In this document: positions 1 through 64,000 of the stretch, one piece after another
Layout: the number at the start of each line of letters is the position of its first letter
How positions within the stretch are numbered: position 1 is the stretch's first letter
DNA from: Candidatus Woesearchaeota archaeon
GTDB lineage: Archaea > Nanobdellota > Nanobdellia > SCGC-AAA011-G17 > UBA489
Length of the DNA: 64,000 nucleotides
Direction of reading: 5' to 3'
NCBI GenBank assembly: GCA_964366415.1
Contig: CAYITG010000001.1
Span: forward strand, 583,663-647,662
The notes under the pieces: generated by a model
The model's input: the letters and a program-made list of their open reading frames with translations, nothing else
The model's database searches: none
Told to the model about the DNA's origin: nothing
Program-made: the position numbers and the translations under genes

Positions 1-1
1 A

Positions 2-310
2 CAGGGAAAAGGATGCAAGGGAAGACATCTTATTATCCAGGTATTTGAAGGTGAGCCTTATGGAACTTATTCTTATAAACCTCATCTTCGACCAATTATT
101 CTTTTTAATCGTGAAGATCAAATCTTTGATGAAAATCTTGCTGATGTTTCTGCTACATTTACTCTTCCCTCTTTTGAAAAATTGCGCACTTATTATTTTA
201 AAATTGATGTTGAGCCAGGATCGTTCATTGTTCTTCCCAAAAATTATGATGATTGGGTTACTACTTCTCGTAATTCACTTACAGTGTGGGATGGTAGCTC
301 GCTCGGTTAA
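2..310 (+). CDS. 3' part of a hypothetical protein truncated by the window edge
   Basis: Frame 2 is open from base 2 to TAA at 308-310 (QGKGCKGRHLIIQVFEGEP...VWDGSSLG); codon style matches neighbours. Confidence 0.6.
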   Translation, partial: QGKGCKGRHLIIQVFEGEPYGTYSYKPHLRPIILFNREDQIFDENLADVSATFTLPSFEKLRTYYFKIDVEPGSFIVLPKNYDDWVTTSRNSLTVWDGSSLG

Positions 311-351
311 ATCCCAAACCTTTATAATAAAGCATTCTTTTGTTTCATCCT

Positions 352-528
352 ATGAAAGGAGGAGAAATCGAAATTCAGCAAATTATTTATTTTATTATTG
401 GCATTGTTGTTCTGGTTGCGCTGATTTACATCTTTAGAAGTCAAATCACTCAATTCTTAGATACCCTAAGCAGAATTGGCGGAGCTAAAAATGCAGTTCC
501 GCCCTTAGACACTGTTGTTGGAGGATAG
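352..528 (+). CDS. small pilin-like protein with class III signal peptide
   Basis: MKGG/EIEIQQIIYFIIGIVVLVAL; TATA-like TTTATAAT about 24 nt upstream of ATG 352. Confidence 0.65.
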   Translation: MKGGEIEIQQIIYFIIGIVVLVALIYIFRSQITQFLDTLSRIGGAKNAVPPLDTVVGG

Positions 529-531
529 CGC

Positions 532-1674
532 ATGGCATATAAACGCGGCCAGACTGAAACTCCTAGCTTTACTTTAGGATTGATTATTTCTTTGCTTATT
601 CTTCTTGCTTTAGGAATCATTGGCTATCAGATTGCACAAAAAAATGTTGATGTGCGAGCCCGTGTTGCTTTTACTGATTTTTTACATTACTATGCTAATT
701 GCACTTCTTATGGTGCGACCGATTGCTATTGTGAAACATTTGATTTATCTCTTATGCCTGGCGAGTATAGCATTCGAGTTGTTGACTTAGAATCAGACCA
801 GCTGGGGTTTGAACTTATAAAAGGAAATGATGTACGACAGAAGACATATACTCCCGGACAACAACTTTGTGCTTATCGTTACTCTTCAGAAGGTATGTTT
901 TATGCTGAACCACTCTCTTCACATATTTTCACACATCGCAAAGGAGAATCTTTACGAACTGCATTAATTCCTTTGCATAATAACACTTGTTTTGCAATTT
1001 CTTCTACGCCTTTTGCGTCAGCAGTCACTGCTGTTCTTGAACCTTTACACCGTAAAAAAACAAGTTGCGCGGCTACTCAATATTCTTCTTTGCCTCTTAC
1101 TTTTATTTATCATGAAGCATTAAACAGTGACCCTCGTATGTTTTCCCTTCTTGATACATTAGATCAACATCTTATTTCTTTTTCTCGTGTTTCGCTTTAC
1201 CATGATTATGGTGCTTCTTCTTATTATACTAATGAACGACTTTTTCGTGCCGCACCCAATCATAATTTTAGTTCCATGACTATCCTTTCTTTTGATTATT
1301 CGCGCAGTGATTTTCTGTATTCATTGGGAAAAACGACTCTAGATCATGTTATCATCCGTTATCTCAGCAACTCTCCTCAAAGCCTTTTATTAGCTCAGGC
1401 CTTCTCTGACGCTTTACAACCTCTCCCAATAACTCTCACATCTGTAGATGACGATGATGCACCCTCCATCATGTTCTGGGCCGATGATGATTCACCTCTT
1501 TATTCTCAACGACAATCCATCCCCGCAATATCTTTGGAATTTGTCGATGATGGTCAGGAACCTTATTTTCTTGATTATAAAGAAAGGACCTTAGCTCAAG
1601 CCATGTCTTCTGCCGTTTTAACCTCTTTAAGCACAATAACTGTTTTAGAAACAGAACCTCTTTTTCAAGAATAG
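532..1674 (+). CDS. class III signal peptide protein with C-terminal degenerate Amidase_3-like domain
   Basis: KRG/QTE plus hydrophobic helix; C-terminal SLLLAQAF, PAISLEF and LAQAMSSAV motifs. Confidence 0.6.
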   Translation: MAYKRGQTETPSFTLGLIISLLILLALGIIGYQIAQKNVDVRARVAFTDFLHYYANCTSYGATDCYCETFDLSLMPGEYSIRVVDLESDQLGFELIKGNDVRQKTYTPGQQLCAYRYSSEGMFYAEPLSSHIFTHRKGESLRTALIPLHNNTCFAISSTPFASAVTAVLEPLHRKKTSCAATQYSSLPLTFIYHEALNSDPRMFSLLDTLDQHLISFSRVSLYHDYGASSYYTNERLFRAAPNHNFSSMTILSFDYSRSDFLYSLGKTTLDHVIIRYLSNSPQSLLLAQAFSDALQPLPITLTSVDDDDAPSIMFWADDDSPLYSQRQSIPAISLEFVDDGQEPYFLDYKERTLAQAMSSAVLTSLSTITVLETEPLFQE

Positions 1675-1709
1675 TAAATGATTTAAACCTTGTTCCTTAT
1701 TAAGTTTTT

Positions 1710-1961
1710 ATGCAGAAGCACATGTTTCGAAAGGGACAGGGGGAGGTGTTAACTACTCTTCTTTTGTCAGAAATCATTGTTGTTCTTCTTGTTTTTGTTT
1801 CTTGGTATATGATTGTTGAAGACAAACAAGCCTTGCTGAAACATACTGATGTTGATCAACAATTAACACAACAGGCTTTACGCTCTTTGCCAAATGTTGT
1901 CCATGTTGAACGCACTGATGGCAAGCCAGTGATCATTCTTCCTTTAGGTGATGACTCATGA
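1710..1961 (+). CDS. pilin-like protein (class III signal peptide)
   Basis: RKG/QGEVLTTLLLSEIIVVLL. Confidence 0.7.
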   Translation: MQKHMFRKGQGEVLTTLLLSEIIVVLLVFVSWYMIVEDKQALLKHTDVDQQLTQQALRSLPNVVHVERTDGKPVIILPLGDDS

Positions 1962-2359
1962 AACAGGGAGCTTTTGATTTTGGGCACTATGTTCCTTATT
2001 TTCTTGTTGTTCTTCTTGTTAGTTTATTCTTGTATTTGACTATCTTTTACACTTTTGGAGAACAAGAAGTGACCATTCATCAACGTTCTCTTGATCTTGA
2101 AGATACTTTTCTTATTAATACTATGCTTCGTTGCTTTTCTGATCCTGAGACCCATGCATTTTCTTTATCTCGCTTTACTGATGCAACACTCGTGTTGTGT
2201 ACTACAAAAAATATCAAAGTTACTTACACTTTTGTTGGTGATGAAACTCGAGAACCAATTGTGATTGGAAATAAACAGTTGGAACAACCAGATATTCTCA
2301 GGAAAGAATATGTTGCTGACCCTGTTTCTCTCGGAGGAGTGTTAACCATTGCCTACTAA
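1958..2359 (+). CDS. pilin-like protein (class III signal peptide)
   Basis: MKQG/AFDF plus hydrophobic helix; ATGA overlap with upstream gene. Confidence 0.65.
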   Translation: MKQGAFDFGHYVPYFLVVLLVSLFLYLTIFYTFGEQEVTIHQRSLDLEDTFLINTMLRCFSDPETHAFSLSRFTDATLVLCTTKNIKVTYTFVGDETREPIVIGNKQLEQPDILRKEYVADPVSLGGVLTIAY

Positions 2360-2954
2360 ATTTTTACGACGAGGACAAGCGCAGCATTTATTCAATGACT
2401 TACTTCCCGGTATTATTCTTGTTATTCTTGGCGTTCTCTTACTTTCGTATGCAACCAGCAGTCAGGATAATATGATTCACCGCGATGTAGATGATCGATT
2501 ATGGGAAAACTATGGTGAACGACAATTGCTTCAGTTTTTACAAACACGTGTTCTTCATTTAGGAACGCATAAAGAAATATGGCAGATTTTATATGAAGCA
2601 CAGGATCATAATCTTCGTCGTGATGAAGACCCTGAAAACCATGGAGATTGGATTAAAACACCTCTTGAATTATCTGTAGCCGGATCTTATGATTATGGTA
2701 TATTATGGGGAGATGCTCTTTTAGTGCAGTTCACTGCTCCTTTGATTTTTGACCGCTTGTTTGAAGATTGGTATATCCTCATTAACTATCACCAATTCGA
2801 TTACTGGATACAGATTCATTATCAACAACGAACTTTGCGTGAGCAATGCTTACGACGTGGCGGACATGATCATTACGCTGATGTTGAGATTACAGGAGAA
2901 CGAGGTATGACTGTTCGTTTATATTATTGCATTGTTTCGGAGGCATCTTCATGA
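2349..2954 (+). CDS. pilin-like protein (class III signal peptide)
   Basis: RRG/QAQ plus hydrophobic helix; TTG start uncertain. Confidence 0.65.
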   Translation: MPTKFLRRGQAQHLFNDLLPGIILVILGVLLLSYATSSQDNMIHRDVDDRLWENYGERQLLQFLQTRVLHLGTHKEIWQILYEAQDHNLRRDEDPENHGDWIKTPLELSVAGSYDYGILWGDALLVQFTAPLIFDRLFEDWYILINYHQFDYWIQIHYQQRTLREQCLRRGGHDHYADVEITGERGMTVRLYYCIVSEASS

Positions 2955-3703
2955 ATAAACGTGGAACATTAGCCATACTCTTTTTAGGACTTGGATTCCT
3001 CGTCTTTGTTGGTTTAGTCTTTGCTGGCAAAATAGCTCCTAAAGACAATTACGTTGGGAAAACTGCAATAGAACTTTATTTAGGATCTGAACAACTCCAT
3101 CATATTCTTTATCTTCATCGTATTGCCGGTACTTTAGCGCTTGATGAAGCTCTTATCCAACACACGATAACTGGACGTGAACCTTGCCTTGTTGAAACTG
3201 TTCGTCTTTGGGATCATGACCGATGTCGGTTTACTTCCAAAACTTTGCTTTCATCTTATTTAACTTTCTTCGATCTTTCTTTTTCCCATCATTTACAAAC
3301 TCTTCTTTTATCCTTAAATATTACTTTTCCATCTTATACTTATCGCTTTACTGATGATATTCTGCACGTGCAATCTTCACAACCTCTGACCTATCACATG
3401 CTTGGCTTTCAATATACTATGCCTATATCTCTTGAACTTCGCCACGATACTTTAGGATCTTATCTTCAGAGGTATCAACGCATTTATGAAACTGTTACTC
3501 TGCGTGCACCTTGCTTGTTGCAACAACAAGACCTTAACTCTTGCTTCTCTCAAAAAGATTTTACTATTCATGTTGAACAACGCGATGATTACCTTTTCTT
3601 TACTGCACAAGAACTTTCATCGTTACGCAATATAGAGATTCGTTTTGCAATACCTTTAAATAGCCTCGATGAGTTATCGAGCACAGAACATATCTCTTTT
3701 TGA
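2951..3703 (+). CDS. pilin-like protein (class III signal peptide)
   Basis: MNKRG/TLAILFLGLGFLVFVG; ATGA overlap at 2951. Confidence 0.65.
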   Translation: MNKRGTLAILFLGLGFLVFVGLVFAGKIAPKDNYVGKTAIELYLGSEQLHHILYLHRIAGTLALDEALIQHTITGREPCLVETVRLWDHDRCRFTSKTLLSSYLTFFDLSFSHHLQTLLLSLNITFPSYTYRFTDDILHVQSSQPLTYHMLGFQYTMPISLELRHDTLGSYLQRYQRIYETVTLRAPCLLQQQDLNSCFSQKDFTIHVEQRDDYLFFTAQELSSLRNIEIRFAIPLNSLDELSSTEHISF

Positions 3704-3721
3704 TTTAGGATGTGACTGCCA

Positions 3722-4726
3722 ATGATGGGCTATCGTTTTGAAGATATTGTCAAAAGAATCAATGAAGAAAAAGGCATTGACATTGAAGAAATAGAGCGCC
3801 GCGTTAAACAAAAACTTGACAAACTGAGTGGACTTATTAGCAAAGAAGGTGCTGCATATATTGTGGCCAATGAACTTGGTGTTGATCTCATTTCTAGTAT
3901 GAAGAAAAATGGCATTAAGATTGCCCAAGTGATGCCTGGCATGCGCAACATTACTATTGTTGGGAGCGTTGTCAAAGATTATGGCATTAAAACATTCCAA
4001 AAAGAGGGACGCGACGGAAGAGTTTCTAGTTTTCTTGTTGGTGATGAAAGCGGCGTGATTCGTGTCGTTGTATGGGACACTGAATTGATCAATAAAATGG
4101 AGGCGCATAAATTTTCTGAAGGGTGCACTCTTCGCGTCAGTGATGGTTTCATTAAAGAAAATAATGGCTATCTTGAAATGCATTTAGGCAATAGGAGTTT
4201 GTTAGAAGTTAATCCTTCTGGTGTTGAAGTGAAGGCTATTCCGTATGGAGAGATGCAAAAACCAAGCTATCAACGCAAAGCCATTCGCGACTTACATGAA
4301 AGCGAAGCTGCTCGTTTGGTTGGCACTGTTGTTCAAGTCTTTGATATACGTTTTTATGAAGGATGCCCTGTCTGTGGAAGAAAATTAGAAAATGGATGCA
4401 GAGAGCATGGCAATGTCAGCAGCGCCATGGTTCCTATTTTGAATTTTTACCTGGATGATGGCACAGGCAATATACCTATTGTTGTCTTTCGTGACCTTGT
4501 TTCTAAAACCTTGAATGTGGCGCCGGATGTTATCGCGCAGTTCCATACTAATCCTCAAAACTTTACTTCTGTCAAACAAGACTTTTTAGGAAAGCAGCTT
4601 ATGCTTGGCGGAAAAGTTCAGAAAAACATTCTCTTTGACCGCTTAGAATTAATTGCAAACACTGTGGAAGAAGCTAATCCAGATGTTTTACTGAAAGAAT
4701 TTTCAGATGATCATCCTTCTTCCTAA
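3722..4726 (+). CDS. rpa: replication protein A (OB-fold ssDNA-binding protein with Zn finger)
   Basis: GLISKEGAAYIVANELG N-terminus, OB motifs VGDESGVIRVVVWD and LDDGTGNI, CPVC..C..H. Confidence 0.85.
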   Translation: MMGYRFEDIVKRINEEKGIDIEEIERRVKQKLDKLSGLISKEGAAYIVANELGVDLISSMKKNGIKIAQVMPGMRNITIVGSVVKDYGIKTFQKEGRDGRVSSFLVGDESGVIRVVVWDTELINKMEAHKFSEGCTLRVSDGFIKENNGYLEMHLGNRSLLEVNPSGVEVKAIPYGEMQKPSYQRKAIRDLHESEAARLVGTVVQVFDIRFYEGCPVCGRKLENGCREHGNVSSAMVPILNFYLDDGTGNIPIVVFRDLVSKTLNVAPDVIAQFHTNPQNFTSVKQDFLGKQLMLGGKVQKNILFDRLELIANTVEEANPDVLLKEFSDDHPSS

Positions 4727-4980
4727 TTTTCATGCCTTTTAATCCTTTTATTTCTTAAAGGGTAGTATATGATCCCAAAGATAAGAAATCCTGCGCCTAC
4801 AATAAATGATGCTATAACCACATATTTTATTGTATCGCCTTGATTTTCAAATAATTTCAGTAATGCCAATCCGAAAAGAAATGCTGCACCGGCTGTTCTG
4901 ATATGCGCTAACATTGTTCTTTCATTTGCCAGCAATGTGCGCTCAAGAGCAAGATTATTCAACACTCTTTTCTTTTTCAC
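4723..4980 (-). CDS. DUF202/YidH family membrane protein
   Basis: LALERTLLANERTMLAHIRT signature followed by TM helices. Confidence 0.85.
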   Translation of the reverse strand: MKKKRVLNNLALERTLLANERTMLAHIRTAGAAFLFGLALLKLFENQGDTIKYVVIASFIVGAGFLIFGIIYYPLRNKRIKRHEN

Positions 4981-5186
4981 AGTGTATACTTTCTTTTAGA
5001 CCCTCATAAATTTATCGTTTCTTTGTTTTTTCGGATTTCTTCTTTGTTTTTTATCATATTTTTTCTTTTTATGTTTCTCTTTCCGGTTTTTGATCCCAAG
5101 ACCTTATGAACACTTTGTTTTTGTTTTGCCTTATCACTGTTGGAGGTGCATTTATGTGCTGTAAAATCTATTTTGAACGAGCACTT

Positions 5187-5218
5187 CACTCGTCAAGTAC
5201 CCCCCGAGACTTTATAAA
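5187..5218 (+). promoter_or_regulatory. candidate operator (ACTCGTCAAGT) plus BRE/TATA of the radA operon
   Basis: 26 of 32 nt identical to 16891-16922 without gaps; ends in TTTATAAA. Confidence 0.65.
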
Positions 5219-5289
5219 GAAGGGTGGACTTTTATGTATTATCCCGTCAGGGGATACTGAAACAAAATCCGAACAGGAAGGTGATTTGT

Positions 5290-5547
5290 ATGGCAACTAA
5301 TATGCCCATTCATAAATTTAGAGCAGGCAATATCGAAGCTGCCGTCTGGAGTAATAAGAAAGATGTTGGGGGAGCCATTATGGAGTTTAAAACTGTTAGT
5401 TTAAGCAGAAGCTACCTCAAAAAAGGAGAAGACATGTGGAGAAGTGATGTTATTAATTTACGACGCAATGATCTCCAAAAAGTTATTTTAGTGATGCAAA
5501 AAGCTCAAGAACAATTACTTCTTACTGAGCGGGATGATGATGAATAA
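5290..5547 (+). CDS. small hypothetical protein coupled to radA, possible PC4-like ssDNA-binding fold
   Basis: AGGTGA SD; PIHKFRAGNIEAAVW...VSLSRSY...W pattern; acidic tail; TAATG overlap with radA. Confidence 0.7.
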   Translation: MATNMPIHKFRAGNIEAAVWSNKKDVGGAIMEFKTVSLSRSYLKKGEDMWRSDVINLRRNDLQKVILVMQKAQEQLLLTERDDDE

Positions 5548-6617
5548 TGCAAGCCCAAGAATATGAGACCAAGAATACTGAGAAAGCTGCTGAGAAACTA
5601 TCTAAAGTAGAACCGAAGAAAGAGCAGAGCGCTATAAAAGAAGAGAAGGTCGCAGCAAAGGAAGTGACAAAGGAATTACAGATTACCGATCTGCCAGGTG
5701 TTGGAGCAGCGACTGCCGAGAAATTAACCCAAGCAGGATTTGATTCTTTGCTTAGCATTGCTGTTGCTAGCCCGGGAGAGCTTGTTGAAGTTGCGGGTGT
5801 AACTGAAGCTGCCGCACGAAAAATTATCAATGCTGCACGTGAAAATTTGGCCATGGGTTTCGAAAGCGGAGATCTGCTCATGAAGAAGCGCGAGCAAATC
5901 CTTCGTATCTCTACTGGAAGCAAAGCTCTTGACGCTTTATTTGGCGGCGGCATTGAGAGCAATGGCATCACAGAATGTTATGGGCAGTATGGTGCTGGTA
6001 AATCTGCACTTGCGCATCAGCTTGCTGTCAATGTTCAACTGCCTAAAGAAAAGGGTGGAGTTAATGGCATGGCTGTCTGGTTAGATACAGAAAGTACGTT
6101 CAGACCTGAACGCGTCAAGCAGATTGCTGAAGCACAAGGCATGGATGTGCAAAAAACCTTAAAGAACATTCGTGTTGCACGCTGTTTCAATAGCGACCAT
6201 CAGATGTTGCTTGCTGAGAAGGTGGAAGATTTGATTAAGAAAGAGAACTTGCCTATCAAATTGCTTGTTGTTGATAGCTTGATGGGGCATTTTCGCTCTG
6301 ATTTTGTGGGACGAGGTATGCTTGCTGATCGACAACAGAAAATAAATAAACATATCCACGCCTTGCTGAAATTGGCAACAACATATGGCATAGTAGTGTA
6401 TGTTACGAATCAGGTTATGTCACGACCAGATGTCTTTTTTGGCGACCCGACAGAAGCTGTTGGCGGACATGTTGTTGCTCACGGCATGACAACGCGGACG
6501 TACCTTCGCAAAGGAAAGAAGGGAACACGTGTTGCTAAGATGATTGATTCTCCATACATGCCTGACGCAGAAGCTGCCTTCAGAATTACAGAAGGAGGAA
6601 TTAGGGATGCAGAGTAA
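5547..6617 (+). CDS. radA: DNA repair and recombination protein RadA
   Basis: N-terminal HhH LPGVGAATAEKL, Walker A GQYGAGKS, DTESTFRPER, Walker B LLVVDS, TNQV. Confidence 0.97.
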   Translation: MQAQEYETKNTEKAAEKLSKVEPKKEQSAIKEEKVAAKEVTKELQITDLPGVGAATAEKLTQAGFDSLLSIAVASPGELVEVAGVTEAAARKIINAARENLAMGFESGDLLMKKREQILRISTGSKALDALFGGGIESNGITECYGQYGAGKSALAHQLAVNVQLPKEKGGVNGMAVWLDTESTFRPERVKQIAEAQGMDVQKTLKNIRVARCFNSDHQMLLAEKVEDLIKKENLPIKLLVVDSLMGHFRSDFVGRGMLADRQQKINKHIHALLKLATTYGIVVYVTNQVMSRPDVFFGDPTEAVGGHVVAHGMTTRTYLRKGKKGTRVAKMIDSPYMPDAEAAFRITEGGIRDAE

Positions 6618-6634
6618 TTTTTCCCTTTTTCCTT

Positions 6635-6720
6635 ATGGCAAGTGATCTTACACGCGGCATTAAAGTAAGCGACTTGGCACGATGGGAATGGTGCAACGAA
6701 GAAGCTTACTTGCGATGTCA
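6635..6720 (+). pseudogene. possible N-terminal remnant of a Cas4/Exo5-like nuclease
   Basis: IKVSDLARWEWCNEEAYLR resembles the first Cys motif of Cas4-like nucleases; the frame runs into the antisense tRNA. Confidence 0.3.
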
Positions 6721-6740
6721 TTTTTTCATCATAGAAAATA

Positions 6741-6814
6741 CGGGCAGGCGAGGATTTGAACCCCGATTACAACCTTCGCAGGGTTGTGTTCTATCCAAGT
6801 TAAACTACCCGCCC
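6741..6814 (-). tRNA. tRNA-Arg(GCG)
   Basis: GGGCGGG acceptor stem, anticodon arm CAACC-CTGCGAA-GGTTG, T-loop GTTCAAATC; no intron, no encoded CCA. Confidence 0.95.
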
Positions 6815-6871
6815 AGTGTGGTTTGTGAGTTTGGAGGAAGGTTTATAAATCTCTCTTTCAGGCTTCTGTTT

Positions 6872-7045
6872 ATGAAAGGCACTATTACTTGCATTAGCTG
6901 TCATAAACCACTTACCAATAGCCAGGGTAGTACGATCTTTTCTTGCCCTCAATGTGGAAAAACACAGATTGTTCGTTGTTATGCCTGTAGACAGATTGCG
7001 GCCCGTTATGAATGTCCAGAATGTCAGTTTAGTGGGCCTAACTAA
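6872..7045 (+). CDS. DUF1610 (HVO_2753-like) double Zn-ribbon protein
   Basis: CISC..FSCPQCG..RCYACR..YECPECQFSGP; TATA at about 6842; family usually lies next to EF-1beta. Confidence 0.9.
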   Translation: MKGTITCISCHKPLTNSQGSTIFSCPQCGKTQIVRCYACRQIAARYECPECQFSGPN

Positions 7046-7848
7046 TTCTTGAATTGCGATAATGTTTGTTGTTGTTTTATTTCTTTTAGCTGTTGCTTCA
7101 TATGATCAAAAATAGGAGTTGCGATGTATCCTTGCTCCATACTTCCTAAAACCGCATATTTTTCTGGATGTGACCAGCAATAATAAGCAATATATCCGCA
7201 GAAGACAGCGTCGATGACGTCTTCGAATTCTTTTTGCTTCTTAGGCGTTAGTTTTGTTATGTTTGTTGACAGTAATTCTGATGAAATGTTCACTGATGGC
7301 TTTGCTTCTTTTAATGCTGCAAGAAGGTCGAGATATCTCTGGAATTCTTTTTGTTGTGTTTTCTTGTCTCTATTTGGCTTTGTTTTGTATTGTAATATTT
7401 TTTGAAGATTGAAGAGCACCACCATCGATGGATGCGGGTACACTTCGAATACTTTTCGTACTTGTTCATATTGTTTTATGTATGGATTATGGTCAAATCC
7501 TTGCTGAACAAGATATTTTGTTAACACTTCTCCACGAATTGTTCCTGACCATTGACTGAGACGTTTTCTGTTTGATGGATGAGCACCAGCATTGTATTTT
7601 CTAAATAACAAGCCAACAACTCTTTCTGCTTCTCTTCTTCCTTCTTCATTGGGAACAATTAAAGGAGCATCAATTGCTATAAGTGCATCTTTTGTATTCA
7701 CATATTGTTTAATGATGGTAAGGATTTCTTCATCTGTTTGTACAGCTGTTGCATATGCGAGCGTTGCTTTCTTTTGATTGCCTTCAAAAATGGAGACTCC
7801 CGTTTTATTTCTTGGTGACCATGCAAGATCGATACCTACGAAGAACAT
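7042..7848 (-). CDS. DUF429 family predicted nuclease (RNase H-like fold)
   Basis: FVGIDLAWS, IAIDAPL, FEVYPHP, EDVIDA motifs; GGAGG SD. Confidence 0.85.
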   Translation of the reverse strand: MFFVGIDLAWSPRNKTGVSIFEGNQKKATLAYATAVQTDEEILTIIKQYVNTKDALIAIDAPLIVPNEEGRREAERVVGLLFRKYNAGAHPSNRKRLSQWSGTIRGEVLTKYLVQQGFDHNPYIKQYEQVRKVFEVYPHPSMVVLFNLQKILQYKTKPNRDKKTQQKEFQRYLDLLAALKEAKPSVNISSELLSTNITKLTPKKQKEFEDVIDAVFCGYIAYYCWSHPEKYAVLGSMEQGYIATPIFDHMKQQLKEIKQQQTLSQFKN

Positions 7849-7895
7849 TTCCTCCACCCGATAATCTTAAAAACTGACTTTCTTCCTCCCTTTCT

Positions 7896-8171
7896 ATGGG
7901 AACAGTCCTTATCACTTATAAAATTATGCCTGAGAGCTCAGATGTTGACTTGAATAATTTTGAAACTGAAATAAAAAGCAAGATTGAGGGTTTTGGGGGA
8001 CGCATACTTGACACCCGGGAAGAAGAGATTGCCTTTGGCTTGAAGGCGTTGAAAGTTATTTTTGCTTTAGATGAGAAAAAAGGAGACACTGAACCTTTAG
8101 AAATAGAATTACAAGGTCTGCACTATATCCAAAGCGTTGAGGTGGTGGATGTGCGGAGGCAAATTGGATAA
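7896..8171 (+). CDS. ef1b: elongation factor 1-beta
   Basis: KIMPESSDVDL...EEIAFGLKAL. Confidence 0.95.
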   Translation: MGTVLITYKIMPESSDVDLNNFETEIKSKIEGFGGRILDTREEEIAFGLKALKVIFALDEKKGDTEPLEIELQGLHYIQSVEVVDVRRQIG

Positions 8172-8813
8172 ATGGCACAAGATACACCTTTAACCGAGCA
8201 ACATATCAAAGAATTGAATGACATTGCCAGATTGCCACCGGAACAACAGCAACAACGTTTACAAACTTTCTTGAAAACTTTAACACCTGAACAGATTGAT
8301 TTCTTGAAAAAACAACAAGGCGGAGAATGTTTGTTTTGTTCTCTTGCTGATGGAAAGATTCCTTCTAAGAAAATCTATGAAGATAGTGCTTATTTAGCCG
8401 TCTTGGATATCAAACCAGCTTCGAAGGGACATGTGCTCTTGTTCCCTAAGAAACATTACCAACTTTTGGGGCAAATGAGCGATGAAGAAACTGGAAAACT
8501 TTTTGTTCTTGCCAATAAACTAAGCAGAGTTGTTTTTGAAACAGTGAAAGCAGAAGGAACGAATATCCATCTTGCCAACGGCGGAGCTGCTGGGCAGACC
8601 ATGCCGCATGTTGTTGTTCACATTATTCCCCGATGGAAGAATGACCACGTTGGGTTTTTTTGGGAAGGACAGAAGATTGATGAACAGGAGATGAATGCTC
8701 TTCATGCTCAAATGATTCAACTTGTTCCGCAACTTCTAGCTCCACCGAAAGAAGAGATTAAAAAAGAAACGCCCGCAGTTGTTTCATGGAATGAAAAGAA
8801 AAGAATACCTTAA
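8172..8813 (+). CDS. HIT family hydrolase with N-terminal helical extension
   Basis: CLFC, GHVLLFPKKH, AGQTMPHVVVHIIPR (the middle triad His appears replaced by Val). Confidence 0.85.
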   Translation: MAQDTPLTEQHIKELNDIARLPPEQQQQRLQTFLKTLTPEQIDFLKKQQGGECLFCSLADGKIPSKKIYEDSAYLAVLDIKPASKGHVLLFPKKHYQLLGQMSDEETGKLFVLANKLSRVVFETVKAEGTNIHLANGGAAGQTMPHVVVHIIPRWKNDHVGFFWEGQKIDEQEMNALHAQMIQLVPQLLAPPKEEIKKETPAVVSWNEKKRIP

Positions 8814-9310
8814 TTTTTCCTAGCGTACTTGGCGACTTTGCGAAACGTTGCTAATAATTCATTCGTTTTTTGCTCCGTAGTTTTATCTTCTATTCTTAGT
8901 ATACTTGCCGTTTCCTCTATAAGTGCGTAAGCTTCTTCTGGATTTAGAGGTAAACATTCTCTTGGTAACTTCCACTTATAAGGACAGAAAAAATCCATGC
9001 ATTCTTCTTCGCTTGTTAATCGATTTCTTATTTCTCCTTTTACTTTTTCTCGGTATCCTAGATTTTCATTTTTTCTGCTTTCATTATCATTACATACTTC
9101 AAGCGCATATACAAAGAATCTGCTTAATAATCCTTCATTGGTTCCAAATACTCCTTCTTTGCTTAAATCTAAGCTCTCTTTTTCCACTACCGTTGTCACA
9201 TACAACTTTGCATTATATTTCCAATCTTCCGTTAGGAACTCTCGTAATCCCAGAGTTTCTATGGTATTATTTCCAATCCTTTCTACTCTTTGCTCTATTG
9301 TTTCTTCCAT
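8810..9310 (-). CDS. hypothetical protein
   Basis: 166-aa ORF translationally coupled to the prepilin peptidase gene. Confidence 0.6.
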   Translation of the reverse strand: MEETIEQRVERIGNNTIETLGLREFLTEDWKYNAKLYVTTVVEKESLDLSKEGVFGTNEGLLSRFFVYALEVCNDNESRKNENLGYREKVKGEIRNRLTSEEECMDFFCPYKWKLPRECLPLNPEEAYALIEETASILRIEDKTTEQKTNELLATFRKVAKYARKN

Positions 9311-10176
9311 TATATTATCCCTATAATTTTCCCACTTATAATTGTTATTACTGCTCCTAAAAAGAATGGAGGAATGAAAGGAATACCTTCCTTTACCAAT
9401 ACTTTCCCTATTTTTGCCTTGATTAGTTTGCTAATATCCTCTTGTTCGATACCTAACGTTTTCTTCTTGTAGAGTAATTTTCCATTTTTGTATACGTCTT
9501 GTTCTACCCAATCTCCAGGCGTTAATTTGTTTACCGGAAGATGCTTCATTAATGCTACTTTTTCTACTCCTTTAATGAGGACTGTAAGATAGGGATATAC
9601 TAACAGTAATAATGCTAGTCCGCCTATCATCATTTTTACTTGCTCATCCAATTCTGTTGTTACTGTAATTAAAGCAGAGATTGCTGCAAAGAACAATGCA
9701 CATATCTTCATTACAATCATTTTTTTTCCATGATTTATTTTTTTAGCTTCAGGAAAAAATTGTTTTCTGTTCTTTGTTGCTAATATAATTCCATATACAA
9801 TCCCATACAATGCTCCTACAATTAAAATATTAATTACCATCACAGCAAGAAAAGGAAGATCATTCAACGGAAGAAATGATGGGCGTGTTGCAAAAATAAT
9901 TCCAATTCCCATGATGAGCTTTGTATCGCCACCACCCCATTGCTTTGCTCGAAACATGAGATTTCCTACAACCATCATCACACCAAAACCTAAGATGCCA
10001 TACCATAGATAATTCCATTCGTTGTACATGACTGAATATAAGATTCTTAATATGAACCCTGTGAATATTAATCCGTAACTGATCCAATCTGGAACTTCTC
10101 TTGTTTTCAAGTCTGAAATTGAAGCTATCAATAGTGCAAGAAGACCAATAGCGACTAACAGAATATCCATCATCAT
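9310..10176 (-). CDS. A24 family prepilin peptidase (class III signal peptidase)
   Basis: ASISDLKTREVPD and GGGDTKL catalytic Asp motifs, C-terminal IPFIPPF, multiple TMs. Confidence 0.92.
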   Translation of the reverse strand: MMMDILLVAIGLLALLIASISDLKTREVPDWISYGLIFTGFILRILYSVMYNEWNYLWYGILGFGVMMVVGNLMFRAKQWGGGDTKLIMGIGIIFATRPSFLPLNDLPFLAVMVINILIVGALYGIVYGIILATKNRKQFFPEAKKINHGKKMIVMKICALFFAAISALITVTTELDEQVKMMIGGLALLLLVYPYLTVLIKGVEKVALMKHLPVNKLTPGDWVEQDVYKNGKLLYKKKTLGIEQEDISKLIKAKIGKVLVKEGIPFIPPFFLGAVITIISGKIIGII

Positions 10177-10225
10177 AATAGCAGCGTAACCTTAACTTTA
10201 TAAAGATTATTGGCTTTGTTTGTTT

Positions 10226-11341
10226 ATGGTACGTGTTATAGGCGCTGGACCTTCTGGAAACTATGCTGCTTACTTACTTGCGCGTAAGGGAGTAGATGTT
10301 GATGTGTATGAAGACCACGATATTGTTGGTAAACCTATCCAATGTACCGGTATTATGACCTCTTATTTGAATAATCTTATCCATATTGATGGTTGGGAAG
10401 ATTTTTTGGTGAATACTATTGATGGCACGAGAGTTTTTGGGCCTGATGGAGAATCTGCGTATGTCAAACTGAAAAAAAATTACATTGTTGATCGCGCACT
10501 CTTTGACCAGCATCTTGCAAAACTTGCGCAAGAACATGGCGCTGATTATCATTACAAACATCGTTTTACTAATGCTCAATTTAGAAAAGATCATTTAGAT
10601 ATTTCTTTTGCCAATGGAACAACTGTGCAGGATACGACGTTGATTGGCAGTGATGGACCTGGAAGTTTGGTTGCTAAAAGTGCTGGCTTGTTTGGCGAGA
10701 GAAGATTTGTTGTTGGCGTGCAAGCACGTGTTTCTTTGAAGCACATTGATCCTACAATTGTTGATTTTTATGTGGATAAGAATGCTGATGGTTACATAGG
10801 GTGGGTTGTTCCGGAGAATGATCATATTGCACGCATCGGTGTTGCCAGTTATCAGCATGCCCATGACTATTTTCAGGAATTATTGAAGAAAACTGGTGGA
10901 AACATTTTGGAATGGCAATCTGGAGCTATACCTTTGTATCAACCCAGGCAAGCCATGAGCGTTACACGACAAGGATCTTCTGTTTTTTTATTAGGAGATG
11001 CTGCCACGATGGTGAAAGCAACTACGTATGGAGGCATTATTCCTGGGATGATGGCTGCTGAAGAACTTGCACAGGTTATTTTACGAGGAGGTTCTGCAAA
11101 ACAGTATGAACGTGCTTGGAGAAAGCGCGTTGGCAAAGAACTATGGTTGCATTTAATGATACGTAAGTATATGGACAAGTTTAGCTTAGCAGATTACAAA
11201 AGATTAATTCAGTATACTAATCAAGAGAAGGTTTTAGAAGTCCTTGAAGAACATGATCGAGAGTATCCTAGCAGATTATTGTTTAAGATATTATGGAGAG
11301 AGCCACGATTTTTGAGATTTATTTTTTCAGCACTCTTTTGA
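10226..11341 (+). CDS. geranylgeranyl reductase family FAD oxidoreductase
   Basis: IGAGPSG, PIQCTG, GSDGPGS, GWVVP, LGDAA..VKATTYGGI. Confidence 0.88.
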   Translation: MVRVIGAGPSGNYAAYLLARKGVDVDVYEDHDIVGKPIQCTGIMTSYLNNLIHIDGWEDFLVNTIDGTRVFGPDGESAYVKLKKNYIVDRALFDQHLAKLAQEHGADYHYKHRFTNAQFRKDHLDISFANGTTVQDTTLIGSDGPGSLVAKSAGLFGERRFVVGVQARVSLKHIDPTIVDFYVDKNADGYIGWVVPENDHIARIGVASYQHAHDYFQELLKKTGGNILEWQSGAIPLYQPRQAMSVTRQGSSVFLLGDAATMVKATTYGGIIPGMMAAEELAQVILRGGSAKQYERAWRKRVGKELWLHLMIRKYMDKFSLADYKRLIQYTNQEKVLEVLEEHDREYPSRLLFKILWREPRFLRFIFSALF

Positions 11342-11344
11342 GCT

Positions 11345-11557
11345 ATGGATCCAAGAACTTTATATCTGAGGATGGAAAAACTTCAACGACAATTTGAATC
11401 TCCTACTGAAAATATAGAACAATCTTTAGAAACATTGACAAATGCGTTGCTTTCGGTTCAAGACGAGTTTAGAAATGCTTCTGGATTTACCGCAATTGAT
11501 CCTGATTATAGAACTGCTCGCCTTATTTACCTTACTCTACGAAAATACATAACCTGA
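11345..11557 (+). CDS. hypothetical protein
   Basis: 70-aa ORF starting 3 nt after the upstream stop. Confidence 0.5.
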   Translation: MDPRTLYLRMEKLQRQFESPTENIEQSLETLTNALLSVQDEFRNASGFTAIDPDYRTARLIYLTLRKYIT

Positions 11558-11683
11558 GAACGATATGCCTTTCCTTTTTTTGTGAAAATTCATATAATCT
11601 CTTATAGCTCCTTTGTGCTTCTAACCAAAGTTTTATATAATACAATACTGCCTATTGGTTCTTGAAGAAGGTGGTAGGGAACA

Positions 11684-12871
11684 ATGAACTTTAGGAAAAA
11701 AGGTGATGCCTCTGCTAATGCTATGTGGCTTGTTTTAATCATAGGATTGTTCCTTGTTGTTTACATTATTCTTTTGCCTGTTGGTGAAAAAGAAAAACTT
11801 GTAGGCATTCAACCCATTTATGGACCAACAACCGGTGGTTCTGGAGGATCTCTTTCAGGAGGCTTATTGCTTCAAGAGAATCCTGGCGTTCTTTATCCTC
11901 TTATTCGACAAGTCGTTGGAAAACCTTTGGCTTCAGTCAATCTCTTTTCTTATACTGAAGGAGAACAACAAGGATTAGCCAATACTGTTACTGTTGAGCA
12001 CGGATTTTTTGGAGAACAAGAAAAAGAACTATCTTTTTTCCTCAATGATGTTCGCACTGTACAAGATGTCCAACTCCTTTTTTTAGTACGTGAAGCGAAA
12101 GGGGATCTTATCATACGCTTAAATGGTGAAGAAGTTTTTAGAGGAGAACCAACAACTGAAGATTTGCCTCTTCGTTTACCTCCGCATTTATTGAAACAGA
12201 TTAACAAACTTATTTTTACTGTGAGCAATCCTGGCCTTAATATATTTAAAACAAATGTTTATTCTCTTAAAGATGTTCAGCTCTTTGTACGTCATCGCTT
12301 GGAAAATAAGAGAGAAGTACGCACGTTTGTCATGAACAAAGCAGATGCTCAAAGCGTGAAACATTTGACGTTATTCTTTGTCACTAATTGCTTTACTGTG
12401 GAAGAAGATGGGCGCTTGATTATTTTGCTTAATGGCAAGGTTATCCATGATGCTCTCGTTGTGTGTGATGCAGGTCCTATTGCTGTTGATATTGATCCGC
12501 AAGACATTCTTGAAGGAACCAATACTCTTGAGTTTGGCATCGATCAAGGAAAATATGTTTTAGAGCAAGTTGTTTTAGAGAAAGATGTTGGTGAACATGA
12601 GCCTACGCGGTATGTATTTACTATGCAAGTTGCAGATTTCAATAGAGTTGGTGTTGGAGGACGCATTGTGATGGATATGCAGTTTGCTCCAGATGGATTA
12701 CGCAAGATTGGTGCAGTATATATTAATGGTTACCCTATCTACTTCGACACTTTAGATTATACTTTTGTTTATGACGTTACTGGTCTTGTAGGACCTGGTA
12801 CTAACATTGTTCGCATTGTTCCTGAGGTGCCTGTCGATATTACTGCATTCAACATTGGTTTTGGATTGTAA
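11684..12871 (+). CDS. class III signal peptide protein with repeated beta-rich domains
   Basis: RKKG/DAS plus TM; repeated IxLNG...GxNxL pattern three times. Confidence 0.75.
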   Translation: MNFRKKGDASANAMWLVLIIGLFLVVYIILLPVGEKEKLVGIQPIYGPTTGGSGGSLSGGLLLQENPGVLYPLIRQVVGKPLASVNLFSYTEGEQQGLANTVTVEHGFFGEQEKELSFFLNDVRTVQDVQLLFLVREAKGDLIIRLNGEEVFRGEPTTEDLPLRLPPHLLKQINKLIFTVSNPGLNIFKTNVYSLKDVQLFVRHRLENKREVRTFVMNKADAQSVKHLTLFFVTNCFTVEEDGRLIILLNGKVIHDALVVCDAGPIAVDIDPQDILEGTNTLEFGIDQGKYVLEQVVLEKDVGEHEPTRYVFTMQVADFNRVGVGGRIVMDMQFAPDGLRKIGAVYINGYPIYFDTLDYTFVYDVTGLVGPGTNIVRIVPEVPVDITAFNIGFGL

Positions 12872-12882
12872 AAGAGGCATGC

Positions 12883-14637
12883 ATGACTGATTCATTTTTG
12901 CACAAGGATGATTTTTCGTATTTTCTTAAAGTTCCTTTTTCTTCCAACCCTTCTGCTCCAGCACCACGCGCAGGCGTGAATTGGCGAGCCATACGTGGAA
13001 CTGCAGGTTATGCTGCTGGTAGAGGATTACGAGCGTATTATACTGGACAACGCAGAGCACAAGGTGTGAGAAATCCACAACATGCCTTTGTGTTTGGATT
13101 CATCATGGATGTTGTGACGATCGCTCTCCTTGGCACAGGGCAATTCTTTTGGTACTTGATTGCAGTTGGAGTGTCTATTCTTGTAGGTTTGTATTTTGTT
13201 GGTTGGCCTTCACTTTTAAATATCTTGAAAGTTTATCCTGGAGGATCCTTAGGTTATCTTCCTATCTTTACTTTAGCTAGCATCTTAGGACATGTTGGCG
13301 TTCCAGCATTACGACAAAGCACCTTAGGTAGTGGAGGCGGTAATCCTATTTTTGTTTCTAGTGGCGGAAGTGGTTCGAAAGAATCTTCTTATAGCGCTTC
13401 TTATAAATATGGTCTAGGAAGATATGCAGGAGAAGCTACTGCTGAAGCTTTGGGTAATTTTACACGCTGGTTTGGAAAAATTTTACCTCTTCTTCTCCTT
13501 GTTGGAGGATTTATCTATTTCTTTGCCTTTGGTTTACCTGCACCTTTGCGTGCTGCATCTGTGAGCCAAGGTGAATTTCTTGCTCAGAAATGGAATGTTG
13601 CTGATCGCTTCCAAGACATTGCTTCGTATCTCAATCCAAAGACCGCACTTGAAAAAGCAGCAGGCGTTGGGGATTTTACAACACGACCAGACTATCTCAC
13701 AGAAGGAATACAAGGTGTAGAAATCGAACGGTTTGATGGAAAAAAAGTGTATGAAGGCGATCCGTTCACTTTACAGGCAGAAGTACATGTTGATGCTTTT
13801 CCCCATGATGACAGCACTCTTTCTTTTGGATGTCTTTTGAACGATGGCGAACAGATCATTCAAACTGGAACTGCACAAATTAGTGGATATTCTGAAGGAG
13901 AAAATACTGTTACTGTGCCACAAGGAACGAAGCAACGCACCTTCTTTGTTTATTGTTCTTATGATGGAATTGCGTCTTTAGACACTTCATATAAAAATTA
14001 TCAGGCTCTTCTCACTTGGAGCTATGAAAACATTTTGACTACTTCAGTCTTACGCGCTTTTACTCAACAACGCGTTGTTCAAGATCGCTTGTTTCAACGA
14101 GGATTAGATCCTTTGGAAGATCTGCGCGGCAGTGATTTTGTTGGTACAGACGGATTTGCTCAAGATAATTGCGTCAAAGGATGCGGACTTACAGACTTAA
14201 GCATGAAACTTGGAAGTGTTTTGCCTCTCAGTGAGGGCGTGCCTCATTACCTTGATGTTGCTCTCGTTGGATTGAGCACATGGAAAGGATCTTTACAACA
14301 TCTTCGTGAATTACAACTCCTCTTGCCTGAACAGGATCTTCATTTTAGCGAACAGCGCTGCTTGTGGGAAGGAGGAAGCAACATAGGACAACATCAACAA
14401 GAGCAATCCTTTATTTTAGATGAAAACAGCCCTCAGCTTCAACAGGTTAACACAAAATTATCTGCTGGCGCACCGGTGAAAATTGTTTTTACTTGCACTC
14501 TTACTGCTGAAGGCGGCGTTGAAGATATTCCTGCTCCTGCAACACTCACTGCTCTTGCACGTTATGATTATGGTGGACAAGAACCTGCTTTAGTTCTTGT
14601 TATGAAAAAAGAACCAGAGGTCAGTGGCATAGCATGA
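12883..14637 (+). CDS. multi-TM protein with large extracellular beta-sandwich region
   Basis: N-terminal TMs, Cys-containing C-terminal region ending ALARYDY. Confidence 0.75.
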   Translation: MTDSFLHKDDFSYFLKVPFSSNPSAPAPRAGVNWRAIRGTAGYAAGRGLRAYYTGQRRAQGVRNPQHAFVFGFIMDVVTIALLGTGQFFWYLIAVGVSILVGLYFVGWPSLLNILKVYPGGSLGYLPIFTLASILGHVGVPALRQSTLGSGGGNPIFVSSGGSGSKESSYSASYKYGLGRYAGEATAEALGNFTRWFGKILPLLLLVGGFIYFFAFGLPAPLRAASVSQGEFLAQKWNVADRFQDIASYLNPKTALEKAAGVGDFTTRPDYLTEGIQGVEIERFDGKKVYEGDPFTLQAEVHVDAFPHDDSTLSFGCLLNDGEQIIQTGTAQISGYSEGENTVTVPQGTKQRTFFVYCSYDGIASLDTSYKNYQALLTWSYENILTTSVLRAFTQQRVVQDRLFQRGLDPLEDLRGSDFVGTDGFAQDNCVKGCGLTDLSMKLGSVLPLSEGVPHYLDVALVGLSTWKGSLQHLRELQLLLPEQDLHFSEQRCLWEGGSNIGQHQQEQSFILDENSPQLQQVNTKLSAGAPVKIVFTCTLTAEGGVEDIPAPATLTALARYDYGGQEPALVLVMKKEPEVSGIA

Positions 14638-15569
14638 AATGGATTTTTTTTCTTATTGTCAGTATTTTTCTTGCTGGATGCACACTTCAGAATGCACCAT
14701 CTTCAGGACAACAAATTTTTCATTGTCCTTCTGTCAAAGAAGGCAAAGGTGTTACTGTTGATTTTGTCCAATATGCTCCACCTCCTGAAGTACGAGAAGG
14801 CAGAGATTTTTCTTTAGGTTTAGTTTTTTCTAATGCTTTTGCAGAAGGCATGGATGTTGATCTTACCTTGCAGGACACTGTTGATACGCCCGGATCATTT
14901 CCTGCTGAAGGCGTGCATGAAACTCTTCACCTTGAAGGCGCGGTTGTGGAGAATGATCAATGGTATGAACCTGGATGCAGACTTCTTGAAGACACCGAAC
15001 TTACTGAACATACTTTAGGACCTTACTTTTACAAACCTTTAGCTTTTGAAGATATTACTCATTTTACTGGAAACTTGCGTTATCAAGGACATACTGATGC
15101 TGGCTTTGCTTTCTGCCTTTTTAATCCAGCACAAGGACCGACATCCTGCTCTGCACAAGAACAGATAAGCGGTTCTCAGTTAGGATGGCAAAACATGAAA
15201 GCTCCCGTTATGATTACTGATGTTCGAAAAATCTTGATTGGATCCAAAGAAGGCGTCCATTTGAAATTTGCTTTTGATCTTGCGAATGCTGGCGGCGGCT
15301 ACATTGGTGGCAACAGCGAAATTACTGTTGATGTTACCAGCCAAGACCTTTCCTTTACTTGCTTTAGCGAAGATGCTTCCTTAGACGGAGGACAACATCT
15401 TCAACTTACTCTTGATTCTGAACAAAGTTATACTGCACGTGTTGAATGCGAGACATTCTTGACTTTAGATCGCGTACAAACGTCTCTTATTGAACTTGCA
15501 TTAGAATATTCTTATGTCTATCCTTTTACAAGTGAGGACATGAAACTCTTGCCTGAAAGAAGTCGATAG
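14634..15569 (+). CDS. putative lipoprotein, paralog of the next gene
   Basis: Lipobox LAGC; PPPEVREG..F.L....N, APVMI and LEYSY motifs. Confidence 0.75.
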   Translation: MKWIFFLIVSIFLAGCTLQNAPSSGQQIFHCPSVKEGKGVTVDFVQYAPPPEVREGRDFSLGLVFSNAFAEGMDVDLTLQDTVDTPGSFPAEGVHETLHLEGAVVENDQWYEPGCRLLEDTELTEHTLGPYFYKPLAFEDITHFTGNLRYQGHTDAGFAFCLFNPAQGPTSCSAQEQISGSQLGWQNMKAPVMITDVRKILIGSKEGVHLKFAFDLANAGGGYIGGNSEITVDVTSQDLSFTCFSEDASLDGGQHLQLTLDSEQSYTARVECETFLTLDRVQTSLIELALEYSYVYPFTSEDMKLLPERSR

Positions 15570-15621
15570 TTAGCTTTAAATAGGACAATACGTTTGTAAG
15601 AACTATCAAAAGAGGGACTGC

Positions 15622-16578
15622 ATGAATTCCACTTTATCATCTAAAGCATGGTTATTTCTTGTTATTGGAATCTTATTGATTAGTGGCTGTCAAGGATTTG
15701 GGAAGCAACAACAACCACAACAGACTAATGCTTTTGTTGGTGGCATGAAAGGCATGGACGTTGCCTTTGCAGAAGGTCAACCACCTGCTTCTGTACTGGA
15801 TAAAGGGCAAGAAGAATTTACTCTTACTTTATTGATGCGCAATCTTGGTGAATATACTATTCCGGTTGGTGGTGTTATTGGATCTTTGAGCGGCGTTGTT
15901 CAGAATTCCTTTAGCTTGAAGAGTTTAGATGTTAAAAGCACTGTTGAAGTGTTTGGTGTTACAAAAGATGGAACAACGGTGATTCCTGGTGGAGAGGAAA
16001 TGTTAGAGTTTGGCACTGCTCAATTCAAACCAGATTTACCTGCTGATACGAAATTTACATTTAAAGCTGATGTGTGCTATACCTATCAAACCCAGTCTGT
16101 TAGTACCGTTTGCTTGAAGAAAAATGTCTTGAGGAAAGAAGTTGGTGAGGTATGTCAGATTAATAATCCTACTTTAGGACAAGAAAACAGCGGAGCGCCG
16201 ATGCATGTTGAACAAATGAAAGAAAGCAGCGTTGGGAATAATAAAGTACGATTGAACTTTAAGGTTGTCAATAAAGGCATTGGACAAGTGTATGAACCTG
16301 GAACGTTTACGACGAAATGCACGGGTATGGAAAGTGAAAAGAACAGAGTAAAAATCACTGTTGGCTCTTCTGACAGCACTTTTACTTCGAGTTGCACACA
16401 GTTAGGTGGTGGCAATAGTGGCGTTGTTACCTTAGTGAATAATCAGAAAGACATTACTTGTACTATCGATACAACGAACTTGCAAGACATAACGTTCCAA
16501 GATTTAGTTCTTGTGAAACTTGATTACCAATACCGGGAAGCTGTGACGACACCTCTTGTTGTAACGAATGCTGCTTAG
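15622..16578 (+). CDS. putative lipoprotein with Cys-bridged beta-sandwich domains
   Basis: Lipobox ISGC; QPPASV..G..F.L....N, GAPMHV and LDYQY motifs. Confidence 0.78.
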   Translation: MNSTLSSKAWLFLVIGILLISGCQGFGKQQQPQQTNAFVGGMKGMDVAFAEGQPPASVLDKGQEEFTLTLLMRNLGEYTIPVGGVIGSLSGVVQNSFSLKSLDVKSTVEVFGVTKDGTTVIPGGEEMLEFGTAQFKPDLPADTKFTFKADVCYTYQTQSVSTVCLKKNVLRKEVGEVCQINNPTLGQENSGAPMHVEQMKESSVGNNKVRLNFKVVNKGIGQVYEPGTFTTKCTGMESEKNRVKITVGSSDSTFTSSCTQLGGGNSGVVTLVNNQKDITCTIDTTNLQDITFQDLVLVKLDYQYREAVTTPLVVTNAA

Positions 16579-16837
16579 TTTTCAAATGAAATAACAAGAT
16601 AACCATACTTTTCAACATCTTCTTTTGACCAATATTTTGCATCTTTTGTTTTCATGACATATTTGGCTTTCTTTTTTATTGTTCTGCCCGTGTATTGCTT
16701 TGTTGTTGGATCCATTCTTCTAAGATGATTGTATCGCCAGGTTTACACTCAAAATCTGCCAAACGTAACTCTACATTCTTCCTTCCTTCAACGACTTTTT
16801 GAAAGATTTCTGGCCATGACTTCTTTTTGGTGATCAT
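16575..16837 (-). pseudogene. frameshifted DUF3850/ASCH-like gene
   Basis: MITKKKSWPEIFQKVVEGRKNVELRLADFECKPGDTIILEEW, then (D)PTTKQYTGRTIKKK...KYGYLVISFEN in another frame; one G missing near 16712. Confidence 0.8.
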
Positions 16838-16890
16838 GAACTATTTGACTATCTTTTTCATTAAAAACTTTCCGATATTTTTAGAAAATC

Positions 16891-16922
16891 CACTTGTCAA
16901 GTACCCCTGAAAACTATATAAA
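16891..16922 (+). promoter_or_regulatory. candidate operator (palindrome ACTTG-T-CAAGT) plus BRE/TATA of the LAGLIDADG-endoQ unit
   Basis: Matches 5187-5218; TATATAAA ends 22 nt before ATG 16945. Confidence 0.65.
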
Positions 16923-16944
16923 CTGCTTTTTTTGAAACTTCCTT

Positions 16945-18132
16945 ATGACTGCCCAGCAAACAGGAATTGTTTATTTGGAAGATCTCCCACAAGAGAAGAT
17001 TTATGTTTCTCTTAAAAATGACTTGTTTCAATCTCTTAACAAAGAAATCAGAAAGATAGGCATTTTTAAATTTGCCCGTCGATTGAATGTTAGCGAAAGA
17101 ACCATAAATCACTGGCTCACTGAGGGCACTCTTGTGCGTTTGGATGTTCTTATACAGGTCTGTCACCATTTTAATATTAATTATCAGAATCACATCTCTT
17201 ACCTGCGCGGTAAAACCGGCGGTAAAATCTATAATCCCAAACTGCCTTTTGACTTTACTTCAGAGGCTGGTGTTCGCCTCATAGCGAGTATACTAGGGGA
17301 TGGTGGAATATCTAAAAAAAGAAAGATTGCATGTTATTCTAATACCAATAAGGACCTTATTAGGGGATTTTTGTATGATGCTAAACGGGTTTTTGGCGAA
17401 GTAGAATGCACCTCTTGGTCAATACAGAAGAAGAATAGCATTGTTTCAAATGTATCCTCCCCACCAATACTTAGCGAAGTATTTTTTCTATTAGGATTAA
17501 AAGCTGGGAAAAAGGTTGAGATTAATCCCCATATTCCAGAATTCATTTTTACCCTTTCTGATCAACACAAATATACTTTTTTATCTCAATTTATTGATGA
17601 CGAAGGAACAGTAAATGTTGCTGGTAAACATGTCTCTTTAACATCTGCTTGCTTAGAAAAGTATGGAAAATCCCATTTACTTGAAGACATACAAAGACTT
17701 CTTCTTCCATTGGATATTCTTTGTTCTATTTATCCTAGCAAAGTATATTCTTCGAAGAGAGGCGAACCTCGAAAAACCTGGAAATTGCAAATTAATGGAT
17801 CAATTCAGTTAAAGAAACTTTATGAATATTCAAATATTCGAAGCCAAGAAAAAAAAGAAAGGCTATATAGATTAATTAATTCTTATAGTCTTACTATCTT
17901 TCGTAGAAGAGATATTTTAGAAACTTACATTAACTTTATGAGGAAAATACAAACAATTCAGGGATTTTTTACTTCTCTGGATTTAGCGAATGAAACTGGA
18001 AGGGCTGAAGGTAGTTGTAGAAATATGATTGCCAAATACCAAAAATTAGGTATTGCAACATGTATCCAACCTTTAGTTCTTACTAGTAAGGGTGCAGTAT
18101 ATGGGAGGTATGTTTTAGATCCTTTAATTTAA
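16945..18132 (+). CDS. free-standing double-motif LAGLIDADG endonuclease-like protein with HTH domains
   Basis: LIASILGDG and FLSQFIDDEG motifs, YSNTN, N-terminal HTH FARRLNVSERTINHW, C-terminal wHTH-like FTSLDLANETG. Confidence 0.85.
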   Translation: MTAQQTGIVYLEDLPQEKIYVSLKNDLFQSLNKEIRKIGIFKFARRLNVSERTINHWLTEGTLVRLDVLIQVCHHFNINYQNHISYLRGKTGGKIYNPKLPFDFTSEAGVRLIASILGDGGISKKRKIACYSNTNKDLIRGFLYDAKRVFGEVECTSWSIQKKNSIVSNVSSPPILSEVFFLLGLKAGKKVEINPHIPEFIFTLSDQHKYTFLSQFIDDEGTVNVAGKHVSLTSACLEKYGKSHLLEDIQRLLLPLDILCSIYPSKVYSSKRGEPRKTWKLQINGSIQLKKLYEYSNIRSQEKKERLYRLINSYSLTIFRRRDILETYINFMRKIQTIQGFFTSLDLANETGRAEGSCRNMIAKYQKLGIATCIQPLVLTSKGAVYGRYVLDPLI

Positions 18133-18133
18133 C

Positions 18134-19366
18134 ATGAGCTTTTTAGGTGACTTTCATATTCATGGATGCTATGCGCAGGCATGCAGCAAGAATACGACGA
18201 TAGAGAGATTAGAGGAAAATGCTAGAACCAAGGGATTGCATATCCTTGGCACTGGTGATTGCCTACATCCAAAGTGGTATCAGCATCTTACTTCTACGTT
18301 GACTGAAGATGAGCATGGAATCTTGCGTACGAAAACTAATTTTCCCTTTTTATGGCAGACTGAAGTTTCTTTGATGTATACTCATGGAGGAAAAGGAAGG
18401 AGAGTTCATCATGTTCTTTTGTTTCCAAATAAAGAAGCCGTTGAGCAAGCCAGAGATGTGATCTTGAAACGATGGCGCTTAGATTATGATGGGAGACCGA
18501 TCTTTGGTTGCAGCAGCATTGAATTTTTAGATTTAATGAGATCTGTTTCACCTAATATCGAGATGATACCTGCGCATGCATGGACGGCATTTTTCTCAAT
18601 ATTTGGTTCGAAATCAGGCTATAATTCAATTCAAGAATGTTTTGAAGAACGGGCACAGTATATTCATGCGATTGAAACTGGAATGAGCAGCGATCCTGCC
18701 ATGAACAGACGATTATCGCAACTCGATAACATTAACTTAGTTTCTTTCTCTGATCCTCATACGTATTTTCCTTGGAGATTGGGACGAGAAGCTACACGCT
18801 TTGATTGTGACTTAACATATAAAGGTATTTTACATGCTCTTAGAACTGGAGAAGGATTGAAAGGAACAATTGAGACACCACCCGTCTATGGAAAATATCA
18901 TATTGACGGGCATCGTGCTTGTGATGTGCATTTTGAATATGAAGAAACAAAACAGCATAGAGGAATATGTCCGAAATGCAAGCATGATTTAACTTTAGGA
19001 GTTGCCTATCGCGTTGAAGAGCTTGCTGATCGAAAAGAACCTCAGAATGTTCCGTCTTTTGTCAGTGTTGTTCCTTTACATGAACTGATTGCTGCTGTCT
19101 ATGACATAAAACAATTAGCATCGAAGAAAGTGTGGGAAATTTATCGTACTTTGATTAAAACATTCGGCAATGAATTTACTGTTTTGCTTGATGCTTCTGA
19201 AGATGCACTTGCTAAGGTTGTTGATCCTAAACTTGCTCGCGTTATTCTTTTGAACAGAGAACAAAAATTACCTATTGAGCCAGGTTACGACGGAGTGTAT
19301 GGGAAGGTTGTTTTGAATAACCAACAGATTCTTGCTAAACAGAAATCACTAGGAGAGTACACATAA
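18134..19366 (+). CDS. endoQ: endonuclease Q family protein (PHP domain plus Zn finger)
   Basis: DFHIH, GTGD, IPAHAWT, ETGMSSD, SDPH, LGRE, GKYH.DGH, CPKC, PGYDGVYG. Confidence 0.9.
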   Translation: MSFLGDFHIHGCYAQACSKNTTIERLEENARTKGLHILGTGDCLHPKWYQHLTSTLTEDEHGILRTKTNFPFLWQTEVSLMYTHGGKGRRVHHVLLFPNKEAVEQARDVILKRWRLDYDGRPIFGCSSIEFLDLMRSVSPNIEMIPAHAWTAFFSIFGSKSGYNSIQECFEERAQYIHAIETGMSSDPAMNRRLSQLDNINLVSFSDPHTYFPWRLGREATRFDCDLTYKGILHALRTGEGLKGTIETPPVYGKYHIDGHRACDVHFEYEETKQHRGICPKCKHDLTLGVAYRVEELADRKEPQNVPSFVSVVPLHELIAAVYDIKQLASKKVWEIYRTLIKTFGNEFTVLLDASEDALAKVVDPKLARVILLNREQKLPIEPGYDGVYGKVVLNNQQILAKQKSLGEYT

Positions 19367-19396
19367 TTTTAAATATCTCTTCACTTTCTTTTTTTC

Positions 19397-19621
19397 ATGG
19401 ATGCTCCTTTTCGAGGACCACATGGGTGGGATGAAGACTTAACAGAAGGACAAAGAATTTTACGCCGTGATTTGGAGAATCGACTTTCTGAACTTTCTCG
19501 ATCTGGGCAACTTCTTACTCAATCTTACTCTGATTATTTAGAATCTTTACGTTTTGCATCAGGAATATCTTATCCAGAGTATAGAAGAGACTTAGATCGT
19601 CACCATATACAAATGGATTAA
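19397..19621 (+). CDS. hypothetical protein
   Basis: 74-aa ORF with TATA-like TTTAAATA about 20 nt upstream. Confidence 0.5.
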   Translation: MDAPFRGPHGWDEDLTEGQRILRRDLENRLSELSRSGQLLTQSYSDYLESLRFASGISYPEYRRDLDRHHIQMD

Positions 19622-19688
19622 TTCTATTACTATGAGGATTTACCGAAACCTTTTTATATTAATCATTATCTCTAAGTGGTAACAATAT

Positions 19689-19976
19689 ATGGAGTATAAA
19701 ATGGGAATTGAAACAAAAGTTATATCTGACCAAACAAAAGGTGTTTTATGGATCTTTGGCTTGACAACTCCTGCATTTATTTTAGTAAGTTATGTAAGCG
19801 GACTTGAAATTGGTATCAATAGAGGTACTGAAACAGAACGACAACGAGTTTTGGATGCAATATATCAACGAAGAAATAATTATAGTGAACTTGAAAGACA
19901 GAATCCTACACTTTTAGAATTAGAAAATCTGAAGAGATATATTACTTCCGGAGAAACTAAAGGAGAAAAACAATGA
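19689..19976 (+). CDS. hypothetical single-TM protein
   Basis: One hydrophobic segment; first gene of a coupled four-gene run. Confidence 0.55.
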   Translation: MEYKMGIETKVISDQTKGVLWIFGLTTPAFILVSYVSGLEIGINRGTETERQRVLDAIYQRRNNYSELERQNPTLLELENLKRYITSGETKGEKQ

Positions 19977-20590
19977 AAATCTTATCATTCCTTTTAGGAT
20001 TATTTTTTGCATTTGCTACTTTTACTAGCGTCGTTGATGCTTATGGATCTTATGGCTACAATACTTTACCACGTTATGGCTACCAGGAAAGCACAGACTA
20101 CTTTGGCAATTACAACGTGAATAGCTTTACAGGAAAAACTGATTTCTTTTCTCAGAATACAGGAACTCAATCTCGCAACTTTATGGAACAATATTTTGGT
20201 TCTGGTGCTTTAGGGTATAATCAAAACACTTTCCAGAATTACAATCAGAATTCGAATGTTGATGCTTCTAATGGCTATGACTTTACGAAAGGGCCTTGTG
20301 CTACTGAAAAGATTCGTGGCAATTTTAGAGGAAAAGACAATGACTTTACCATTACCCGAGAAGTTTGTGACAATATTGAAGGAAACTTCTATAAAACAGA
20401 TAGTTACAATCAGAATTATGGTGCAAGTGGTTCACAGAACACTCTTGCTTTTGATAATCAAGTGTATAACAACCAGTATACTAATGAATACGCTTTAGAC
20501 AATGATTTTACCAATAGGCAAGCTTCATCTAGTACACAAAACATTTATAGTACAAGCTTTGGTAAAGGAACACGTATTGTGTTGAATTAA
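19973..20590 (+). CDS. secreted Asn/Gln/Tyr/Ser/Gly-rich protein
   Basis: Sec signal peptide (VDA/Y), AGGAG SD, low-complexity polar body with one Cys pair. Confidence 0.7.
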   Translation: MKILSFLLGLFFAFATFTSVVDAYGSYGYNTLPRYGYQESTDYFGNYNVNSFTGKTDFFSQNTGTQSRNFMEQYFGSGALGYNQNTFQNYNQNSNVDASNGYDFTKGPCATEKIRGNFRGKDNDFTITREVCDNIEGNFYKTDSYNQNYGASGSQNTLAFDNQVYNNQYTNEYALDNDFTNRQASSSTQNIYSTSFGKGTRIVLN

Positions 20591-20604
20591 TTGGAGAATG
20601 GCGA

Positions 20605-20901
20605 ATGAATCTTGCTACTAAAATTTGTGTCGGCGTAACTCTTAGTTTAGGCTTTGGGATATCTCTTTATTCATATGGACTTTATATAAAAGACAGACCG
20701 ACGCAGGTAGAATCTGCTGAACCGAAATATTTCTTTGAAAGTATGGGGGAAATCAAGTTAGAGAACATGATGAATGGTGAGAGAACAATCGACATCGAAT
20801 GTGCCGATATGGATGGCGATGGTGATTTAGACCTTATTGTATCTGACGGTTATCATCCAATTCACATTTATGAAAATAGAATTCCCCAGAAGGAGAAATG
20901 A
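20605..20901 (+). CDS. membrane-anchored protein with a single FG-GAP/VCBS-like Ca-binding motif
   Basis: N-terminal TM; ADMDGDGDLDLIV...IYEN. Confidence 0.7.
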   Translation: MNLATKICVGVTLSLGFGISLYSYGLYIKDRPTQVESAEPKYFFESMGEIKLENMMNGERTIDIECADMDGDGDLDLIVSDGYHPIHIYENRIPQKEK

Positions 20902-20904
20902 ACT

Positions 20905-21165
20905 ATGAGCACTAAGAAAAAATTGACGTTAGAAGGCGTCATGATTATGACAGCTTTGGCAACTCCCCTCATTCCTTTTGGATTGTTTCTTGCTCCTCTT
21001 GCTCGTTTCGAATACAAATATCATCGTGCCGAGAGTGAAGGAAATAAACTAGTCATGGAAGAGGCTTTGCAGCAATTTCAACATGCCTATGATTACCTTC
21101 TTTCTCCCTCAGAAACTACAAATAGATATGAACCTTTGAGAAAGATAATTAATCAAAAACAATAA
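20905..21165 (+). CDS. hypothetical single-TM protein
   Basis: AGGAG upstream, hydrophobic N-terminus. Confidence 0.55.
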   Translation: MSTKKKLTLEGVMIMTALATPLIPFGLFLAPLARFEYKYHRAESEGNKLVMEEALQQFQHAYDYLLSPSETTNRYEPLRKIINQKQ

Positions 21166-21167
21166 CT

Positions 21168-21971
21168 CTATCCAATATAATCTGTATCATCTTCTTCTGA
21201 AGGAGAGAGAGGAGGAAATGATGCTGATTTTTTCTTTGTTGCTTTATCGATATCTGCAATTTGTGCAGTTCTTTTTGTTATTTCTTTTTCAATCTCATTT
21301 ACTTCTTCATCTAATTCAGATAATTCAAGATTTAACTTCAATTGTTCTTTTAACACCTTTAATATATTACGAGCACCTTTGATACCCAGGTAATTAGGAT
21401 GCCCAAATGTTTCTGCCAATAATGTAATGGCTGGAATGTTTTTTCTTCCTGCTAATCCTGTTAACAATCCTGAGACACCTACAATAGGACCGACAACGCC
21501 ATGAATATTGGTGTTGACTAAGTGTGATTTGTACTTGTTTACTATTTTCTTTGAGTTCCCTGTGCAGTAAATCTTTGGATTCTTTGGCACGCGCGGCAAA
21601 GCAATGCCTCCCAATGTTATGATTTCAGCTCCTTTGCCTTTTTGAACGGTATCAAGGATGGTGTTACAAAAATCAAAACAGGAACTTTCTGAAATAGGCT
21701 GGATATCTCCTGCTAAGAACAATAATGTTCGATCTTTTACTCTTTTATAATAAATGTTGATCTTTGGGAGTTCGACGAGATTATCTTCGTTGATGAAGAC
21801 GCAATGAGGCAATTCATCTGAAGACAATTCATATAACTTCTCTGCTTTGTAGGCATCTATGAGATAATCTACGGCAATTTTTCCCACATTTCCCATGCCT
21901 GGAAGTCCCTCTATGAGAACGGGGTTCTTAATTTGAGCTTTAGCTAGTTGCTTAACTTTCCATGAAGACAT
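21168..21971 (-). CDS. PAC2 family proteasome assembly chaperone
   Basis: IEGLPGMGNVGKIA, GDIQP, ITLGG, C-terminal YIG; located after nop10. Confidence 0.9.
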   Translation of the reverse strand: MSSWKVKQLAKAQIKNPVLIEGLPGMGNVGKIAVDYLIDAYKAEKLYELSSDELPHCVFINEDNLVELPKINIYYKRVKDRTLLFLAGDIQPISESSCFDFCNTILDTVQKGKGAEIITLGGIALPRVPKNPKIYCTGNSKKIVNKYKSHLVNTNIHGVVGPIVGVSGLLTGLAGRKNIPAITLLAETFGHPNYLGIKGARNILKVLKEQLKLNLELSELDEEVNEIEKEITKRTAQIADIDKATKKKSASFPPLSPSEEDDTDYIG

Positions 21972-21996
21972 AGATTACTCCTTTAGCCTTATTTCT

Positions 21997-22158
21997 TTAT
22001 AAAGATTGTTGTTTGGCCATGCGCCTATATGACCCGTATTTATCTTCTGGCGAGTATTTTGCTGGTTTGTTGGATAGCGCTTTTTCATGACATGACATAC
22101 ATTCTTTTTGTAGCGTGAATTTGTCACACTTTTTGCAATAGAGAATTTCAACCTTCAT
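21997..22158 (-). CDS. nop10: H/ACA RNP protein Nop10
   Basis: Manual translation (53 aa): CKKC..FTL...CMSC...PAKYSPEDKYGSYRR. Confidence 0.92.
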   Translation of the reverse strand: MKVEILYCKKCDKFTLQKECMSCHEKALSNKPAKYSPEDKYGSYRRMAKQQSL

Positions 22159-22949
22159 TTTTCTTTCAACACTTCAAGAGATCCATTGGATTTTTGCATA
22201 TGTGTCGTTAATACTTGGATGAAATCACTAAGATCTGCTTCGGCTTTCTTGAAATCCGTTGAGACAATGCTTAAACGATAGCGTGGACTTCCCAAATAGA
22301 GTGCAGTAATAATGTACTTCTTTTCTTTTGCATGCTCGATTGCTTTTTGGAATGATGTTTTAATGGCGGTAATGCCTTCCGGGTTGCTATTCTTTACTGC
22401 AATGATCTTTGCAATATGCACTTCTGGCGCTTTAATACGCTGTTTTATGATTTCAGTTAATTTCGAAGCAACTGCTTTTTCTATACCCAGTTTTGTTAAG
22501 ACATTTTCGCCTTGTTCTGATACTTCTTGGAAACAGGCATTTAAGGAACCGTATTCTTTGATGATGGCTGGACTGACTCTTTTGTAGAGATCTTCCAATG
22601 TTGTCTTCATTGTTTTGGCAATGTATTCCAACATCTTCTCTGATTTTTGTTCCAACATGAATTCTTCGTTCTTTTTCAAACGCATCATCATATTGACGCG
22701 TCGCAGAGAAAGTTCGATGTTGCTGTGGACTTGATTGATACGCAAAACTTTACAGACTATTTTTTTGCCTTCTCGCACATACTCTCGGATGGTTCTAATT
22801 CTTCCAGGAGCAATTTCAGAAATATGAATAATTCCTTCTTTATTTTCGTATTCGTCTAAATCTACAAAGACTGAGTTATTGAGAATTTTTTTGACGGTAC
22901 ACAGAACAATTTCGCTGGGCTCTGGAAAGCCCTGTTTTTTATACAGCAT
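22155..22949 (-). CDS. eif2a: translation initiation factor 2 alpha subunit
   Basis: S1 domain LDEY..KEGIIHISEIA, KVLR, IELSLRRV, GSPRYR. Confidence 0.95.
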   Translation of the reverse strand: MLYKKQGFPEPSEIVLCTVKKILNNSVFVDLDEYENKEGIIHISEIAPGRIRTIREYVREGKKIVCKVLRINQVHSNIELSLRRVNMMMRLKKNEEFMLEQKSEKMLEYIAKTMKTTLEDLYKRVSPAIIKEYGSLNACFQEVSEQGENVLTKLGIEKAVASKLTEIIKQRIKAPEVHIAKIIAVKNSNPEGITAIKTSFQKAIEHAKEKKYIITALYLGSPRYRLSIVSTDFKKAEADLSDFIQVLTTHMQKSNGSLEVLKEK

Positions 22950-22951
22950 CT

Positions 22952-23134
22952 TTAGGTAAGCACTTCTAGGATGCGTGCTTTGACCTTTCCTTTGCCGCCT
23001 GCTGGCTCTGCAATCACTTTGCTGCAGACTAAACAATTAATCACTGTTGCAGGTTTTCCAAATATAACCTGCTCGTTCTTGCATTTCGAACAGCGGACTT
23101 TAATAAATTTTGAGGATAATTCTTTGAATGCCAT
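22952..23134 (-). CDS. rps27e: 30S ribosomal protein S27e
   Basis: SKFIKVRCSKCKNEQVIF...CLVC...PAGGK. Confidence 0.95.
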   Translation of the reverse strand: MAFKELSSKFIKVRCSKCKNEQVIFGKPATVINCLVCSKVIAEPAGGKGKVKARILEVLT

Positions 23135-23230
23135 ATTTTTTATTTCTTTTTAGAGGCTATATAAACCTACCTGTTGAGTAGTGGTAGATGGCAGTAAAGT
23201 TTAAATAGTTCTGGATGAGCATTAGTTTTT

Positions 23231-23458
23231 ATGGCTATGGTCAAAATACAGACCCAACAAGAGACATTATCTCATCGTATGACGCGATGGCTTGCTGTTG
23301 CTCTTGGTTTGATGACGGCTGTTATTGTTTTCTTAAGCCATGATAATCCTTCTATTACAGGAGGGGCTGTTTTCCAGAATGTGTATGGGAGCGCAAGTCC
23401 TTTTGTGATTTTGTTTGTTTTGATTGTTGTTATTTACTTATATCATAAATTACGTTAA
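23231..23458 (+). CDS. small two-TM protein with SITGGAV motif
   Basis: TM, SITGGAV, TM; TATA TTTAAATA upstream. Confidence 0.65.
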   Translation: MAMVKIQTQQETLSHRMTRWLAVALGLMTAVIVFLSHDNPSITGGAVFQNVYGSASPFVILFVLIVVIYLYHKLR

Positions 23459-23489
23459 TTTAATATAACTCTTTTTCTTGACCTTTGTT

Positions 23490-24248
23490 ATGAAGAATCC
23501 TAATGACGCTACTGCAGAGGTTTTTGATGCTGTGTATCGATCTTTTCATAATGAACCTTATTATCTAAGGGAATTGAAATTTATACAATCTTTCTTTAAA
23601 CCACAAGCGAAGCTCTTGGATCTTGGATGTGGGACTGGGAGACATCTTGTTCCTTTAGCACGTGCCGGTTATCAGATGACTGGGGCAGATAGCTCTATTA
23701 AAATGCTTGAAATCCTTCGTTCTAAACTTAAAGAAAATCATTTACAAGCAGATGTTGTTGAATCTGATGCTGCTTCGCTTCCATCCTTTACGCAGTCTTT
23801 TGATGGTGTGATCTGTTTTTGGAATTCTTTTTGCGAAATGGCAACAACACAGGAACGAGCATTGAAGATATTTGAGTCTGTTTATCAATCTTTAAAGAAA
23901 GGGGGCATTTTCATTCTTGAACAGAGCAATCCAGAAACTTTTAATCCATCCATCATCGAATATCACTCTCGTTTTGAAGATCATGGGAAATCATATGAGA
24001 CTTTCTTTCATGTTCTATCGTATTCACCTGAAACCCATACGTCTGTCTCTGATGAAAAGATTCTTGTTCGAGAAAAGAACAAACCAATTAAAACGTTACA
24101 AACAACCATTACACAACGTTGGTGGAGAGAGAAAGACTTGCGTGCACTATGTGCACAGGCAGGTTTTACAAAGATCGCATTTTATGGTGGAGACTTTACT
24201 CCTTTTCAAAAACCCACAGACAAATTGATTTTAGTTGCGAAGAAATGA
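23490..24248 (+). CDS. class I SAM-dependent methyltransferase
   Basis: LLDLGCGTGRH, GADSS..ML, LKKGGIFIL. Confidence 0.9.
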   Translation: MKNPNDATAEVFDAVYRSFHNEPYYLRELKFIQSFFKPQAKLLDLGCGTGRHLVPLARAGYQMTGADSSIKMLEILRSKLKENHLQADVVESDAASLPSFTQSFDGVICFWNSFCEMATTQERALKIFESVYQSLKKGGIFILEQSNPETFNPSIIEYHSRFEDHGKSYETFFHVLSYSPETHTSVSDEKILVREKNKPIKTLQTTITQRWWREKDLRALCAQAGFTKIAFYGGDFTPFQKPTDKLILVAKK

Positions 24249-24249
24249 T

Positions 24250-24555
24250 TTATACTAATTCCAATTTACGCGCTCGTCTGCCGTAGTTTTGCACTGCTGT
24301 TTTGTTACAGACTGAACACTTGAAACGAAGATCTGCTTTCTTGGATGTTTTTTTACCAGTCATCTTTGGCTTTGTTGGCTTTGATCCCCAACGCCCAAGA
24401 TTTCCATATCCAACACCACGTCCACGCTTGTTAGCACGCGCGATAGAACCGTGTTTTAATGGGCCACGATCACGCTTCTTTGCAATACTAATGACTTGCT
24501 CTGTATGTTTCTTACAAAATGGACAATAACGTCGTGTTTTTTTATTTCGTTTCAC
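24250..24555 (-). CDS. rpl44e: 50S ribosomal protein L44e
   Basis: RRYCPFCKKHT...KTSKKADLRFKCSVC; GTG start inferred. Confidence 0.92.
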   Translation of the reverse strand: MKRNKKTRRYCPFCKKHTEQVISIAKKRDRGPLKHGSIARANKRGRGVGYGNLGRWGSKPTKPKMTGKKTSKKADLRFKCSVCNKTAVQNYGRRARKLELV

Positions 24556-25162
24556 TGTGGATTTCCTCTGCTCTATTTTTTTGAATGAGCGTAGATGCCA
24601 CTTTTTCAGGAAGATGGCACATATCCTCTTTTTCAAACGGTCCGTATACTTGCAAATCCGGCGTCACAAACTGTGGCGTTGGTTGAATAAAACGGATTAA
24701 CTTATTGGGAGAGGCCTTTTCCTCGGTTTTTATAGTTTTTGGTGGCTCTTGTTCTTTAATGACAGGATGCTGAATATTTAGCACATTATCAAGGATTTCT
24801 TTCCTATACTTGTCTAAGACGTTGAAGACGTCGTTGTAGAGCTTGTGTTCTTCTGGCAGGAGTTGGCAGTCTTCCTTTGTTCCTGAGCGTGAAGCTAATA
24901 ATGCGAATTGAATGATCTTATTTTCTCGTCGTTCGTATAATTCTTTGATTAATTTTTTTGCATTTTCGACTTGTTTTCTTGTGTTGGTTATTTCTCGTGA
25001 AAATGCAGAGTCTTTAGGAGACTGCGTGATTAACCGTTCCTTCTCTTCTAGATACTTTATGATGTTGATGAAGAAGTCTTTATCCATTTCTTGGATATTC
25101 TGGTTGTATTTTTCCTTTCTCAAGAGTTCGTAAAGCGTTTCGTACGTAATCACGTCAGTCAT
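24542..25162 (-). CDS. GINS complex subunit (Gins51-like)
   Basis: YELLRKEK, LYERRENKII, LLPEE, YGPFEKED B-domain; upstream of rpl44e. Confidence 0.85.
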   Translation of the reverse strand: MTDVITYETLYELLRKEKYNQNIQEMDKDFFINIIKYLEEKERLITQSPKDSAFSREITNTRKQVENAKKLIKELYERRENKIIQFALLASRSGTKEDCQLLPEEHKLYNDVFNVLDKYRKEILDNVLNIQHPVIKEQEPPKTIKTEEKASPNKLIRFIQPTPQFVTPDLQVYGPFEKEDMCHLPEKVASTLIQKNRAEEIHSETK

Positions 25163-25235
25163 AGAGGACTCCCCCGTTATGAACATGACAGCAAGTCTTT
25201 TAAGGATTTTGTAGCTACTTGATATAGGTTGAGGT

Positions 25236-26165
25236 ATGGCTTTTTTTAAAGAGAGACCTGAGGATTTTAAGGTACGGGAAGTTATGGATTTACCTTTAGA
25301 GAAGAGTGGGAACTATATGTACTATCTTTTTATGAAGAAAGAATGGAGCAGTTTTGAAGCTTTTCAGGAAATTGCACGCAAAATTGGGATCAAACCTCGA
25401 TTGATTGGCTATGGGGGATTAAAAGACAAGCATGCGGTGACGTACCAATATATTTCATTACCTTCTGATGCAGGAGAACGGTTGCGTACTATTAAAATTA
25501 AAGATATGTCTTTTGAATCTTTAGGCTATGGGAAGGAAAGAATTACTTTAGGTGCATTGAAGGGCAATGCTTTTCACATTGTTGTTCGTGATCTTGATAA
25601 GAAAACTTCGTTGAAGATTGATACTGTGTGTAATTATTTTGATACTCAACGCTTTGGAAACAAAACGATTGCGATTGGACGTGCCATGATTCAACATGAC
25701 TTTGTGCGTGTGTGCAAACTTCTTGGTATTGATGATGGTGGAGATCCTTTGCGTGCTATCAGGCGATTGGAAAGAAGACCTTTGCGCTTTTATGTGAGCT
25801 CGTATCAAAGCTGGATGTGGAATAATGTTGTTGAACAGTTATCTGATGATGTGAAAAGTGTTCCACTCTTAGGGTATTTGACTGAGTTTACTGACAAACG
25901 AATTGAGAAATTGTATCTAGTTTTAATGAAGAAAGAGAAGATTACTTTGGAGAACTTTTTACTTAAACCTATACCAGAATTAAGCAGCGAAGGTGGAGAG
26001 AGAAACATTTTTTTTACTGTCAAGGGCTTTACTTCAGAATGGGCGTGGGATGAATTACATCCTAAAAAGCATAAATGCATTTTGACCTTTATTTTGCCTA
26101 AAGGCTGCTATGCAACGCTTGTCGTTAAACAGCTTTTTCCGGGCGTTAAGGACAAATCTTTATAA
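25236..26165 (+). CDS. truD: tRNA pseudouridine(13) synthase TruD
   Basis: PEDFKVRE, GLKDKHAVTYQ, GNAF, NYFDTQRFG, LPKGCYAT. Confidence 0.93.
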   Translation: MAFFKERPEDFKVREVMDLPLEKSGNYMYYLFMKKEWSSFEAFQEIARKIGIKPRLIGYGGLKDKHAVTYQYISLPSDAGERLRTIKIKDMSFESLGYGKERITLGALKGNAFHIVVRDLDKKTSLKIDTVCNYFDTQRFGNKTIAIGRAMIQHDFVRVCKLLGIDDGGDPLRAIRRLERRPLRFYVSSYQSWMWNNVVEQLSDDVKSVPLLGYLTEFTDKRIEKLYLVLMKKEKITLENFLLKPIPELSSEGGERNIFFTVKGFTSEWAWDELHPKKHKCILTFILPKGCYATLVVKQLFPGVKDKSL

Positions 26166-26187
26166 ATTCTCATCAGTGAGTATTCTT

Positions 26188-27423
26188 ATGTTTTCGTTTT
26201 TAAAAGACAAAATCAAGGGAGCACTTGAAAAGATTAGCAAAAAGATAGAACAAACTCCAGCACCTGAAGAAAAGGAAACAAAGGTAGACATTAAGGAACA
26301 GAAAGAACCGAAAGTTAAGCCGAAGGATGGCAAGAAAAACAAAGAGAAGAAAACAGCAATTAAAGAAAAGATCGTTGAATCTGTTAAACCTGAAGAAAAA
26401 ACAGAACCTGTTGCTGTTGCAGAAGAGAAATCTGAAATTGTTGAAGAAAAGAAAGGATTTTTTTCACAATTTTTTAAGAAAAAAGAAGAAGTACATGAAG
26501 GGGAGAAAATACAAGAGAAAACTGAAGAATCTGTACCAGAAAAGAAAGGCATTTTTTCTCGCATTACTGAAAAGATTGTTACCACTCACATTTCTTCTCA
26601 AGAATTTGATTCGCTCTTTGAAGAATTGGAAATGGCCTTGTTGGAAAACAATGTTGCTGTATCTGTCATTGACAAGATTAAAAATGATCTGAAAAAAGAT
26701 CTTGTTGACAAGCCTATTAAACGCAGGAAAGTTCTTGATACGTTGAAAACAAGTTTGCATGACAGCATTGCACAGGTTCTTTCTGTGGGTAAGATTGATT
26801 TATTACAAAGAATCAAAGAAACTAAAGAACGACCTTTCGTCATTGCCTTTATTGGTGTCAATGGATCGGGGAAAACTACGAGCATTGCTAAAATTGCTCA
26901 TTTGCTCAAACAAAATAAACTCAGTTGTTTGATGGCAGCTGGAGATACCTGGAGAGCTGCTTCTATCCAGCAATTGGAAGAACATGGCAAGAATCTTGGT
27001 ATTAAAGTGATCAAACAAGGTTATGGATCTGATCCTGCAGCTGTTGCCTTCGATGGCATTAAAAGCGCACAAGCGAATAAAATTGATGTTGTGCTGATTG
27101 ATACTGCTGGACGACAGCAAAGCAACAAAAATCTTATGGAAGAAATGAAAAAAATTATTCGTGTTGCCAAACCGCATCTTAAAATTTTCATCGCAGAATC
27201 AATTGTAGGAAATGATGCTGTTACTCAAGGCAAAGAATTCAATGATGCTGTTGGCATTGATGGCATTATTCTTACTAAGAGTGATATCGATGAAAAAGGT
27301 GGAGCTGCGCTTTCTATCACTTCAGTCACTGGAAAACCTATTCTATTTTTAGGAACAGGACAAGACTATGGAGATATCACTGTCTTTAATCCAGAAACAT
27401 TCCTGAAGAGTGTAGGATTATGA
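26188..27423 (+). CDS. ftsY: SRP receptor FtsY
   Basis: GVNGSGKTT, DTWRAA, DTAGR, TKSD, GTGQ; charged N-terminal region. Confidence 0.96.
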   Translation: MFSFLKDKIKGALEKISKKIEQTPAPEEKETKVDIKEQKEPKVKPKDGKKNKEKKTAIKEKIVESVKPEEKTEPVAVAEEKSEIVEEKKGFFSQFFKKKEEVHEGEKIQEKTEESVPEKKGIFSRITEKIVTTHISSQEFDSLFEELEMALLENNVAVSVIDKIKNDLKKDLVDKPIKRRKVLDTLKTSLHDSIAQVLSVGKIDLLQRIKETKERPFVIAFIGVNGSGKTTSIAKIAHLLKQNKLSCLMAAGDTWRAASIQQLEEHGKNLGIKVIKQGYGSDPAAVAFDGIKSAQANKIDVVLIDTAGRQQSNKNLMEEMKKIIRVAKPHLKIFIAESIVGNDAVTQGKEFNDAVGIDGIILTKSDIDEKGGAALSITSVTGKPILFLGTGQDYGDITVFNPETFLKSVGL

Positions 27424-28001
27424 AATTCTCTTCCTATGAACAATACGAATTATTGAAAGCTTGGAGTGCGGTGAGTTTAGCGTTTGCTATTTTATTGAGT
27501 GATGGACTTTCTGGTTTATTTACCTTTCATTTCCTTCTCATGATTGTTGTTGCTGCGATTACTGTGGGCATTGGCTTTTTGTTGCATGAACTTGCACATA
27601 AATATCTTGCACAACAATATGGATGCTGGGCTGAATTTCGTAGTGATGGAAAAATGTTGTTATTTATGATTGCACTCAGTTTTTTTGGTTTTATCTTTGC
27701 TGCTCCTGGAGCCGTTGTGATTCATGGCACGGTTGATCGTGTACGCCATGGAAGAATAAGTCTTGCTGGGCCGGCAACAAACATTGTTTTGGCAATTCTT
27801 TTCTGGTTTTTGAGTTTTATCCTTCCAGAGGCACTTGCCCTCTTTTCTTCTTATGGTTTTATGATTAATTCTTGGCTTGGACTCTTTAACATGCTTCCCT
27901 TCTGGCAATTCGATGGGGCAAAAGTTTTTGCATGGAACAAAATTGTTTTTAGTTTTGTGATAGGCATTGCCGCACTGCTTACTTTTGCGAGTGGATTTTG
28001 A
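27420..28001 (+). CDS. site-2 protease family (M50) metalloprotease
   Basis: HELAH, AGPATN, FNMLP..FDG. Confidence 0.9.
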   Translation: MKFSSYEQYELLKAWSAVSLAFAILLSDGLSGLFTFHFLLMIVVAAITVGIGFLLHELAHKYLAQQYGCWAEFRSDGKMLLFMIALSFFGFIFAAPGAVVIHGTVDRVRHGRISLAGPATNIVLAILFWFLSFILPEALALFSSYGFMINSWLGLFNMLPFWQFDGAKVFAWNKIVFSFVIGIAALLTFASGF

Positions 28002-28040
28002 AACAAATCTTTAAATAGTCTTGGAACCTTGAAATTTGCT

Positions 28041-29153
28041 ATGAAGAGAGGTACTGCCAAGTGTGTTCATTGCGGCAATCAGATTCCTTCTGGTGCTAAT
28101 TACTGCCATCATTGCGGAAGAAGAACGCGTGGACTGCACACTGCCTTGAAATTATGCTCCCATTGTAAGAAACAGATTGATGCTATTTCTACGTATTGCA
28201 AACATTGTGGACATTCTCTCAGTGGAAAAAAACCAACATCACCCTTATCTTTTATGTTGCATATCCTTGTTTTCCTTATTCTTTTGCTTGCACTTTTTTT
28301 ACTTTATACCTACCCACGGCCTTTACAACAGATATCTGAAGAACAGCCAGTTTCTGCGTCCGTGTCTCTTCGTGACTTGGCATGCACACCGACAGCACGT
28401 GGATTTGATGTCTGTGGAACTATTGCTTTCGAAGGCGGAGCTTATGCTAAAGCGCACATTCCTGGCGGAGAAGAATTAGATGCTACGGAAAAACAATATG
28501 AACATTTCACCTACTGTCAATCTGTTGGCTCTGAGGAAGGGATGCGTGTGATACGAGGTTTCGTTTATGACGAACAAGATAACTTGATCGCTGATCGAGG
28601 CGAAGGAGTTTCTTGCGATAGACCCGATGTTACTCCCCTTGCTCAATCTTCTTCTTCTTATACCCATAAAAAAACTGTCCAGTTATATACGGAAAATCAA
28701 TTTGACCGACTAGAAGGGCAAGGACAAACGATTGTTCAGTTTCCAGATCCTGTTCTTTCCTGTACTGTTGATGGAGATTTTGTCATGGAAGATGGGGCTA
28801 GGAAAACAGGAACTAAAATATCGGGAACACAACAGTACTGCGACGGTGCACATGGAAGTTTCTCCGGACAACTTACTTTTGCACGACAATTCACTACTGT
28901 TGACGCTGATCCTTTTATGTGGGACAGCGTTGCTCTTATTGATCCCGAACCTGTAACCTATCAAGATTATCTTGCTTATACACGTACCTGCGATACACAA
29001 TATCGTATCAAAGAACGGTACTACACCTCTGTGCAGGCGCGCGGTGTTGGAACAAACGCGCTTGCTTTAAACTGGTATTATAAGAATGATGATACTCATC
29101 CACGTGTTTTCTTTACTTTTGATTTTACCTGCCAATTACGATCCTCTAACTAG
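28041..29153 (+). CDS. double zinc-ribbon membrane protein with extracellular domain
   Basis: Four CxxC motifs, one TM, C-terminal domain shared with ORF 35858. Confidence 0.75.
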   Translation: MKRGTAKCVHCGNQIPSGANYCHHCGRRTRGLHTALKLCSHCKKQIDAISTYCKHCGHSLSGKKPTSPLSFMLHILVFLILLLALFLLYTYPRPLQQISEEQPVSASVSLRDLACTPTARGFDVCGTIAFEGGAYAKAHIPGGEELDATEKQYEHFTYCQSVGSEEGMRVIRGFVYDEQDNLIADRGEGVSCDRPDVTPLAQSSSSYTHKKTVQLYTENQFDRLEGQGQTIVQFPDPVLSCTVDGDFVMEDGARKTGTKISGTQQYCDGAHGSFSGQLTFARQFTTVDADPFMWDSVALIDPEPVTYQDYLAYTRTCDTQYRIKERYYTSVQARGVGTNALALNWYYKNDDTHPRVFFTFDFTCQLRSSN

Positions 29154-29180
29154 ACCATAAGCTTTATAAGAATAAGGACA

Positions 29181-29966
29181 TTGCTTTACACTAGAGGTGT
29201 ACTGTTGAAAACTCACTGGCTTTTCCTTTTTGTCTCTTTAATCTTACTGATCGGATTCTTTTCTTCTTCGTCTTATACCGGGCATTATGTACGCGCGACA
29301 GAGGGACGTTTAGGATCTGGGCAGACGAGCGGTTTTGATTCTTTTGACACAACTTCTAACGCTTATCAATATTACGAAATCCGTGACCGCAATACTGAAT
29401 CTCGTCTTGTTTCTGTTCGTAGAGGCGATCAGGGTTTGTATAAAACCATGTTAAGCGAACAACCTACCTTTACTATGACAACTCTTCTTCAACAAGGGAA
29501 AGGAGACTTGGATTGCGATGGTGATGTTGATACACGTGACTTACGCTTTTTGAATGAGGCTTTTAGAAGGACTGATGACTCTTTGGATTCTACATTTGGT
29601 AAGGGACTCATGCGATTTTTTGAAGGCGTTGGAAACAATCGCGCAGAATTGATTGGCAATAAAGACATTTGTAGTATTGAAGCAGGAGATATCAATAGCA
29701 ACCAACGCTTGGATTATGCAGATTATGAGCTATTATATGATTATCTTTATAATGGCGGAGAATTGGAGTTTAGACATGTTCAAGCTGATTGTGGAGATGT
29801 TGGATCTCAACGCGTTAATGAGCTGGGAGAAATCTGCACTTGTGTTTCTTCTGAAGGACCATATACAAAAGAATCTTGCGTTCGTGCTCCTCACGGCTTT
29901 CGCGCAGTTCAGTCAGGACATAATGAAATAAAATTTCTTCCTCTCATGCCCCAGGAGTCCTATTAA
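29181..29966 (+). CDS. exported protein with two dockerin/EF-hand-like Ca-binding loops
   Basis: GDLDCDGDVDTRD and GDINSNQRLDYAD; start codon uncertain. Confidence 0.7.
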   Translation: MLYTRGVLLKTHWLFLFVSLILLIGFFSSSSYTGHYVRATEGRLGSGQTSGFDSFDTTSNAYQYYEIRDRNTESRLVSVRRGDQGLYKTMLSEQPTFTMTTLLQQGKGDLDCDGDVDTRDLRFLNEAFRRTDDSLDSTFGKGLMRFFEGVGNNRAELIGNKDICSIEAGDINSNQRLDYADYELLYDYLYNGGELEFRHVQADCGDVGSQRVNELGEICTCVSSEGPYTKESCVRAPHGFRAVQSGHNEIKFLPLMPQESY

Positions 29967-30005
29967 TTACGAAAGTCTTAATAATCGGTTTCTCTTGTTT
30001 ATCTT

Positions 30006-30680
30006 ATGAAAAGAAGTCAATCTTTTCTTGAAAATGTTATTGTCACGGGAATGGTTATCTCATTTGTTACTATTCTTTTCTACTTTTCATCAGACTTTAC
30101 TTTCTTTCATTATCGACAACAAGAAGCAGATGATGCTCTTCGTAACTTATTAATTACTGCTAATGCTGTTCATGAACTTGGTCCAGGCAACAAACAAGAA
30201 ATAATTGTTAATATTCCTGAAAATATTCAACTTGATGTTAATGCTCGTGAACTTCTTGCTTATGACTCTGCTGGAGACATCAATGCAAGTTTGCGCACCA
30301 CTTTTGATGTTGTAGGATCTATTCAATCTGGTGAAGGCATTTCTAAAGTTTCTGTTCGTGCTGTCAACCAAACTCTTGTGAAAATTGGCAAATGGCCTTT
30401 TATTCTTTCTCTGCAGCCGCAACAAGTTGATTTCACTTTGCTTCCTGTGACAGTTTATATTTATGGAGAAGACTTAGACCTTACTACACATCTCACTGTG
30501 AATGGTGTTGCTAAAGGTGCTCTTGTTGCTTATACTGTTTTTAATAGCACTCTCGCTCAGTTTACTGTTGCTCCTACTGTTTTTCCAGCCCTTAATCCTT
30601 TTGCAGTCTATAGAATTGCTGTGGCTAATACTACTAGTAGAATTACTTCAAATGTCGTTCCTTTTTATGTGCAGCCCTAG
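30006..30680 (+). CDS. pilin-like protein (class III signal peptide) with Ig/IPT-like C-terminus
   Basis: MKRS/QSFLE plus TM; ANAVHELGPG. Confidence 0.75.
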   Translation: MKRSQSFLENVIVTGMVISFVTILFYFSSDFTFFHYRQQEADDALRNLLITANAVHELGPGNKQEIIVNIPENIQLDVNARELLAYDSAGDINASLRTTFDVVGSIQSGEGISKVSVRAVNQTLVKIGKWPFILSLQPQQVDFTLLPVTVYIYGEDLDLTTHLTVNGVAKGALVAYTVFNSTLAQFTVAPTVFPALNPFAVYRIAVANTTSRITSNVVPFYVQP

Positions 30681-30716
30681 CGTACTTTTATAAATCATCT
30701 TTCCCTGCCCTTTTCT

Positions 30717-32054
30717 ATGGTTTTGGAAGCATTAGGCGAAAATCTGAAAAACACGCTCAAGAAGATCACGCAGGCTTTATTTGTCAATGAACGCTTGATT
30801 GATGAGCTTGTTAAAGATATTCAGAGGGCTCTTTTGCAAGCAGACGTGCAGGTGCAACTTGTTTTTACTCTTACTAAAAAAATTAAGGGGCGCGCATTAG
30901 ATGAAAAACCGCCCGCTGGTGTCAGCCAACGTGAACACCTTATTACCATCGTCTATGAAGAACTTGTTTCCTTTTTTGGAGAAGAGCGTAAAGGATTGGA
31001 CATTACTAAGAAAAAACCTTTCATCGTTATGCTTGTTGGTTTGTATGGCAGCGGAAAAACAACAACTGCTGGGAAGTTAGCCAAATATTTCTCTACCCGT
31101 GGATCGAAGATTGCAACCATAGGATTAGATGTCCATCGACCAGCTGCTCCTACCCAATTGAAAATGGTTTCTGATGCTGTTCATGTTGACAGTTATATCT
31201 CGCCAGGAGAAAAAAATCCCCTTAAAATTTGGAAGCAATATGAAAAACAATTGAAAAAATATGATCTTGTCATTGTTGACACTGCTGGACGTGATGCCTT
31301 GAGTAAAGATCTTATCAAAGAGATTGAAGATGTTGCAAAAACTATCAACGCTGATGAAAAATTGTTGGTTATTAGCGCTGATATCGGACAAGCAGCCTTA
31401 CAGCAAGCTCAGCAATTCCATCAAAGTTGCCATATTACAGGCGTTGTTGTTACTAAACTTGATGGCACTGCACGAGGAGGAGGAAGCTTAAGTGCTTGCG
31501 CTGCTACTGGCGCCCCGATTAAATTTATTGGTGTTGGAGAGAAGATGGAGGATTTGGAAGTCTTTTCACCTGAAGGATTTGTCGGGCGTTTATTGGGTAT
31601 GGGAGATCTTGAAGCCTTATTGGAAAAAGCACGAGAGGCTATGACGACTGAAGATGCGGAAACGATGAGCAAACGCCTGATGAGCGGAGAGTTTAATTTT
31701 CTAGACCTTTATGATCAATTGCAAGCCATGAAAAAAATGGGGCCTTTAACAAAAGTCATGGAGATGATTCCGGGACTTGGAAGCATGAAGATTCCCAAAG
31801 ACATGCTTGATGTTCAAGATGAAAAACTGACAAAATGGAAATATATCCTTAATTCTATGACCAAAGAAGAATTAGAACAACCCGATCTTTTAGAGAGAGG
31901 AAGAATTGAACGCATTGCCAAAGGGAGTGGATGCAGTGTTGGTGATGTGCGAGAATTATTGAAACAATATCAACAAAGCAAGAAAGTCATGAAGATGATG
32001 AAAGGAAAGAATCCAGAAAAACTTATGAAACAATTTGGAAAAATGAAGCGATAA
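30717..32054 (+). CDS. srp54: signal recognition particle protein SRP54
   Basis: GLYGSGKTTT, DTAGR, TKLDGTARGGG, M-domain SMT..EL, RIAKGSG. Confidence 0.97.
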   Translation: MVLEALGENLKNTLKKITQALFVNERLIDELVKDIQRALLQADVQVQLVFTLTKKIKGRALDEKPPAGVSQREHLITIVYEELVSFFGEERKGLDITKKKPFIVMLVGLYGSGKTTTAGKLAKYFSTRGSKIATIGLDVHRPAAPTQLKMVSDAVHVDSYISPGEKNPLKIWKQYEKQLKKYDLVIVDTAGRDALSKDLIKEIEDVAKTINADEKLLVISADIGQAALQQAQQFHQSCHITGVVVTKLDGTARGGGSLSACAATGAPIKFIGVGEKMEDLEVFSPEGFVGRLLGMGDLEALLEKAREAMTTEDAETMSKRLMSGEFNFLDLYDQLQAMKKMGPLTKVMEMIPGLGSMKIPKDMLDVQDEKLTKWKYILNSMTKEELEQPDLLERGRIERIAKGSGCSVGDVRELLKQYQQSKKVMKMMKGKNPEKLMKQFGKMKR

Positions 32055-32074
32055 CTTTTGCAAAGAGGTGATGC

Positions 32075-32176
32075 ATGATTCTTCAATGTGAGGAATGCGG
32101 AAAAGAAATTGAATATGAAGGACATGATGATAAGCTTATTGGCAATTATTACTGCGAACATTGCAGGAGCGAGTAA
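32075..32176 (+). CDS. 33-aa zinc-finger microprotein
   Basis: GAGGTGA SD; MILQCEECGKEIEYEGHDDKLIGNYYCEHCRSE; stop abuts the bud32 ATG. Confidence 0.7.
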   Translation: MILQCEECGKEIEYEGHDDKLIGNYYCEHCRSE

Positions 32177-32803
32177 ATGAAGATTGTTGGACGTGGCGCA
32201 GAAGCTTTGCTTTATCGAGAAGGAGACATTCTTGTGAAAGAACGCATTATTAAGAATTATCGCTTACCTGAGATTGATCAAGAATTGAGAAAACTACGCA
32301 CACGACGCGAAGGAAAGCTTTTACAGAAATTAGAAGGTGTGGTGCCTATAGTCTATGATGTTGATGAAGAAAAGATGCAGATTCGCATGGCTTATTTGGA
32401 TGGACATCTTGTTCGTGATATTCTTGATCAGAAAACACCCGCAGAACAAAAAGTTTTGTTGAGAGAAATTGGCAGAATTGTTGGATTATTTCATAGCAAA
32501 GATGTTATTCATGGAGATCTTACTACTTCAAACATTATTCTTCAAGAAGGAAAAGTTTTCTTTATTGATTTTGGATTGGGATTTATCAGCTTGAAATCAG
32601 AAGACAAAGCTGTTGACCTCCATGTTTTTCGGCAGGCTTTGGAAAGTAAGCATTACCAACATGCTGACCGTTGTTATCCTTGGTTTTTAGAAGGATACCG
32701 CCAATGGAAAGGCAGTGCTGATGTTCTTACACGCCTAGAAAAGGTAGAAGCGCGCGGTCGTTATAAAAGAAAAACAACTTCTTCCTCTGCAGAAAGATTT
32801 TAA
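32177..32803 (+). CDS. bud32: KEOPS kinase Bud32
   Basis: GAEA, KERI.K.YR, HGDLTTSN, IDFGL, EDKAVDL, RGRY. Confidence 0.95.
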   Translation: MKIVGRGAEALLYREGDILVKERIIKNYRLPEIDQELRKLRTRREGKLLQKLEGVVPIVYDVDEEKMQIRMAYLDGHLVRDILDQKTPAEQKVLLREIGRIVGLFHSKDVIHGDLTTSNIILQEGKVFFIDFGLGFISLKSEDKAVDLHVFRQALESKHYQHADRCYPWFLEGYRQWKGSADVLTRLEKVEARGRYKRKTTSSSAERF

Positions 32804-32829
32804 AAGCGCTCCACTCTTGTTTCCTTCAT

Positions 32830-32902
32830 AGCCCCGTCGTCTAGCGGCCTAGGATTCAGCCCTTTGGAGGCTGAGACGGAAGTTCAAATCTTCCCGGGGC
32901 TA
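32830..32902 (+). tRNA. tRNA-Gln(TTG)
   Basis: AGCCCCG/CGGGGCT acceptor stem, anticodon arm CAGCC-CTTTGGA-GGCTG, GTTCAAATC; T-run after. Confidence 0.95.
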
Positions 32903-32919
32903 CTTTTTGGATATGTATC

Positions 32920-33294
32920 ATGAACGATCTTTGGATTATTGCACTTGCCTTTGTAGGTTTTGTTAATTCTTTTTATATTTATTATAAAAAACAGAAACAT
33001 CAACAGTTAGTTTGCATCATTGGTTCGCATTGCAACACTGTTATTCGCAGCAAATATGCGACACTTTTTGGCATCGATAATACTCTTCTTGGCATGGCAT
33101 ATTACGCATTCCTTATTTTTATTTTTTTGATTACTTCACCTTTCTTTGGACTTTACTTTCTTGTTGGAGGGGTTGCACTTGTTTCTCTTTATCTTTTATA
33201 CATTCAACTTGTCGTATTGAAAGAATGGTGTGATTACTGCCTTTTAGCTGCTTTTATCAATCTCCTTCTGGTAGTACTGCTGTTTTTTCCATAA
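32920..33294 (+). CDS. vitamin K epoxide reductase (VKOR) family protein
   Basis: C...C..V..SKYA..FG loop and WCDYC redox motif, four TMs. Confidence 0.9.
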   Translation: MNDLWIIALAFVGFVNSFYIYYKKQKHQQLVCIIGSHCNTVIRSKYATLFGIDNTLLGMAYYAFLIFIFLITSPFFGLYFLVGGVALVSLYLLYIQLVVLKEWCDYCLLAAFINLLLVVLLFFP

Positions 33295-33326
33295 GTTTTA
33301 TAAAGCTTCTTTTGGACGAATTCTTT

Positions 33327-33782
33327 ATGGCACGTTTATATTCTAAGAAGAAGGGTAAAAGCAGAAGCAAACGCCCAGCAAAGCGTTCAAAACCAAGTTG
33401 GGTTGCTTATGACGCCAAGACTGTGGAACAGCTCGTTGTTAAACTTGCCAAGACAGGCATTCCTGCAAGCCAAATTGGCCTTACTATGAGAGACTCTTAT
33501 GGTGTTCCTGATATCAAAGCTGTCACTAAAAAAAGGATTGCCATCATTCTTACCGAGAATAATATCCCGCGCAAACTTCCTGATGATCTTGTTGCTCTTA
33601 TCAAGAAGGATATTTCTATTGTCAAACACATTGAAGGACATAAAAAAGATGGACCTAGTCTTCGCGGACTCATTTTAACTGAAAGTAAAATCGGACGCTT
33701 AGCAAAGTATTACAAGCGAGCCGGAAAATTACCTACTGATTGGAAGTTTGATCGTGCAAAGGCAAAGCTTTTAATTGAGTAA
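33327..33782 (+). CDS. rps15: 30S ribosomal protein S15 (uS15)
   Basis: MARLYSKKKGKSRS, LPDDL, ESKIGRLAKYYK. Confidence 0.95.
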   Translation: MARLYSKKKGKSRSKRPAKRSKPSWVAYDAKTVEQLVVKLAKTGIPASQIGLTMRDSYGVPDIKAVTKKRIAIILTENNIPRKLPDDLVALIKKDISIVKHIEGHKKDGPSLRGLILTESKIGRLAKYYKRAGKLPTDWKFDRAKAKLLIE

Positions 33783-33802
33783 ATCTTTCCTTTTTTTCTA
33801 AA

Positions 33803-35194
33803 ATGGGGTTTCCTGAACGTATCCAACAAGCAGTATTGCTCTTTCGTGAACGAGTGCCACAAGGACCTCTTCTTGTTGTTGGAAATTTAGATACTGATGG
33901 CCTTACCGCAACTTCTCTTCTTGTTCGAGCTTTGATGCGCGAACAACTTACCTTTTCTGTTCAGATCATTAAACAACTCAGTGACAACTATCTTGACGAA
34001 CTCAAAGATTGTCCTTACCCTACTATCATGTTTACCGATTTAGGCAGTGGTTATCTTACTGGCATTGAACAAAAATTACAAGGAAAACATATTTTTATTT
34101 TAGATCATCACTATCCTGAAAAGAGAGATGTTGCTGATTGGATTGTTCATGTGAACCCTCATCTTGATGGCATTGATGGAACGAAAGACGTGAGTGCTGC
34201 TGGTGTGAGCTATTTTTTTGTACGTACTTTAGATCCCAAGAACAAAGATTTAGCTCACCTTGCTCTCGTTGGGGCTGTAGGCGATATTCAAGAGTATATG
34301 GGCTTTAGGGGTCTTAACCGCGATATCTTGAAAGACGCTTTAGATCTTGGACTCCTTGAAGTGAAGGAAGGACTTCGCATGTTTGGAGCATATACGCGAC
34401 CCTTACATAAAGTCTTAGAATATAGCACTCATCCTTATCTTCCTGGCGTGACTGGCAATCGCGCAGGAGCTATCCGCTTTTTAGAAGAACATGGCTTTGC
34501 TAAAAAAGGCATGGGTGAATCTCTTCGCTTAAGCAATCTTCATCAAGAAGATGTTGATCGCCTCTTACATCTTCTTCATCAAAAAGATGGTGATGCTGTT
34601 GGACCAGTGTATTTGTTACGAGGCGTACATGAAGATTATCCTTTGCGCGACTTGAAAGAATTTAGCACATTATTGAATGCGTGTGGAAGAATGGGCAAAG
34701 CAAGTTTAGGTATTGGTGTTTGTTTGCAAGATCAACTATCGCGCAAGAGATCTTTTGAAATCTTAGAGGATTATCGCAGAGAAATCATGCAGGGATTAGA
34801 ATGGTTTTACCAACATCGCAATAGTGAGCACATCATTGAGAAAAAAGGATTTGTTATTATCAATGCAGATGGAAATATTCGTGATAGCATCATTGGTACT
34901 CTTGCTTCTTTAGTCAGTAAGAGTAATTTGTACCCTGAACGAACCATAATTATGAGCATGGCACGCACACTTGATGATGACATTAAAGTCAGCATGCGCT
35001 TGTCTGGATTTACGTCGCAGGAAGACATTGATTTACGTGTCCTTCTGAAAAGCATTCTTGAAAAAACGGGGGGTTATGGTGGAGGACACCGTTTAGCTGC
35101 AGGCGGTACAGTCCCGCCAGACAAAGAAAAACTCCTTATAGAAACTGCCCTTGATGTTTTAGGGCGCGCTGTTGTGGAACAACGAGTTGTTTAG
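33803..35194 (+). CDS. RecJ-like DHH/DHHA1 phosphoesterase
   Basis: DTDG, TDLG, LDHH, LLNACGR, GGGH motifs; between rps15 and rps3ae. Confidence 0.9.
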   Translation: MGFPERIQQAVLLFRERVPQGPLLVVGNLDTDGLTATSLLVRALMREQLTFSVQIIKQLSDNYLDELKDCPYPTIMFTDLGSGYLTGIEQKLQGKHIFILDHHYPEKRDVADWIVHVNPHLDGIDGTKDVSAAGVSYFFVRTLDPKNKDLAHLALVGAVGDIQEYMGFRGLNRDILKDALDLGLLEVKEGLRMFGAYTRPLHKVLEYSTHPYLPGVTGNRAGAIRFLEEHGFAKKGMGESLRLSNLHQEDVDRLLHLLHQKDGDAVGPVYLLRGVHEDYPLRDLKEFSTLLNACGRMGKASLGIGVCLQDQLSRKRSFEILEDYRREIMQGLEWFYQHRNSEHIIEKKGFVIINADGNIRDSIIGTLASLVSKSNLYPERTIIMSMARTLDDDIKVSMRLSGFTSQEDIDLRVLLKSILEKTGGYGGGHRLAAGGTVPPDKEKLLIETALDVLGRAVVEQRVV

Positions 35195-35239
35195 GCTTCT
35201 TTCAAAAGCTTTAAAAATGCTCTTTTCTGCCATCTCTTC

Positions 35240-35797
35240 ATGGCATCAGAAAAACAACGCTCTAAGAAAAAATGGTACCCTATTGTCGCCAAAGGGGAAT
35301 TTGACAAGATTTCCTTAGGGGAAAGTCTTGTTGGATCTTCCAAAGATCTTATGGGGAAAACACTTCATCTCAATCTTATGACGTTGACCAATGATCCTAA
35401 AAAACAAGGCGTTACTCTTGTCTTTAAAGTCACTTCTGTTGAGGAAGACACTGGACAAGCTGAGCTTATGGGTTATCGCTTAAGCACCGCTCATGTAAAA
35501 CGCGTTGTTAGAAAAGCTATCCGACGCTTGGATGATTCATTTATTCTTACTAGCAAAGACAACATTACTTTTGTTGTCAAACCACTTCTTATCGCACGTT
35601 ACCGCACCAATAAAAAATTAGGAACGGCCTTACGTAAACGTGCACGTGAAGTCTTTCAACAAGTGTTCCAACGCATGAAGAGTGATGAAATTTTTATGTA
35701 TGCTATCAGCAATAGATTACAAATGGATGTTAAGAATGATCTCAAGAAGATTTATCCTATTGCTGTCAGCGAAATACGTGTTCTTGAACGACAATAA
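35240..35797 (+). CDS. rps3ae: 30S ribosomal protein S3Ae
   Basis: KKWYPIVA N-terminus and KKIYPI..SEIR C-terminus. Confidence 0.9.
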   Translation: MASEKQRSKKKWYPIVAKGEFDKISLGESLVGSSKDLMGKTLHLNLMTLTNDPKKQGVTLVFKVTSVEEDTGQAELMGYRLSTAHVKRVVRKAIRRLDDSFILTSKDNITFVVKPLLIARYRTNKKLGTALRKRAREVFQQVFQRMKSDEIFMYAISNRLQMDVKNDLKKIYPIAVSEIRVLERQ

Positions 35798-35857
35798 CAT
35801 TCACCGAAAGCTATAAAAAGAAGGGTGTCCTCGGCAAGATAGAAAAGAGGCACTTGC

Positions 35858-36643
35858 ATGAATCCTTGGCTGACTGTCATTACAATGATCATTCTCTTGC
35901 TAGGCTTTTTTTCCAGCGATGTTTCTCGTCAAGATGTGCTTACTGGTACTGCCGTTCATAACGCAGATGATACCTTTACTGACTCCTTTTACTTTCGTGC
36001 CTGGAAAACTACAGGAATTTCTCATGGTAGTGGAAGCAGAGGTGATGGCGTTGTTACCATTGAACTTCCCAGAGAGCCTGAATCTTGCACCTTAACCACA
36101 CGATGGGAAACAGATAACAAACTCTTTGCTAGCTTAGGACGTCCTCAGTTATCTTGTCACAAAGCACAAGGCTCCACAACAGGAACTGTTGATCTTAGAC
36201 AACAGTCTACCCTAAGTGATCCTACCTTATTCCGCTGGGCTGGGGGCACAGAACCCCAAGTTGATCCGCCGCCTTACCGCGTTGATGATTATGTGTTCCA
36301 TGCATGGACATGCGACCATTTGTATTATACCTCAAAAGGGAAACGATATTACACCCGTGCTTCCATTCCTCGTTTTGGCAGTAAAACTTTGGAGCTTCAT
36401 TGGGAATATTACAATGATGATACTTTGCCTGCTGTTGATGTCTTTGCTGATTTGACGTGTCAACTTAAGACGGAGAAGAAACCTGTTGCAAAAAAGGTTA
36501 CTCTTTCATCACCCAAAATAGAGGAACCTTCAGTTATTCCTCAAGCATTTGATGTTGATGTTGAAGCATTAGAACCTGTTGTTGTGGAACAACCACGAGG
36601 ATGGTCCCGTTTTACACAATGGCTTAGCCGCATCTTTTTCTAA
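35858..36643 (+). CDS. exported protein with a domain paralogous to ORF 28041
   Basis: TM plus LTGTAV; shared TCD..RYYT..W.Y.NDDT.P...D.TCQL motif. Confidence 0.7.
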   Translation: MNPWLTVITMIILLLGFFSSDVSRQDVLTGTAVHNADDTFTDSFYFRAWKTTGISHGSGSRGDGVVTIELPREPESCTLTTRWETDNKLFASLGRPQLSCHKAQGSTTGTVDLRQQSTLSDPTLFRWAGGTEPQVDPPPYRVDDYVFHAWTCDHLYYTSKGKRYYTRASIPRFGSKTLELHWEYYNDDTLPAVDVFADLTCQLKTEKKPVAKKVTLSSPKIEEPSVIPQAFDVDVEALEPVVVEQPRGWSRFTQWLSRIFF

Positions 36644-36685
36644 CATGTAGAAAGATATTTAAATCATTGATGGCTGATATCTGAG

Positions 36686-37180
36686 ATGGAAGAGAGGTTT
36701 GGGCGAACATTTCTATTAGTGACTTTAGGCTTGTTAGGGCTTTCTTTCTTTTCTTATCAGACAAATTTTGGCACTGGGCAGGTTACTGCTGCTGGAGATT
36801 CTTATTATGACTGCAATGATGTTACTTATGCGCAATCCCGTGCTTCCCATGGAGAATATGATTATACTTATGATCTTGACCGCGATCACGATGTTGATAC
36901 TGATGATGTTGATCTTGTTAAACTTGAAGCAGTGCAACATCCTTGTCCAGAGAATGACTGTTTAGAAGTAGGAAGGACTCGTTGTAATATCATGGGAGAG
37001 CTTGTTATGTGCGAGCTTAATGAATATGGGAAAAAAGTAGAGATCGCAACTCCTTGTGAAGAAGGTAGATGCGTCACGAAGACACGCCAACGCATGGAAC
37101 GCTTTGACAATGTTCATACAGGTCCTATACAATTACGTTATGGCGTCTGCGAAGTTCCCTTTAGAGGAACACCTTACTGA
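36686..37180 (+). CDS. exported Cys-rich protein with EF-hand/dockerin-like loop
   Basis: TM plus GTGQV; YDLDRDHDVDTDD; eight Cys. Confidence 0.7.
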   Translation: MEERFGRTFLLVTLGLLGLSFFSYQTNFGTGQVTAAGDSYYDCNDVTYAQSRASHGEYDYTYDLDRDHDVDTDDVDLVKLEAVQHPCPENDCLEVGRTRCNIMGELVMCELNEYGKKVEIATPCEEGRCVTKTRQRMERFDNVHTGPIQLRYGVCEVPFRGTPY

Positions 37181-38106
37181 TTCTTCTTGAATTTTAGAAC
37201 GGTGTAATACATTTCTCCTACAGTAATCTTTATTTCATTTTCCATGTTCCATGAAGGAGCATTATTTTTGATGATATCTGGTTTATTTGTGATGATGGTA
37301 ACAGCTTCTTTGGCAATAAATTCTGCTTGATGGAAGAATTCCTTTACAAATTTTTCAGGTTCTTTGTCATGCTTCGAGAGCAGAATATTTGTGATGATAT
37401 GATGGATATCATTCTTTTTGAATAGTGTATCTAACCATGTTACTTCGTAACATTGCGGTGTTATTTTTGTTTTAGCATATTTGCAATTAATGACTGCATT
37501 GCGCACGTTATTTTTAATAGGGTCGATTGCATGAATCTTTTTTATGCCCAACATATGTGCTTCTACGGGAATGACACCATCTTTACATAAAGGATCGAGA
37601 ATAACATCTGTTTTTTTGGGATTTGCAATCATAATCACTGCAGTTGCAATGCATGAACTAATACTTTTATTGTTGAATTTAACACGGTATGGACGTCTGC
37701 ACAATTCTGTTTCTTTTACTATGCCGAATAAACAGTTATTATCAATAATATCAATAATCATCGTTTTTTGCGGTTCTTTGTAATCAATTGTAATTCCTTT
37801 TTCCCTTAGATATGTACCTATTTCTGTTGTTACATCTACGCTTTTGAAAGGATGTTCTCCTTTTCTATAACAACGAATTTCATATTTTACTTTTTTCTCG
37901 AGCTCTTTTGCGAGTTTTTCTGCTCCCTTGGTTATATCATTTAATGATGTGAATGTTATGTGATCTATTAGTTTGTAGATCATATTGATTGTTCGCACAT
38001 CTTTTTTTTCTTTTGTGAATGTTACTGTTTGAGGGAGTATTACTTTTCCTTTTACTTCTTTTGCAGCGATGCTCTCCATTCCACTCATTGTTTTTGCTAT
38101 GTACAT
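37174..38106 (-). CDS. THUMP-domain RNA methyltransferase-like protein (Trm14/Trm11-like)
   Basis: GMESIAAKEV, RKGEHPFKS, LCRRPYRV, LDPLCKDG. Confidence 0.8.
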   Translation of the reverse strand: MYIAKTMSGMESIAAKEVKGKVILPQTVTFTKEKKDVRTINMIYKLIDHITFTSLNDITKGAEKLAKELEKKVKYEIRCYRKGEHPFKSVDVTTEIGTYLREKGITIDYKEPQKTMIIDIIDNNCLFGIVKETELCRRPYRVKFNNKSISSCIATAVIMIANPKKTDVILDPLCKDGVIPVEAHMLGIKKIHAIDPIKNNVRNAVINCKYAKTKITPQCYEVTWLDTLFKKNDIHHIITNILLSKHDKEPEKFVKEFFHQAEFIAKEAVTIITNKPDIIKNNAPSWNMENEIKITVGEMYYTVLKFKKNQ

Positions 38107-38381
38107 TATTGCATCACCGTGAATGATGTAAACTCTTTTGTAGGTTTTTGTTCTTTTGCTTTTATATCTTCTACTATTGCAAATTTATGACCTTTCCTGC
38201 ATATTTGCAATAATGAATCTATCTTTTCTTTTTGACCTTCGAAGATTGCTTCTACTTCGCCAGAAGGAAGGTTCTTCACATACCCTTTAATTTCTAATTT
38301 ATCTGCATTTTCTTTTATGAAGGATCTAAAAAATACTCGTTGCACATGACCAGATATGATTACCAGCATTCGTTTTAACAT
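38106..38381 (-). CDS. acyP: acylphosphatase
   Basis: ISGHVQRVFFR, GYVKNL..GEVEA. Confidence 0.92.
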   Translation of the reverse strand: MLKRMLVIISGHVQRVFFRSFIKENADKLEIKGYVKNLPSGEVEAIFEGQKEKIDSLLQICRKGHKFAIVEDIKAKEQKPTKEFTSFTVMQ

Positions 38382-38439
38382 CTTTTTGCATAGGACTGCG
38401 TATGCTATATAAATTTATGTAAAAAAAGAAAAAAAGGGT

Positions 38440-38808
38440 TTACTTGACTAAGCCGTAAACCGCTCTAAATGACACGATCACTGCTGCTACACCGACAACG
38501 ACGATGAAGTTCGCAAGTGAAGCTTGAACAAATGTTCCTACCTTTGGAATGACCTTATCAATAGCTGTTAGATTTGCTACTGCAGTTGCCAAAATAAGCG
38601 CAATTGTTCCCATTAAAAATCCCGATACTTCTCCTGTTGTAATATTTTTGAAACCAATTAAGGCACCAATTACAATTAAGAGAAAGACGAGTATAGGGTT
38701 ATTGGCCCATGACATCTCCATCGCAGCACCAATACCCATAATGACTGCGAGAAGGATTCCAATACTCAGCACAAGTTTGCTCATTGTATTTCCATCTTTT
38801 TTTGCCAT
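38440..38808 (-). CDS. four-TM hypothetical membrane protein
   Basis: Hydrophobic ORF with GGAGG SD; NIT..E...FL motif. Confidence 0.75.
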   Translation of the reverse strand: MAKKDGNTMSKLVLSIGILLAVIMGIGAAMEMSWANNPILVFLLIVIGALIGFKNITTGEVSGFLMGTIALILATAVANLTAIDKVIPKVGTFVQASLANFIVVVGVAAVIVSFRAVYGLVK

Positions 38809-38887
38809 TCTTTATAACCTCCTTTCTTCTTTAAGATCTTTTTTCCTATATAAGTGTTTGTTCCTACCTTATTGTTACAGTAATTAT

Positions 38888-39868
38888 TCACACTTGGTCT
38901 GCAAGAATGATGTTATTCTTCGTTTCTACTATTTTGACATTCACCTTGTCATTGATATGGGCGGAACACTTGTTGATTGTTATGGCTCTGTTTTTGTAAG
39001 CAGCTATTTTTTGGTCTTTCATCCATCCCTCTGCCAAGATCCGAACATTTGCCCTCTCTCCAGGGTTGATGTCTGTTTTGATGGCAGTTGCTTTTCCTAC
39101 TTCTAAACTTTCTGCGTTGTAAATCAATCGCATATTGAATTCCCTTTCCCATTTCTTTAATTGTTCATAAAAACGGTAGAAATTGTGATGTTTTACTTCT
39201 TTCATCTTCCTGCTGTACTTGTATTCCTCATATTTTTGAATGGCAATTTTACAATTGAGATCTTTAGCAAACTGGATGATTTGTGGCATCTCTTTTTCGT
39301 TTACTCCTGGAAGATAGACTGGAGCGAGAAGCAGTTCCATCTTTGAGGCATTGATCCATCGCGCTACATCTTTGATATGCTCGATGTTGTACACGTTTGC
39401 ACCTGCTAGTTTCTTTGCTAATTCATCTGATATTGCATGTATAGAAAGATTTATTCTTTTGAGGCCTGCTTCTTCTAGTTCTTTTATCTTTTCTTTTGTT
39501 AGTAGTGTACCGTTTGTTTGCATGGAAATGAATAACACCTCTGGAACTGCACTGAGTTTTTTAATGAATGTTGTTAAGTACGGATATGTTGTTGGCTCTC
39601 CTACAGAATCAATATTGATATGTAATGGACCTTTGGTAGCAATGAGTTTTTGAATTTCCTGAACAAGATAATTTGGTTCTACCATGAAATGTGTTTTATG
39701 TGTTGTTGAATATGGGCCGCCGTCAGTTGAACAGAAAGGGCAACTGATATTACATATCGTGGTTGGACGTACCTGAATAAGATTAGAATTTCCTCTGCAT
39801 ACTATGCCAAAGGCAATATGGCCTATGAGGGGTATTCCTGATTCTTTTGTGATCGTGACTAGGGTCAT
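38888..39868 (-). CDS. archaeal radical SAM protein with C-terminal TRAM-like domain
   Basis: IPLIGHIAFGI, CNISCPFC, GEP, QTNG. Confidence 0.88.
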   Translation of the reverse strand: MTLVTITKESGIPLIGHIAFGIVCRGNSNLIQVRPTTICNISCPFCSTDGGPYSTTHKTHFMVEPNYLVQEIQKLIATKGPLHINIDSVGEPTTYPYLTTFIKKLSAVPEVLFISMQTNGTLLTKEKIKELEEAGLKRINLSIHAISDELAKKLAGANVYNIEHIKDVARWINASKMELLLAPVYLPGVNEKEMPQIIQFAKDLNCKIAIQKYEEYKYSRKMKEVKHHNFYRFYEQLKKWEREFNMRLIYNAESLEVGKATAIKTDINPGERANVRILAEGWMKDQKIAAYKNRAITINKCSAHINDKVNVKIVETKNNIILADQV

Positions 39869-39893
39869 AAATGTATATACTGAAGTATCTATT

Positions 39894-40853
39894 TTAAATC
39901 TTTTTATTTGGGCTTGGATAGGTATTTCTCTCCATAAAGACTGTATATGTCGTAGCTGCTAATCCTTTTTCTTTCTCTATCATTTCTTTGCTCGACATTG
40001 TTGCTGTTCCAAGGCAAATGCACTCTTCTTTTAATGTCATGATGGCTACTGTCTCTTGAGGACTGATATTTGCTGTTACTTTTGCGATACCTGGAACACC
40101 TAAAGAAGATCCATGACATAAGGTATTGACTGCAGAATCATGCACCCATATCTTTGGCATTTTTTCTAATGCAACTTCGAAAGGATGTATGATTTTTCTT
40201 AATTCTGTTTCATCTCCTTGTTTGTAATATTCGTATGCATCTTTTAGATCTTGCAATGAATGCCATGTTTTGTAGGTGAATGGGCCTGTCTTTGTACGAA
40301 TCAATTGCGTCATATGCGCACCAGTTTTAAGGTAGAGACCCATTTGATGGATTAATGTGCGGATGTATGTTCCGGCCTGACAAGATACTCTGAATAATAC
40401 TTCTTGACCTTGTATTTCTATAATGTCTAATTCATGAATTGTTCGTTCTCTTTCCTGACGCTTCACTGCACTTTTTCTTGGTGGTGTTTGCTTAATTTTT
40501 CCCTTGAACTGTTCGAATATTCTTCTTATTTCTTGTTCAGGAACTTGCTTGTGTATGTGCATCAATGCGATGTATTCCTTTGGTGATTTCAACAACATGC
40601 CTGCAACACGTGTTGCTTTTGCACATGCAAGGGGTAAGACTCCTGTTACGTTAGGATCTAGTGTTCCACTATGCCCTGCCTTGTTGACATTGAGTATTTT
40701 TTTTACATAATCTGCTACCTGATGCGATGTTGGCCCTTGCACTTTATTGATGTTGATCATGCCGTATTCGATCAACTGTTTCATGGGGCGCTTTTCCGGG
40801 CTGCATCCATACTTTGGATTTGTTTCTGAATCATGTTTTATGAGAATTTCCAT
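39894..40853 (-). CDS. cbf5: H/ACA pseudouridine synthase Cbf5
   Basis: GPTSHQV, GHSGTLDP, GTYIRTL, C-terminal PUA domain. Confidence 0.95.
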   Translation of the reverse strand: MEILIKHDSETNPKYGCSPEKRPMKQLIEYGMININKVQGPTSHQVADYVKKILNVNKAGHSGTLDPNVTGVLPLACAKATRVAGMLLKSPKEYIALMHIHKQVPEQEIRRIFEQFKGKIKQTPPRKSAVKRQERERTIHELDIIEIQGQEVLFRVSCQAGTYIRTLIHQMGLYLKTGAHMTQLIRTKTGPFTYKTWHSLQDLKDAYEYYKQGDETELRKIIHPFEVALEKMPKIWVHDSAVNTLCHGSSLGVPGIAKVTANISPQETVAIMTLKEECICLGTATMSSKEMIEKEKGLAATTYTVFMERNTYPSPNKKI

Positions 40854-40928
40854 GTGATTGCTTGTTCATTGTCTTCTTTTTAAAATCTTCCCATAACACT
40901 TATATACTGCAGCATCTATATTGCTTTT

Positions 40929-41387
40929 ATGGTCAATGAATATCTTCTTCAGAGAGATCGAGAACATGCACGCAAGAAAGCACGAGAAAGTCCTTTAGAA
41001 ACAACCGTGAGAAAAGGAATACAACCTTCATTACAACAGTTTGTTTTAACTTCTCCTGAAGCGCGTGAACATGCAACAACCTGCCAGAATTTTGGCATTG
41101 TTGACATACGTGAAGTAAGTCCTGTGCAGCTTACTCATACCTTTTCTTCTCCACAAGAACCCTCATCTCAAGAAGAACAACCTCCTTCTCATGTTTTAAG
41201 TTTTGAAGGAAAAGACTATGGCACTGGCAAAGGCGTTGCGATGGCATGCATGTGCGGGCAAACTCTTGTTGCTTCTGCTGATAGAACTTCTTTATATACA
41301 ATTCCTGGATCTTCCGATAGTCAACGTACGAATAGTCCTTTTTATGGAAGCAAGACTGGCTCTTCTTCGCCACGATCTTATGCCTAA
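40929..41387 (+). CDS. hypothetical protein
   Basis: 152-aa ORF with TATA TTATATA about 22 nt upstream. Confidence 0.55.
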   Translation: MVNEYLLQRDREHARKKARESPLETTVRKGIQPSLQQFVLTSPEAREHATTCQNFGIVDIREVSPVQLTHTFSSPQEPSSQEEQPPSHVLSFEGKDYGTGKGVAMACMCGQTLVASADRTSLYTIPGSSDSQRTNSPFYGSKTGSSSPRSYA

Positions 41388-41450
41388 GAAACGTTTAAAT
41401 ATTCCCTTTACGCCCTCTTCTTTGATTTTAACAACGAAAAGAGGAAATGG

Positions 41451-44400
41451 ATGCGGAAACAACACACTTCTTTACATCATCGAGAACTCACTCTTCTCCT
41501 TGTAATCCTTATTACATTATTTGCTATTTCTCTCTTTTCAACCTATCATTCTTCAGGTGCTTTTTTAGGATTTAAAATAGGGAGTGTTGATAAAGAAATA
41601 GACATTGCTACCCCCTTACCGGCTCCTCTCCCTGAAAAAAATATCGATACTACTGTTAAAGAACCTGTTACTCAAAAAACATTAACACATCTTGGCTTTG
41701 CTAGCCGCTTTACTCCTGCGGGAGAATTATCTGAAATCAGCAATTCTTATGGAAAAATTCACTTTGACCAGCCCATTTCTATTGCTTCTTTTTCTGCTGC
41801 TTATTTTCGTGATGTGGCACTTCGCCTTAATTACGCTTTTATTGATACGTCGAGCCCTCGCTTTCAGCTTTTTATCACCACCCCAGCAGAAATTACTCTT
41901 TATAACATTCCTTGGTTTCCTGGAATTAGTTCTTTTGTCAAGTATACCAATATCGGACAATCACTTCCGTGTCCAGAATGTGCTCTCGTTACTTATGATC
42001 TCACCTCTGTTACTTTTCATGTTCCTGGATTTAGCGGTTATGGTATAAACAATCCTTCTCCGCCTTCTCAATCTGATGTAGTTTTGAATGCTACTACTTC
42101 TTTTATTACTACACACGATGATTTGATGTGCAACTCCCTTAATGCTGTTGATCCTGATGGCGATCCCTTAGTTATGAATTACCAATTTGTTGTTGATGGT
42201 ACAAATTATACCTCTGTTGCAATGACTTTTGATATCAACACAAGTTCTTTAGCTGCTGATGCAGTCTATGATTTCAGTGGCAATAATCATTCTGGCACTT
42301 TAGGCAATCAGTTTGATATCCAAGCACCTTTGTGGGTTGGCATGAATGATGCCAAGAAAGGAGGAGCGTATCAGTTCGATGGCATTGATGACTTTATTCT
42401 TCTCCAGCCACGCACCTTTGTTTCTATCAATCAAGGAATGACTGTCGAGGCTTGGATTAAGCTAACTAATAATTATGATTATAGCGTTGTCTTTGCCGAT
42501 GGATTCTATAACACTGATGGATATTCCTTGGGAACGAATGATGGCACGGACTTAGCCTTCTTTGCACTCAAGAGCAATGGCATTCTTTACATGGTAACTT
42601 ATCCTTTTGCTGCACTTCCTCTTCACAGCTATCATCACCTTGTTGGAGTTCATGATGGAACACAACAAACTCTTTCTTTGTATATTGACGGAGTTTTAGT
42701 CAATCAAAGTGTTGGCCCTGGGCCTGCTGCAGGATCTGATAGCACGCTTGAACGCCCTTCTATTGGTGTTGATTGGTTACGCGATGTTTTGAATCGACAA
42801 CAAGAAAGTTATTTTGAAGGCACTATCGATGAATTACTCATTTTCAATCGTTCTTTATCGTCTGATGAAATTTATCAACATTCGCAATTACGTTATCACT
42901 TCATTGATGAACAAGAAACAACTCTTGGAGAAACTTGGAGTTGCATTGCTACTCCTACCGATGGTTATTATGTAGGTTATTCTAATCAAAGCAGTTCTCT
43001 TACTATTAGTTCTAATCAGATTCCTACTCACTCTTCCCCATATATTTCTACTTCCAGCGGACAAAATGTCACAAGCGATTCTTTATTCTGCCTTCCTCAG
43101 AATGTTGCCGATACTGAAGGATATCCTCTACGCAATGTTACTCGTTTTATTGTTCATGGCAATACTTCTGATGTTCTTTTCTTTCCTTTTGACAGAAGCG
43201 ACTTTTCTCATACTGAAGATTTCAGCGGCAATGGGCTTAATGGAACTGTCAGCGGCGCTTTTTTCCAAGAAACAAGCGGGCGTGTTCGGGGAGCGTATCA
43301 GTTCGATGGCATTGATGACTTTATTTCTGTTGCCGACTCTTCATTGCTTGACTTTGATACTTCTACAGATTTTAGCATTGAATTTTGGATGAAACCCCTC
43401 TTCATGGAAGATACTGTTCTTCTTACAAAAGGCGATACTTACGGCGAGCAAGGATATGGAATTTTTATGGCTGCAGCAGGAAACCTTATTTTCCGTTTAC
43501 GTGATTCTCAAGATATCTTTTCCTTTGTATCTTTGACACCCGTTCTCACTCCTAATTCTTATACTCATGTTGTTATTACTGTTGATCGCGACGGATCGGC
43601 AATCATGTACGCTGATGGACAAATTGTTGCTACTCGACCAGTTTTGGGCAGCAGTGGAAACATCATTGGTAATATTAGCACCGATTACCCCCTCATTTTC
43701 TCACCAGATATTTCTCCTCTTGCCTTAGTTTATCGCGGACTGTTTGATGAAGCACACATCTATAATTATATTCTTACTTCCTCACAAGTTCTTGCACATT
43801 ACGCTCTTCAAGAATATTATTTTGATCATTCTATGACCTCAAAAGGACAATCGATAGGGTGCGCTGTTACACCTCATGACTCTTTTGTTCGAGGTGTTCA
43901 GTTATTTTCAGACAATATCACTATCTTGAATTCTCCACCTACACACGCTAATCCTTCCCTCATTAGCACTAGTGGCCAAGCTCTCGACACTGATGATTTA
44001 ACGTGTCTCCAACAGAACAGCCAAGATTTAGATCAGGATCCTCTTCGTCAGATTTACACTTATGTTCTTAATGACCTTCCGATTACTGTTCTTTCTCTTC
44101 CTTTTGAACCTCATCCGGCAGCATCTGCCTCTGTCTTTGATTATAGTCTTTATGGAAATAATGGAACTGTCAATGGGGCCATCTATGACGCAACTGGTGG
44201 AAAATTAGGAGGAGCGTATCAGTTCGATGGCATTGATGACTTTATTGTTATTCCAGATGATCCTACTTTAGATCTTATTTATGACATCAGCATTGATCTC
44301 TGGGTTAAATTCTCTTCTCTTTCTGACCACATTCCTTTGCTAGTAAAAGATAGCAATGCCTTTGGTGTGAACGCTACTAATTATGGTCTTCGTACAGGAG

Positions 44401-45494
44401 GAGCTGCCACAGGAACTTCGGTGAATCAATTAGAATTTATTTTTGATACTCTTTCTGGAGAAAATGCCTATACTACCGCAACCGCGAATCTTCAGCCTAA
44501 CCAGTGGTATCATGTTGCTGTTGTTAAACCTTACCTCTCTTCACCTGAGATATATCTTAATGGCATTCTTCAAACTGGCCAGTGTACTCTTGGAAATTGC
44601 GTTCAAGATATTCTTGATAGTAATGCTCCTATTCGATTAGGAGATGCTGTTGTTGGAAATGCTCATCATTATCTTGCTGGAACACTTGATGAAGTACATG
44701 TGTATGATCTTCCATTAACTTCTCTTCAAATTAATGAATATCTTTCCTTGAATTATCAACACCTCACAGAAGATATGACTCTTCCCGGAGACCAGTGGTA
44801 TTGTGCAGTGACCCCCCACGATACTGAATCAGACGGGTTGACAAAGTTTTCTCCCACATTAGACATTCTTGACTCAGGAAATAGCAGTACTAATTTTGGT
44901 GGTGGATCAGGATCTCCTTATCAATATGCTTTTGATTGGTATGTTGATGAAGAACCTTCAGTTACGTACACTCTCCAAACTACATGGGAAATCAATATTC
45001 ATAATGTACAACCCCAACCCTTTTACCCTCTTGTCTATGAACTCACTTTTGTCACTTCTGATTACCATAATGGTAAGGTTCACCTTATGATTGCGCCAGG
45101 AGTTGGACCCACTGCCGTCTATGAAGATGCTCCTATCTACGTTGATCTCAATGAAGATGGACAAGACGATATTTCTATTGAAGCTTATGGTCTAGGTTAC
45201 CAAACTGCTACATTTACTCTTACTTCCTTAGCTCAAGAAGAACTAGAAGATATGCCTATAAATGTGCCAACTCATGATCAGGAATCTACGCCTGTTATCC
45301 AAGCACCGCAAGAACAACAACCTTTAGAAGAGCCTGCGCTTGAAATGCCTTCGGCACCTTTGATAAGCAATACCTGGTGGAAGAGCAATCTTGACTTTAG
45401 GGGCCTTCCTTATAGAAGTTTAATTATATCTTTTTTAGTGATACTTATTCTTGTAACATTTAATCGATTGATGAAAAAAGTCAAAACAGGATAA
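41451..45494 (+). CDS. large surface protein with three LamG (concanavalin A-like) modules and C-terminal TM
   Basis: Three D.SG..N.GT / GAYQFDGIDDFI / G..DE..I modules of about 308 aa; N- and C-terminal TMs. Confidence 0.88.
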   Translation: MRKQHTSLHHRELTLLLVILITLFAISLFSTYHSSGAFLGFKIGSVDKEIDIATPLPAPLPEKNIDTTVKEPVTQKTLTHLGFASRFTPAGELSEISNSYGKIHFDQPISIASFSAAYFRDVALRLNYAFIDTSSPRFQLFITTPAEITLYNIPWFPGISSFVKYTNIGQSLPCPECALVTYDLTSVTFHVPGFSGYGINNPSPPSQSDVVLNATTSFITTHDDLMCNSLNAVDPDGDPLVMNYQFVVDGTNYTSVAMTFDINTSSLAADAVYDFSGNNHSGTLGNQFDIQAPLWVGMNDAKKGGAYQFDGIDDFILLQPRTFVSINQGMTVEAWIKLTNNYDYSVVFADGFYNTDGYSLGTNDGTDLAFFALKSNGILYMVTYPFAALPLHSYHHLVGVHDGTQQTLSLYIDGVLVNQSVGPGPAAGSDSTLERPSIGVDWLRDVLNRQQESYFEGTIDELLIFNRSLSSDEIYQHSQLRYHFIDEQETTLGETWSCIATPTDGYYVGYSNQSSSLTISSNQIPTHSSPYISTSSGQNVTSDSLFCLPQNVADTEGYPLRNVTRFIVHGNTSDVLFFPFDRSDFSHTEDFSGNGLNGTVSGAFFQETSGRVRGAYQFDGIDDFISVADSSLLDFDTSTDFSIEFWMKPLFMEDTVLLTKGDTYGEQGYGIFMAAAGNLIFRLRDSQDIFSFVSLTPVLTPNSYTHVVITVDRDGSAIMYADGQIVATRPVLGSSGNIIGNISTDYPLIFSPDISPLALVYRGLFDEAHIYNYILTSSQVLAHYALQEYYFDHSMTSKGQSIGCAVTPHDSFVRGVQLFSDNITILNSPPTHANPSLISTSGQALDTDDLTCLQQNSQDLDQDPLRQIYTYVLNDLPITVLSLPFEPHPAASASVFDYSLYGNNGTVNGAIYDATGGKLGGAYQFDGIDDFIVIPDDPTLDLIYDISIDLWVKFSSLSDHIPLLVKDSNAFGVNATNYGLRTGGAATGTSVNQLEFIFDTLSGENAYTTATANLQPNQWYHVAVVKPYLSSPEIYLNGILQTGQCTLGNCVQDILDSNAPIRLGDAVVGNAHHYLAGTLDEVHVYDLPLTSLQINEYLSLNYQHLTEDMTLPGDQWYCAVTPHDTESDGLTKFSPTLDILDSGNSSTNFGGGSGSPYQYAFDWYVDEEPSVTYTLQTTWEINIHNVQPQPFYPLVYELTFVTSDYHNGKVHLMIAPGVGPTAVYEDAPIYVDLNEDGQDDISIEAYGLGYQTATFTLTSLAQEELEDMPINVPTHDQESTPVIQAPQEQQPLEEPALEMPSAPLISNTWWKSNLDFRGLPYRSLIISFLVILILVTFNRLMKKVKTG
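42363..42398 (+). repeat. 36-bp perfect direct repeat, copy 1
   Basis: GGAGCGTATCAGTTCGATGGCATTGATGACTTTATT. Confidence 0.95.
43290..43325 (+). repeat. 36-bp perfect direct repeat, copy 2
   Basis: Identical to copy 1, 927 bp downstream. Confidence 0.95.
44211..44246 (+). repeat. 36-bp perfect direct repeat, copy 3
   Basis: Identical to copy 2, 921 bp downstream. Confidence 0.95.
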
Positions 45495-45995
45495 TTACTT
45501 TTTCTTTTCGTGTTTTGGCTTTTGTGTTTTAGAAAATACTCCCGCTTTGTGTGTGCGTTCACCAGCTTTCTTTCCTCGCGGAGTAAACTCTGGTGGAGCA
45601 CTCTTTTCTTCGTGTTGTTCTGGAGGATGTTTCATTACTTCTTCTTTTGTTTCTTCTTTCTTTTGTGTAACTTCCTCTTTTTTCTCAACACTTGTTTCTT
45701 TTGTTTTTGCTTTCTTTTTTTCCTCTTCTTTCATTACTGGAGCATCTATCGTATCTGCAATAAGCTGATCTTTGAATTTGTATACTTTTACTTTTACGTG
45801 CACTGGAGGATTATGTTTTCCCCGTTCATGCAAATGGTTATTGAGCTCTTGACCAATAAGAACATCTGGATTCTTGAAATGGCGTATTAAATATTCGCGC
45901 ATTGCCCGGACTGCTTTTCTTGTGCGCATGTAACGAGGCACTTTCAGTATCTCTTTCCTCAATGGGACAATGCAAATTGTTTCTTGTTCTGCCAT
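45495..45995 (-). CDS. rpl31e: 50S ribosomal protein L31e with charged C-terminal extension
   Basis: IVPLR...PRYMRTRKAV...LNNHLHERG..NPP; follows rpl39e. Confidence 0.9.
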   Translation of the reverse strand: MAEQETICIVPLRKEILKVPRYMRTRKAVRAMREYLIRHFKNPDVLIGQELNNHLHERGKHNPPVHVKVKVYKFKDQLIADTIDAPVMKEEEKKKAKTKETSVEKKEEVTQKKEETKEEVMKHPPEQHEEKSAPPEFTPRGKKAGERTHKAGVFSKTQKPKHEKKK

Positions 45996-46002
45996 CTTTC
46001 AC

Positions 46003-46176
46003 TCACATTTTTGCTTTTGTTCTTTTCCAGGAACGCTTTACAGCTGTATGGCGTCCAGGATGCACTCTTCTGCCAGGGCCATATATTTTAGGAACTGTCC
46101 AGAATGGAGCCCATTTTCCCTGTCGACCGCGTTTTGCCATACGCTTTTTCTTCGCTACTGTTTTGAGTCTTGCCAT
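46003..46176 (-). CDS. rpl39e: 50S ribosomal protein L39e
   Basis: Manual translation (57 aa): MARLKTVAKKKRMAK...APFW...KRSWKRTK; canonical position. Confidence 0.88.
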   Translation of the reverse strand: MARLKTVAKKKRMAKRGRQGKWAPFWTVPKIYGPGRRVHPGRHTAVKRSWKRTKAKM

Positions 46177-46177
46177 G

Positions 46178-46462
46178 TTATCTTATATTTATTCTTGTTT
46201 TTTGTTTTGGTTGTTGAAGCCTTATCAAGATCGCCTTGAATTCTTCATCAGATAATTTTTTTGTGATTTGTTTTGCCTGAATCAGCTGCGCCAAAACTAT
46301 CAAGGCCTGCATCGCCTTATCGGTGTGGGCTGCCTTCAATGTGCCGTATCTTGTGATAGCCTCCTTCGACAAATGTGCTTTTACTGTTACTTCCAAAGCC
46401 TCAACTTGCTTGAGCAGTTGCTTCTGCTGGTTGAGCTCGTCCTGATTTTGATCTTGATTCAT
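46178..46462 (-). CDS. PDCD5-like DNA-binding protein
   Basis: LSKEAITRYGTLK, LSDEEFKAIL; between rps19e and rpl39e. Confidence 0.85.
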   Translation of the reverse strand: MNQDQNQDELNQQKQLLKQVEALEVTVKAHLSKEAITRYGTLKAAHTDKAMQALIVLAQLIQAKQITKKLSDEEFKAILIRLQQPKQKTRINIR

Positions 46463-46871
46463 TTTTTAGTACAATCTTATCCATGAAGCTTTTTCCTTTT
46501 GGTGTGATCACACGACCAAGGTGTGCTCCTTTTTTTTCTTTTTTAATGTATCCTGCTTTTTCCAATTGCTGCAAGATAGAGCGAATTATTTTTCCAGCAC
46601 CCTTTCTGAATTGTTCTCGCGCATGTCCTCTGTTTTTCTTTGTACCATATAACATGCGAAGTTTGTTTGTTCCGATTGGACCGCGCACATATACTTTTCT
46701 GAGAATAGATGCAGCTCTCTTGTAATACCAACTTGAATCTTCAGGCGGGTTTTCTTTTCCACTTGATGTTTTCACAAAATTAGCCCATTGTGGAACTTTA
46801 ATATCATTTTTTAGCAATTCTGATGCCTTTTCAATGGCTTCCGATGGCTTGATATCATATAATGTTGGCAT
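46401..46871 (-). CDS. rps19e: 30S ribosomal protein S19e
   Basis: PQWANFVKT, WYYKRAASILRK, ILQQLEKAG, GRVITPKG. Confidence 0.95.
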   Translation of the reverse strand: MPTLYDIKPSEAIEKASELLKNDIKVPQWANFVKTSSGKENPPEDSSWYYKRAASILRKVYVRGPIGTNKLRMLYGTKKNRGHAREQFRKGAGKIIRSILQQLEKAGYIKKEKKGAHLGRVITPKGKSFMDKIVLKNESRSKSGRAQPAEATAQAS

Positions 46872-46968
46872 TCTTATGACTTGCTGATGTGCATTTAAAA
46901 AGGTATCGCATTCTGCCTTAAACTCTCTTTTAACCGTTTTTAGAACAAATTCTTATAGGTATTTTCCT

Positions 46969-48357
46969 TTATTTTATCTTCTTTATTTTGTACCCTGCAT
47001 CGTTGTCTTCTATTACATATCCTTTTTTACTTAATTCCTTTCTTATCTCATCTGCTTTGGAGAAATTCTTTTGTTTCCTATATTTTTCCCTTTCTTCTGC
47101 AAGAGCGATGGTTTCTTTTGGAATCTTAGTCTTTTCTTCTTTGAGAAGATCAAGGCCAAATATCTTATCAAACTCTTCGATCAGTGCGAGAAGGTCTTTT
47201 GCACTTACTGTTCTGTCTTTTAATGCAAACCATAGTACTGCTAGGGCTTCAGGCATGTTGAGATCATCATTTATTGCGGCTATGAATTGTTCTTTGTACC
47301 TTTTACTTGTGGAAGCATTTGAAGGAGATATTATTTTTCTGATCTCTAGAACTTTTTCTTTAATGCGTTCGCGCGCGTTCTTTGCAGCATCCAAGCCTTC
47401 CCATGAAAACTTCAATGGTTTTTTGTAATGCGCGTTTAGACAGAAATATCGATAATCTAGAGGAGAGAAACCTTTTTCTTCGATTGTTGACAAGGTAATC
47501 ATATTTCCTTTTGATTTAGACATCTTTTCTTCTAACACCAGGAATTCACCATGCATCCAGAAATTGACGAACTTTTTTCCTGTGGCTGCTTCTGATTGGG
47601 CAATTTCATTCGTATGATGGGTTGGAATATGATCTATTCCGCCGCAATGAATATCTATCGTTTCTCCTAAATATTTTATACTCATTGCAGAACATTCAAT
47701 ATGCCAGCCAGGATATCCTTTTCCCCAAGGAGAATCCCATTTCATCTCTTGTTCTAAGAATTTTGATTTTGTGAACCATAACACGAAATCATGCTGATTT
47801 TTTTTATGTGGGTCTTTTTCAACGCGCGCTTTCTTTTCTTTTGTGAGATCGAGGAGCGCTAGTTTTCCATATTCTTTTACTTTTGCTGTATCAAAATACA
47901 CATTGCCACCTGCAGCGTATGCATACCCTCTTTTCTCTAATTTTTGGATAAACTCTATCTGTTCTTTGATGTGATCTGTAGCCTTGCACCATATATCTGG
48001 AAAAAGGATGTTTAATTTTTTGAGATCATTCTGGAACTCTTTCGTGTAGAAATCGGCTATTTCCCAAACCGTCTTGTGTTCTCTCTTTGCTCCTAAGAGC
48101 ATCTTGTCTTCACCTGTGTCTGCATCTGATGTTAAGTGACCGACGTCTGTGATATTCATTACTTGTTTGACTTTGTATTTGTTATAGAGAAGCGTTCTCT
48201 TTAATAGATCTTCAAAAATGTACGTTCTTAGGTTACCAATGTGGGCATAGTGATATACTGTTGGACCGCACGTATAAAGAGAAACTTGATTTGGTTTACT
48301 TGATTTGAATATTTCTTTTTTTCTTGATAACGTGTTAAATAACTTGAGTTGCATCAT
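46969..48357 (-). CDS. cysS: cysteine--tRNA ligase
   Basis: [25 protein letters not shown]. Confidence 0.97.
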
Positions 48358-48396
48358 TTACACTTTACTCTTTATCTTTATAAATATTTAGAACTC

Positions 48397-48957
48397 TTAT
48401 TTCAATACGACTTCAAAAATTACTGGAGCCGTTTCTGATTGCACTGGCGCACAATCTGCACATATTAACTCAATGCGCATCTTGTATGTTCCTAGAGGGA
48501 GCGTATCGGTGTTGATGACAATGAAATCTCTAAAACCATCTCCTGATCCTATAGACATTTCTGTTTTTGTTGATAAGATCTCTAGCTCAGTAGCAGCAGG
48601 TGTTGTTCCTGGAGGAGTATTTTCGACCATGACATTATACTTAAAGCGATGTGTTTCCGGATGTTTATTTCTTACTACAAGTCGAAGATTGTAACTCTCT
48701 CCTTTTTTAATACCGTCAATGACGCTCGTAGGGATATTAATGGCTTCATCACTTCCGCCAAGAATCTCAGTAATTTGATCTTTTGTTAATCTTTCTAATT
48801 CGGATTGTTGTTCTTCTAGTCCACCAAAGATCCCATAAATCCATCGTAAGCCAAGAGTAAGAATGGTGACACCGATCACGACGATGATAATTGTTGTCAT
48901 CGACAATTCAATGGCACCTTTTTTTGTCACCCTCTTTTCTCTGCTATGTCTTTTCAT
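48397..48957 (-). CDS. pilin-like protein (class III signal peptide)
   Basis: KKG/AIELSMTTIIIVVIG. Confidence 0.8.
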   Translation of the reverse strand: MKRHSREKRVTKKGAIELSMTTIIIVVIGVTILTLGLRWIYGIFGGLEEQQSELERLTKDQITEILGGSDEAINIPTSVIDGIKKGESYNLRLVVRNKHPETHRFKYNVMVENTPPGTTPAATELEILSTKTEMSIGSGDGFRDFIVINTDTLPLGTYKMRIELICADCAPVQSETAPVIFEVVLK

Positions 48958-49002
48958 TAGTCATTTGAACAATCTTTTTATTAATAAAGGTTTCTGAGAA
49001 AG

Positions 49003-49076
49003 TGGGGCGAGGGTGATTTGAACACCCGACACCACGGTCTTCAGCCGTGTGCTCTCCCAGGCTGAGCTACCGCCCC
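49003..49076 (-). tRNA. tRNA-Phe(GAA)
   Basis: GGGGCGG acceptor stem, anticodon arm CACGG-CTGAAGA-CCGTG, GTTCAAATC. Confidence 0.95.
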
Positions 49077-49159
49077 GTTCCAGAGTTGCGATTCAAAAGA
49101 GTTTATTTAAAGGTTTTGATAACAAAATGTTTTTAAGATGCTTCCTTCTGCTTATCTTG

Positions 49160-51538
49160 ATGGATTCCGTTTATAACTTTAAAGATACTGAAAAGAGATT
49201 GCAGCAACGCTGGGGGAAGGATAAACTATACTCTTATACAAAAGGTAAGAAACCCGTTTTTGCTATTGATACTCCACCACCGTATGTTTCTGCAGATCAT
49301 CTTCACGTAGGGCATGCTCTTTCTTATTCGCAGGCAGATTTTATCGCACGTTATCAACGCATGCGGGGAAAGAATGTTTTTTATCCTATGGGTTTTGATG
49401 ACAATGGATTACCTACTGAACGCTTTGTAGAAAAAAAATATAATGTGAATAAAAGCAAAATAACCCGTAAAGAGTTTATTGCACTTTGTCTCAAAGAAAC
49501 AGCAATTGGTGCACAAACGTATCGACGATTGTGGGATGCCTTAGGCATTAGCGTTGATTGGGATCTTACGTATTCTACCATTGATGAACGATGTCAGAAA
49601 ATTGCCCAAAAATCTTTTTTAGACCTTTATGCTAAGAAACGTGTTCAACGTCGTGAAGAACCGATCATGTGGTGCGGTCATTGTCATACTGCTTTAGCGC
49701 AAGCAGACTTAGATGATCTTCAAAAAAATTCTTTCTTGCATGACATTCAATTTATGACAGATGATAAACCTTTAACCATTGCAACAACTCGTCCAGAATT
49801 ACTTCCTGCTTGTGTTGCACTTTTTGTCAATAAACATGACAAGCGTTACAAATCTCTTATTGGAAAGAAGGCCCATGTTCCTTTGTTCAATTATACTATT
49901 CCTATTTTAGCAGATGAGCAAGTTGCTGTTGATTTTGGTACTGGCGTGATGATGGTATGCACGTTTGGCGATGTTGAAGATATTGAACGATGGAAAATGC
50001 ATAAACTTCACACCCGCATTATTCTTGATAAAGATGGTCGCTTGAACGCACTTGCAGGATCTTATCAAGGATTACGCCTTGAAGAGGCAAGGAAAAAGAT
50101 CGTAGAAGACCTTCAACAATCCACATTACTTATATCACAAAAATCTATTACGCATGTTACTAATGTTCATGAACGCTGCTCAACACCTATCGAATTTTTA
50201 ATTGCACCACAATGGTATATTCGTTTGCTCGACATCAAAGATGAGCTGCTTGCTATTGCTAAAAAAGTTCATTGGTATCCGGAGCATATGAAAGTTCGTT
50301 ATGATCACTGGGTTGAAAATTTGAAATGGGATTGGTGCATTTCACGTGAACGTTTCTATGGAGTGCCTTTTCCAGTATGGTATTGTAAAAAATGCCATGA
50401 CATTATTCTTGCAGAAGAAAAAACATTGCCTGTTGATCCGACTGGACAACAGCCGCCGATCACACAATGCCCTTCTTGCAAACACAAAGAATTCATTCCT
50501 GAAATGGATGTCATGGATACGTGGATGACTTCTTCTGTTACTCCTCTTATTAATTCTAATTGGAAAGAAAAACAGGAGAATAAAGATGTCTATCCCATGC
50601 AATTACGACCGCAAGCCCATGATATCATCCGCACTTGGGCTTTTTACACGATCGCAAAATCTTGGTTGCATACAAAATCCATTCCTTGGCATGGCATCAT
50701 GATTTCTGGGCATGGTTTAGATTCTAAAGGGCAAAAAATAAGTAAAAGCAAAGGCAACATGATTATTGCTGAAGATGTGGTTAAAGAATACTCTGCAGAT
50801 GCTCTTCGTTATTTTGCTACATCAACGAAATTAGGAGAAGATGTTCGTTATCAAGATAAAGATTTGAAAAATGGACAGAAACTTTTGACTAAATTATGGA
50901 ATTCAGCGAAATTCACTTTTGATATGCTGAAAGATTATGATGGAAAGAAACCAAAGAAGCTTGCTTCTATTGATTGTTGGATGTTAAGTAAACTGCAACA
51001 TACGATTCAGGAATGTACAGAGCATTTGGATACCTACGAATTTTCAAAAGCGCGTGCTGCTTTAGAAGGCTTCTTTTGGCACACCTTTTGTGATAATTAT
51101 ATAGAGATTATCAAGAATCGCTTTTATGATGACACTCGGAAAGAGACTAAACATTCTGCACAATATGTCTTATCAACTGTTCTTTTAGACATTTTGAAGA
51201 TGTTTGCACCTCTCTTGCCTTTTATTACAGAAGAGCTTTACCAGATTGGTTTTGCCAACAGTAAAAAAAACCAAAGTATCCATGTTACTGATTGGCCTGT
51301 TCTTGACAAAAATCTTCTTGATGCAACTATTGAATCTCAAGGAGATGTTTTTGTAGATACGCTTAGCATGATTCGCAAGTTCAAGTCCGATCATGGGAAA
51401 TCCTTAAAAGCAGATGTTGACGTTACTCTTTCTCAGAAGGAATTTGATCTTCTTAACGACATGGAAGATGATTTCAAAGCAGCAGCAAAGATCCGTCATT
51501 TGACTAAAGGATCTTTTGCTGTGGAGTTCGTATCATAA
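49160..51538 (+). CDS. valS: valine--tRNA ligase
   Basis: IDTPPP, HVGH, ATTRPE, DWCISRER, DTW, KISKS. Confidence 0.95.
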   Translation: MDSVYNFKDTEKRLQQRWGKDKLYSYTKGKKPVFAIDTPPPYVSADHLHVGHALSYSQADFIARYQRMRGKNVFYPMGFDDNGLPTERFVEKKYNVNKSKITRKEFIALCLKETAIGAQTYRRLWDALGISVDWDLTYSTIDERCQKIAQKSFLDLYAKKRVQRREEPIMWCGHCHTALAQADLDDLQKNSFLHDIQFMTDDKPLTIATTRPELLPACVALFVNKHDKRYKSLIGKKAHVPLFNYTIPILADEQVAVDFGTGVMMVCTFGDVEDIERWKMHKLHTRIILDKDGRLNALAGSYQGLRLEEARKKIVEDLQQSTLLISQKSITHVTNVHERCSTPIEFLIAPQWYIRLLDIKDELLAIAKKVHWYPEHMKVRYDHWVENLKWDWCISRERFYGVPFPVWYCKKCHDIILAEEKTLPVDPTGQQPPITQCPSCKHKEFIPEMDVMDTWMTSSVTPLINSNWKEKQENKDVYPMQLRPQAHDIIRTWAFYTIAKSWLHTKSIPWHGIMISGHGLDSKGQKISKSKGNMIIAEDVVKEYSADALRYFATSTKLGEDVRYQDKDLKNGQKLLTKLWNSAKFTFDMLKDYDGKKPKKLASIDCWMLSKLQHTIQECTEHLDTYEFSKARAALEGFFWHTFCDNYIEIIKNRFYDDTRKETKHSAQYVLSTVLLDILKMFAPLLPFITEELYQIGFANSKKNQSIHVTDWPVLDKNLLDATIESQGDVFVDTLSMIRKFKSDHGKSLKADVDVTLSQKEFDLLNDMEDDFKAAAKIRHLTKGSFAVEFVS

Positions 51539-52629
51539 TGCCAGCAACACGAAGAGAATTGAAGAAATTTATTAGAGAACTTGGAAGTATTCGGGGGAGA
51601 CACACGGAACTTGTGAGTGTTTATGTACCTGCAGGCTATGAACTTATCAAAATTATTCAACATCTTCAAGAAGAACAAGGCACTGCAAAGAATATTAAAG
51701 ATGCCAAGACGCGAGGCAATGTTATTGACAGCTTAGAACGATGTGTTCGACATCTCCGTCTCTTCAAAAAAACACCTGACAATGGCATGGTTATTTTTGC
51801 TGGCAATGTCAGCGCACAAGAAGGCAAGGTTGACATTAAAGTATGGAGCATTGAACCGCCGGAACCTTTGAAGACACGCATGTATCGCTGTGATCAGACG
51901 TTTGTTCTCGATTTATTACGTGATATGATGGAATCTAAGGAAATATATGGGCTTATTGTGATGGACAGAAGAGAAGCAACTATTGGATTTTTGAGAGGAA
52001 CGCTTATTCAGAAAACACATAGCATGACGTCTGGAGTCCCTGGAAAAATTAAAGCAGGGGGACAATCTGCTATGCGTTATGAAAGAATTCGTGAAGGCAT
52101 GGCCATCGAATTTTACAAAAGAATTGCTGAAGCATGCGCAAAAGAATTCTTAGAAAAAATAGAGAATAAAGAAGTTAAAGGTATCTTGCTTGGCGGACCA
52201 GGACCAACAAAAGAAGAATTTAAAGATTATCTCAATAATGAAATTAAAAAAAGGATTGTTGCTATTCAAGATCTTACCTATACTGATGAGAGTGGATTAG
52301 AGCATCTTGTTGAGCGAAGCAAAGAAGTTCTTGTCAAAGAAATTATTGCAGAAGAGAAAAAACTCATGGAACGGTTCTTTGAAGGGCTTGCGAAAGATGC
52401 TAATGTTACATATGGTGAAGTTAAAGTCATGAAAGCGCTCGGTTATGGGGTTGTTGAAATATTGCTTATTAGTGAAGAGATTGATGATGATAGAATTGAG
52501 ACTGTTGAACGCGAAGCAGAGCAGTATGGAACTGTTGTTAAGATTATCAGCACGGAAACGACTGAGGGAAAACAACTGAGAGACTTAGGCGGATTTGGGG
52601 CCATATTGCGATATAAGCTGGAATTATAA
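51538..52629 (+). CDS. prf1: peptide chain release factor aRF1
   Basis: TELVSVY, NIKD, YRCD, GGQSA, GAILRY. Confidence 0.96.
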   Translation: MPATRRELKKFIRELGSIRGRHTELVSVYVPAGYELIKIIQHLQEEQGTAKNIKDAKTRGNVIDSLERCVRHLRLFKKTPDNGMVIFAGNVSAQEGKVDIKVWSIEPPEPLKTRMYRCDQTFVLDLLRDMMESKEIYGLIVMDRREATIGFLRGTLIQKTHSMTSGVPGKIKAGGQSAMRYERIREGMAIEFYKRIAEACAKEFLEKIENKEVKGILLGGPGPTKEEFKDYLNNEIKKRIVAIQDLTYTDESGLEHLVERSKEVLVKEIIAEEKKLMERFFEGLAKDANVTYGEVKVMKALGYGVVEILLISEEIDDDRIETVEREAEQYGTVVKIISTETTEGKQLRDLGGFGAILRYKLEL

Positions 52630-52670
52630 GGTACGTAAACCTTTAAAAGTATTTGAAATCTCTTTTCTTT

Positions 52671-53363
52671 ATGGATGAACATTCCGATAACCGCAGGAAA
52701 ATAGAAGCAGTTCTCTTTACTACTGGGAGATTTATGGATATGGAAGAAATTGCCAAAGCCTGTGAAATTGGCAGCGTTGGCTATATTAAAGAGCAGCTTA
52801 TGGAACTTATGAAAGAATATGAGCAACGCCCCAGTTCCTTGCATATTACAGAACAAGACGGAAGATATAAACTTAATATCAAAAAAGAATATGGCATGCT
52901 CGCTAATAAGCTTGTCAGCACGAGTGAATTCGATAATCCTACCACCAAAACTTTGGCACTGATTGCATACAAACATCCGGCTGTCCAAAGCGATGTTATC
53001 AAGGCACGAGGCAACAAAGCGTATGATCATATCAAAATACTTGGAGAAAACGGATTGGTGACGAGCGAGAAAAGCGGACGAACACGCCTTTTGAAGTTAA
53101 CACAAAAATTTTATGATTATTTTGATACTGCTGACCAGACTGTTAAGGATGTGTTCAAGAACGTTGAAGACAGTGTCAAACAACAGGTCGCTTCTAAAGC
53201 TGGCATGACTCCTGCAGAAGTCGAAGAAAAAGAAAAATTAATCGATGCGGCTGAACAAAAAGAACGTGAGATGCAACAAAAGACGCATGAACATAACCAA
53301 CAAACGCAGAATGAACCATCGGATACAGAATCTTCAGAGAAAGATGAGAAGGCTTCACTATGA
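52671..53363 (+). CDS. scpB: SMC-Scp complex subunit ScpB
   Basis: IEAVLF, TLALIAYKHP, RGNKAYDHI, TQKFYDYF. Confidence 0.9.
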   Translation: MDEHSDNRRKIEAVLFTTGRFMDMEEIAKACEIGSVGYIKEQLMELMKEYEQRPSSLHITEQDGRYKLNIKKEYGMLANKLVSTSEFDNPTTKTLALIAYKHPAVQSDVIKARGNKAYDHIKILGENGLVTSEKSGRTRLLKLTQKFYDYFDTADQTVKDVFKNVEDSVKQQVASKAGMTPAEVEEKEKLIDAAEQKEREMQQKTHEHNQQTQNEPSDTESSEKDEKASL

Positions 53364-54631
53364 TTATTGAAATTGCTACATGGCTGATGTATTTTGTTTC
53401 TGTTTACTTTGCAGTTTTTCTCCTTCTCGTTGTTTTGGATAAAGGAATTTCCGGATATGACTATGCTGTGAACAACAAAAAGGCTTATCGATGGAAACCC
53501 TGCATTACCGTCGGCATTCCAGCGATCAATGAAGAACAAACTATACGTGCAACCATGGAGTCTGTCTTGAACTTGCATTATCCACGAAACAAGATGCAGA
53601 TTATTGTTGTTGACGATGGAAGCAACGATAAAACACCACAGATTGTTCGACAAGTAGCACGTGAACATCCTTCTGTTGATATAAAATTCATTCAACATTC
53701 TGTTAACAAAGGAAAAGGCGCAGCCTTGAATACAGCGTTACATGCTGCTTCTGGTGAAATTTTTATTTGTTTAGATGCTGACAGCTTCGTACAACCCAAT
53801 GCCTTAACCACTATCTTGCCTTACTTTTATGGACGTGCTACTGTTGCTAGCGTTTTACCTTTCATGAAGATTACACGTACCGATAATTTCATGCTCAAGA
53901 TTCAATGGGTGGAATACTTGATGAATTTTTTCTTGAAACGCATCATGGGGGCTCTTGACTGTATTCATGTCACTCCAGGCCCTTTTGCATCTTATCGCAA
54001 AGAAGTTTTGTTGAAGGTTGGTGGTTTTGATGAGCATAATCTTACAGAAGATCTTGAGATGGCTATTCGACTTCAGAAATATCAATATAAAATCATTCAA
54101 CTGCTTGATGCAGAAGTGTATACTGTTCCTCCTGATACTCTTTTTCGTTTTTACAAACAACGCAATCGCTGGTACAAAGGAACCTTGCAAAACTTATACA
54201 AACATCGCGATCTTATGTTCAACAGACATTATGGAGAATTCGGACTTTTTCATTTACCGATGGTCTTAACTTCTGCCATCTTATCTTTAGGCTTTGCTTT
54301 TTTAATTCTTTATCAACGCTTTTTGCAACCGGCATTTACGCGTTTGTATGACCTTAGCTTCATAGACTTCAACATGCCTTTGATGCTGCGTGTAGGAGCA
54401 CAACGTTTTAATATCCTTGATTTTAATTACACTCTTTTGTACTTGACTGTTATTATCTTTGCTTTCGCACTCATGTGGATTATTGGATCCCATCGCTATA
54501 GTAAAGAGAGTTATCTTCACAAAGGACTTGTTCCCTCTTTCTTTTTTTTAGCAGTTTATCCTCTTATCCTTTCCATCATTTGGATGGGTGTCTTTTTTGA
54601 TCTTATACGGAACAAACGACAAAAGTGGTAA
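53360..54631 (+). CDS. processive GT2 glycosyltransferase (PgaC/hyaluronan synthase-like)
   Basis: DDGS, DAD, TED and QRNRW motifs with flanking TMs. Confidence 0.88.
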   Translation: MIIEIATWLMYFVSVYFAVFLLLVVLDKGISGYDYAVNNKKAYRWKPCITVGIPAINEEQTIRATMESVLNLHYPRNKMQIIVVDDGSNDKTPQIVRQVAREHPSVDIKFIQHSVNKGKGAALNTALHAASGEIFICLDADSFVQPNALTTILPYFYGRATVASVLPFMKITRTDNFMLKIQWVEYLMNFFLKRIMGALDCIHVTPGPFASYRKEVLLKVGGFDEHNLTEDLEMAIRLQKYQYKIIQLLDAEVYTVPPDTLFRFYKQRNRWYKGTLQNLYKHRDLMFNRHYGEFGLFHLPMVLTSAILSLGFAFLILYQRFLQPAFTRLYDLSFIDFNMPLMLRVGAQRFNILDFNYTLLYLTVIIFAFALMWIIGSHRYSKESYLHKGLVPSFFFLAVYPLILSIIWMGVFFDLIRNKRQKW

Positions 54632-54633
54632 CT

Positions 54634-55323
54634 ATGGCTGTTGACAGAAAATTTTATTTTGGGAAACACATTCTCGCATTAGTTATTACCAGCCTCATTT
54701 TTATTATTGGACTTTTTATTGGATTAAAAATTAGTGATTCCCGTTTGGGGTTACTTCAAGATTTTAATGAACAACAAAAAGCAGATTTTGAGAGTTTGCA
54801 ATTACAATATGCTTACTTAACAACTTCTAATAGTAGCTGTCTCGCCTTTAAGCAGGCTTTAGAACAAAGTGTAAGCAATCTTGAAAATGCGCGTGTCAAA
54901 CTTGAAAATTATATCCAAACCTCTTCCAATTCTGAGAGTTTTCTTACACAAAAACGCACCTATATGCTTGCCGAAATCCGTTATTGGTTACTCGCACGAG
55001 AAGCTGAAAAAGCATGCGGCAAAGATACTGTGAACATCCTCTTTTTTTACCAAGATGATGAAACTTGCGATACCTGTTCTACCCAAGGGTATGTGCTAAC
55101 CAGTCTTAAAGATACTTTCCATAATAACCTTCTCATTTTCTCTCTGGATGCGACAAGCGATGAACCTATGGTTACCATCATCAAGAATGTCTATAATATT
55201 ACGAGCACTCCGAGCGTTGTTGTTGATGAAGAAGTTCTAAAGGACTTTATTTTGGAAGATGATCTTTATTCTACTATTTGCTCTCGTTTTAGCCAACGCC
55301 ATCCTGCCTGTGTTGCACAGTAA
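54634..55323 (+). CDS. membrane-anchored protein with C-terminal thioredoxin-like domain
   Basis: N-terminal TM; LFFY...CDTC, YNITSTPSVVV. Confidence 0.7.
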   Translation: MAVDRKFYFGKHILALVITSLIFIIGLFIGLKISDSRLGLLQDFNEQQKADFESLQLQYAYLTTSNSSCLAFKQALEQSVSNLENARVKLENYIQTSSNSESFLTQKRTYMLAEIRYWLLAREAEKACGKDTVNILFFYQDDETCDTCSTQGYVLTSLKDTFHNNLLIFSLDATSDEPMVTIIKNVYNITSTPSVVVDEEVLKDFILEDDLYSTICSRFSQRHPACVAQ

Positions 55324-55368
55324 TATTTTTATAACACCCTATCCTTTCTTCTAAGCGGGTGATTTTCT

Positions 55369-55827
55369 ATGAGTACCTGTGATATGTGTGGAAATGAGCA
55401 AGAACTTGTTGATGCCATTGTAGAAGGTTCTATGTTGCAAGTATGTAGAAAATGTGTGCGCCATGGAAAAGTTGTTACTGTGGAACGACCTGTTCTTCAA
55501 CAACCTCGACCAAAAAAACTCGCTCTTGAAGAAATCAGTAGATATGTTATGGATACATATGCTACTCTTGTGAAACAAGGACGAGAAAAAAAGAATTGGA
55601 AACAAGAGGATCTTGCCCACCATATTAAAGAGAGAGAAAGTATCATTCATAAAATTGAGAGCGGGCATTTGAAACCTTCTTTTGAACTTGCTGAGAAATT
55701 AGAACGTGCCTTAAGTATCGTTTTGATTCTTACGTATGAAGAACCCAAAGAAAAAAAGATTAATCTCAAAGACGATGCTTTAACTATTGGTGATTTGATT
55801 AAATTTAAAGATCAGGGGAATGAGTGA
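55369..55827 (+). CDS. mbf1: archaeal multiprotein bridging factor 1 (Zn ribbon plus HTH)
   Basis: CDMCG, VCRKC, QEDLA...IHKIESG..KP, LTIGD. Confidence 0.92.
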   Translation: MSTCDMCGNEQELVDAIVEGSMLQVCRKCVRHGKVVTVERPVLQQPRPKKLALEEISRYVMDTYATLVKQGREKKNWKQEDLAHHIKERESIIHKIESGHLKPSFELAEKLERALSIVLILTYEEPKEKKINLKDDALTIGDLIKFKDQGNE

Positions 55828-56441
55828 TGGTTCTTACCAAGAAAGAACTTGCTGTTCTTTTGAGTTCTTTGAAACCTTTTCCTGATGTGAAAGTTGAACT
55901 AGAACAATATCAAACTCCAGGAGAAATTGCTGCGGATGTCTTATGGACTGCGCACATGCAAGGAGATCTTCAAGGAAAAATTGTTGCTGATCTTGGATGC
56001 GGGACTGGTATTTTGGGATGTGGTGCATTGGCTTTAGGAGCGAAACATGTTCTCTTCGTTGATGTTGATCGCAAAGCGTTGTTGATTGCCAAAGAAAACG
56101 TTGCGCAACTTGAACAACTCCTGAAAAAAACTTTTTCCGCGCTTTTCATGCTACAAAATGTTGCCCAATTTCATCGGTCCATTGACACTGTTTTACAAAA
56201 TCCCCCCTTCGGCGTTCAGGAGGAACACGCAGACCGCGCTTTCTTGCAGGCTGCCATGGCATCAAAAGTGGTTTACAGCTTTCATAAACTAGAAACGCGT
56301 CATTTTATTGAGAATTTTGTTCGTAATAATCATAAAACAGCCACTTTTGTTAAATCATATACCTTCCCCTTAAAGAAAACTATGCTTTTTCATACCAAGC
56401 CTGTTTATCATATTGATGTGGGATTGTGGAGAATTCAATAA
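55824..56441 (+). CDS. METTL5-like N6-adenine RNA methyltransferase
   Basis: LEQYQTP, DLGCGTG, NPPFG, FHTK. Confidence 0.9.
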   Translation: MMVLTKKELAVLLSSLKPFPDVKVELEQYQTPGEIAADVLWTAHMQGDLQGKIVADLGCGTGILGCGALALGAKHVLFVDVDRKALLIAKENVAQLEQLLKKTFSALFMLQNVAQFHRSIDTVLQNPPFGVQEEHADRAFLQAAMASKVVYSFHKLETRHFIENFVRNNHKTATFVKSYTFPLKKTMLFHTKPVYHIDVGLWRIQ

Positions 56442-56534
56442 TCTCTTTTTTTAAAACATTATCCACCCTTTTGAACATTATCAGTTATAACCTAAACCAT
56501 ATGATTTATATATCCTGCTAGGATTTCGTTTTTT

Positions 56535-57245
56535 ATGCGTGAAGAAAAAGTTACAGTTCTTATTCCGGCTTACAATGAGGAATCGATTATTCGCCGCCTG
56601 GTATCTGATACTCTTATTGTAGTCGGTGCATATACGAAACATTTTGAAGTTCTTGTTATCGATGATGGAAGCACTGATCGAACCTTCGATGAGTTAAAAA
56701 AAATAAAGAATAAAAATCTTAGAATCGTCCAAAATAGAAAAAACATCGGTAAAACAATGACCATTCTTCACGGATTTACTCTCGCTCAAGGTTCTATCGT
56801 TTCTTTTATTGATGCAGACTACCAGTATGATCCACGTGATTTACCTAAAGTTATAGAAAAAGTAAAAAATGGGGCAGACCTCTGCGTAGGATATCGAGAA
56901 CAACGGCAAGATCCTGTTTATAGAAAATTTATGAGTTTTTTTTTCAATATGTTTGATAGGCTGCTCTTAGGCATTAAAATTCGAGATGTCAATTCTGGGC
57001 TCAAAGCATTTCGAAAAGAGTCATTCAAGACAATCACGATTCGCTATTTATCGGCAAGATGGTTTATTGACACTGAAATTCTCAGCAGATATTATCATAA
57101 AAATTATAAAGTTGAAGAAGTCCCAATACGACACTACAGGCGTGGAGATGGCTTGTCAAAAGTGAACTGTATTAAATTAGCATTAGAAACTATTGCGTAT
57201 GGATTTAGGCTTAAGTATAATTTAATATTCGGCCCTGACTCGTGA
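56535..57245 (+). CDS. GT2 polyprenol-phosphate glycosyltransferase (DPM synthase-like)
   Basis: PAYNEE, DDGSTD, DADYQ, D..SG.K, DTE. Confidence 0.88.
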   Translation: MREEKVTVLIPAYNEESIIRRLVSDTLIVVGAYTKHFEVLVIDDGSTDRTFDELKKIKNKNLRIVQNRKNIGKTMTILHGFTLAQGSIVSFIDADYQYDPRDLPKVIEKVKNGADLCVGYREQRQDPVYRKFMSFFFNMFDRLLLGIKIRDVNSGLKAFRKESFKTITIRYLSARWFIDTEILSRYYHKNYKVEEVPIRHYRRGDGLSKVNCIKLALETIAYGFRLKYNLIFGPDS

Positions 57246-57287
57246 TGATAAGACTTAGACATATTCTACATTGGAGATGCGATTGAA

Positions 57288-58220
57288 ATGCCACGACGTA
57301 CTGTCCTTGTTACTGGTGCTACTGGTTTTATTGGATCCAGGCTCATAAAACTTTTGACACCTCAATATCATGTTCGCATTTTCTCGAGAAAACATATAAA
57401 CATTTCAGGTGCTGAAACTATTGTTGGCGATCTCACTCAACAAAAAGATGTTGAAAGAGCTGTCTTGGGTGTCGATTGCATTGTGCATCTTGCCGCTCTT
57501 ATCAAAGGAAATGAACTTCTTATTCGCACATTTAATATCACCTCAACTGAACTTCTTGTGGCAGCAGCAAAAAAACAGCATATCAAGCATTTTATCTTCA
57601 TGAGTTCAGAGAATGTGCTATGGCCTCACCAAGGCTCTTATGGACAGAGCAAAATTATTTGTGAACAGATTGTCCAAAAAATTCAACATCACCTCATTTT
57701 ACGATGCAGCGTCGTATATGGACAAGAGAATACTATTAACCTTGGGAAAGTCATTGATCTTGTTAAAAAAAGAAGATTCATTCTCATACCAGGCAATGGA
57801 AAATATTTCATGCAGCCTATTTATGTTGAAGATGTTGCCCATTTTATCAAAAAAGGCATTGACAGGAAGATAGAAGGAACTTATACACTTGCCGGCTTTT
57901 CCAAAATAAACCTAGATGACTTTATTGATCTCGTTGCCCATTTTTTAAGAAAAAAAATAATTAAGATTCATGTTCCTCTTTGGATCCTTTATCCTTTCGT
58001 TAAAATACATGAATTATTTCCCCATATTTCTATCACGTGGACGCACCTTAAAAATCTCAACACCACAAGAGTGTATAATATTCGTACAACTATGCGCGAT
58101 TTTAAGTATACTCCTCGGCCAATAGAAGAGTGCCTTGCTTCTTTTCTTTCAAAGAATCGCTTTTTTACCGATAAATATAAAAAGAACGAGCCAAGCATAT
58201 TAAAAAATGCAAAAAACTAA
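57288..58220 (+). CDS. NAD-dependent epimerase/dehydratase (extended SDR)
   Basis: TGATGFIG, HLAA, YGQSK. Confidence 0.88.
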   Translation: MPRRTVLVTGATGFIGSRLIKLLTPQYHVRIFSRKHINISGAETIVGDLTQQKDVERAVLGVDCIVHLAALIKGNELLIRTFNITSTELLVAAAKKQHIKHFIFMSSENVLWPHQGSYGQSKIICEQIVQKIQHHLILRCSVVYGQENTINLGKVIDLVKKRRFILIPGNGKYFMQPIYVEDVAHFIKKGIDRKIEGTYTLAGFSKINLDDFIDLVAHFLRKKIIKIHVPLWILYPFVKIHELFPHISITWTHLKNLNTTRVYNIRTTMRDFKYTPRPIEECLASFLSKNRFFTDKYKKNEPSILKNAKN

Positions 58221-59691
58221 AGTTATTGTCTTAAATCCTCCGAGTCCTGACTCCTCTTATATCAATCGAGATCAGATGGGAGGCATGGGCCAGAAAAATA
58301 ATTTTGGTAAAGACATTAAGGCGAAATTTCTTAGCAAACTCAAGAGCAACTTCATTCATCTTCCTGTCGTGCAGCTTGTCTATGCCGCTACGCTTCTCTA
58401 TAACGGTGGATTTGAAGTTAAAGTCATAGATGCTCTCAATGAAAACATGGATGTTGAGATGATGCTCAAGGCAGCATCAGGGTTTAATCCAGATTTTCTT
58501 GTTCTGTCTGTCTCATCAAGCTGCCTTCTTTTTGAGCGTGATGTTGTTGTTAAAAAATTCAAAGAGATTTATCCACATATTATTGTAGTAACTGTTGGCG
58601 ATACGATGACTCATGCTACTGATCAGTTCAAGCAACCTTTTGACATTGCTATTGTTGGAGAAGTTGAACGTGTCATTATAGATATTTGCGGAAAGCGAAA
58701 AAACCTTTCTGAAATTGACGGCATTATTTATTTTGATAAGGGCAATATCGTCTTAAGAAAAGAAAAAGAAGTTTTGCAATCGGAAGATCTGAACAAACTT
58801 CCCTTTCCTCGTTGGGAACTTTTTCCTTATAAAAACTATCAGTATTATCCTTTGTTAATGGATGCTCCTGTAGCAACACTGCAAAGTACGAGAGGTTGCC
58901 CTTATGGTTGCGGTTATTGCTCTTATCCTGTGAACCAAGGCTTACGATGGCGATCTCGATCAGCCGAGCATATTGTTGATGAGATAGAACATGACATTGT
59001 AACATATGGATTTAAAGGGATAGTTTTCAGAGACCCTCTTTTTACTTTGAGCTTGAAACGCATCGAGGAAATGTGTGATCTTATCAAGAAACGAAAACTT
59101 CAATTTATTTTTTCTTTTGAAACACGCCCAGAACTTCTTACTCACGCTATTCTTGATGTTTTGTATGAAGCCGGTTGTCGTTCTATCAACTTCGGAGTTG
59201 AAGACATACACCCAGAGATCTTACGCATGATTGGTAGAAAACCTATCGATCAAGAAAAAATTATTGATATAGTACATTATGCTGAGAAACTTGGCATAAG
59301 GACAACTTGCTTTTTTATTATCGGACTTCCGGGAAGCACAAAAACATCCATTCAGGAAACAATACAATTCTCGCGGAAATTAAATCCTAGTCACGCTGAT
59401 TACAAAATTGCAACACCCTTCCCCGGCACTCCTCTTTACACCATGGCAAAAATGAATAAATGGATTATTGAAGAAGGCTATGATACTCTTGGAGGTTATT
59501 CTGCTACTATGCAGATTAATGATGCACTTACACCAGCATATTTGGAACAAGTTTGTAATGATGCTTTCACTACATTTTATTTGAGGCCTAGTTACTTTTT
59601 TCGTGAAGTCAAAAAAGGAAATATCTTTAAGAAAGGTTATATCGTCCTTAAGAATATCAGACGCAACACACCTCATCAGCATTCTCTTTAA
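58207..59691 (+). CDS. B12-binding domain radical SAM protein
   Basis: N-terminal B12-binding-like domain, TRGCPYGCGYC, TPFPGT. Confidence 0.88.
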   Translation: MQKTKVIVLNPPSPDSSYINRDQMGGMGQKNNFGKDIKAKFLSKLKSNFIHLPVVQLVYAATLLYNGGFEVKVIDALNENMDVEMMLKAASGFNPDFLVLSVSSSCLLFERDVVVKKFKEIYPHIIVVTVGDTMTHATDQFKQPFDIAIVGEVERVIIDICGKRKNLSEIDGIIYFDKGNIVLRKEKEVLQSEDLNKLPFPRWELFPYKNYQYYPLLMDAPVATLQSTRGCPYGCGYCSYPVNQGLRWRSRSAEHIVDEIEHDIVTYGFKGIVFRDPLFTLSLKRIEEMCDLIKKRKLQFIFSFETRPELLTHAILDVLYEAGCRSINFGVEDIHPEILRMIGRKPIDQEKIIDIVHYAEKLGIRTTCFFIIGLPGSTKTSIQETIQFSRKLNPSHADYKIATPFPGTPLYTMAKMNKWIIEEGYDTLGGYSATMQINDALTPAYLEQVCNDAFTTFYLRPSYFFREVKKGNIFKKGYIVLKNIRRNTPHQHSL

Positions 59692-59764
59692 CTTTTCTTA
59701 ACATGGTTTATAAGGGCTTACAGTGCAAAAATTTATAAATGGCGATCAAAATTTTATTAAAAGC

Positions 59765-61342
59765 GTGAAAAAAGCGCATATTATCTTAGGCATTATTCTT
59801 CTCTTAGCATTATCACTACGCATTTATCTCTTTGTCAATGAAACCTTTATGGGTGCTGGAGCAGATGGCATAGGATATTCACGTCTTGGAAAAAATCTTA
59901 TTGAACAAGGAACTTACCATTTCGGAGAGGATTACAATTCTGGCATTCTTCTTCCTTATGGATATCCTCTTTTCATAGGAATTATCAATCTTTTCATTGA
60001 CGATCTGTTCATTACTGGAAAACTGATTTCCCTGCTTGCTAGCTTGATCACTATCTTTCTTTTTTATCTTATTGGAAAAGAATTAGCAGATTATAAAGCG
60101 GGTTTATTTGCCGCGTTCTGCTTTGCTTTTTATCCTTATGTCGTGCACACATCTGTTCTCGTCCAAACCGAATCTCTTTTCTTCATGTTCTTTTCTTTGG
60201 CCATTTACTTTTTTTTACTTCTGTTTAAAGAACAGAAGCTATCTTACCTTATTATTTTTGCAGTTGCTGTTATTTTCAGCCATCTTATACGCACCGAAGG
60301 ACTTCTTCTTCTCATCTTTCCTTTTTTGTTTCTTACGTTTAAAAATAAAAAATCTTTTGTTAAGATGGGCCTTGTTTTTTTCCTTATTTTGATCCTCCTT
60401 GTTTCTCCCTACGTTCTTTTTTTAAAGTCTGAAACAGGGAAATATCAAATTACTGGAAAAGGCGGCATCAATTTTTTAATAGGAGACAAAATCCTTGGCC
60501 AAAATTCAGAAAAGAATATTTATTCCTTGAATGATGAAAAAACTCAGCTTGCAAGTTATGAAATAACGATGAAATACTCTTTTTTTGATTACCTTCTCAG
60601 AGACCCTCTTGGACTTTTTGAGCGTTTTGTCAGAGGCATCCTCGAAGAAATTCGACTCTTAGTATACTTATTACTCCCCCTTCTCTTACCTTTGTTTCTC
60701 TCATTTTTCAATAAAGACTTATTTGAAGACAAAAGAAAATTTGCTCTCTTCTTACTTCCCTTTCTTTTTTTCCTTATGTATCCCTTCTTTTTTATATCCC
60801 AACGATACATGTATGGCATTGTTTTTTTACTTATTCCCGTCTCTTCACTAGGATTTGCTTACGCTGCTCACGCCCTTCGTTCACTTTTTAATTTTTACGA
60901 CGCTAGAAGTTCTATAATCACGCGCTTTTTCATTACTTACATTTCCCACATCATCTTCATTTTCTTTATCATTCCTGCCTTGCTTTACACAGGGCATCTT
61001 GTATTCCATGAAAGAGATGTTCCTACAGAACATATTAATGCTGGCTTGTTCATCAAGAATTTTTCCACTGGCTACGAAACATTAAATGTCATGTCACGAA
61101 AACCATGGGCAAGTTTCTATAGTGATTCACGGTACACGACACTCCCCTATGCCAACTCTACCGACGTCATAACTTTTGCTCGATTTCATCGTGCGGATTA
61201 CATTGTTATTGATGAACGATTGCTTAGCAAGTGGGAACATTATCCTAGCCTTATGAGTATGAATACTTCTTCTCAGGATGTGGAACTTGTTTACGAAGAT
61301 GACTCTCTAAAAAGAATAAAGATATTTAAGCTCAAAAAATAA
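59765..61342 (+). CDS. GT-C (ArnT/PMT-like) membrane glycosyltransferase
   Basis: LRI...DGIGY loop, PYGYP, QTESLF, R.EG, many TMs; GTG start inferred from TATA spacing. Confidence 0.82.
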   Translation: MKKAHIILGIILLLALSLRIYLFVNETFMGAGADGIGYSRLGKNLIEQGTYHFGEDYNSGILLPYGYPLFIGIINLFIDDLFITGKLISLLASLITIFLFYLIGKELADYKAGLFAAFCFAFYPYVVHTSVLVQTESLFFMFFSLAIYFFLLLFKEQKLSYLIIFAVAVIFSHLIRTEGLLLLIFPFLFLTFKNKKSFVKMGLVFFLILILLVSPYVLFLKSETGKYQITGKGGINFLIGDKILGQNSEKNIYSLNDEKTQLASYEITMKYSFFDYLLRDPLGLFERFVRGILEEIRLLVYLLLPLLLPLFLSFFNKDLFEDKRKFALFLLPFLFFLMYPFFFISQRYMYGIVFLLIPVSSLGFAYAAHALRSLFNFYDARSSIITRFFITYISHIIFIFFIIPALLYTGHLVFHERDVPTEHINAGLFIKNFSTGYETLNVMSRKPWASFYSDSRYTTLPYANSTDVITFARFHRADYIVIDERLLSKWEHYPSLMSMNTSSQDVELVYEDDSLKRIKIFKLKK

Positions 61343-61442
61343 CCTAACCTCCCTATTGTACTTAAAATGGTTTTTTTACGCGTTTTATCCCCCACTTACC
61401 CTATAGAAATCTTTTTAAAGCATTTTTTCGCTCTATGTTCCT

Positions 61443-61712
61443 ATGGAATTGGTTCCTTTAGAACAATCAAAAAATAGACTTAAAATAGAGATACGTGGAG
61501 AAGACCACAGTTTTTGCAATATCCTTAAGAAAGAAGTCTGGCATGACAAGAATGTTGACATTGGCGGTTATACTGTTGAGCACAGCCTTGTGAGTCAGCC
61601 TGTTTTTGTTGTTCAAGTTAAAAACGGAGAAGCTAAAAAAACACTTCTTGATGCTGTTGATCGTTTGAAGAAATTAACCAAAGATTTGCGAGAGCAATTC
61701 AAAACATTATAA
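61443..61712 (+). CDS. rpoL: RNA polymerase subunit L (Rpo11)
   Basis: GEDHSFCNIL, GYTVEH. Confidence 0.92.
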   Translation: MELVPLEQSKNRLKIEIRGEDHSFCNILKKEVWHDKNVDIGGYTVEHSLVSQPVFVVQVKNGEAKKTLLDAVDRLKKLTKDLREQFKTL

Positions 61713-62284
61713 TGGCATGGCTAAAAAAAGTATGGCACTTTATCTGGCATGATGATAGTTTAGCGTCGTGGTTGGTTAACCTTGTTCTTGCTTTTGTTCT
61801 TGTCAAATATCTTATTTATCCGGCGCTTGGATTACTTTTTGGAACGAGTTTTCCTATTGTTGCTGTTGTCAGCGGCAGCATGGAGCATGATACCTTAGGT
61901 TTTGATGCATGGTGGGAACGTTCTGGATCGTGGTATGAACAACGTGAGATCAGCAAGGATTATTTTTCTGATTTTCCTTTTCATAATGGCTTTCGCATGG
62001 GAGACATCATGATCTTGCGAGGCATTGCACCGAAAGATATTAAAGTGGGGGATGTGCTCGTGTACGAAAGTTCGCGTCATCCGAATCCAATTATTCATCG
62101 CGTTGTGGATGTTCAAGACATTAATGAAACATATTCCTTCCAATTGAAGGGAGATCATAATTACAGTCCTGACAATGATCTTGTCACGGCTGAACACCTT
62201 CGCCGCACAGGAAAAGCAGTGATGCGGATTCCTTATTTAGGCTGGGTGAAGATATGGTTTGTACGTTTATTGGGGTTGAACTAA
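61712..62284 (+). CDS. signal peptidase I (Sec11/S26B)
   Basis: VVSGSMEH, GD, PIIHRV, KGD.N. Confidence 0.9.
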   Translation: MAWLKKVWHFIWHDDSLASWLVNLVLAFVLVKYLIYPALGLLFGTSFPIVAVVSGSMEHDTLGFDAWWERSGSWYEQREISKDYFSDFPFHNGFRMGDIMILRGIAPKDIKVGDVLVYESSRHPNPIIHRVVDVQDINETYSFQLKGDHNYSPDNDLVTAEHLRRTGKAVMRIPYLGWVKIWFVRLLGLN

Positions 62285-62285
62285 C

Positions 62286-62612
62286 ATGATGTTTTGTGAG
62301 AAATGCGGGGCATTAATGATTCCTAAGAAAGATAGCGAAGGCAAAAAAATTATTGGCTGCAGCAAATGCAGAAATGTCAGCACTAAACGTGAACATTTAA
62401 TTTTACGCGAGCAGGTTGATGACAAGCAACGCAAAATGATTGAAGTTGTTGAGAAACGCGTTGATATCTTGCCTAAAATCAAGGAAGACTGCCCTAAATG
62501 CGGACACAAAGAAGCTTATTATTGGTCTGTCCAAACTCGCGCTGCTGATGAAGCCGAAACTAGGTTCTTTAAATGCGTGAAGTGCGGCCATACGTGGAGA
62601 AGCTATACTTAA
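62286..62612 (+). CDS. tfs: transcription factor S
   Basis: FCEKCG, CPKCG, QTRAADE, FFKCVKC. Confidence 0.95.
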   Translation: MMFCEKCGALMIPKKDSEGKKIIGCSKCRNVSTKREHLILREQVDDKQRKMIEVVEKRVDILPKIKEDCPKCGHKEAYYWSVQTRAADEAETRFFKCVKCGHTWRSYT

Positions 62613-62661
62613 ACCAAAGGTTTATAAATTCTTTAGAGTTTAATGAATTTTGGGGGATCAT

Positions 62662-63408
62662 ATGAAACTTACCTTAGCAGAACCTCGCCTCTTGATCGAT
62701 TCGATCGGTATTATTTCTGAGTTAGTCAATGATGTGCGATTAAAACTTGACACGAATGGCATTGAGCTTATTGCTATGGATCCTGCCAATGTTGCTTTGA
62801 TCATGTTCAAACTGTTAAGCAGTGCTTTTACCGAGTATCAGGTTGACAAGCCTGTTGAGATTGGCGTTAATTTAGAAAATTTGAAAGCTATCTTGAAGAG
62901 AGTGAAACCTGCTGATGTTCTTACCATTGAACTTGATCAAGAAAAAAATAGACTACGTGTTAAATTGAAGAGTGAGAGCGATAAAACATTCCACTTGGCT
63001 CTTATTGATATTGAAGACAAAGAACAAAAGATTCCCGATCTTAATTTTCCTATTAAAGTTGAGATGAACAGCGCCGTGTTGGATGATGCTGTCTATGATA
63101 TGGATGTTGTTGCTGAAAGCGTTGCCTTAAGCGCGCAGAAAGGAAAATTTGTTGTTGAAGCTGAGAGCAACATGAATGACGCTCGCACTGAAATTGCCGA
63201 AGACGGCGAAACAAAAATTATAGGAGCTAAAACAGAGATTAAGTCTAAATACAGCATTGAATATATGAAGAAGATTATCAAAGGTGGAAAATTAGCACCT
63301 CGCGTTTCCTTACAATTCAATAAAGACTATCCTTTACGCGTTGAGTACTTGGTTAAAGACAAATTGAGCCTTAGTATGATCCTTGCTCCGCGTGTTAGTA
63401 ATGATTAA
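62662..63408 (+). CDS. pcn: DNA polymerase sliding clamp PCNA
   Basis: AMDPANVAL, SKYSIEY, LAPRV. Confidence 0.96.
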   Translation: MKLTLAEPRLLIDSIGIISELVNDVRLKLDTNGIELIAMDPANVALIMFKLLSSAFTEYQVDKPVEIGVNLENLKAILKRVKPADVLTIELDQEKNRLRVKLKSESDKTFHLALIDIEDKEQKIPDLNFPIKVEMNSAVLDDAVYDMDVVAESVALSAQKGKFVVEAESNMNDARTEIAEDGETKIIGAKTEIKSKYSIEYMKKIIKGGKLAPRVSLQFNKDYPLRVEYLVKDKLSLSMILAPRVSND

Positions 63409-63450
63409 TCACAACAATATTTATATATTCATTTTCTTCCAATTTTTTTC

Positions 63451-64000
63451 ATGCAACAGAAAACTCTTTTTGCTCTTCTTTTGTTAGTCTTTTCTGTCGT
63501 TTTTAGTTTTCATATGTTTTTTTCTGACTCAGAAGAAACTTTTTCTGGAGAAGCAGTTCGCTTACGCTCGCCAGGCAACCCCAATTTCTTGAATCAAACT
63601 AATCATACTGAGTGCATTAACTATGCTTGTGTTCTTGTTCCTGGTCCAGGCTCTAATCAATGTTCTACAAGCCTTCAATGCGTAAGCAATACTTCCATGA
63701 ATTCAACAACACAACGCGTTCCTGTTCCTTATCCGGCTTCAACAAAGAGAGTTTTTGTCACTTCCACCTACTATAGCGCTCATCTTGGAGGATATAATGG
63801 CGGCGTGCAAAAATGCATGCAACTTTCAGCACTTGCAAACTTAGGAGGCCAATGGACAGCATGGTTGAGTGTCCAAACAAACACTACGACGATTCATGCC
63901 CGCAATGCCCTCCCCAATGCAAAATATGTTTTATTGAATGGACAAACTATTGCTCAGAATAAAGCAGATCTTATTGATGGCACGATTGCACATGCCATTG
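63451..64000 (+). CDS. exported protein with DUF1554/endostatin-like C-type-lectin-fold domain, truncated by the window end
   Basis: Manual translation: TM, FSGEAV, then KRVFVTS..Y...LGG.....C...A..ANLGG.W.AWLS. Confidence 0.75.
   Translation, partial: MQQKTLFALLLLVFSVVFSFHMFFSDSEETFSGEAVRLRSPGNPNFLNQTNHTECINYACVLVPGPGSNQCSTSLQCVSNTSMNSTTQRVPVPYPASTKRVFVTSTYYSAHLGGYNGGVQKCMQLSALANLGGQWTAWLSVQTNTTTIHARNALPNAKYVLLNGQTIAQNKADLIDGTIAHAI

Follow-up and report, generated by a model that had tools for sequence, protein, structure and literature searches.

The box and its two promoters in the window

The window, which is the whole stretch of 64,000 nt that was analysed, lies in a 0.9 Mb Woesearchaeota-type genome of a tiny groundwater archaeon. 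Two of its promoters carry a similar upstream box, one in front of a radA unit and the other in front of a LAGLIDADG gene followed by endoQ. The features are listed below.

5187..5203, + strand: box copy 1 (CACTCGTCAAGTACCCC), the element upstream of the TATA in the small85-radA promoter; highest PWM score genome-wide, with a matrix made from ten such sites
5211..5218, + strand: TATA box (TTTATAAA) of small85-radA; spacer from C-run to TATA about 7-10 nt (the count varies with the bases assigned to the C-run)
5243..5284, + strand: conserved leader of the small85-radA mRNA (alignments), with a variable hairpin (5243-5252), the purine-rich ACUGAAACAAAAU, the mini-hairpin at 5269-5277 (CC-GAACA-GG) and, at 5280-5284, GGUGA, which resembles a Shine-Dalgarno sequence
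5290..5547, + strand: small85, 85 aa, whose model (AF2 pLDDT 84.9) shows four beta strands and a C-terminal helix; the tail is acidic
5547..6617, + strand: radA recombinase gene (Pfam Rad51 3e-86, plus HHH_5)
16891..16907, + strand: box copy 2 (CACTTGTCAAGTACCCC), the element upstream of the TATA in the promoter of the LAGLIDADG gene (32-mer alignment, window scan, PWM)
16915..16922, + strand: TATA box (TATATAAA) of the LAGLIDADG gene, with the ATG 23 nt downstream
16945..18132, + strand: free-standing LAGLIDADG-type protein, 395 aa, with an N-terminal HTH-like region (Pfam LAGLIDADG_3 1.4e-10)
18134..19366, + strand: endoQ (endonuclease Q), separated by one base from the stop of the LAGLIDADG gene (PDB PfuEndoQ 2.7e-50, full length)

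Re-reading the sequence confirmed the original prediction that the 32-mers at 5187-5218 and 16891-16922 agree without gaps at 26 of 32 positions, and that the 11-mer ACTYGTCAAGT is separated by 12 nt from the TATA box (TTTATAAA in copy 1, TATATAAA in copy 2). The flanks on either side are unrelated and only box and TATA are kept, which excludes the recent local duplication that had been named as a refuting explanation. CACTYGTCAAGTACCCC at no more than 2 mismatches gave 2 matches in the window and 0 in each of 100 dinucleotide-preserving shuffles; no such pair of 32-mers is expected there by chance.

The two repair enzymes were also named correctly, RadA by its Rad51 match and EndoQ by a full-length match to the P. 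furiosus enzyme. Box 1 does lead to RadA, but the first gene behind it is small85, which abuts radA. Since the radA start overlaps the small85 stop by one base, the two genes are probably co-transcribed, and small85, adjoining radA in 52 of 60 radA loci, is a conserved upstream partner of radA. It has no sequence match in Pfam, NCBIfam or PDB. Its modelled structure gives middling matches to Borrelia Pur-alpha (Z 7.4 and 7.2), PC4 homologues (Z 5.6) and COMM domains (Z 6.2-6.4), and the protein is possibly a PUR-alpha/PC4-like single-strand binder. Transcription of the unit probably starts near 5240. The leader of the operon, which matched no Rfam family and has one copy in the genome (regex), holds a covarying purine-rich mini-hairpin, whose 2-bp stem is paired in 88% of alignment cells; shuffles give 48%, and none of 500 reaches the observed value.

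At the second box the ATG lies only 23 nt past the TATA, so the mRNA of the 16945 gene is probably leaderless or nearly so. The protein has HTH_26 and HTH_3 matches in Pfam, both below cut-off, and acidic residues can be read in both of what we take to be its LAGLIDADG motifs. The downstream endoQ also matches TIGR00375 (5.5e-54, under the curated cut-off). Among the relatives, an orthologue of the 16945 protein upstream of endoQ (54% identical, with its own box variant) was found only in genome G003. A boxed LAGLIDADG gene stands upstream of endoQ in 2 of 18 endoQ loci, counting those that include the start of the gene, and it is missing in G002 of the same genus; the other 16 endoQ promoters of relatives have a plain TATA without the box at the fixed spacing. 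The proposal that endoQ is a conserved member of the box set therefore fails: endoQ is a passenger behind a patchily present LAGLIDADG gene, which now appears to supply its transcription.

Copies and targets of the box in the genome

No other full copy had been seen by the original prediction. This is correct within the window, but genome-wide the pair represents two of about 13 copies. All of them share one layout: ACTCGTCA..CC is followed by a spacer of about 10 nt, the TATA box and, in most cases, a start codon some 52 nt away from the box (among the first 10 sites, 7 have the ATG about 52-53 nt from the box start). The 13-mer ACTCGTCAAGTAC has 4 exact copies in the whole genome versus a mean of 0.02 in 100 locally shuffled genomes, and 7 copies at no more than one mismatch versus a mean of 0.82 and a maximum of 4. 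When we searched ACTCGTCA (at most one mismatch) followed after 15-17 nt by a TATA-like sequence, it turned out that the genome has 14 matches versus 0 to 5 (mean 1.9) for 30 permuted cores. The PWM was built from the same ten sites, and its score gap is thus partly circular.

Across the copies, information is confined to the box (-1 to +13) and the TATA (+25 to +29), with none in the spacer, flanks or leaders, and the LAGLIDADG proteins behind the boxes have only 13-23% identity to the 16945 protein. The similarity of the boxes is therefore attributed to constraint and not to recent duplication. The data support the box as a real promoter-upstream element at a fixed distance to TATA; the scan shows it to be discrete and non-random, marking the radA unit, lhr and nreA and not promoters in general. 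The pseudo-palindrome is another matter. Its arms are complementary at 4 or more of 5 pairs in 6 of the 13 sites and at 2 or fewer in another 6. In the boxes of relatives nothing but the left half and the CC is kept, and several lineages have an element that can be read as direct repeats in tandem, so that the palindromic form cannot be called conserved.

In this genome the boxes precede the small PUR-like gene with radA, the genes of the Lhr helicase (868 aa) and NreA (410 aa, GTG start), and a small acidic ORF that neighbours an Orc1/Cdc6 paralogue. Of the 10 free-standing LAGLIDADG_3 genes, 7 have a box as well. This gene content has a hypergeometric probability of 1e-12, assuming about 1000 genes in the genome. 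A set of repair enzymes, as first proposed, describes the radA unit, lhr and nreA, but most copies (7 of 13) are followed by LAGLIDADG genes and not by repair enzymes.

Boxes in related genomes

Relatives carry lineage variants of the box at the same place before their radA units. For example, TTACTTCTCAAAGACC occurs in G003 with 8 exact copies and 9 at one mismatch, AATTGCAACTTGC in G030 with 9 exact copies (control pattern, 0), and CCCAAGTGACAACCGC in the complete AR20 genome with 3 exact copies and 1 at one mismatch; each of these sets includes the radA unit and LAGLIDADG genes. Within AR20 and within G030 the copies hardly differ from one another over about 45-60 nt, a stretch that takes in the spacer and the TATA; a promoter cassette spread by copy-and-paste or homogenised by gene conversion would explain this equally well.

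We ran Pfam on 49 box-downstream proteins from 6 genomes. LAGLIDADG_3 is the most abundant domain (17 proteins), followed by Bro-N (4), RhuM (2) and PDDEXK_3 (2), while Nre_N/Nre_C, DEAD/Helicase_C, Cas4/PDDEXK_1, DUF559, Glyoxalase/Ble-like and TnpB were found once each. One box-downstream protein is DinD (3e-105). Some members do not belong to repair, namely a PurF-like amidotransferase, a HEAT-repeat protein and DUF5680.

Judged by eye, with only the left half kept, a box-like element at the same TATA distance precedes lhr in 13 of 24 genomes and nreA in 9 of 19, plus 2 variant forms. In a blind check, 8 of 22 genomes had an Lhr box region that agreed with their own radA upstream region at no fewer than 12 of 14 positions, versus 24 of 450 cross-genus pairs; only some 8-9 of the 22 genomes are thus positive in the within-genome comparison, with an overall mean of 10.9 versus 10.0. 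Besides, an acidic ORF with a lineage-matched box directly follows an Orc1/Cdc6 paralogue in about 11 of 23 genomes from several families. The motif is thus kept upstream of orthologues, as lineage-matched variants before the radA unit and often before lhr and nreA.

Interpretation of the box set

The best explanation, to which we give somewhat better than even weight, is that the box is a putative regulator binding site which defines a repair and recombination regulon across Woesearchaeales-type DPANN. It is supported by the lineages' own box variants at orthologous radA units, often at lhr, nreA and the acidic ORF, and at many LAGLIDADG genes. The regulon is wider than proposed, with lhr, nreA, the acidic ORF and LAGLIDADG genes added, and appears to be a circuit of repair and recombination genes not yet described for DPANN archaea. 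Against this explanation stand the LAGLIDADG genes behind more than half of the copies, the near-identity of the copies in AR20 and G030, the half-boxes at lhr and nreA, the modest outcome of the blind check, the members outside repair and the patchy link to endoQ.

A sequence-specific regulator would bind the box directly upstream of BRE/TATA, roughly at -60 to -43 from the presumed transcription start. The conserved core would comprise the small85-radA operon, lhr (the helicase gene), nreA and the acidic ORF, whose usual place is immediately after a divergent Orc1/Cdc6 paralogue. To this core, nuclease or mobile-element-type genes would have been added in each lineage, chiefly free-standing LAGLIDADG endonuclease genes, besides TnpB, Bro-N, RhuM, DinD-like, Cas4-like and DEDD/RNase H-like genes. 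On a common signal, which may be DNA damage or the replication/recombination state, the regulon would increase the capacity for recombination and repair; nucleases that cut DNA, whether selfish or domesticated, would be under the same switch and so be produced while RadA-dependent break repair is available. The genomes themselves show the copies, their fixed layout, the genes behind them and the lineage-matched variants at orthologous promoters, while protein binding to the box, the direction of control and the signal are what we infer here.

The prominence of LAGLIDADG genes can be read in another way, in which a mobile promoter cassette travels with free-standing LAGLIDADG/TnpB-type genes and is homogenised by gene conversion; the box would be a strong promoter-upstream element without dedicated regulator or shared signal, and radA, lhr and nreA would be secondary acquirers. 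LAGLIDADG genes behind 7 of 13 copies here, LAGLIDADG_3 in 17 of the 49 downstream proteins, TnpB-like ORFs behind the box in G001 and G003, the patchiness upstream of endoQ (2 of 18 loci, missing in G002) and the near-identical copies in AR20 and G030 all speak for it. We nevertheless consider it rather unlikely, as the vertically inherited single-copy radA unit is boxed throughout the order, with many lhr and nreA genes too and always in the lineage's own variant, the box is kept though spacer and flanks differ between copies (in this genome and G003), and the LAGLIDADG proteins concerned are very divergent (13-23% identical). The conserved stretch of 15-30 bp, partly pseudo-palindromic here, matches the target of a LAGLIDADG endonuclease in size, which also raises the thought that the box linked to LAGLIDADG genes is a cleavage site or homing-site remnant and no transcription signal. 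This is very improbable: the TATA and start-codon distances are rigid in every copy, the boxes at radA, lhr and nreA are found without a LAGLIDADG gene in their neighbourhood, and 13 targets in its own genome would be self-destructive unless protected.

A replication or cell-cycle regulon, in which an ORB-like site read by Orc1/Cdc6 ties recombination and nuclease genes to replication state and not to damage, would account for the boxed acidic ORF directly behind the Orc1/Cdc6 paralogue in many genomes. An ORB-like TCCACTTGCAAAC..GGGGTGGGG adjoins the AT-rich stretch before the canonical orc1 and resembles the variants CACTTGTCAA and GCAACTTGCAAC, and a weak site with 3 mismatches lies before mcm in G003. 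However, the likeness to ORB spans only about 8-9 bases in the one such element found, core replication genes were not seen behind the strong sites, and the conserved radA, lhr and nreA with accessory DinD, Cas4-like and Ble-like genes point to repair; we regard this version as unlikely. Chance likeness or recent local duplication of the two 32-mers has nothing in its favour beyond the AT-rich promoter context and is refuted practically beyond doubt by the 0 of 100 shuffles, the unrelated flanks, the 13 genome-wide copies and the conserved variants in relatives.

Comparison with known systems

The putative repair and recombination regulon resembles several known systems. In the bacterial SOS response the recombinase and other repair genes are under one operator, the LexA box, and mobile elements hitch-hike on it. 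Here, similarly, recombinase and repair genes share an element, and selfish or mobile genes that carry the same element would fire with the host repair response. Unlike in SOS, these are archaeal promoters with a TATA box, the palindrome is no conserved feature, and the expected absence of a LexA system is borne out: a search of this genome, which is 96% complete, gave no Peptidase_S24/LexA-type protein. Whereas the LexA box lies over the core promoter, the box here is placed upstream of it, which suits an activator or recruitment site.

LexA-independent promoter motifs that mark repair regulons including the recombinase are RecA-NDp/PafBC in mycobacteria, where lhr is also included as here, and RDRM/DdrO in Deinococcus; RecA-independent induction was reportedly described by Rand et al. 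in 2003, a study in the reference list of PMC8301817. These systems are bacterial, and their sequences and regulators are unrelated to the archaeal box. Archaeal upstream activating sites of the Ptr2, TFB-RF1 and GvpE types lie next to BRE/TATA. The box is likewise directly upstream of BRE/TATA at a fixed distance, with a tandem direct repeat in several lineages, while its sequence is unrelated to theirs.

WhiA of Gram-positive bacteria is a LAGLIDADG-derived transcription factor with an HTH domain, and several box-linked proteins similarly combine LAGLIDADG_3 with HTH or winged-helix parts. By this analogy, one box-linked LAGLIDADG-HTH protein could have become the regulator and then been autoregulated. 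Unlike WhiA, the box-linked proteins seem to have retained the acidic LAGLIDADG residues, as read from their sequences, and they have no WhiA family match in Pfam.

In the Sulfolobales DNA-damage response, as far as the main text of the source describes it, the element DDRE (5'-ANTTTC-3') is bound by the Orc1/Cdc6 paralogue Orc1-2 (PMC6061795). As with DDRE, we find an archaeal promoter-proximal element common to a set of damage-related genes (PMC6061795). The Sulfolobales set described there includes ups, ced and tfb3, and the word radA does not occur in that main text (PMC6061795), whereas our putative set consists of radA, lhr, nreA and LAGLIDADG genes. The box is also longer than ANTTTC as given there (ACTCGTCA..CC and lineage variants), and lies upstream of TATA at a rigid distance. 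Besides the canonical Orc1, the genome encodes a divergent 354-aa Orc1/Cdc6 paralogue with a box-controlled ORF right behind it. By analogy with the Orc1-2 described for Sulfolobales, this paralogue is the obvious candidate regulator, though no more than a lead.

Box copies and promoter layout in the source genome

The source genome of the window (G000; 895,721 bp in 4 contigs, 38% G+C, completeness estimate 96.27%) has its nearest named RadA loci in Candidatus Woesearchaeota and Nanoarchaeia MAGs, in agreement with the DPANN label given before. The original prediction was that two 32-mers of the window, one upstream of the small85-radA unit (box 1, window 5187) and one upstream of the LAGLIDADG-endoQ unit (box 2, window 16891), form a palindromic box common to two repair units. 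Both 32-mers are present at these positions and agree without gaps at 26 of 32 positions, and the 60 bases on each side are unrelated. In both copies, the 11-mer ACTYGTCAAGT ends 12 nt 5' of TTTATAAA or TATATAAA, as had been described. A degenerate 17-mer has 2 matches in the window and 0 in 100 dinucleotide-preserving shuffles. It turned out that the two copies are part of a far larger set than was originally seen, with 13 sites in G000.

The 13-mer ACTCGTCAAGTAC occurs in the genome as 4 exact copies and 7 copies at ≤1 mismatch, all 7 of which have a TATA-like box on their 3' side, while 100 locally shuffled genomes contain a mean of 0.02 exact copies and 0.82 copies at ≤1 mismatch (maximum 4). 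With a matrix built from ten sites, the own sites score 22.5-30.5 and the next best place in the genome scores 17.8, a gap which is partly circular because the matrix was derived from the same ten sites. A layout scan that is independent of this matrix (ACTCGTCA with ≤1 mismatch, 15-17 nt, then a TATA-like heptamer) found 14 places in G000, compared with 0-5 (mean 1.9) for thirty permuted cores. The 13 accepted sites consist of 12 of these 14 places and C1:443126- on contig 1, which is outside the layout-scan matches and has its TATA-like box at a different spacing. The two other places of the scan, C1:101812+ and C1:243952-, contain a box-like core and a TATA without a convincing gene start or fit. 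C1:220185- also has a box-like core plus TATA, and was not accepted for the same reason.

Several unlinked promoters carry the box at a fixed position, and the copies are dispersed, one per promoter, with the box conserved and its surroundings not. In the information-content profile (11 sequences, of which the Lhr site is 2 nt out of register), information is confined to the box (-1 to +13) and the TATA (+25 to +29), with none in the spacer, flanks and leaders, and the conserved box positions are ACTCGTCA..CC. A chance resemblance or a local duplication of the two 32-mers is ruled out by the shuffles, the unrelated flanks and this profile. In 7 of the ten sites found first, 52-53 nt separate the box from the start codon, a distance which fits leaderless mRNAs with a presumed transcription start. 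The palindrome did not hold across the set: only 6 of the 13 sites are complementary in 4 or more of the 5 arm pairs.

Genes downstream of the box

The genes behind the 13 boxes are listed below.

Box sites in G000 and the genes behind them (C1, contig 1)
Window 5187 (box 1): small85, an 85-aa ORF (5290-5547), then directly radA (Rad51, 3e-86)
Window 16891 (box 2): 395-aa LAGLIDADG_3 protein (the 16945 protein), one base later endoQ
C1:119400+: 868-aa Lhr-type helicase (lhr)
C1:345020-: NreA, GTG start at +52 (nreA)
C1:383285+: 56-aa acidic ORF directly after an Orc1/Cdc6-family gene
Six other boxes: each before a free-standing LAGLIDADG_3 gene
One box: 45-aa ORF and a HEAT-repeat protein
One box: PurF-like amidotransferase, identity from reading the sequence only

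In total, G000 contains ten free-standing LAGLIDADG_3 genes and one intein-type pair. The box is upstream of 7 of the ten free-standing genes and absent from the other 3, one of which is located two genes 3' of a box site; if about 1000 genes are assumed, the hypergeometric probability of finding 7 of 10 such genes among 13 promoters is 1e-12. Since the box-linked LAGLIDADG proteins share only 13-23% identity with the 16945 protein, the common box is not a by-product of recent gene duplication. The pair consists of two LAGLIDADG_3 matches within one 1236-aa open frame (G000:C1:46448-46981), the sole LAGLIDADG copy which is not free-standing, and is probably an intein in a large protein.

The 16945 protein matches Pfam LAGLIDADG_3 at 1.4e-10, and GDG and DDEG motifs, with the acidic residues that are catalytic in such domains, can be read in its sequence by eye. 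The endoQ product is matched over its full length to the characterised EndoQ 5zb8_A (2.7e-50, residues 5-406 of 410) and to TIGR00375 (5.5e-54, below the curated cut-off). The membership of endoQ itself, which had been proposed, was not borne out: 16 of 18 endoQ promoters, including that of the same-genus genome G002, consist of a plain TATA with no box at the expected fixed distance. Among these 18 loci with an endoQ start, the LAGLIDADG gene is found 5' of endoQ only in G000 and in the relative G003 (54% identical), and such a patchy presence at the site is the sign of mobility looked for in homing endonucleases. As the 16 other promoters have neither the box nor the LAGLIDADG gene, the box at 16891 belongs to the LAGLIDADG gene, and endoQ has become its passenger, with one base between them and no space for a promoter.

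Box variants in related genomes

At ≤2 mismatches, the G000 form of the box rises above control only in two genomes of the same genus, G001 with 2 copies and G002 with 3; in the 38 remaining relatives, its counts are like those of the reversed pattern. The analysis therefore turned to the promoters of orthologues and to the variants of each lineage, and the layout is the same in all relatives examined: box, ~10 nt, TATA and ATG at ~+54. Upstream of the small85-radA unit, the box is kept at the same TATA distance in most genomes of the family (CACTCTTCAAACAGC, CACTTCTCAAGTCC, TTACTTCTCAAAGACC), and the radA units of other families have more distant forms, often as tandem direct repeats (CACTGGACACTGGACA, GCAACTTGCAACTGGG, CGACAACACGACAA, CCAAGTGACAACC). 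Such variants are in turn present in several copies within a genome. In G003, TTACTTCTCAAAGACC has 8 copies without mismatch, 9 with one and 3 with two; the corresponding counts are 5, 5 and 1 in G017, and 1, 5 and 5 in G012, and at 3 mismatches they approach the reversed-pattern control. The complete genome of archaeon GW2011_AR20 contains 3 exact copies of CCCAAGTGACAACCGC and 1 with a single mismatch, G030 contains 9 exact copies of AATTGCAACTTGC (control pattern, 0), and G031 contains 3 exact copies of TCACACTTGCCA.

To summarize the genes behind these variants, 49 box-downstream proteins from six genomes were tallied by Pfam, with 8 loci (5 of 30 and 3 of 17) excluded for a first ORF more than 150 nt from the box. 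The most abundant family is LAGLIDADG_3 (17 proteins), and LAGLIDADG_1 (1), Bro-N (4), RhuM (2) and PDDEXK_3 (2) are also present. Single proteins match Nre_N/Nre_C, DEAD/Helicase_C (Lhr-like), Cas4/PDDEXK_1, DUF559/MTES_1575, Glyoxalase/Ble-like, TnpB (OrfB_IS605, Cas12f1-like_TNB), DUF5680 and HEAT, and the small85 and acidic-ORF homologues in the tally have no Pfam family. The proteins behind the box include a DinD in G017 (3e-105, above the curated cut-off) and a Cas4-like protein in G003. The copies in G001 and G002 precede LAGLIDADG-like ORFs, as read from the sequence and not by Pfam. ORFs of the TnpB / IS605 OrfB type follow the box in two genera (loci L014 and L025 of G001, L092 of G003); the G003 copy matches Pfam OrfB_IS605 and Cas12f1-like_TNB, and the G001 copies were identified by reading only.

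In G030, five of the nine exact copies belong to LAGLIDADG_3 genes, and the other four are found before the radA unit, at the site 3' of the Orc1/Cdc6 paralogue, before an RNase_H_2-like gene and before one unknown gene. G031 and AR20 each have copies at the radA unit and two LAGLIDADG genes, with an extra copy behind the Orc1/Cdc6 paralogue in G031 and before a small unidentified ORF in AR20. Given this gene content, LAGLIDADG genes and the radA unit are paired again and again behind the box, in four families or more, despite the changed box sequence.

The lhr gene is present in 25 of 25 genomes, and 13 of 24 lhr promoters have, by eye, a lineage-variant box-like element at the same TATA distance. 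In a blind check, the 36 nt upstream of the lhr TATA were compared with the radA upstream region through the best ungapped 14-mer. Within a genome, at least 12 of 14 identities were reached in 8 of 22 genomes, four of them with 13. Of 450 cross-genus pairs, 24 reached at least 12 and 1 reached 13; on average, the best 14-mer has 10.9 identities within a genome and 10.0 between genera. The lhr-radA box likeness is real, not universal. The nreA gene was detected in 19 of 25 genomes; by eye, 9 of these have a box-like element and 2 more a variant form. In some relatives (e.g. L055, L056, L057, L167, L168, L174), the radA frames have 732-868 aa and the lhr frames 1317-1383 aa, compared with 356 and 868 aa in G000, which probably reflects inteins in the very genes carrying the box.

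The small85 protein and the radA leader

The small85 gene is located directly 5' of radA in 22 of the 25 loci that 24 relatives provide; with 35 named MAG loci from a RadA query included, the count is 52 of 60. Its product has no sequence match in Pfam, NCBIfam or PDB, and a search for related loci with this single protein gave 232 pattern matches, 0 of them confirmed. The AF2 model from a 22-sequence alignment (pLDDT 84.9) has four strands, a helix and an acidic tail. Foldseek against PDB returned nothing at E≤0.001. In VIA-align, the best neighbours are single-repeat Borrelia Pur-alpha proteins (Z 7.4 and 7.2, with 74 and 69 residues aligned), followed at Z 5.6-6.5 by PUR repeats, COMM domains (Z 6.2-6.4) and PC4 homologues (Z 5.6); all these values are below the caution line of 8 and middling by the tool's own note.

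Just 5' of the Shine-Dalgarno, the leader (window 5243-5284) contains a purine-rich yUGAAAnAAAA followed by a 2-bp stem closing a GAAA-type loop, a motif which is unique in G000 by regular expression and is conserved and often duplicated in relatives. Among 34 instances chosen without demanding complementarity, the stem is paired in 88% of cells versus 48% in shuffles, a value that 0 of 500 shuffles reached. At one position, the pairs are GC 18, CG 11 and UA 2, and at the other, CG 19 and GC 10; most of the unpaired cells come from 5-nt loops that fall out of register. No Rfam family covers the leader; in 4900-7100, Rfam matches only a tRNA (6741-6814, minus strand). We speculate that small85, as a purine-binding PUR-like protein, regulates its own leader.

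Candidate regulator and comparison with known systems

The absence of a LexA system stood up: PF00717 (Peptidase_S24) has 0 matches in G000 at 96.27% completeness, and the control search was positive in 10 of 14 reference genomes. G000 has one TFB gene, with two cyclin repeats, and a TFB paralogue as an alternative promoter reader was rejected on this single gene, in a search for TFB proteins other than Zn-ribbon-only TFB3-like ones. Besides the canonical 404-aa Orc1/Cdc6 protein, which matches S. solfataricus Cdc6-1 at 4.7e-110, there is a divergent 354-aa paralogue with AAA_22 and Cdc6_lid, no Cdc6_C match and a Cdc6-1 match of 1.5e-29. This paralogue exists in 23 of 25 genomes, and in about 11 of the 23, from several families, the lineage's box (with the acidic ORF where callable) lies directly 3' of it, as judged partly by eye.

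G000:C1:382188-383565 (L024:405-1782): divergent Orc1/Cdc6 paralogue, box and acidic ORF; the relatives' loci are L213-L234

The acidic ORF has 56-66 aa, is very acidic and ends in ..GFMxGYL.., and its pairing with the paralogue is kept across several families. The paralogue's own promoter was rejected as a box site, with a half-match only and a spacing 2 nt longer.

The damage regulon of Sulfolobales is induced by DNA damage (NQO, UV). Its activator is the non-initiator Orc1-2, which binds the DDRE motif ANTTTC, and this promoter hexanucleotide is conserved and needed for induction (PMC6061795). G000 likewise has a divergent Orc1/Cdc6 paralogue beside the canonical one, which makes the paralogue an attractive lead as box regulator, although the motif differs: the DDRE, as described there, is unlike the box, and ANTTTC occurs outside the conserved box positions, by chance, in the AT-rich flank of only a few copies. 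The operator of bacterial LexA/SOS is palindromic and overlaps the core promoter, whereas the box is upstream of the TATA and is palindromic in only 6 of 13 sites. Archaeal ORB elements are clustered, often inverted copies by an AT-rich unwinding element near orc1, unlike the dispersed box with one copy per promoter. A single ORB-like element, TCCACTTGCAAAC..GGGGTGGGG, was found just 5' of the canonical orc1/cdc6, together with an AT-rich stretch that looks like an origin (G000:C1:555900-556300; L243:200-600). This element faintly resembles some box variants and was kept as a lead. With transcription-factor regulons in general, the box shares a fixed position in several unlinked promoters and its retention at orthologous promoters.

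A probable recombination/repair regulon and alternative readings

To our knowledge, gene regulation in DPANN archaea is almost unexplored, and we know of no archaeal DNA-damage or recombination regulon with a defined cis element outside Sulfolobales. In the literature searched, mostly at listing level, no description of such a box was found. The box is quite plausibly a regulator-binding site upstream of BRE/TATA, which would define a conserved Woesearchaeal recombination/repair regulon. The core of the regulon would be the small85-radA unit, lhr, nreA and the acidic ORF, to which many nuclease and mobile-element genes, chiefly LAGLIDADG, would be attached. That there is a regulator, which way it acts and whether it answers to DNA damage or to the replication state are matters of inference. 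The main rival, a promoter cassette spreading with nuclease genes, draws on whole promoter modules that are near-identical in AR20 and G030, but it is opposed by the lineage-matched boxes at the vertically inherited radA, lhr and nreA, and we judge it distinctly unlikely.

The regulon might also be part of a LexA-free SOS-like circuit, a more elaborate reading which is doubtful as a whole. In such a circuit, the non-initiator Orc1/Cdc6 paralogue would read the box, and the box would co-evolve with its reader lineage by lineage. The circuit would switch on RadA with a PUR-like single-strand-binding partner, Lhr and NreA, together with the small acidic modulator encoded beside the regulator. Selfish nucleases, namely free-standing LAGLIDADG endonucleases, TnpB and others, would be plugged in and thus restrict their cutting to times of raised break repair. 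A second layer of control in the radA operon would come from the leader, whose purine-rich GNRA-type mini-hairpin the PUR-like protein may bind.

As the box is a short and well-defined piece of DNA that has ~13 targets in a genome and varies from lineage to lineage, the question is testable in uncultivated organisms. The regulon reading suggests that homing-endonuclease-type genes are wired to the promoter of the host recombinase, which, if true, would resemble in archaea the way in which mobile elements exploit the SOS response of bacteria. It also points to an undescribed RadA partner protein and a structured leader in the radA operon.

Neighbourhood of the radA and endoQ units

In many relatives (e.g. 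G002, G010, G011, G007, G025, G030), radA and endoQ are on one contig, 9-30 kb apart, so the region keeps its synteny throughout the order. Window 3722-4726, ~460 nt 5' of box 1, encodes an OB-fold protein of the RPA / replication factor A type that has a zinc ribbon, and single-strand-binding and recombinase genes thus adjoin. The 136-aa ORF at window 6635-7045 is artefactual in its first part, where the tRNA at 6741-6814 lies on the minus strand (Rfam, 59 bits). The match to the small zinc-finger family HVO_2753_ZBP is limited to its residues 86-130, which makes a short zinc-finger ORF around 6890-7045 the probable true gene. Further 3' of the radA unit, a convergent DUF429 protein (1.3e-18) is encoded on the minus strand at window 7042-7857.
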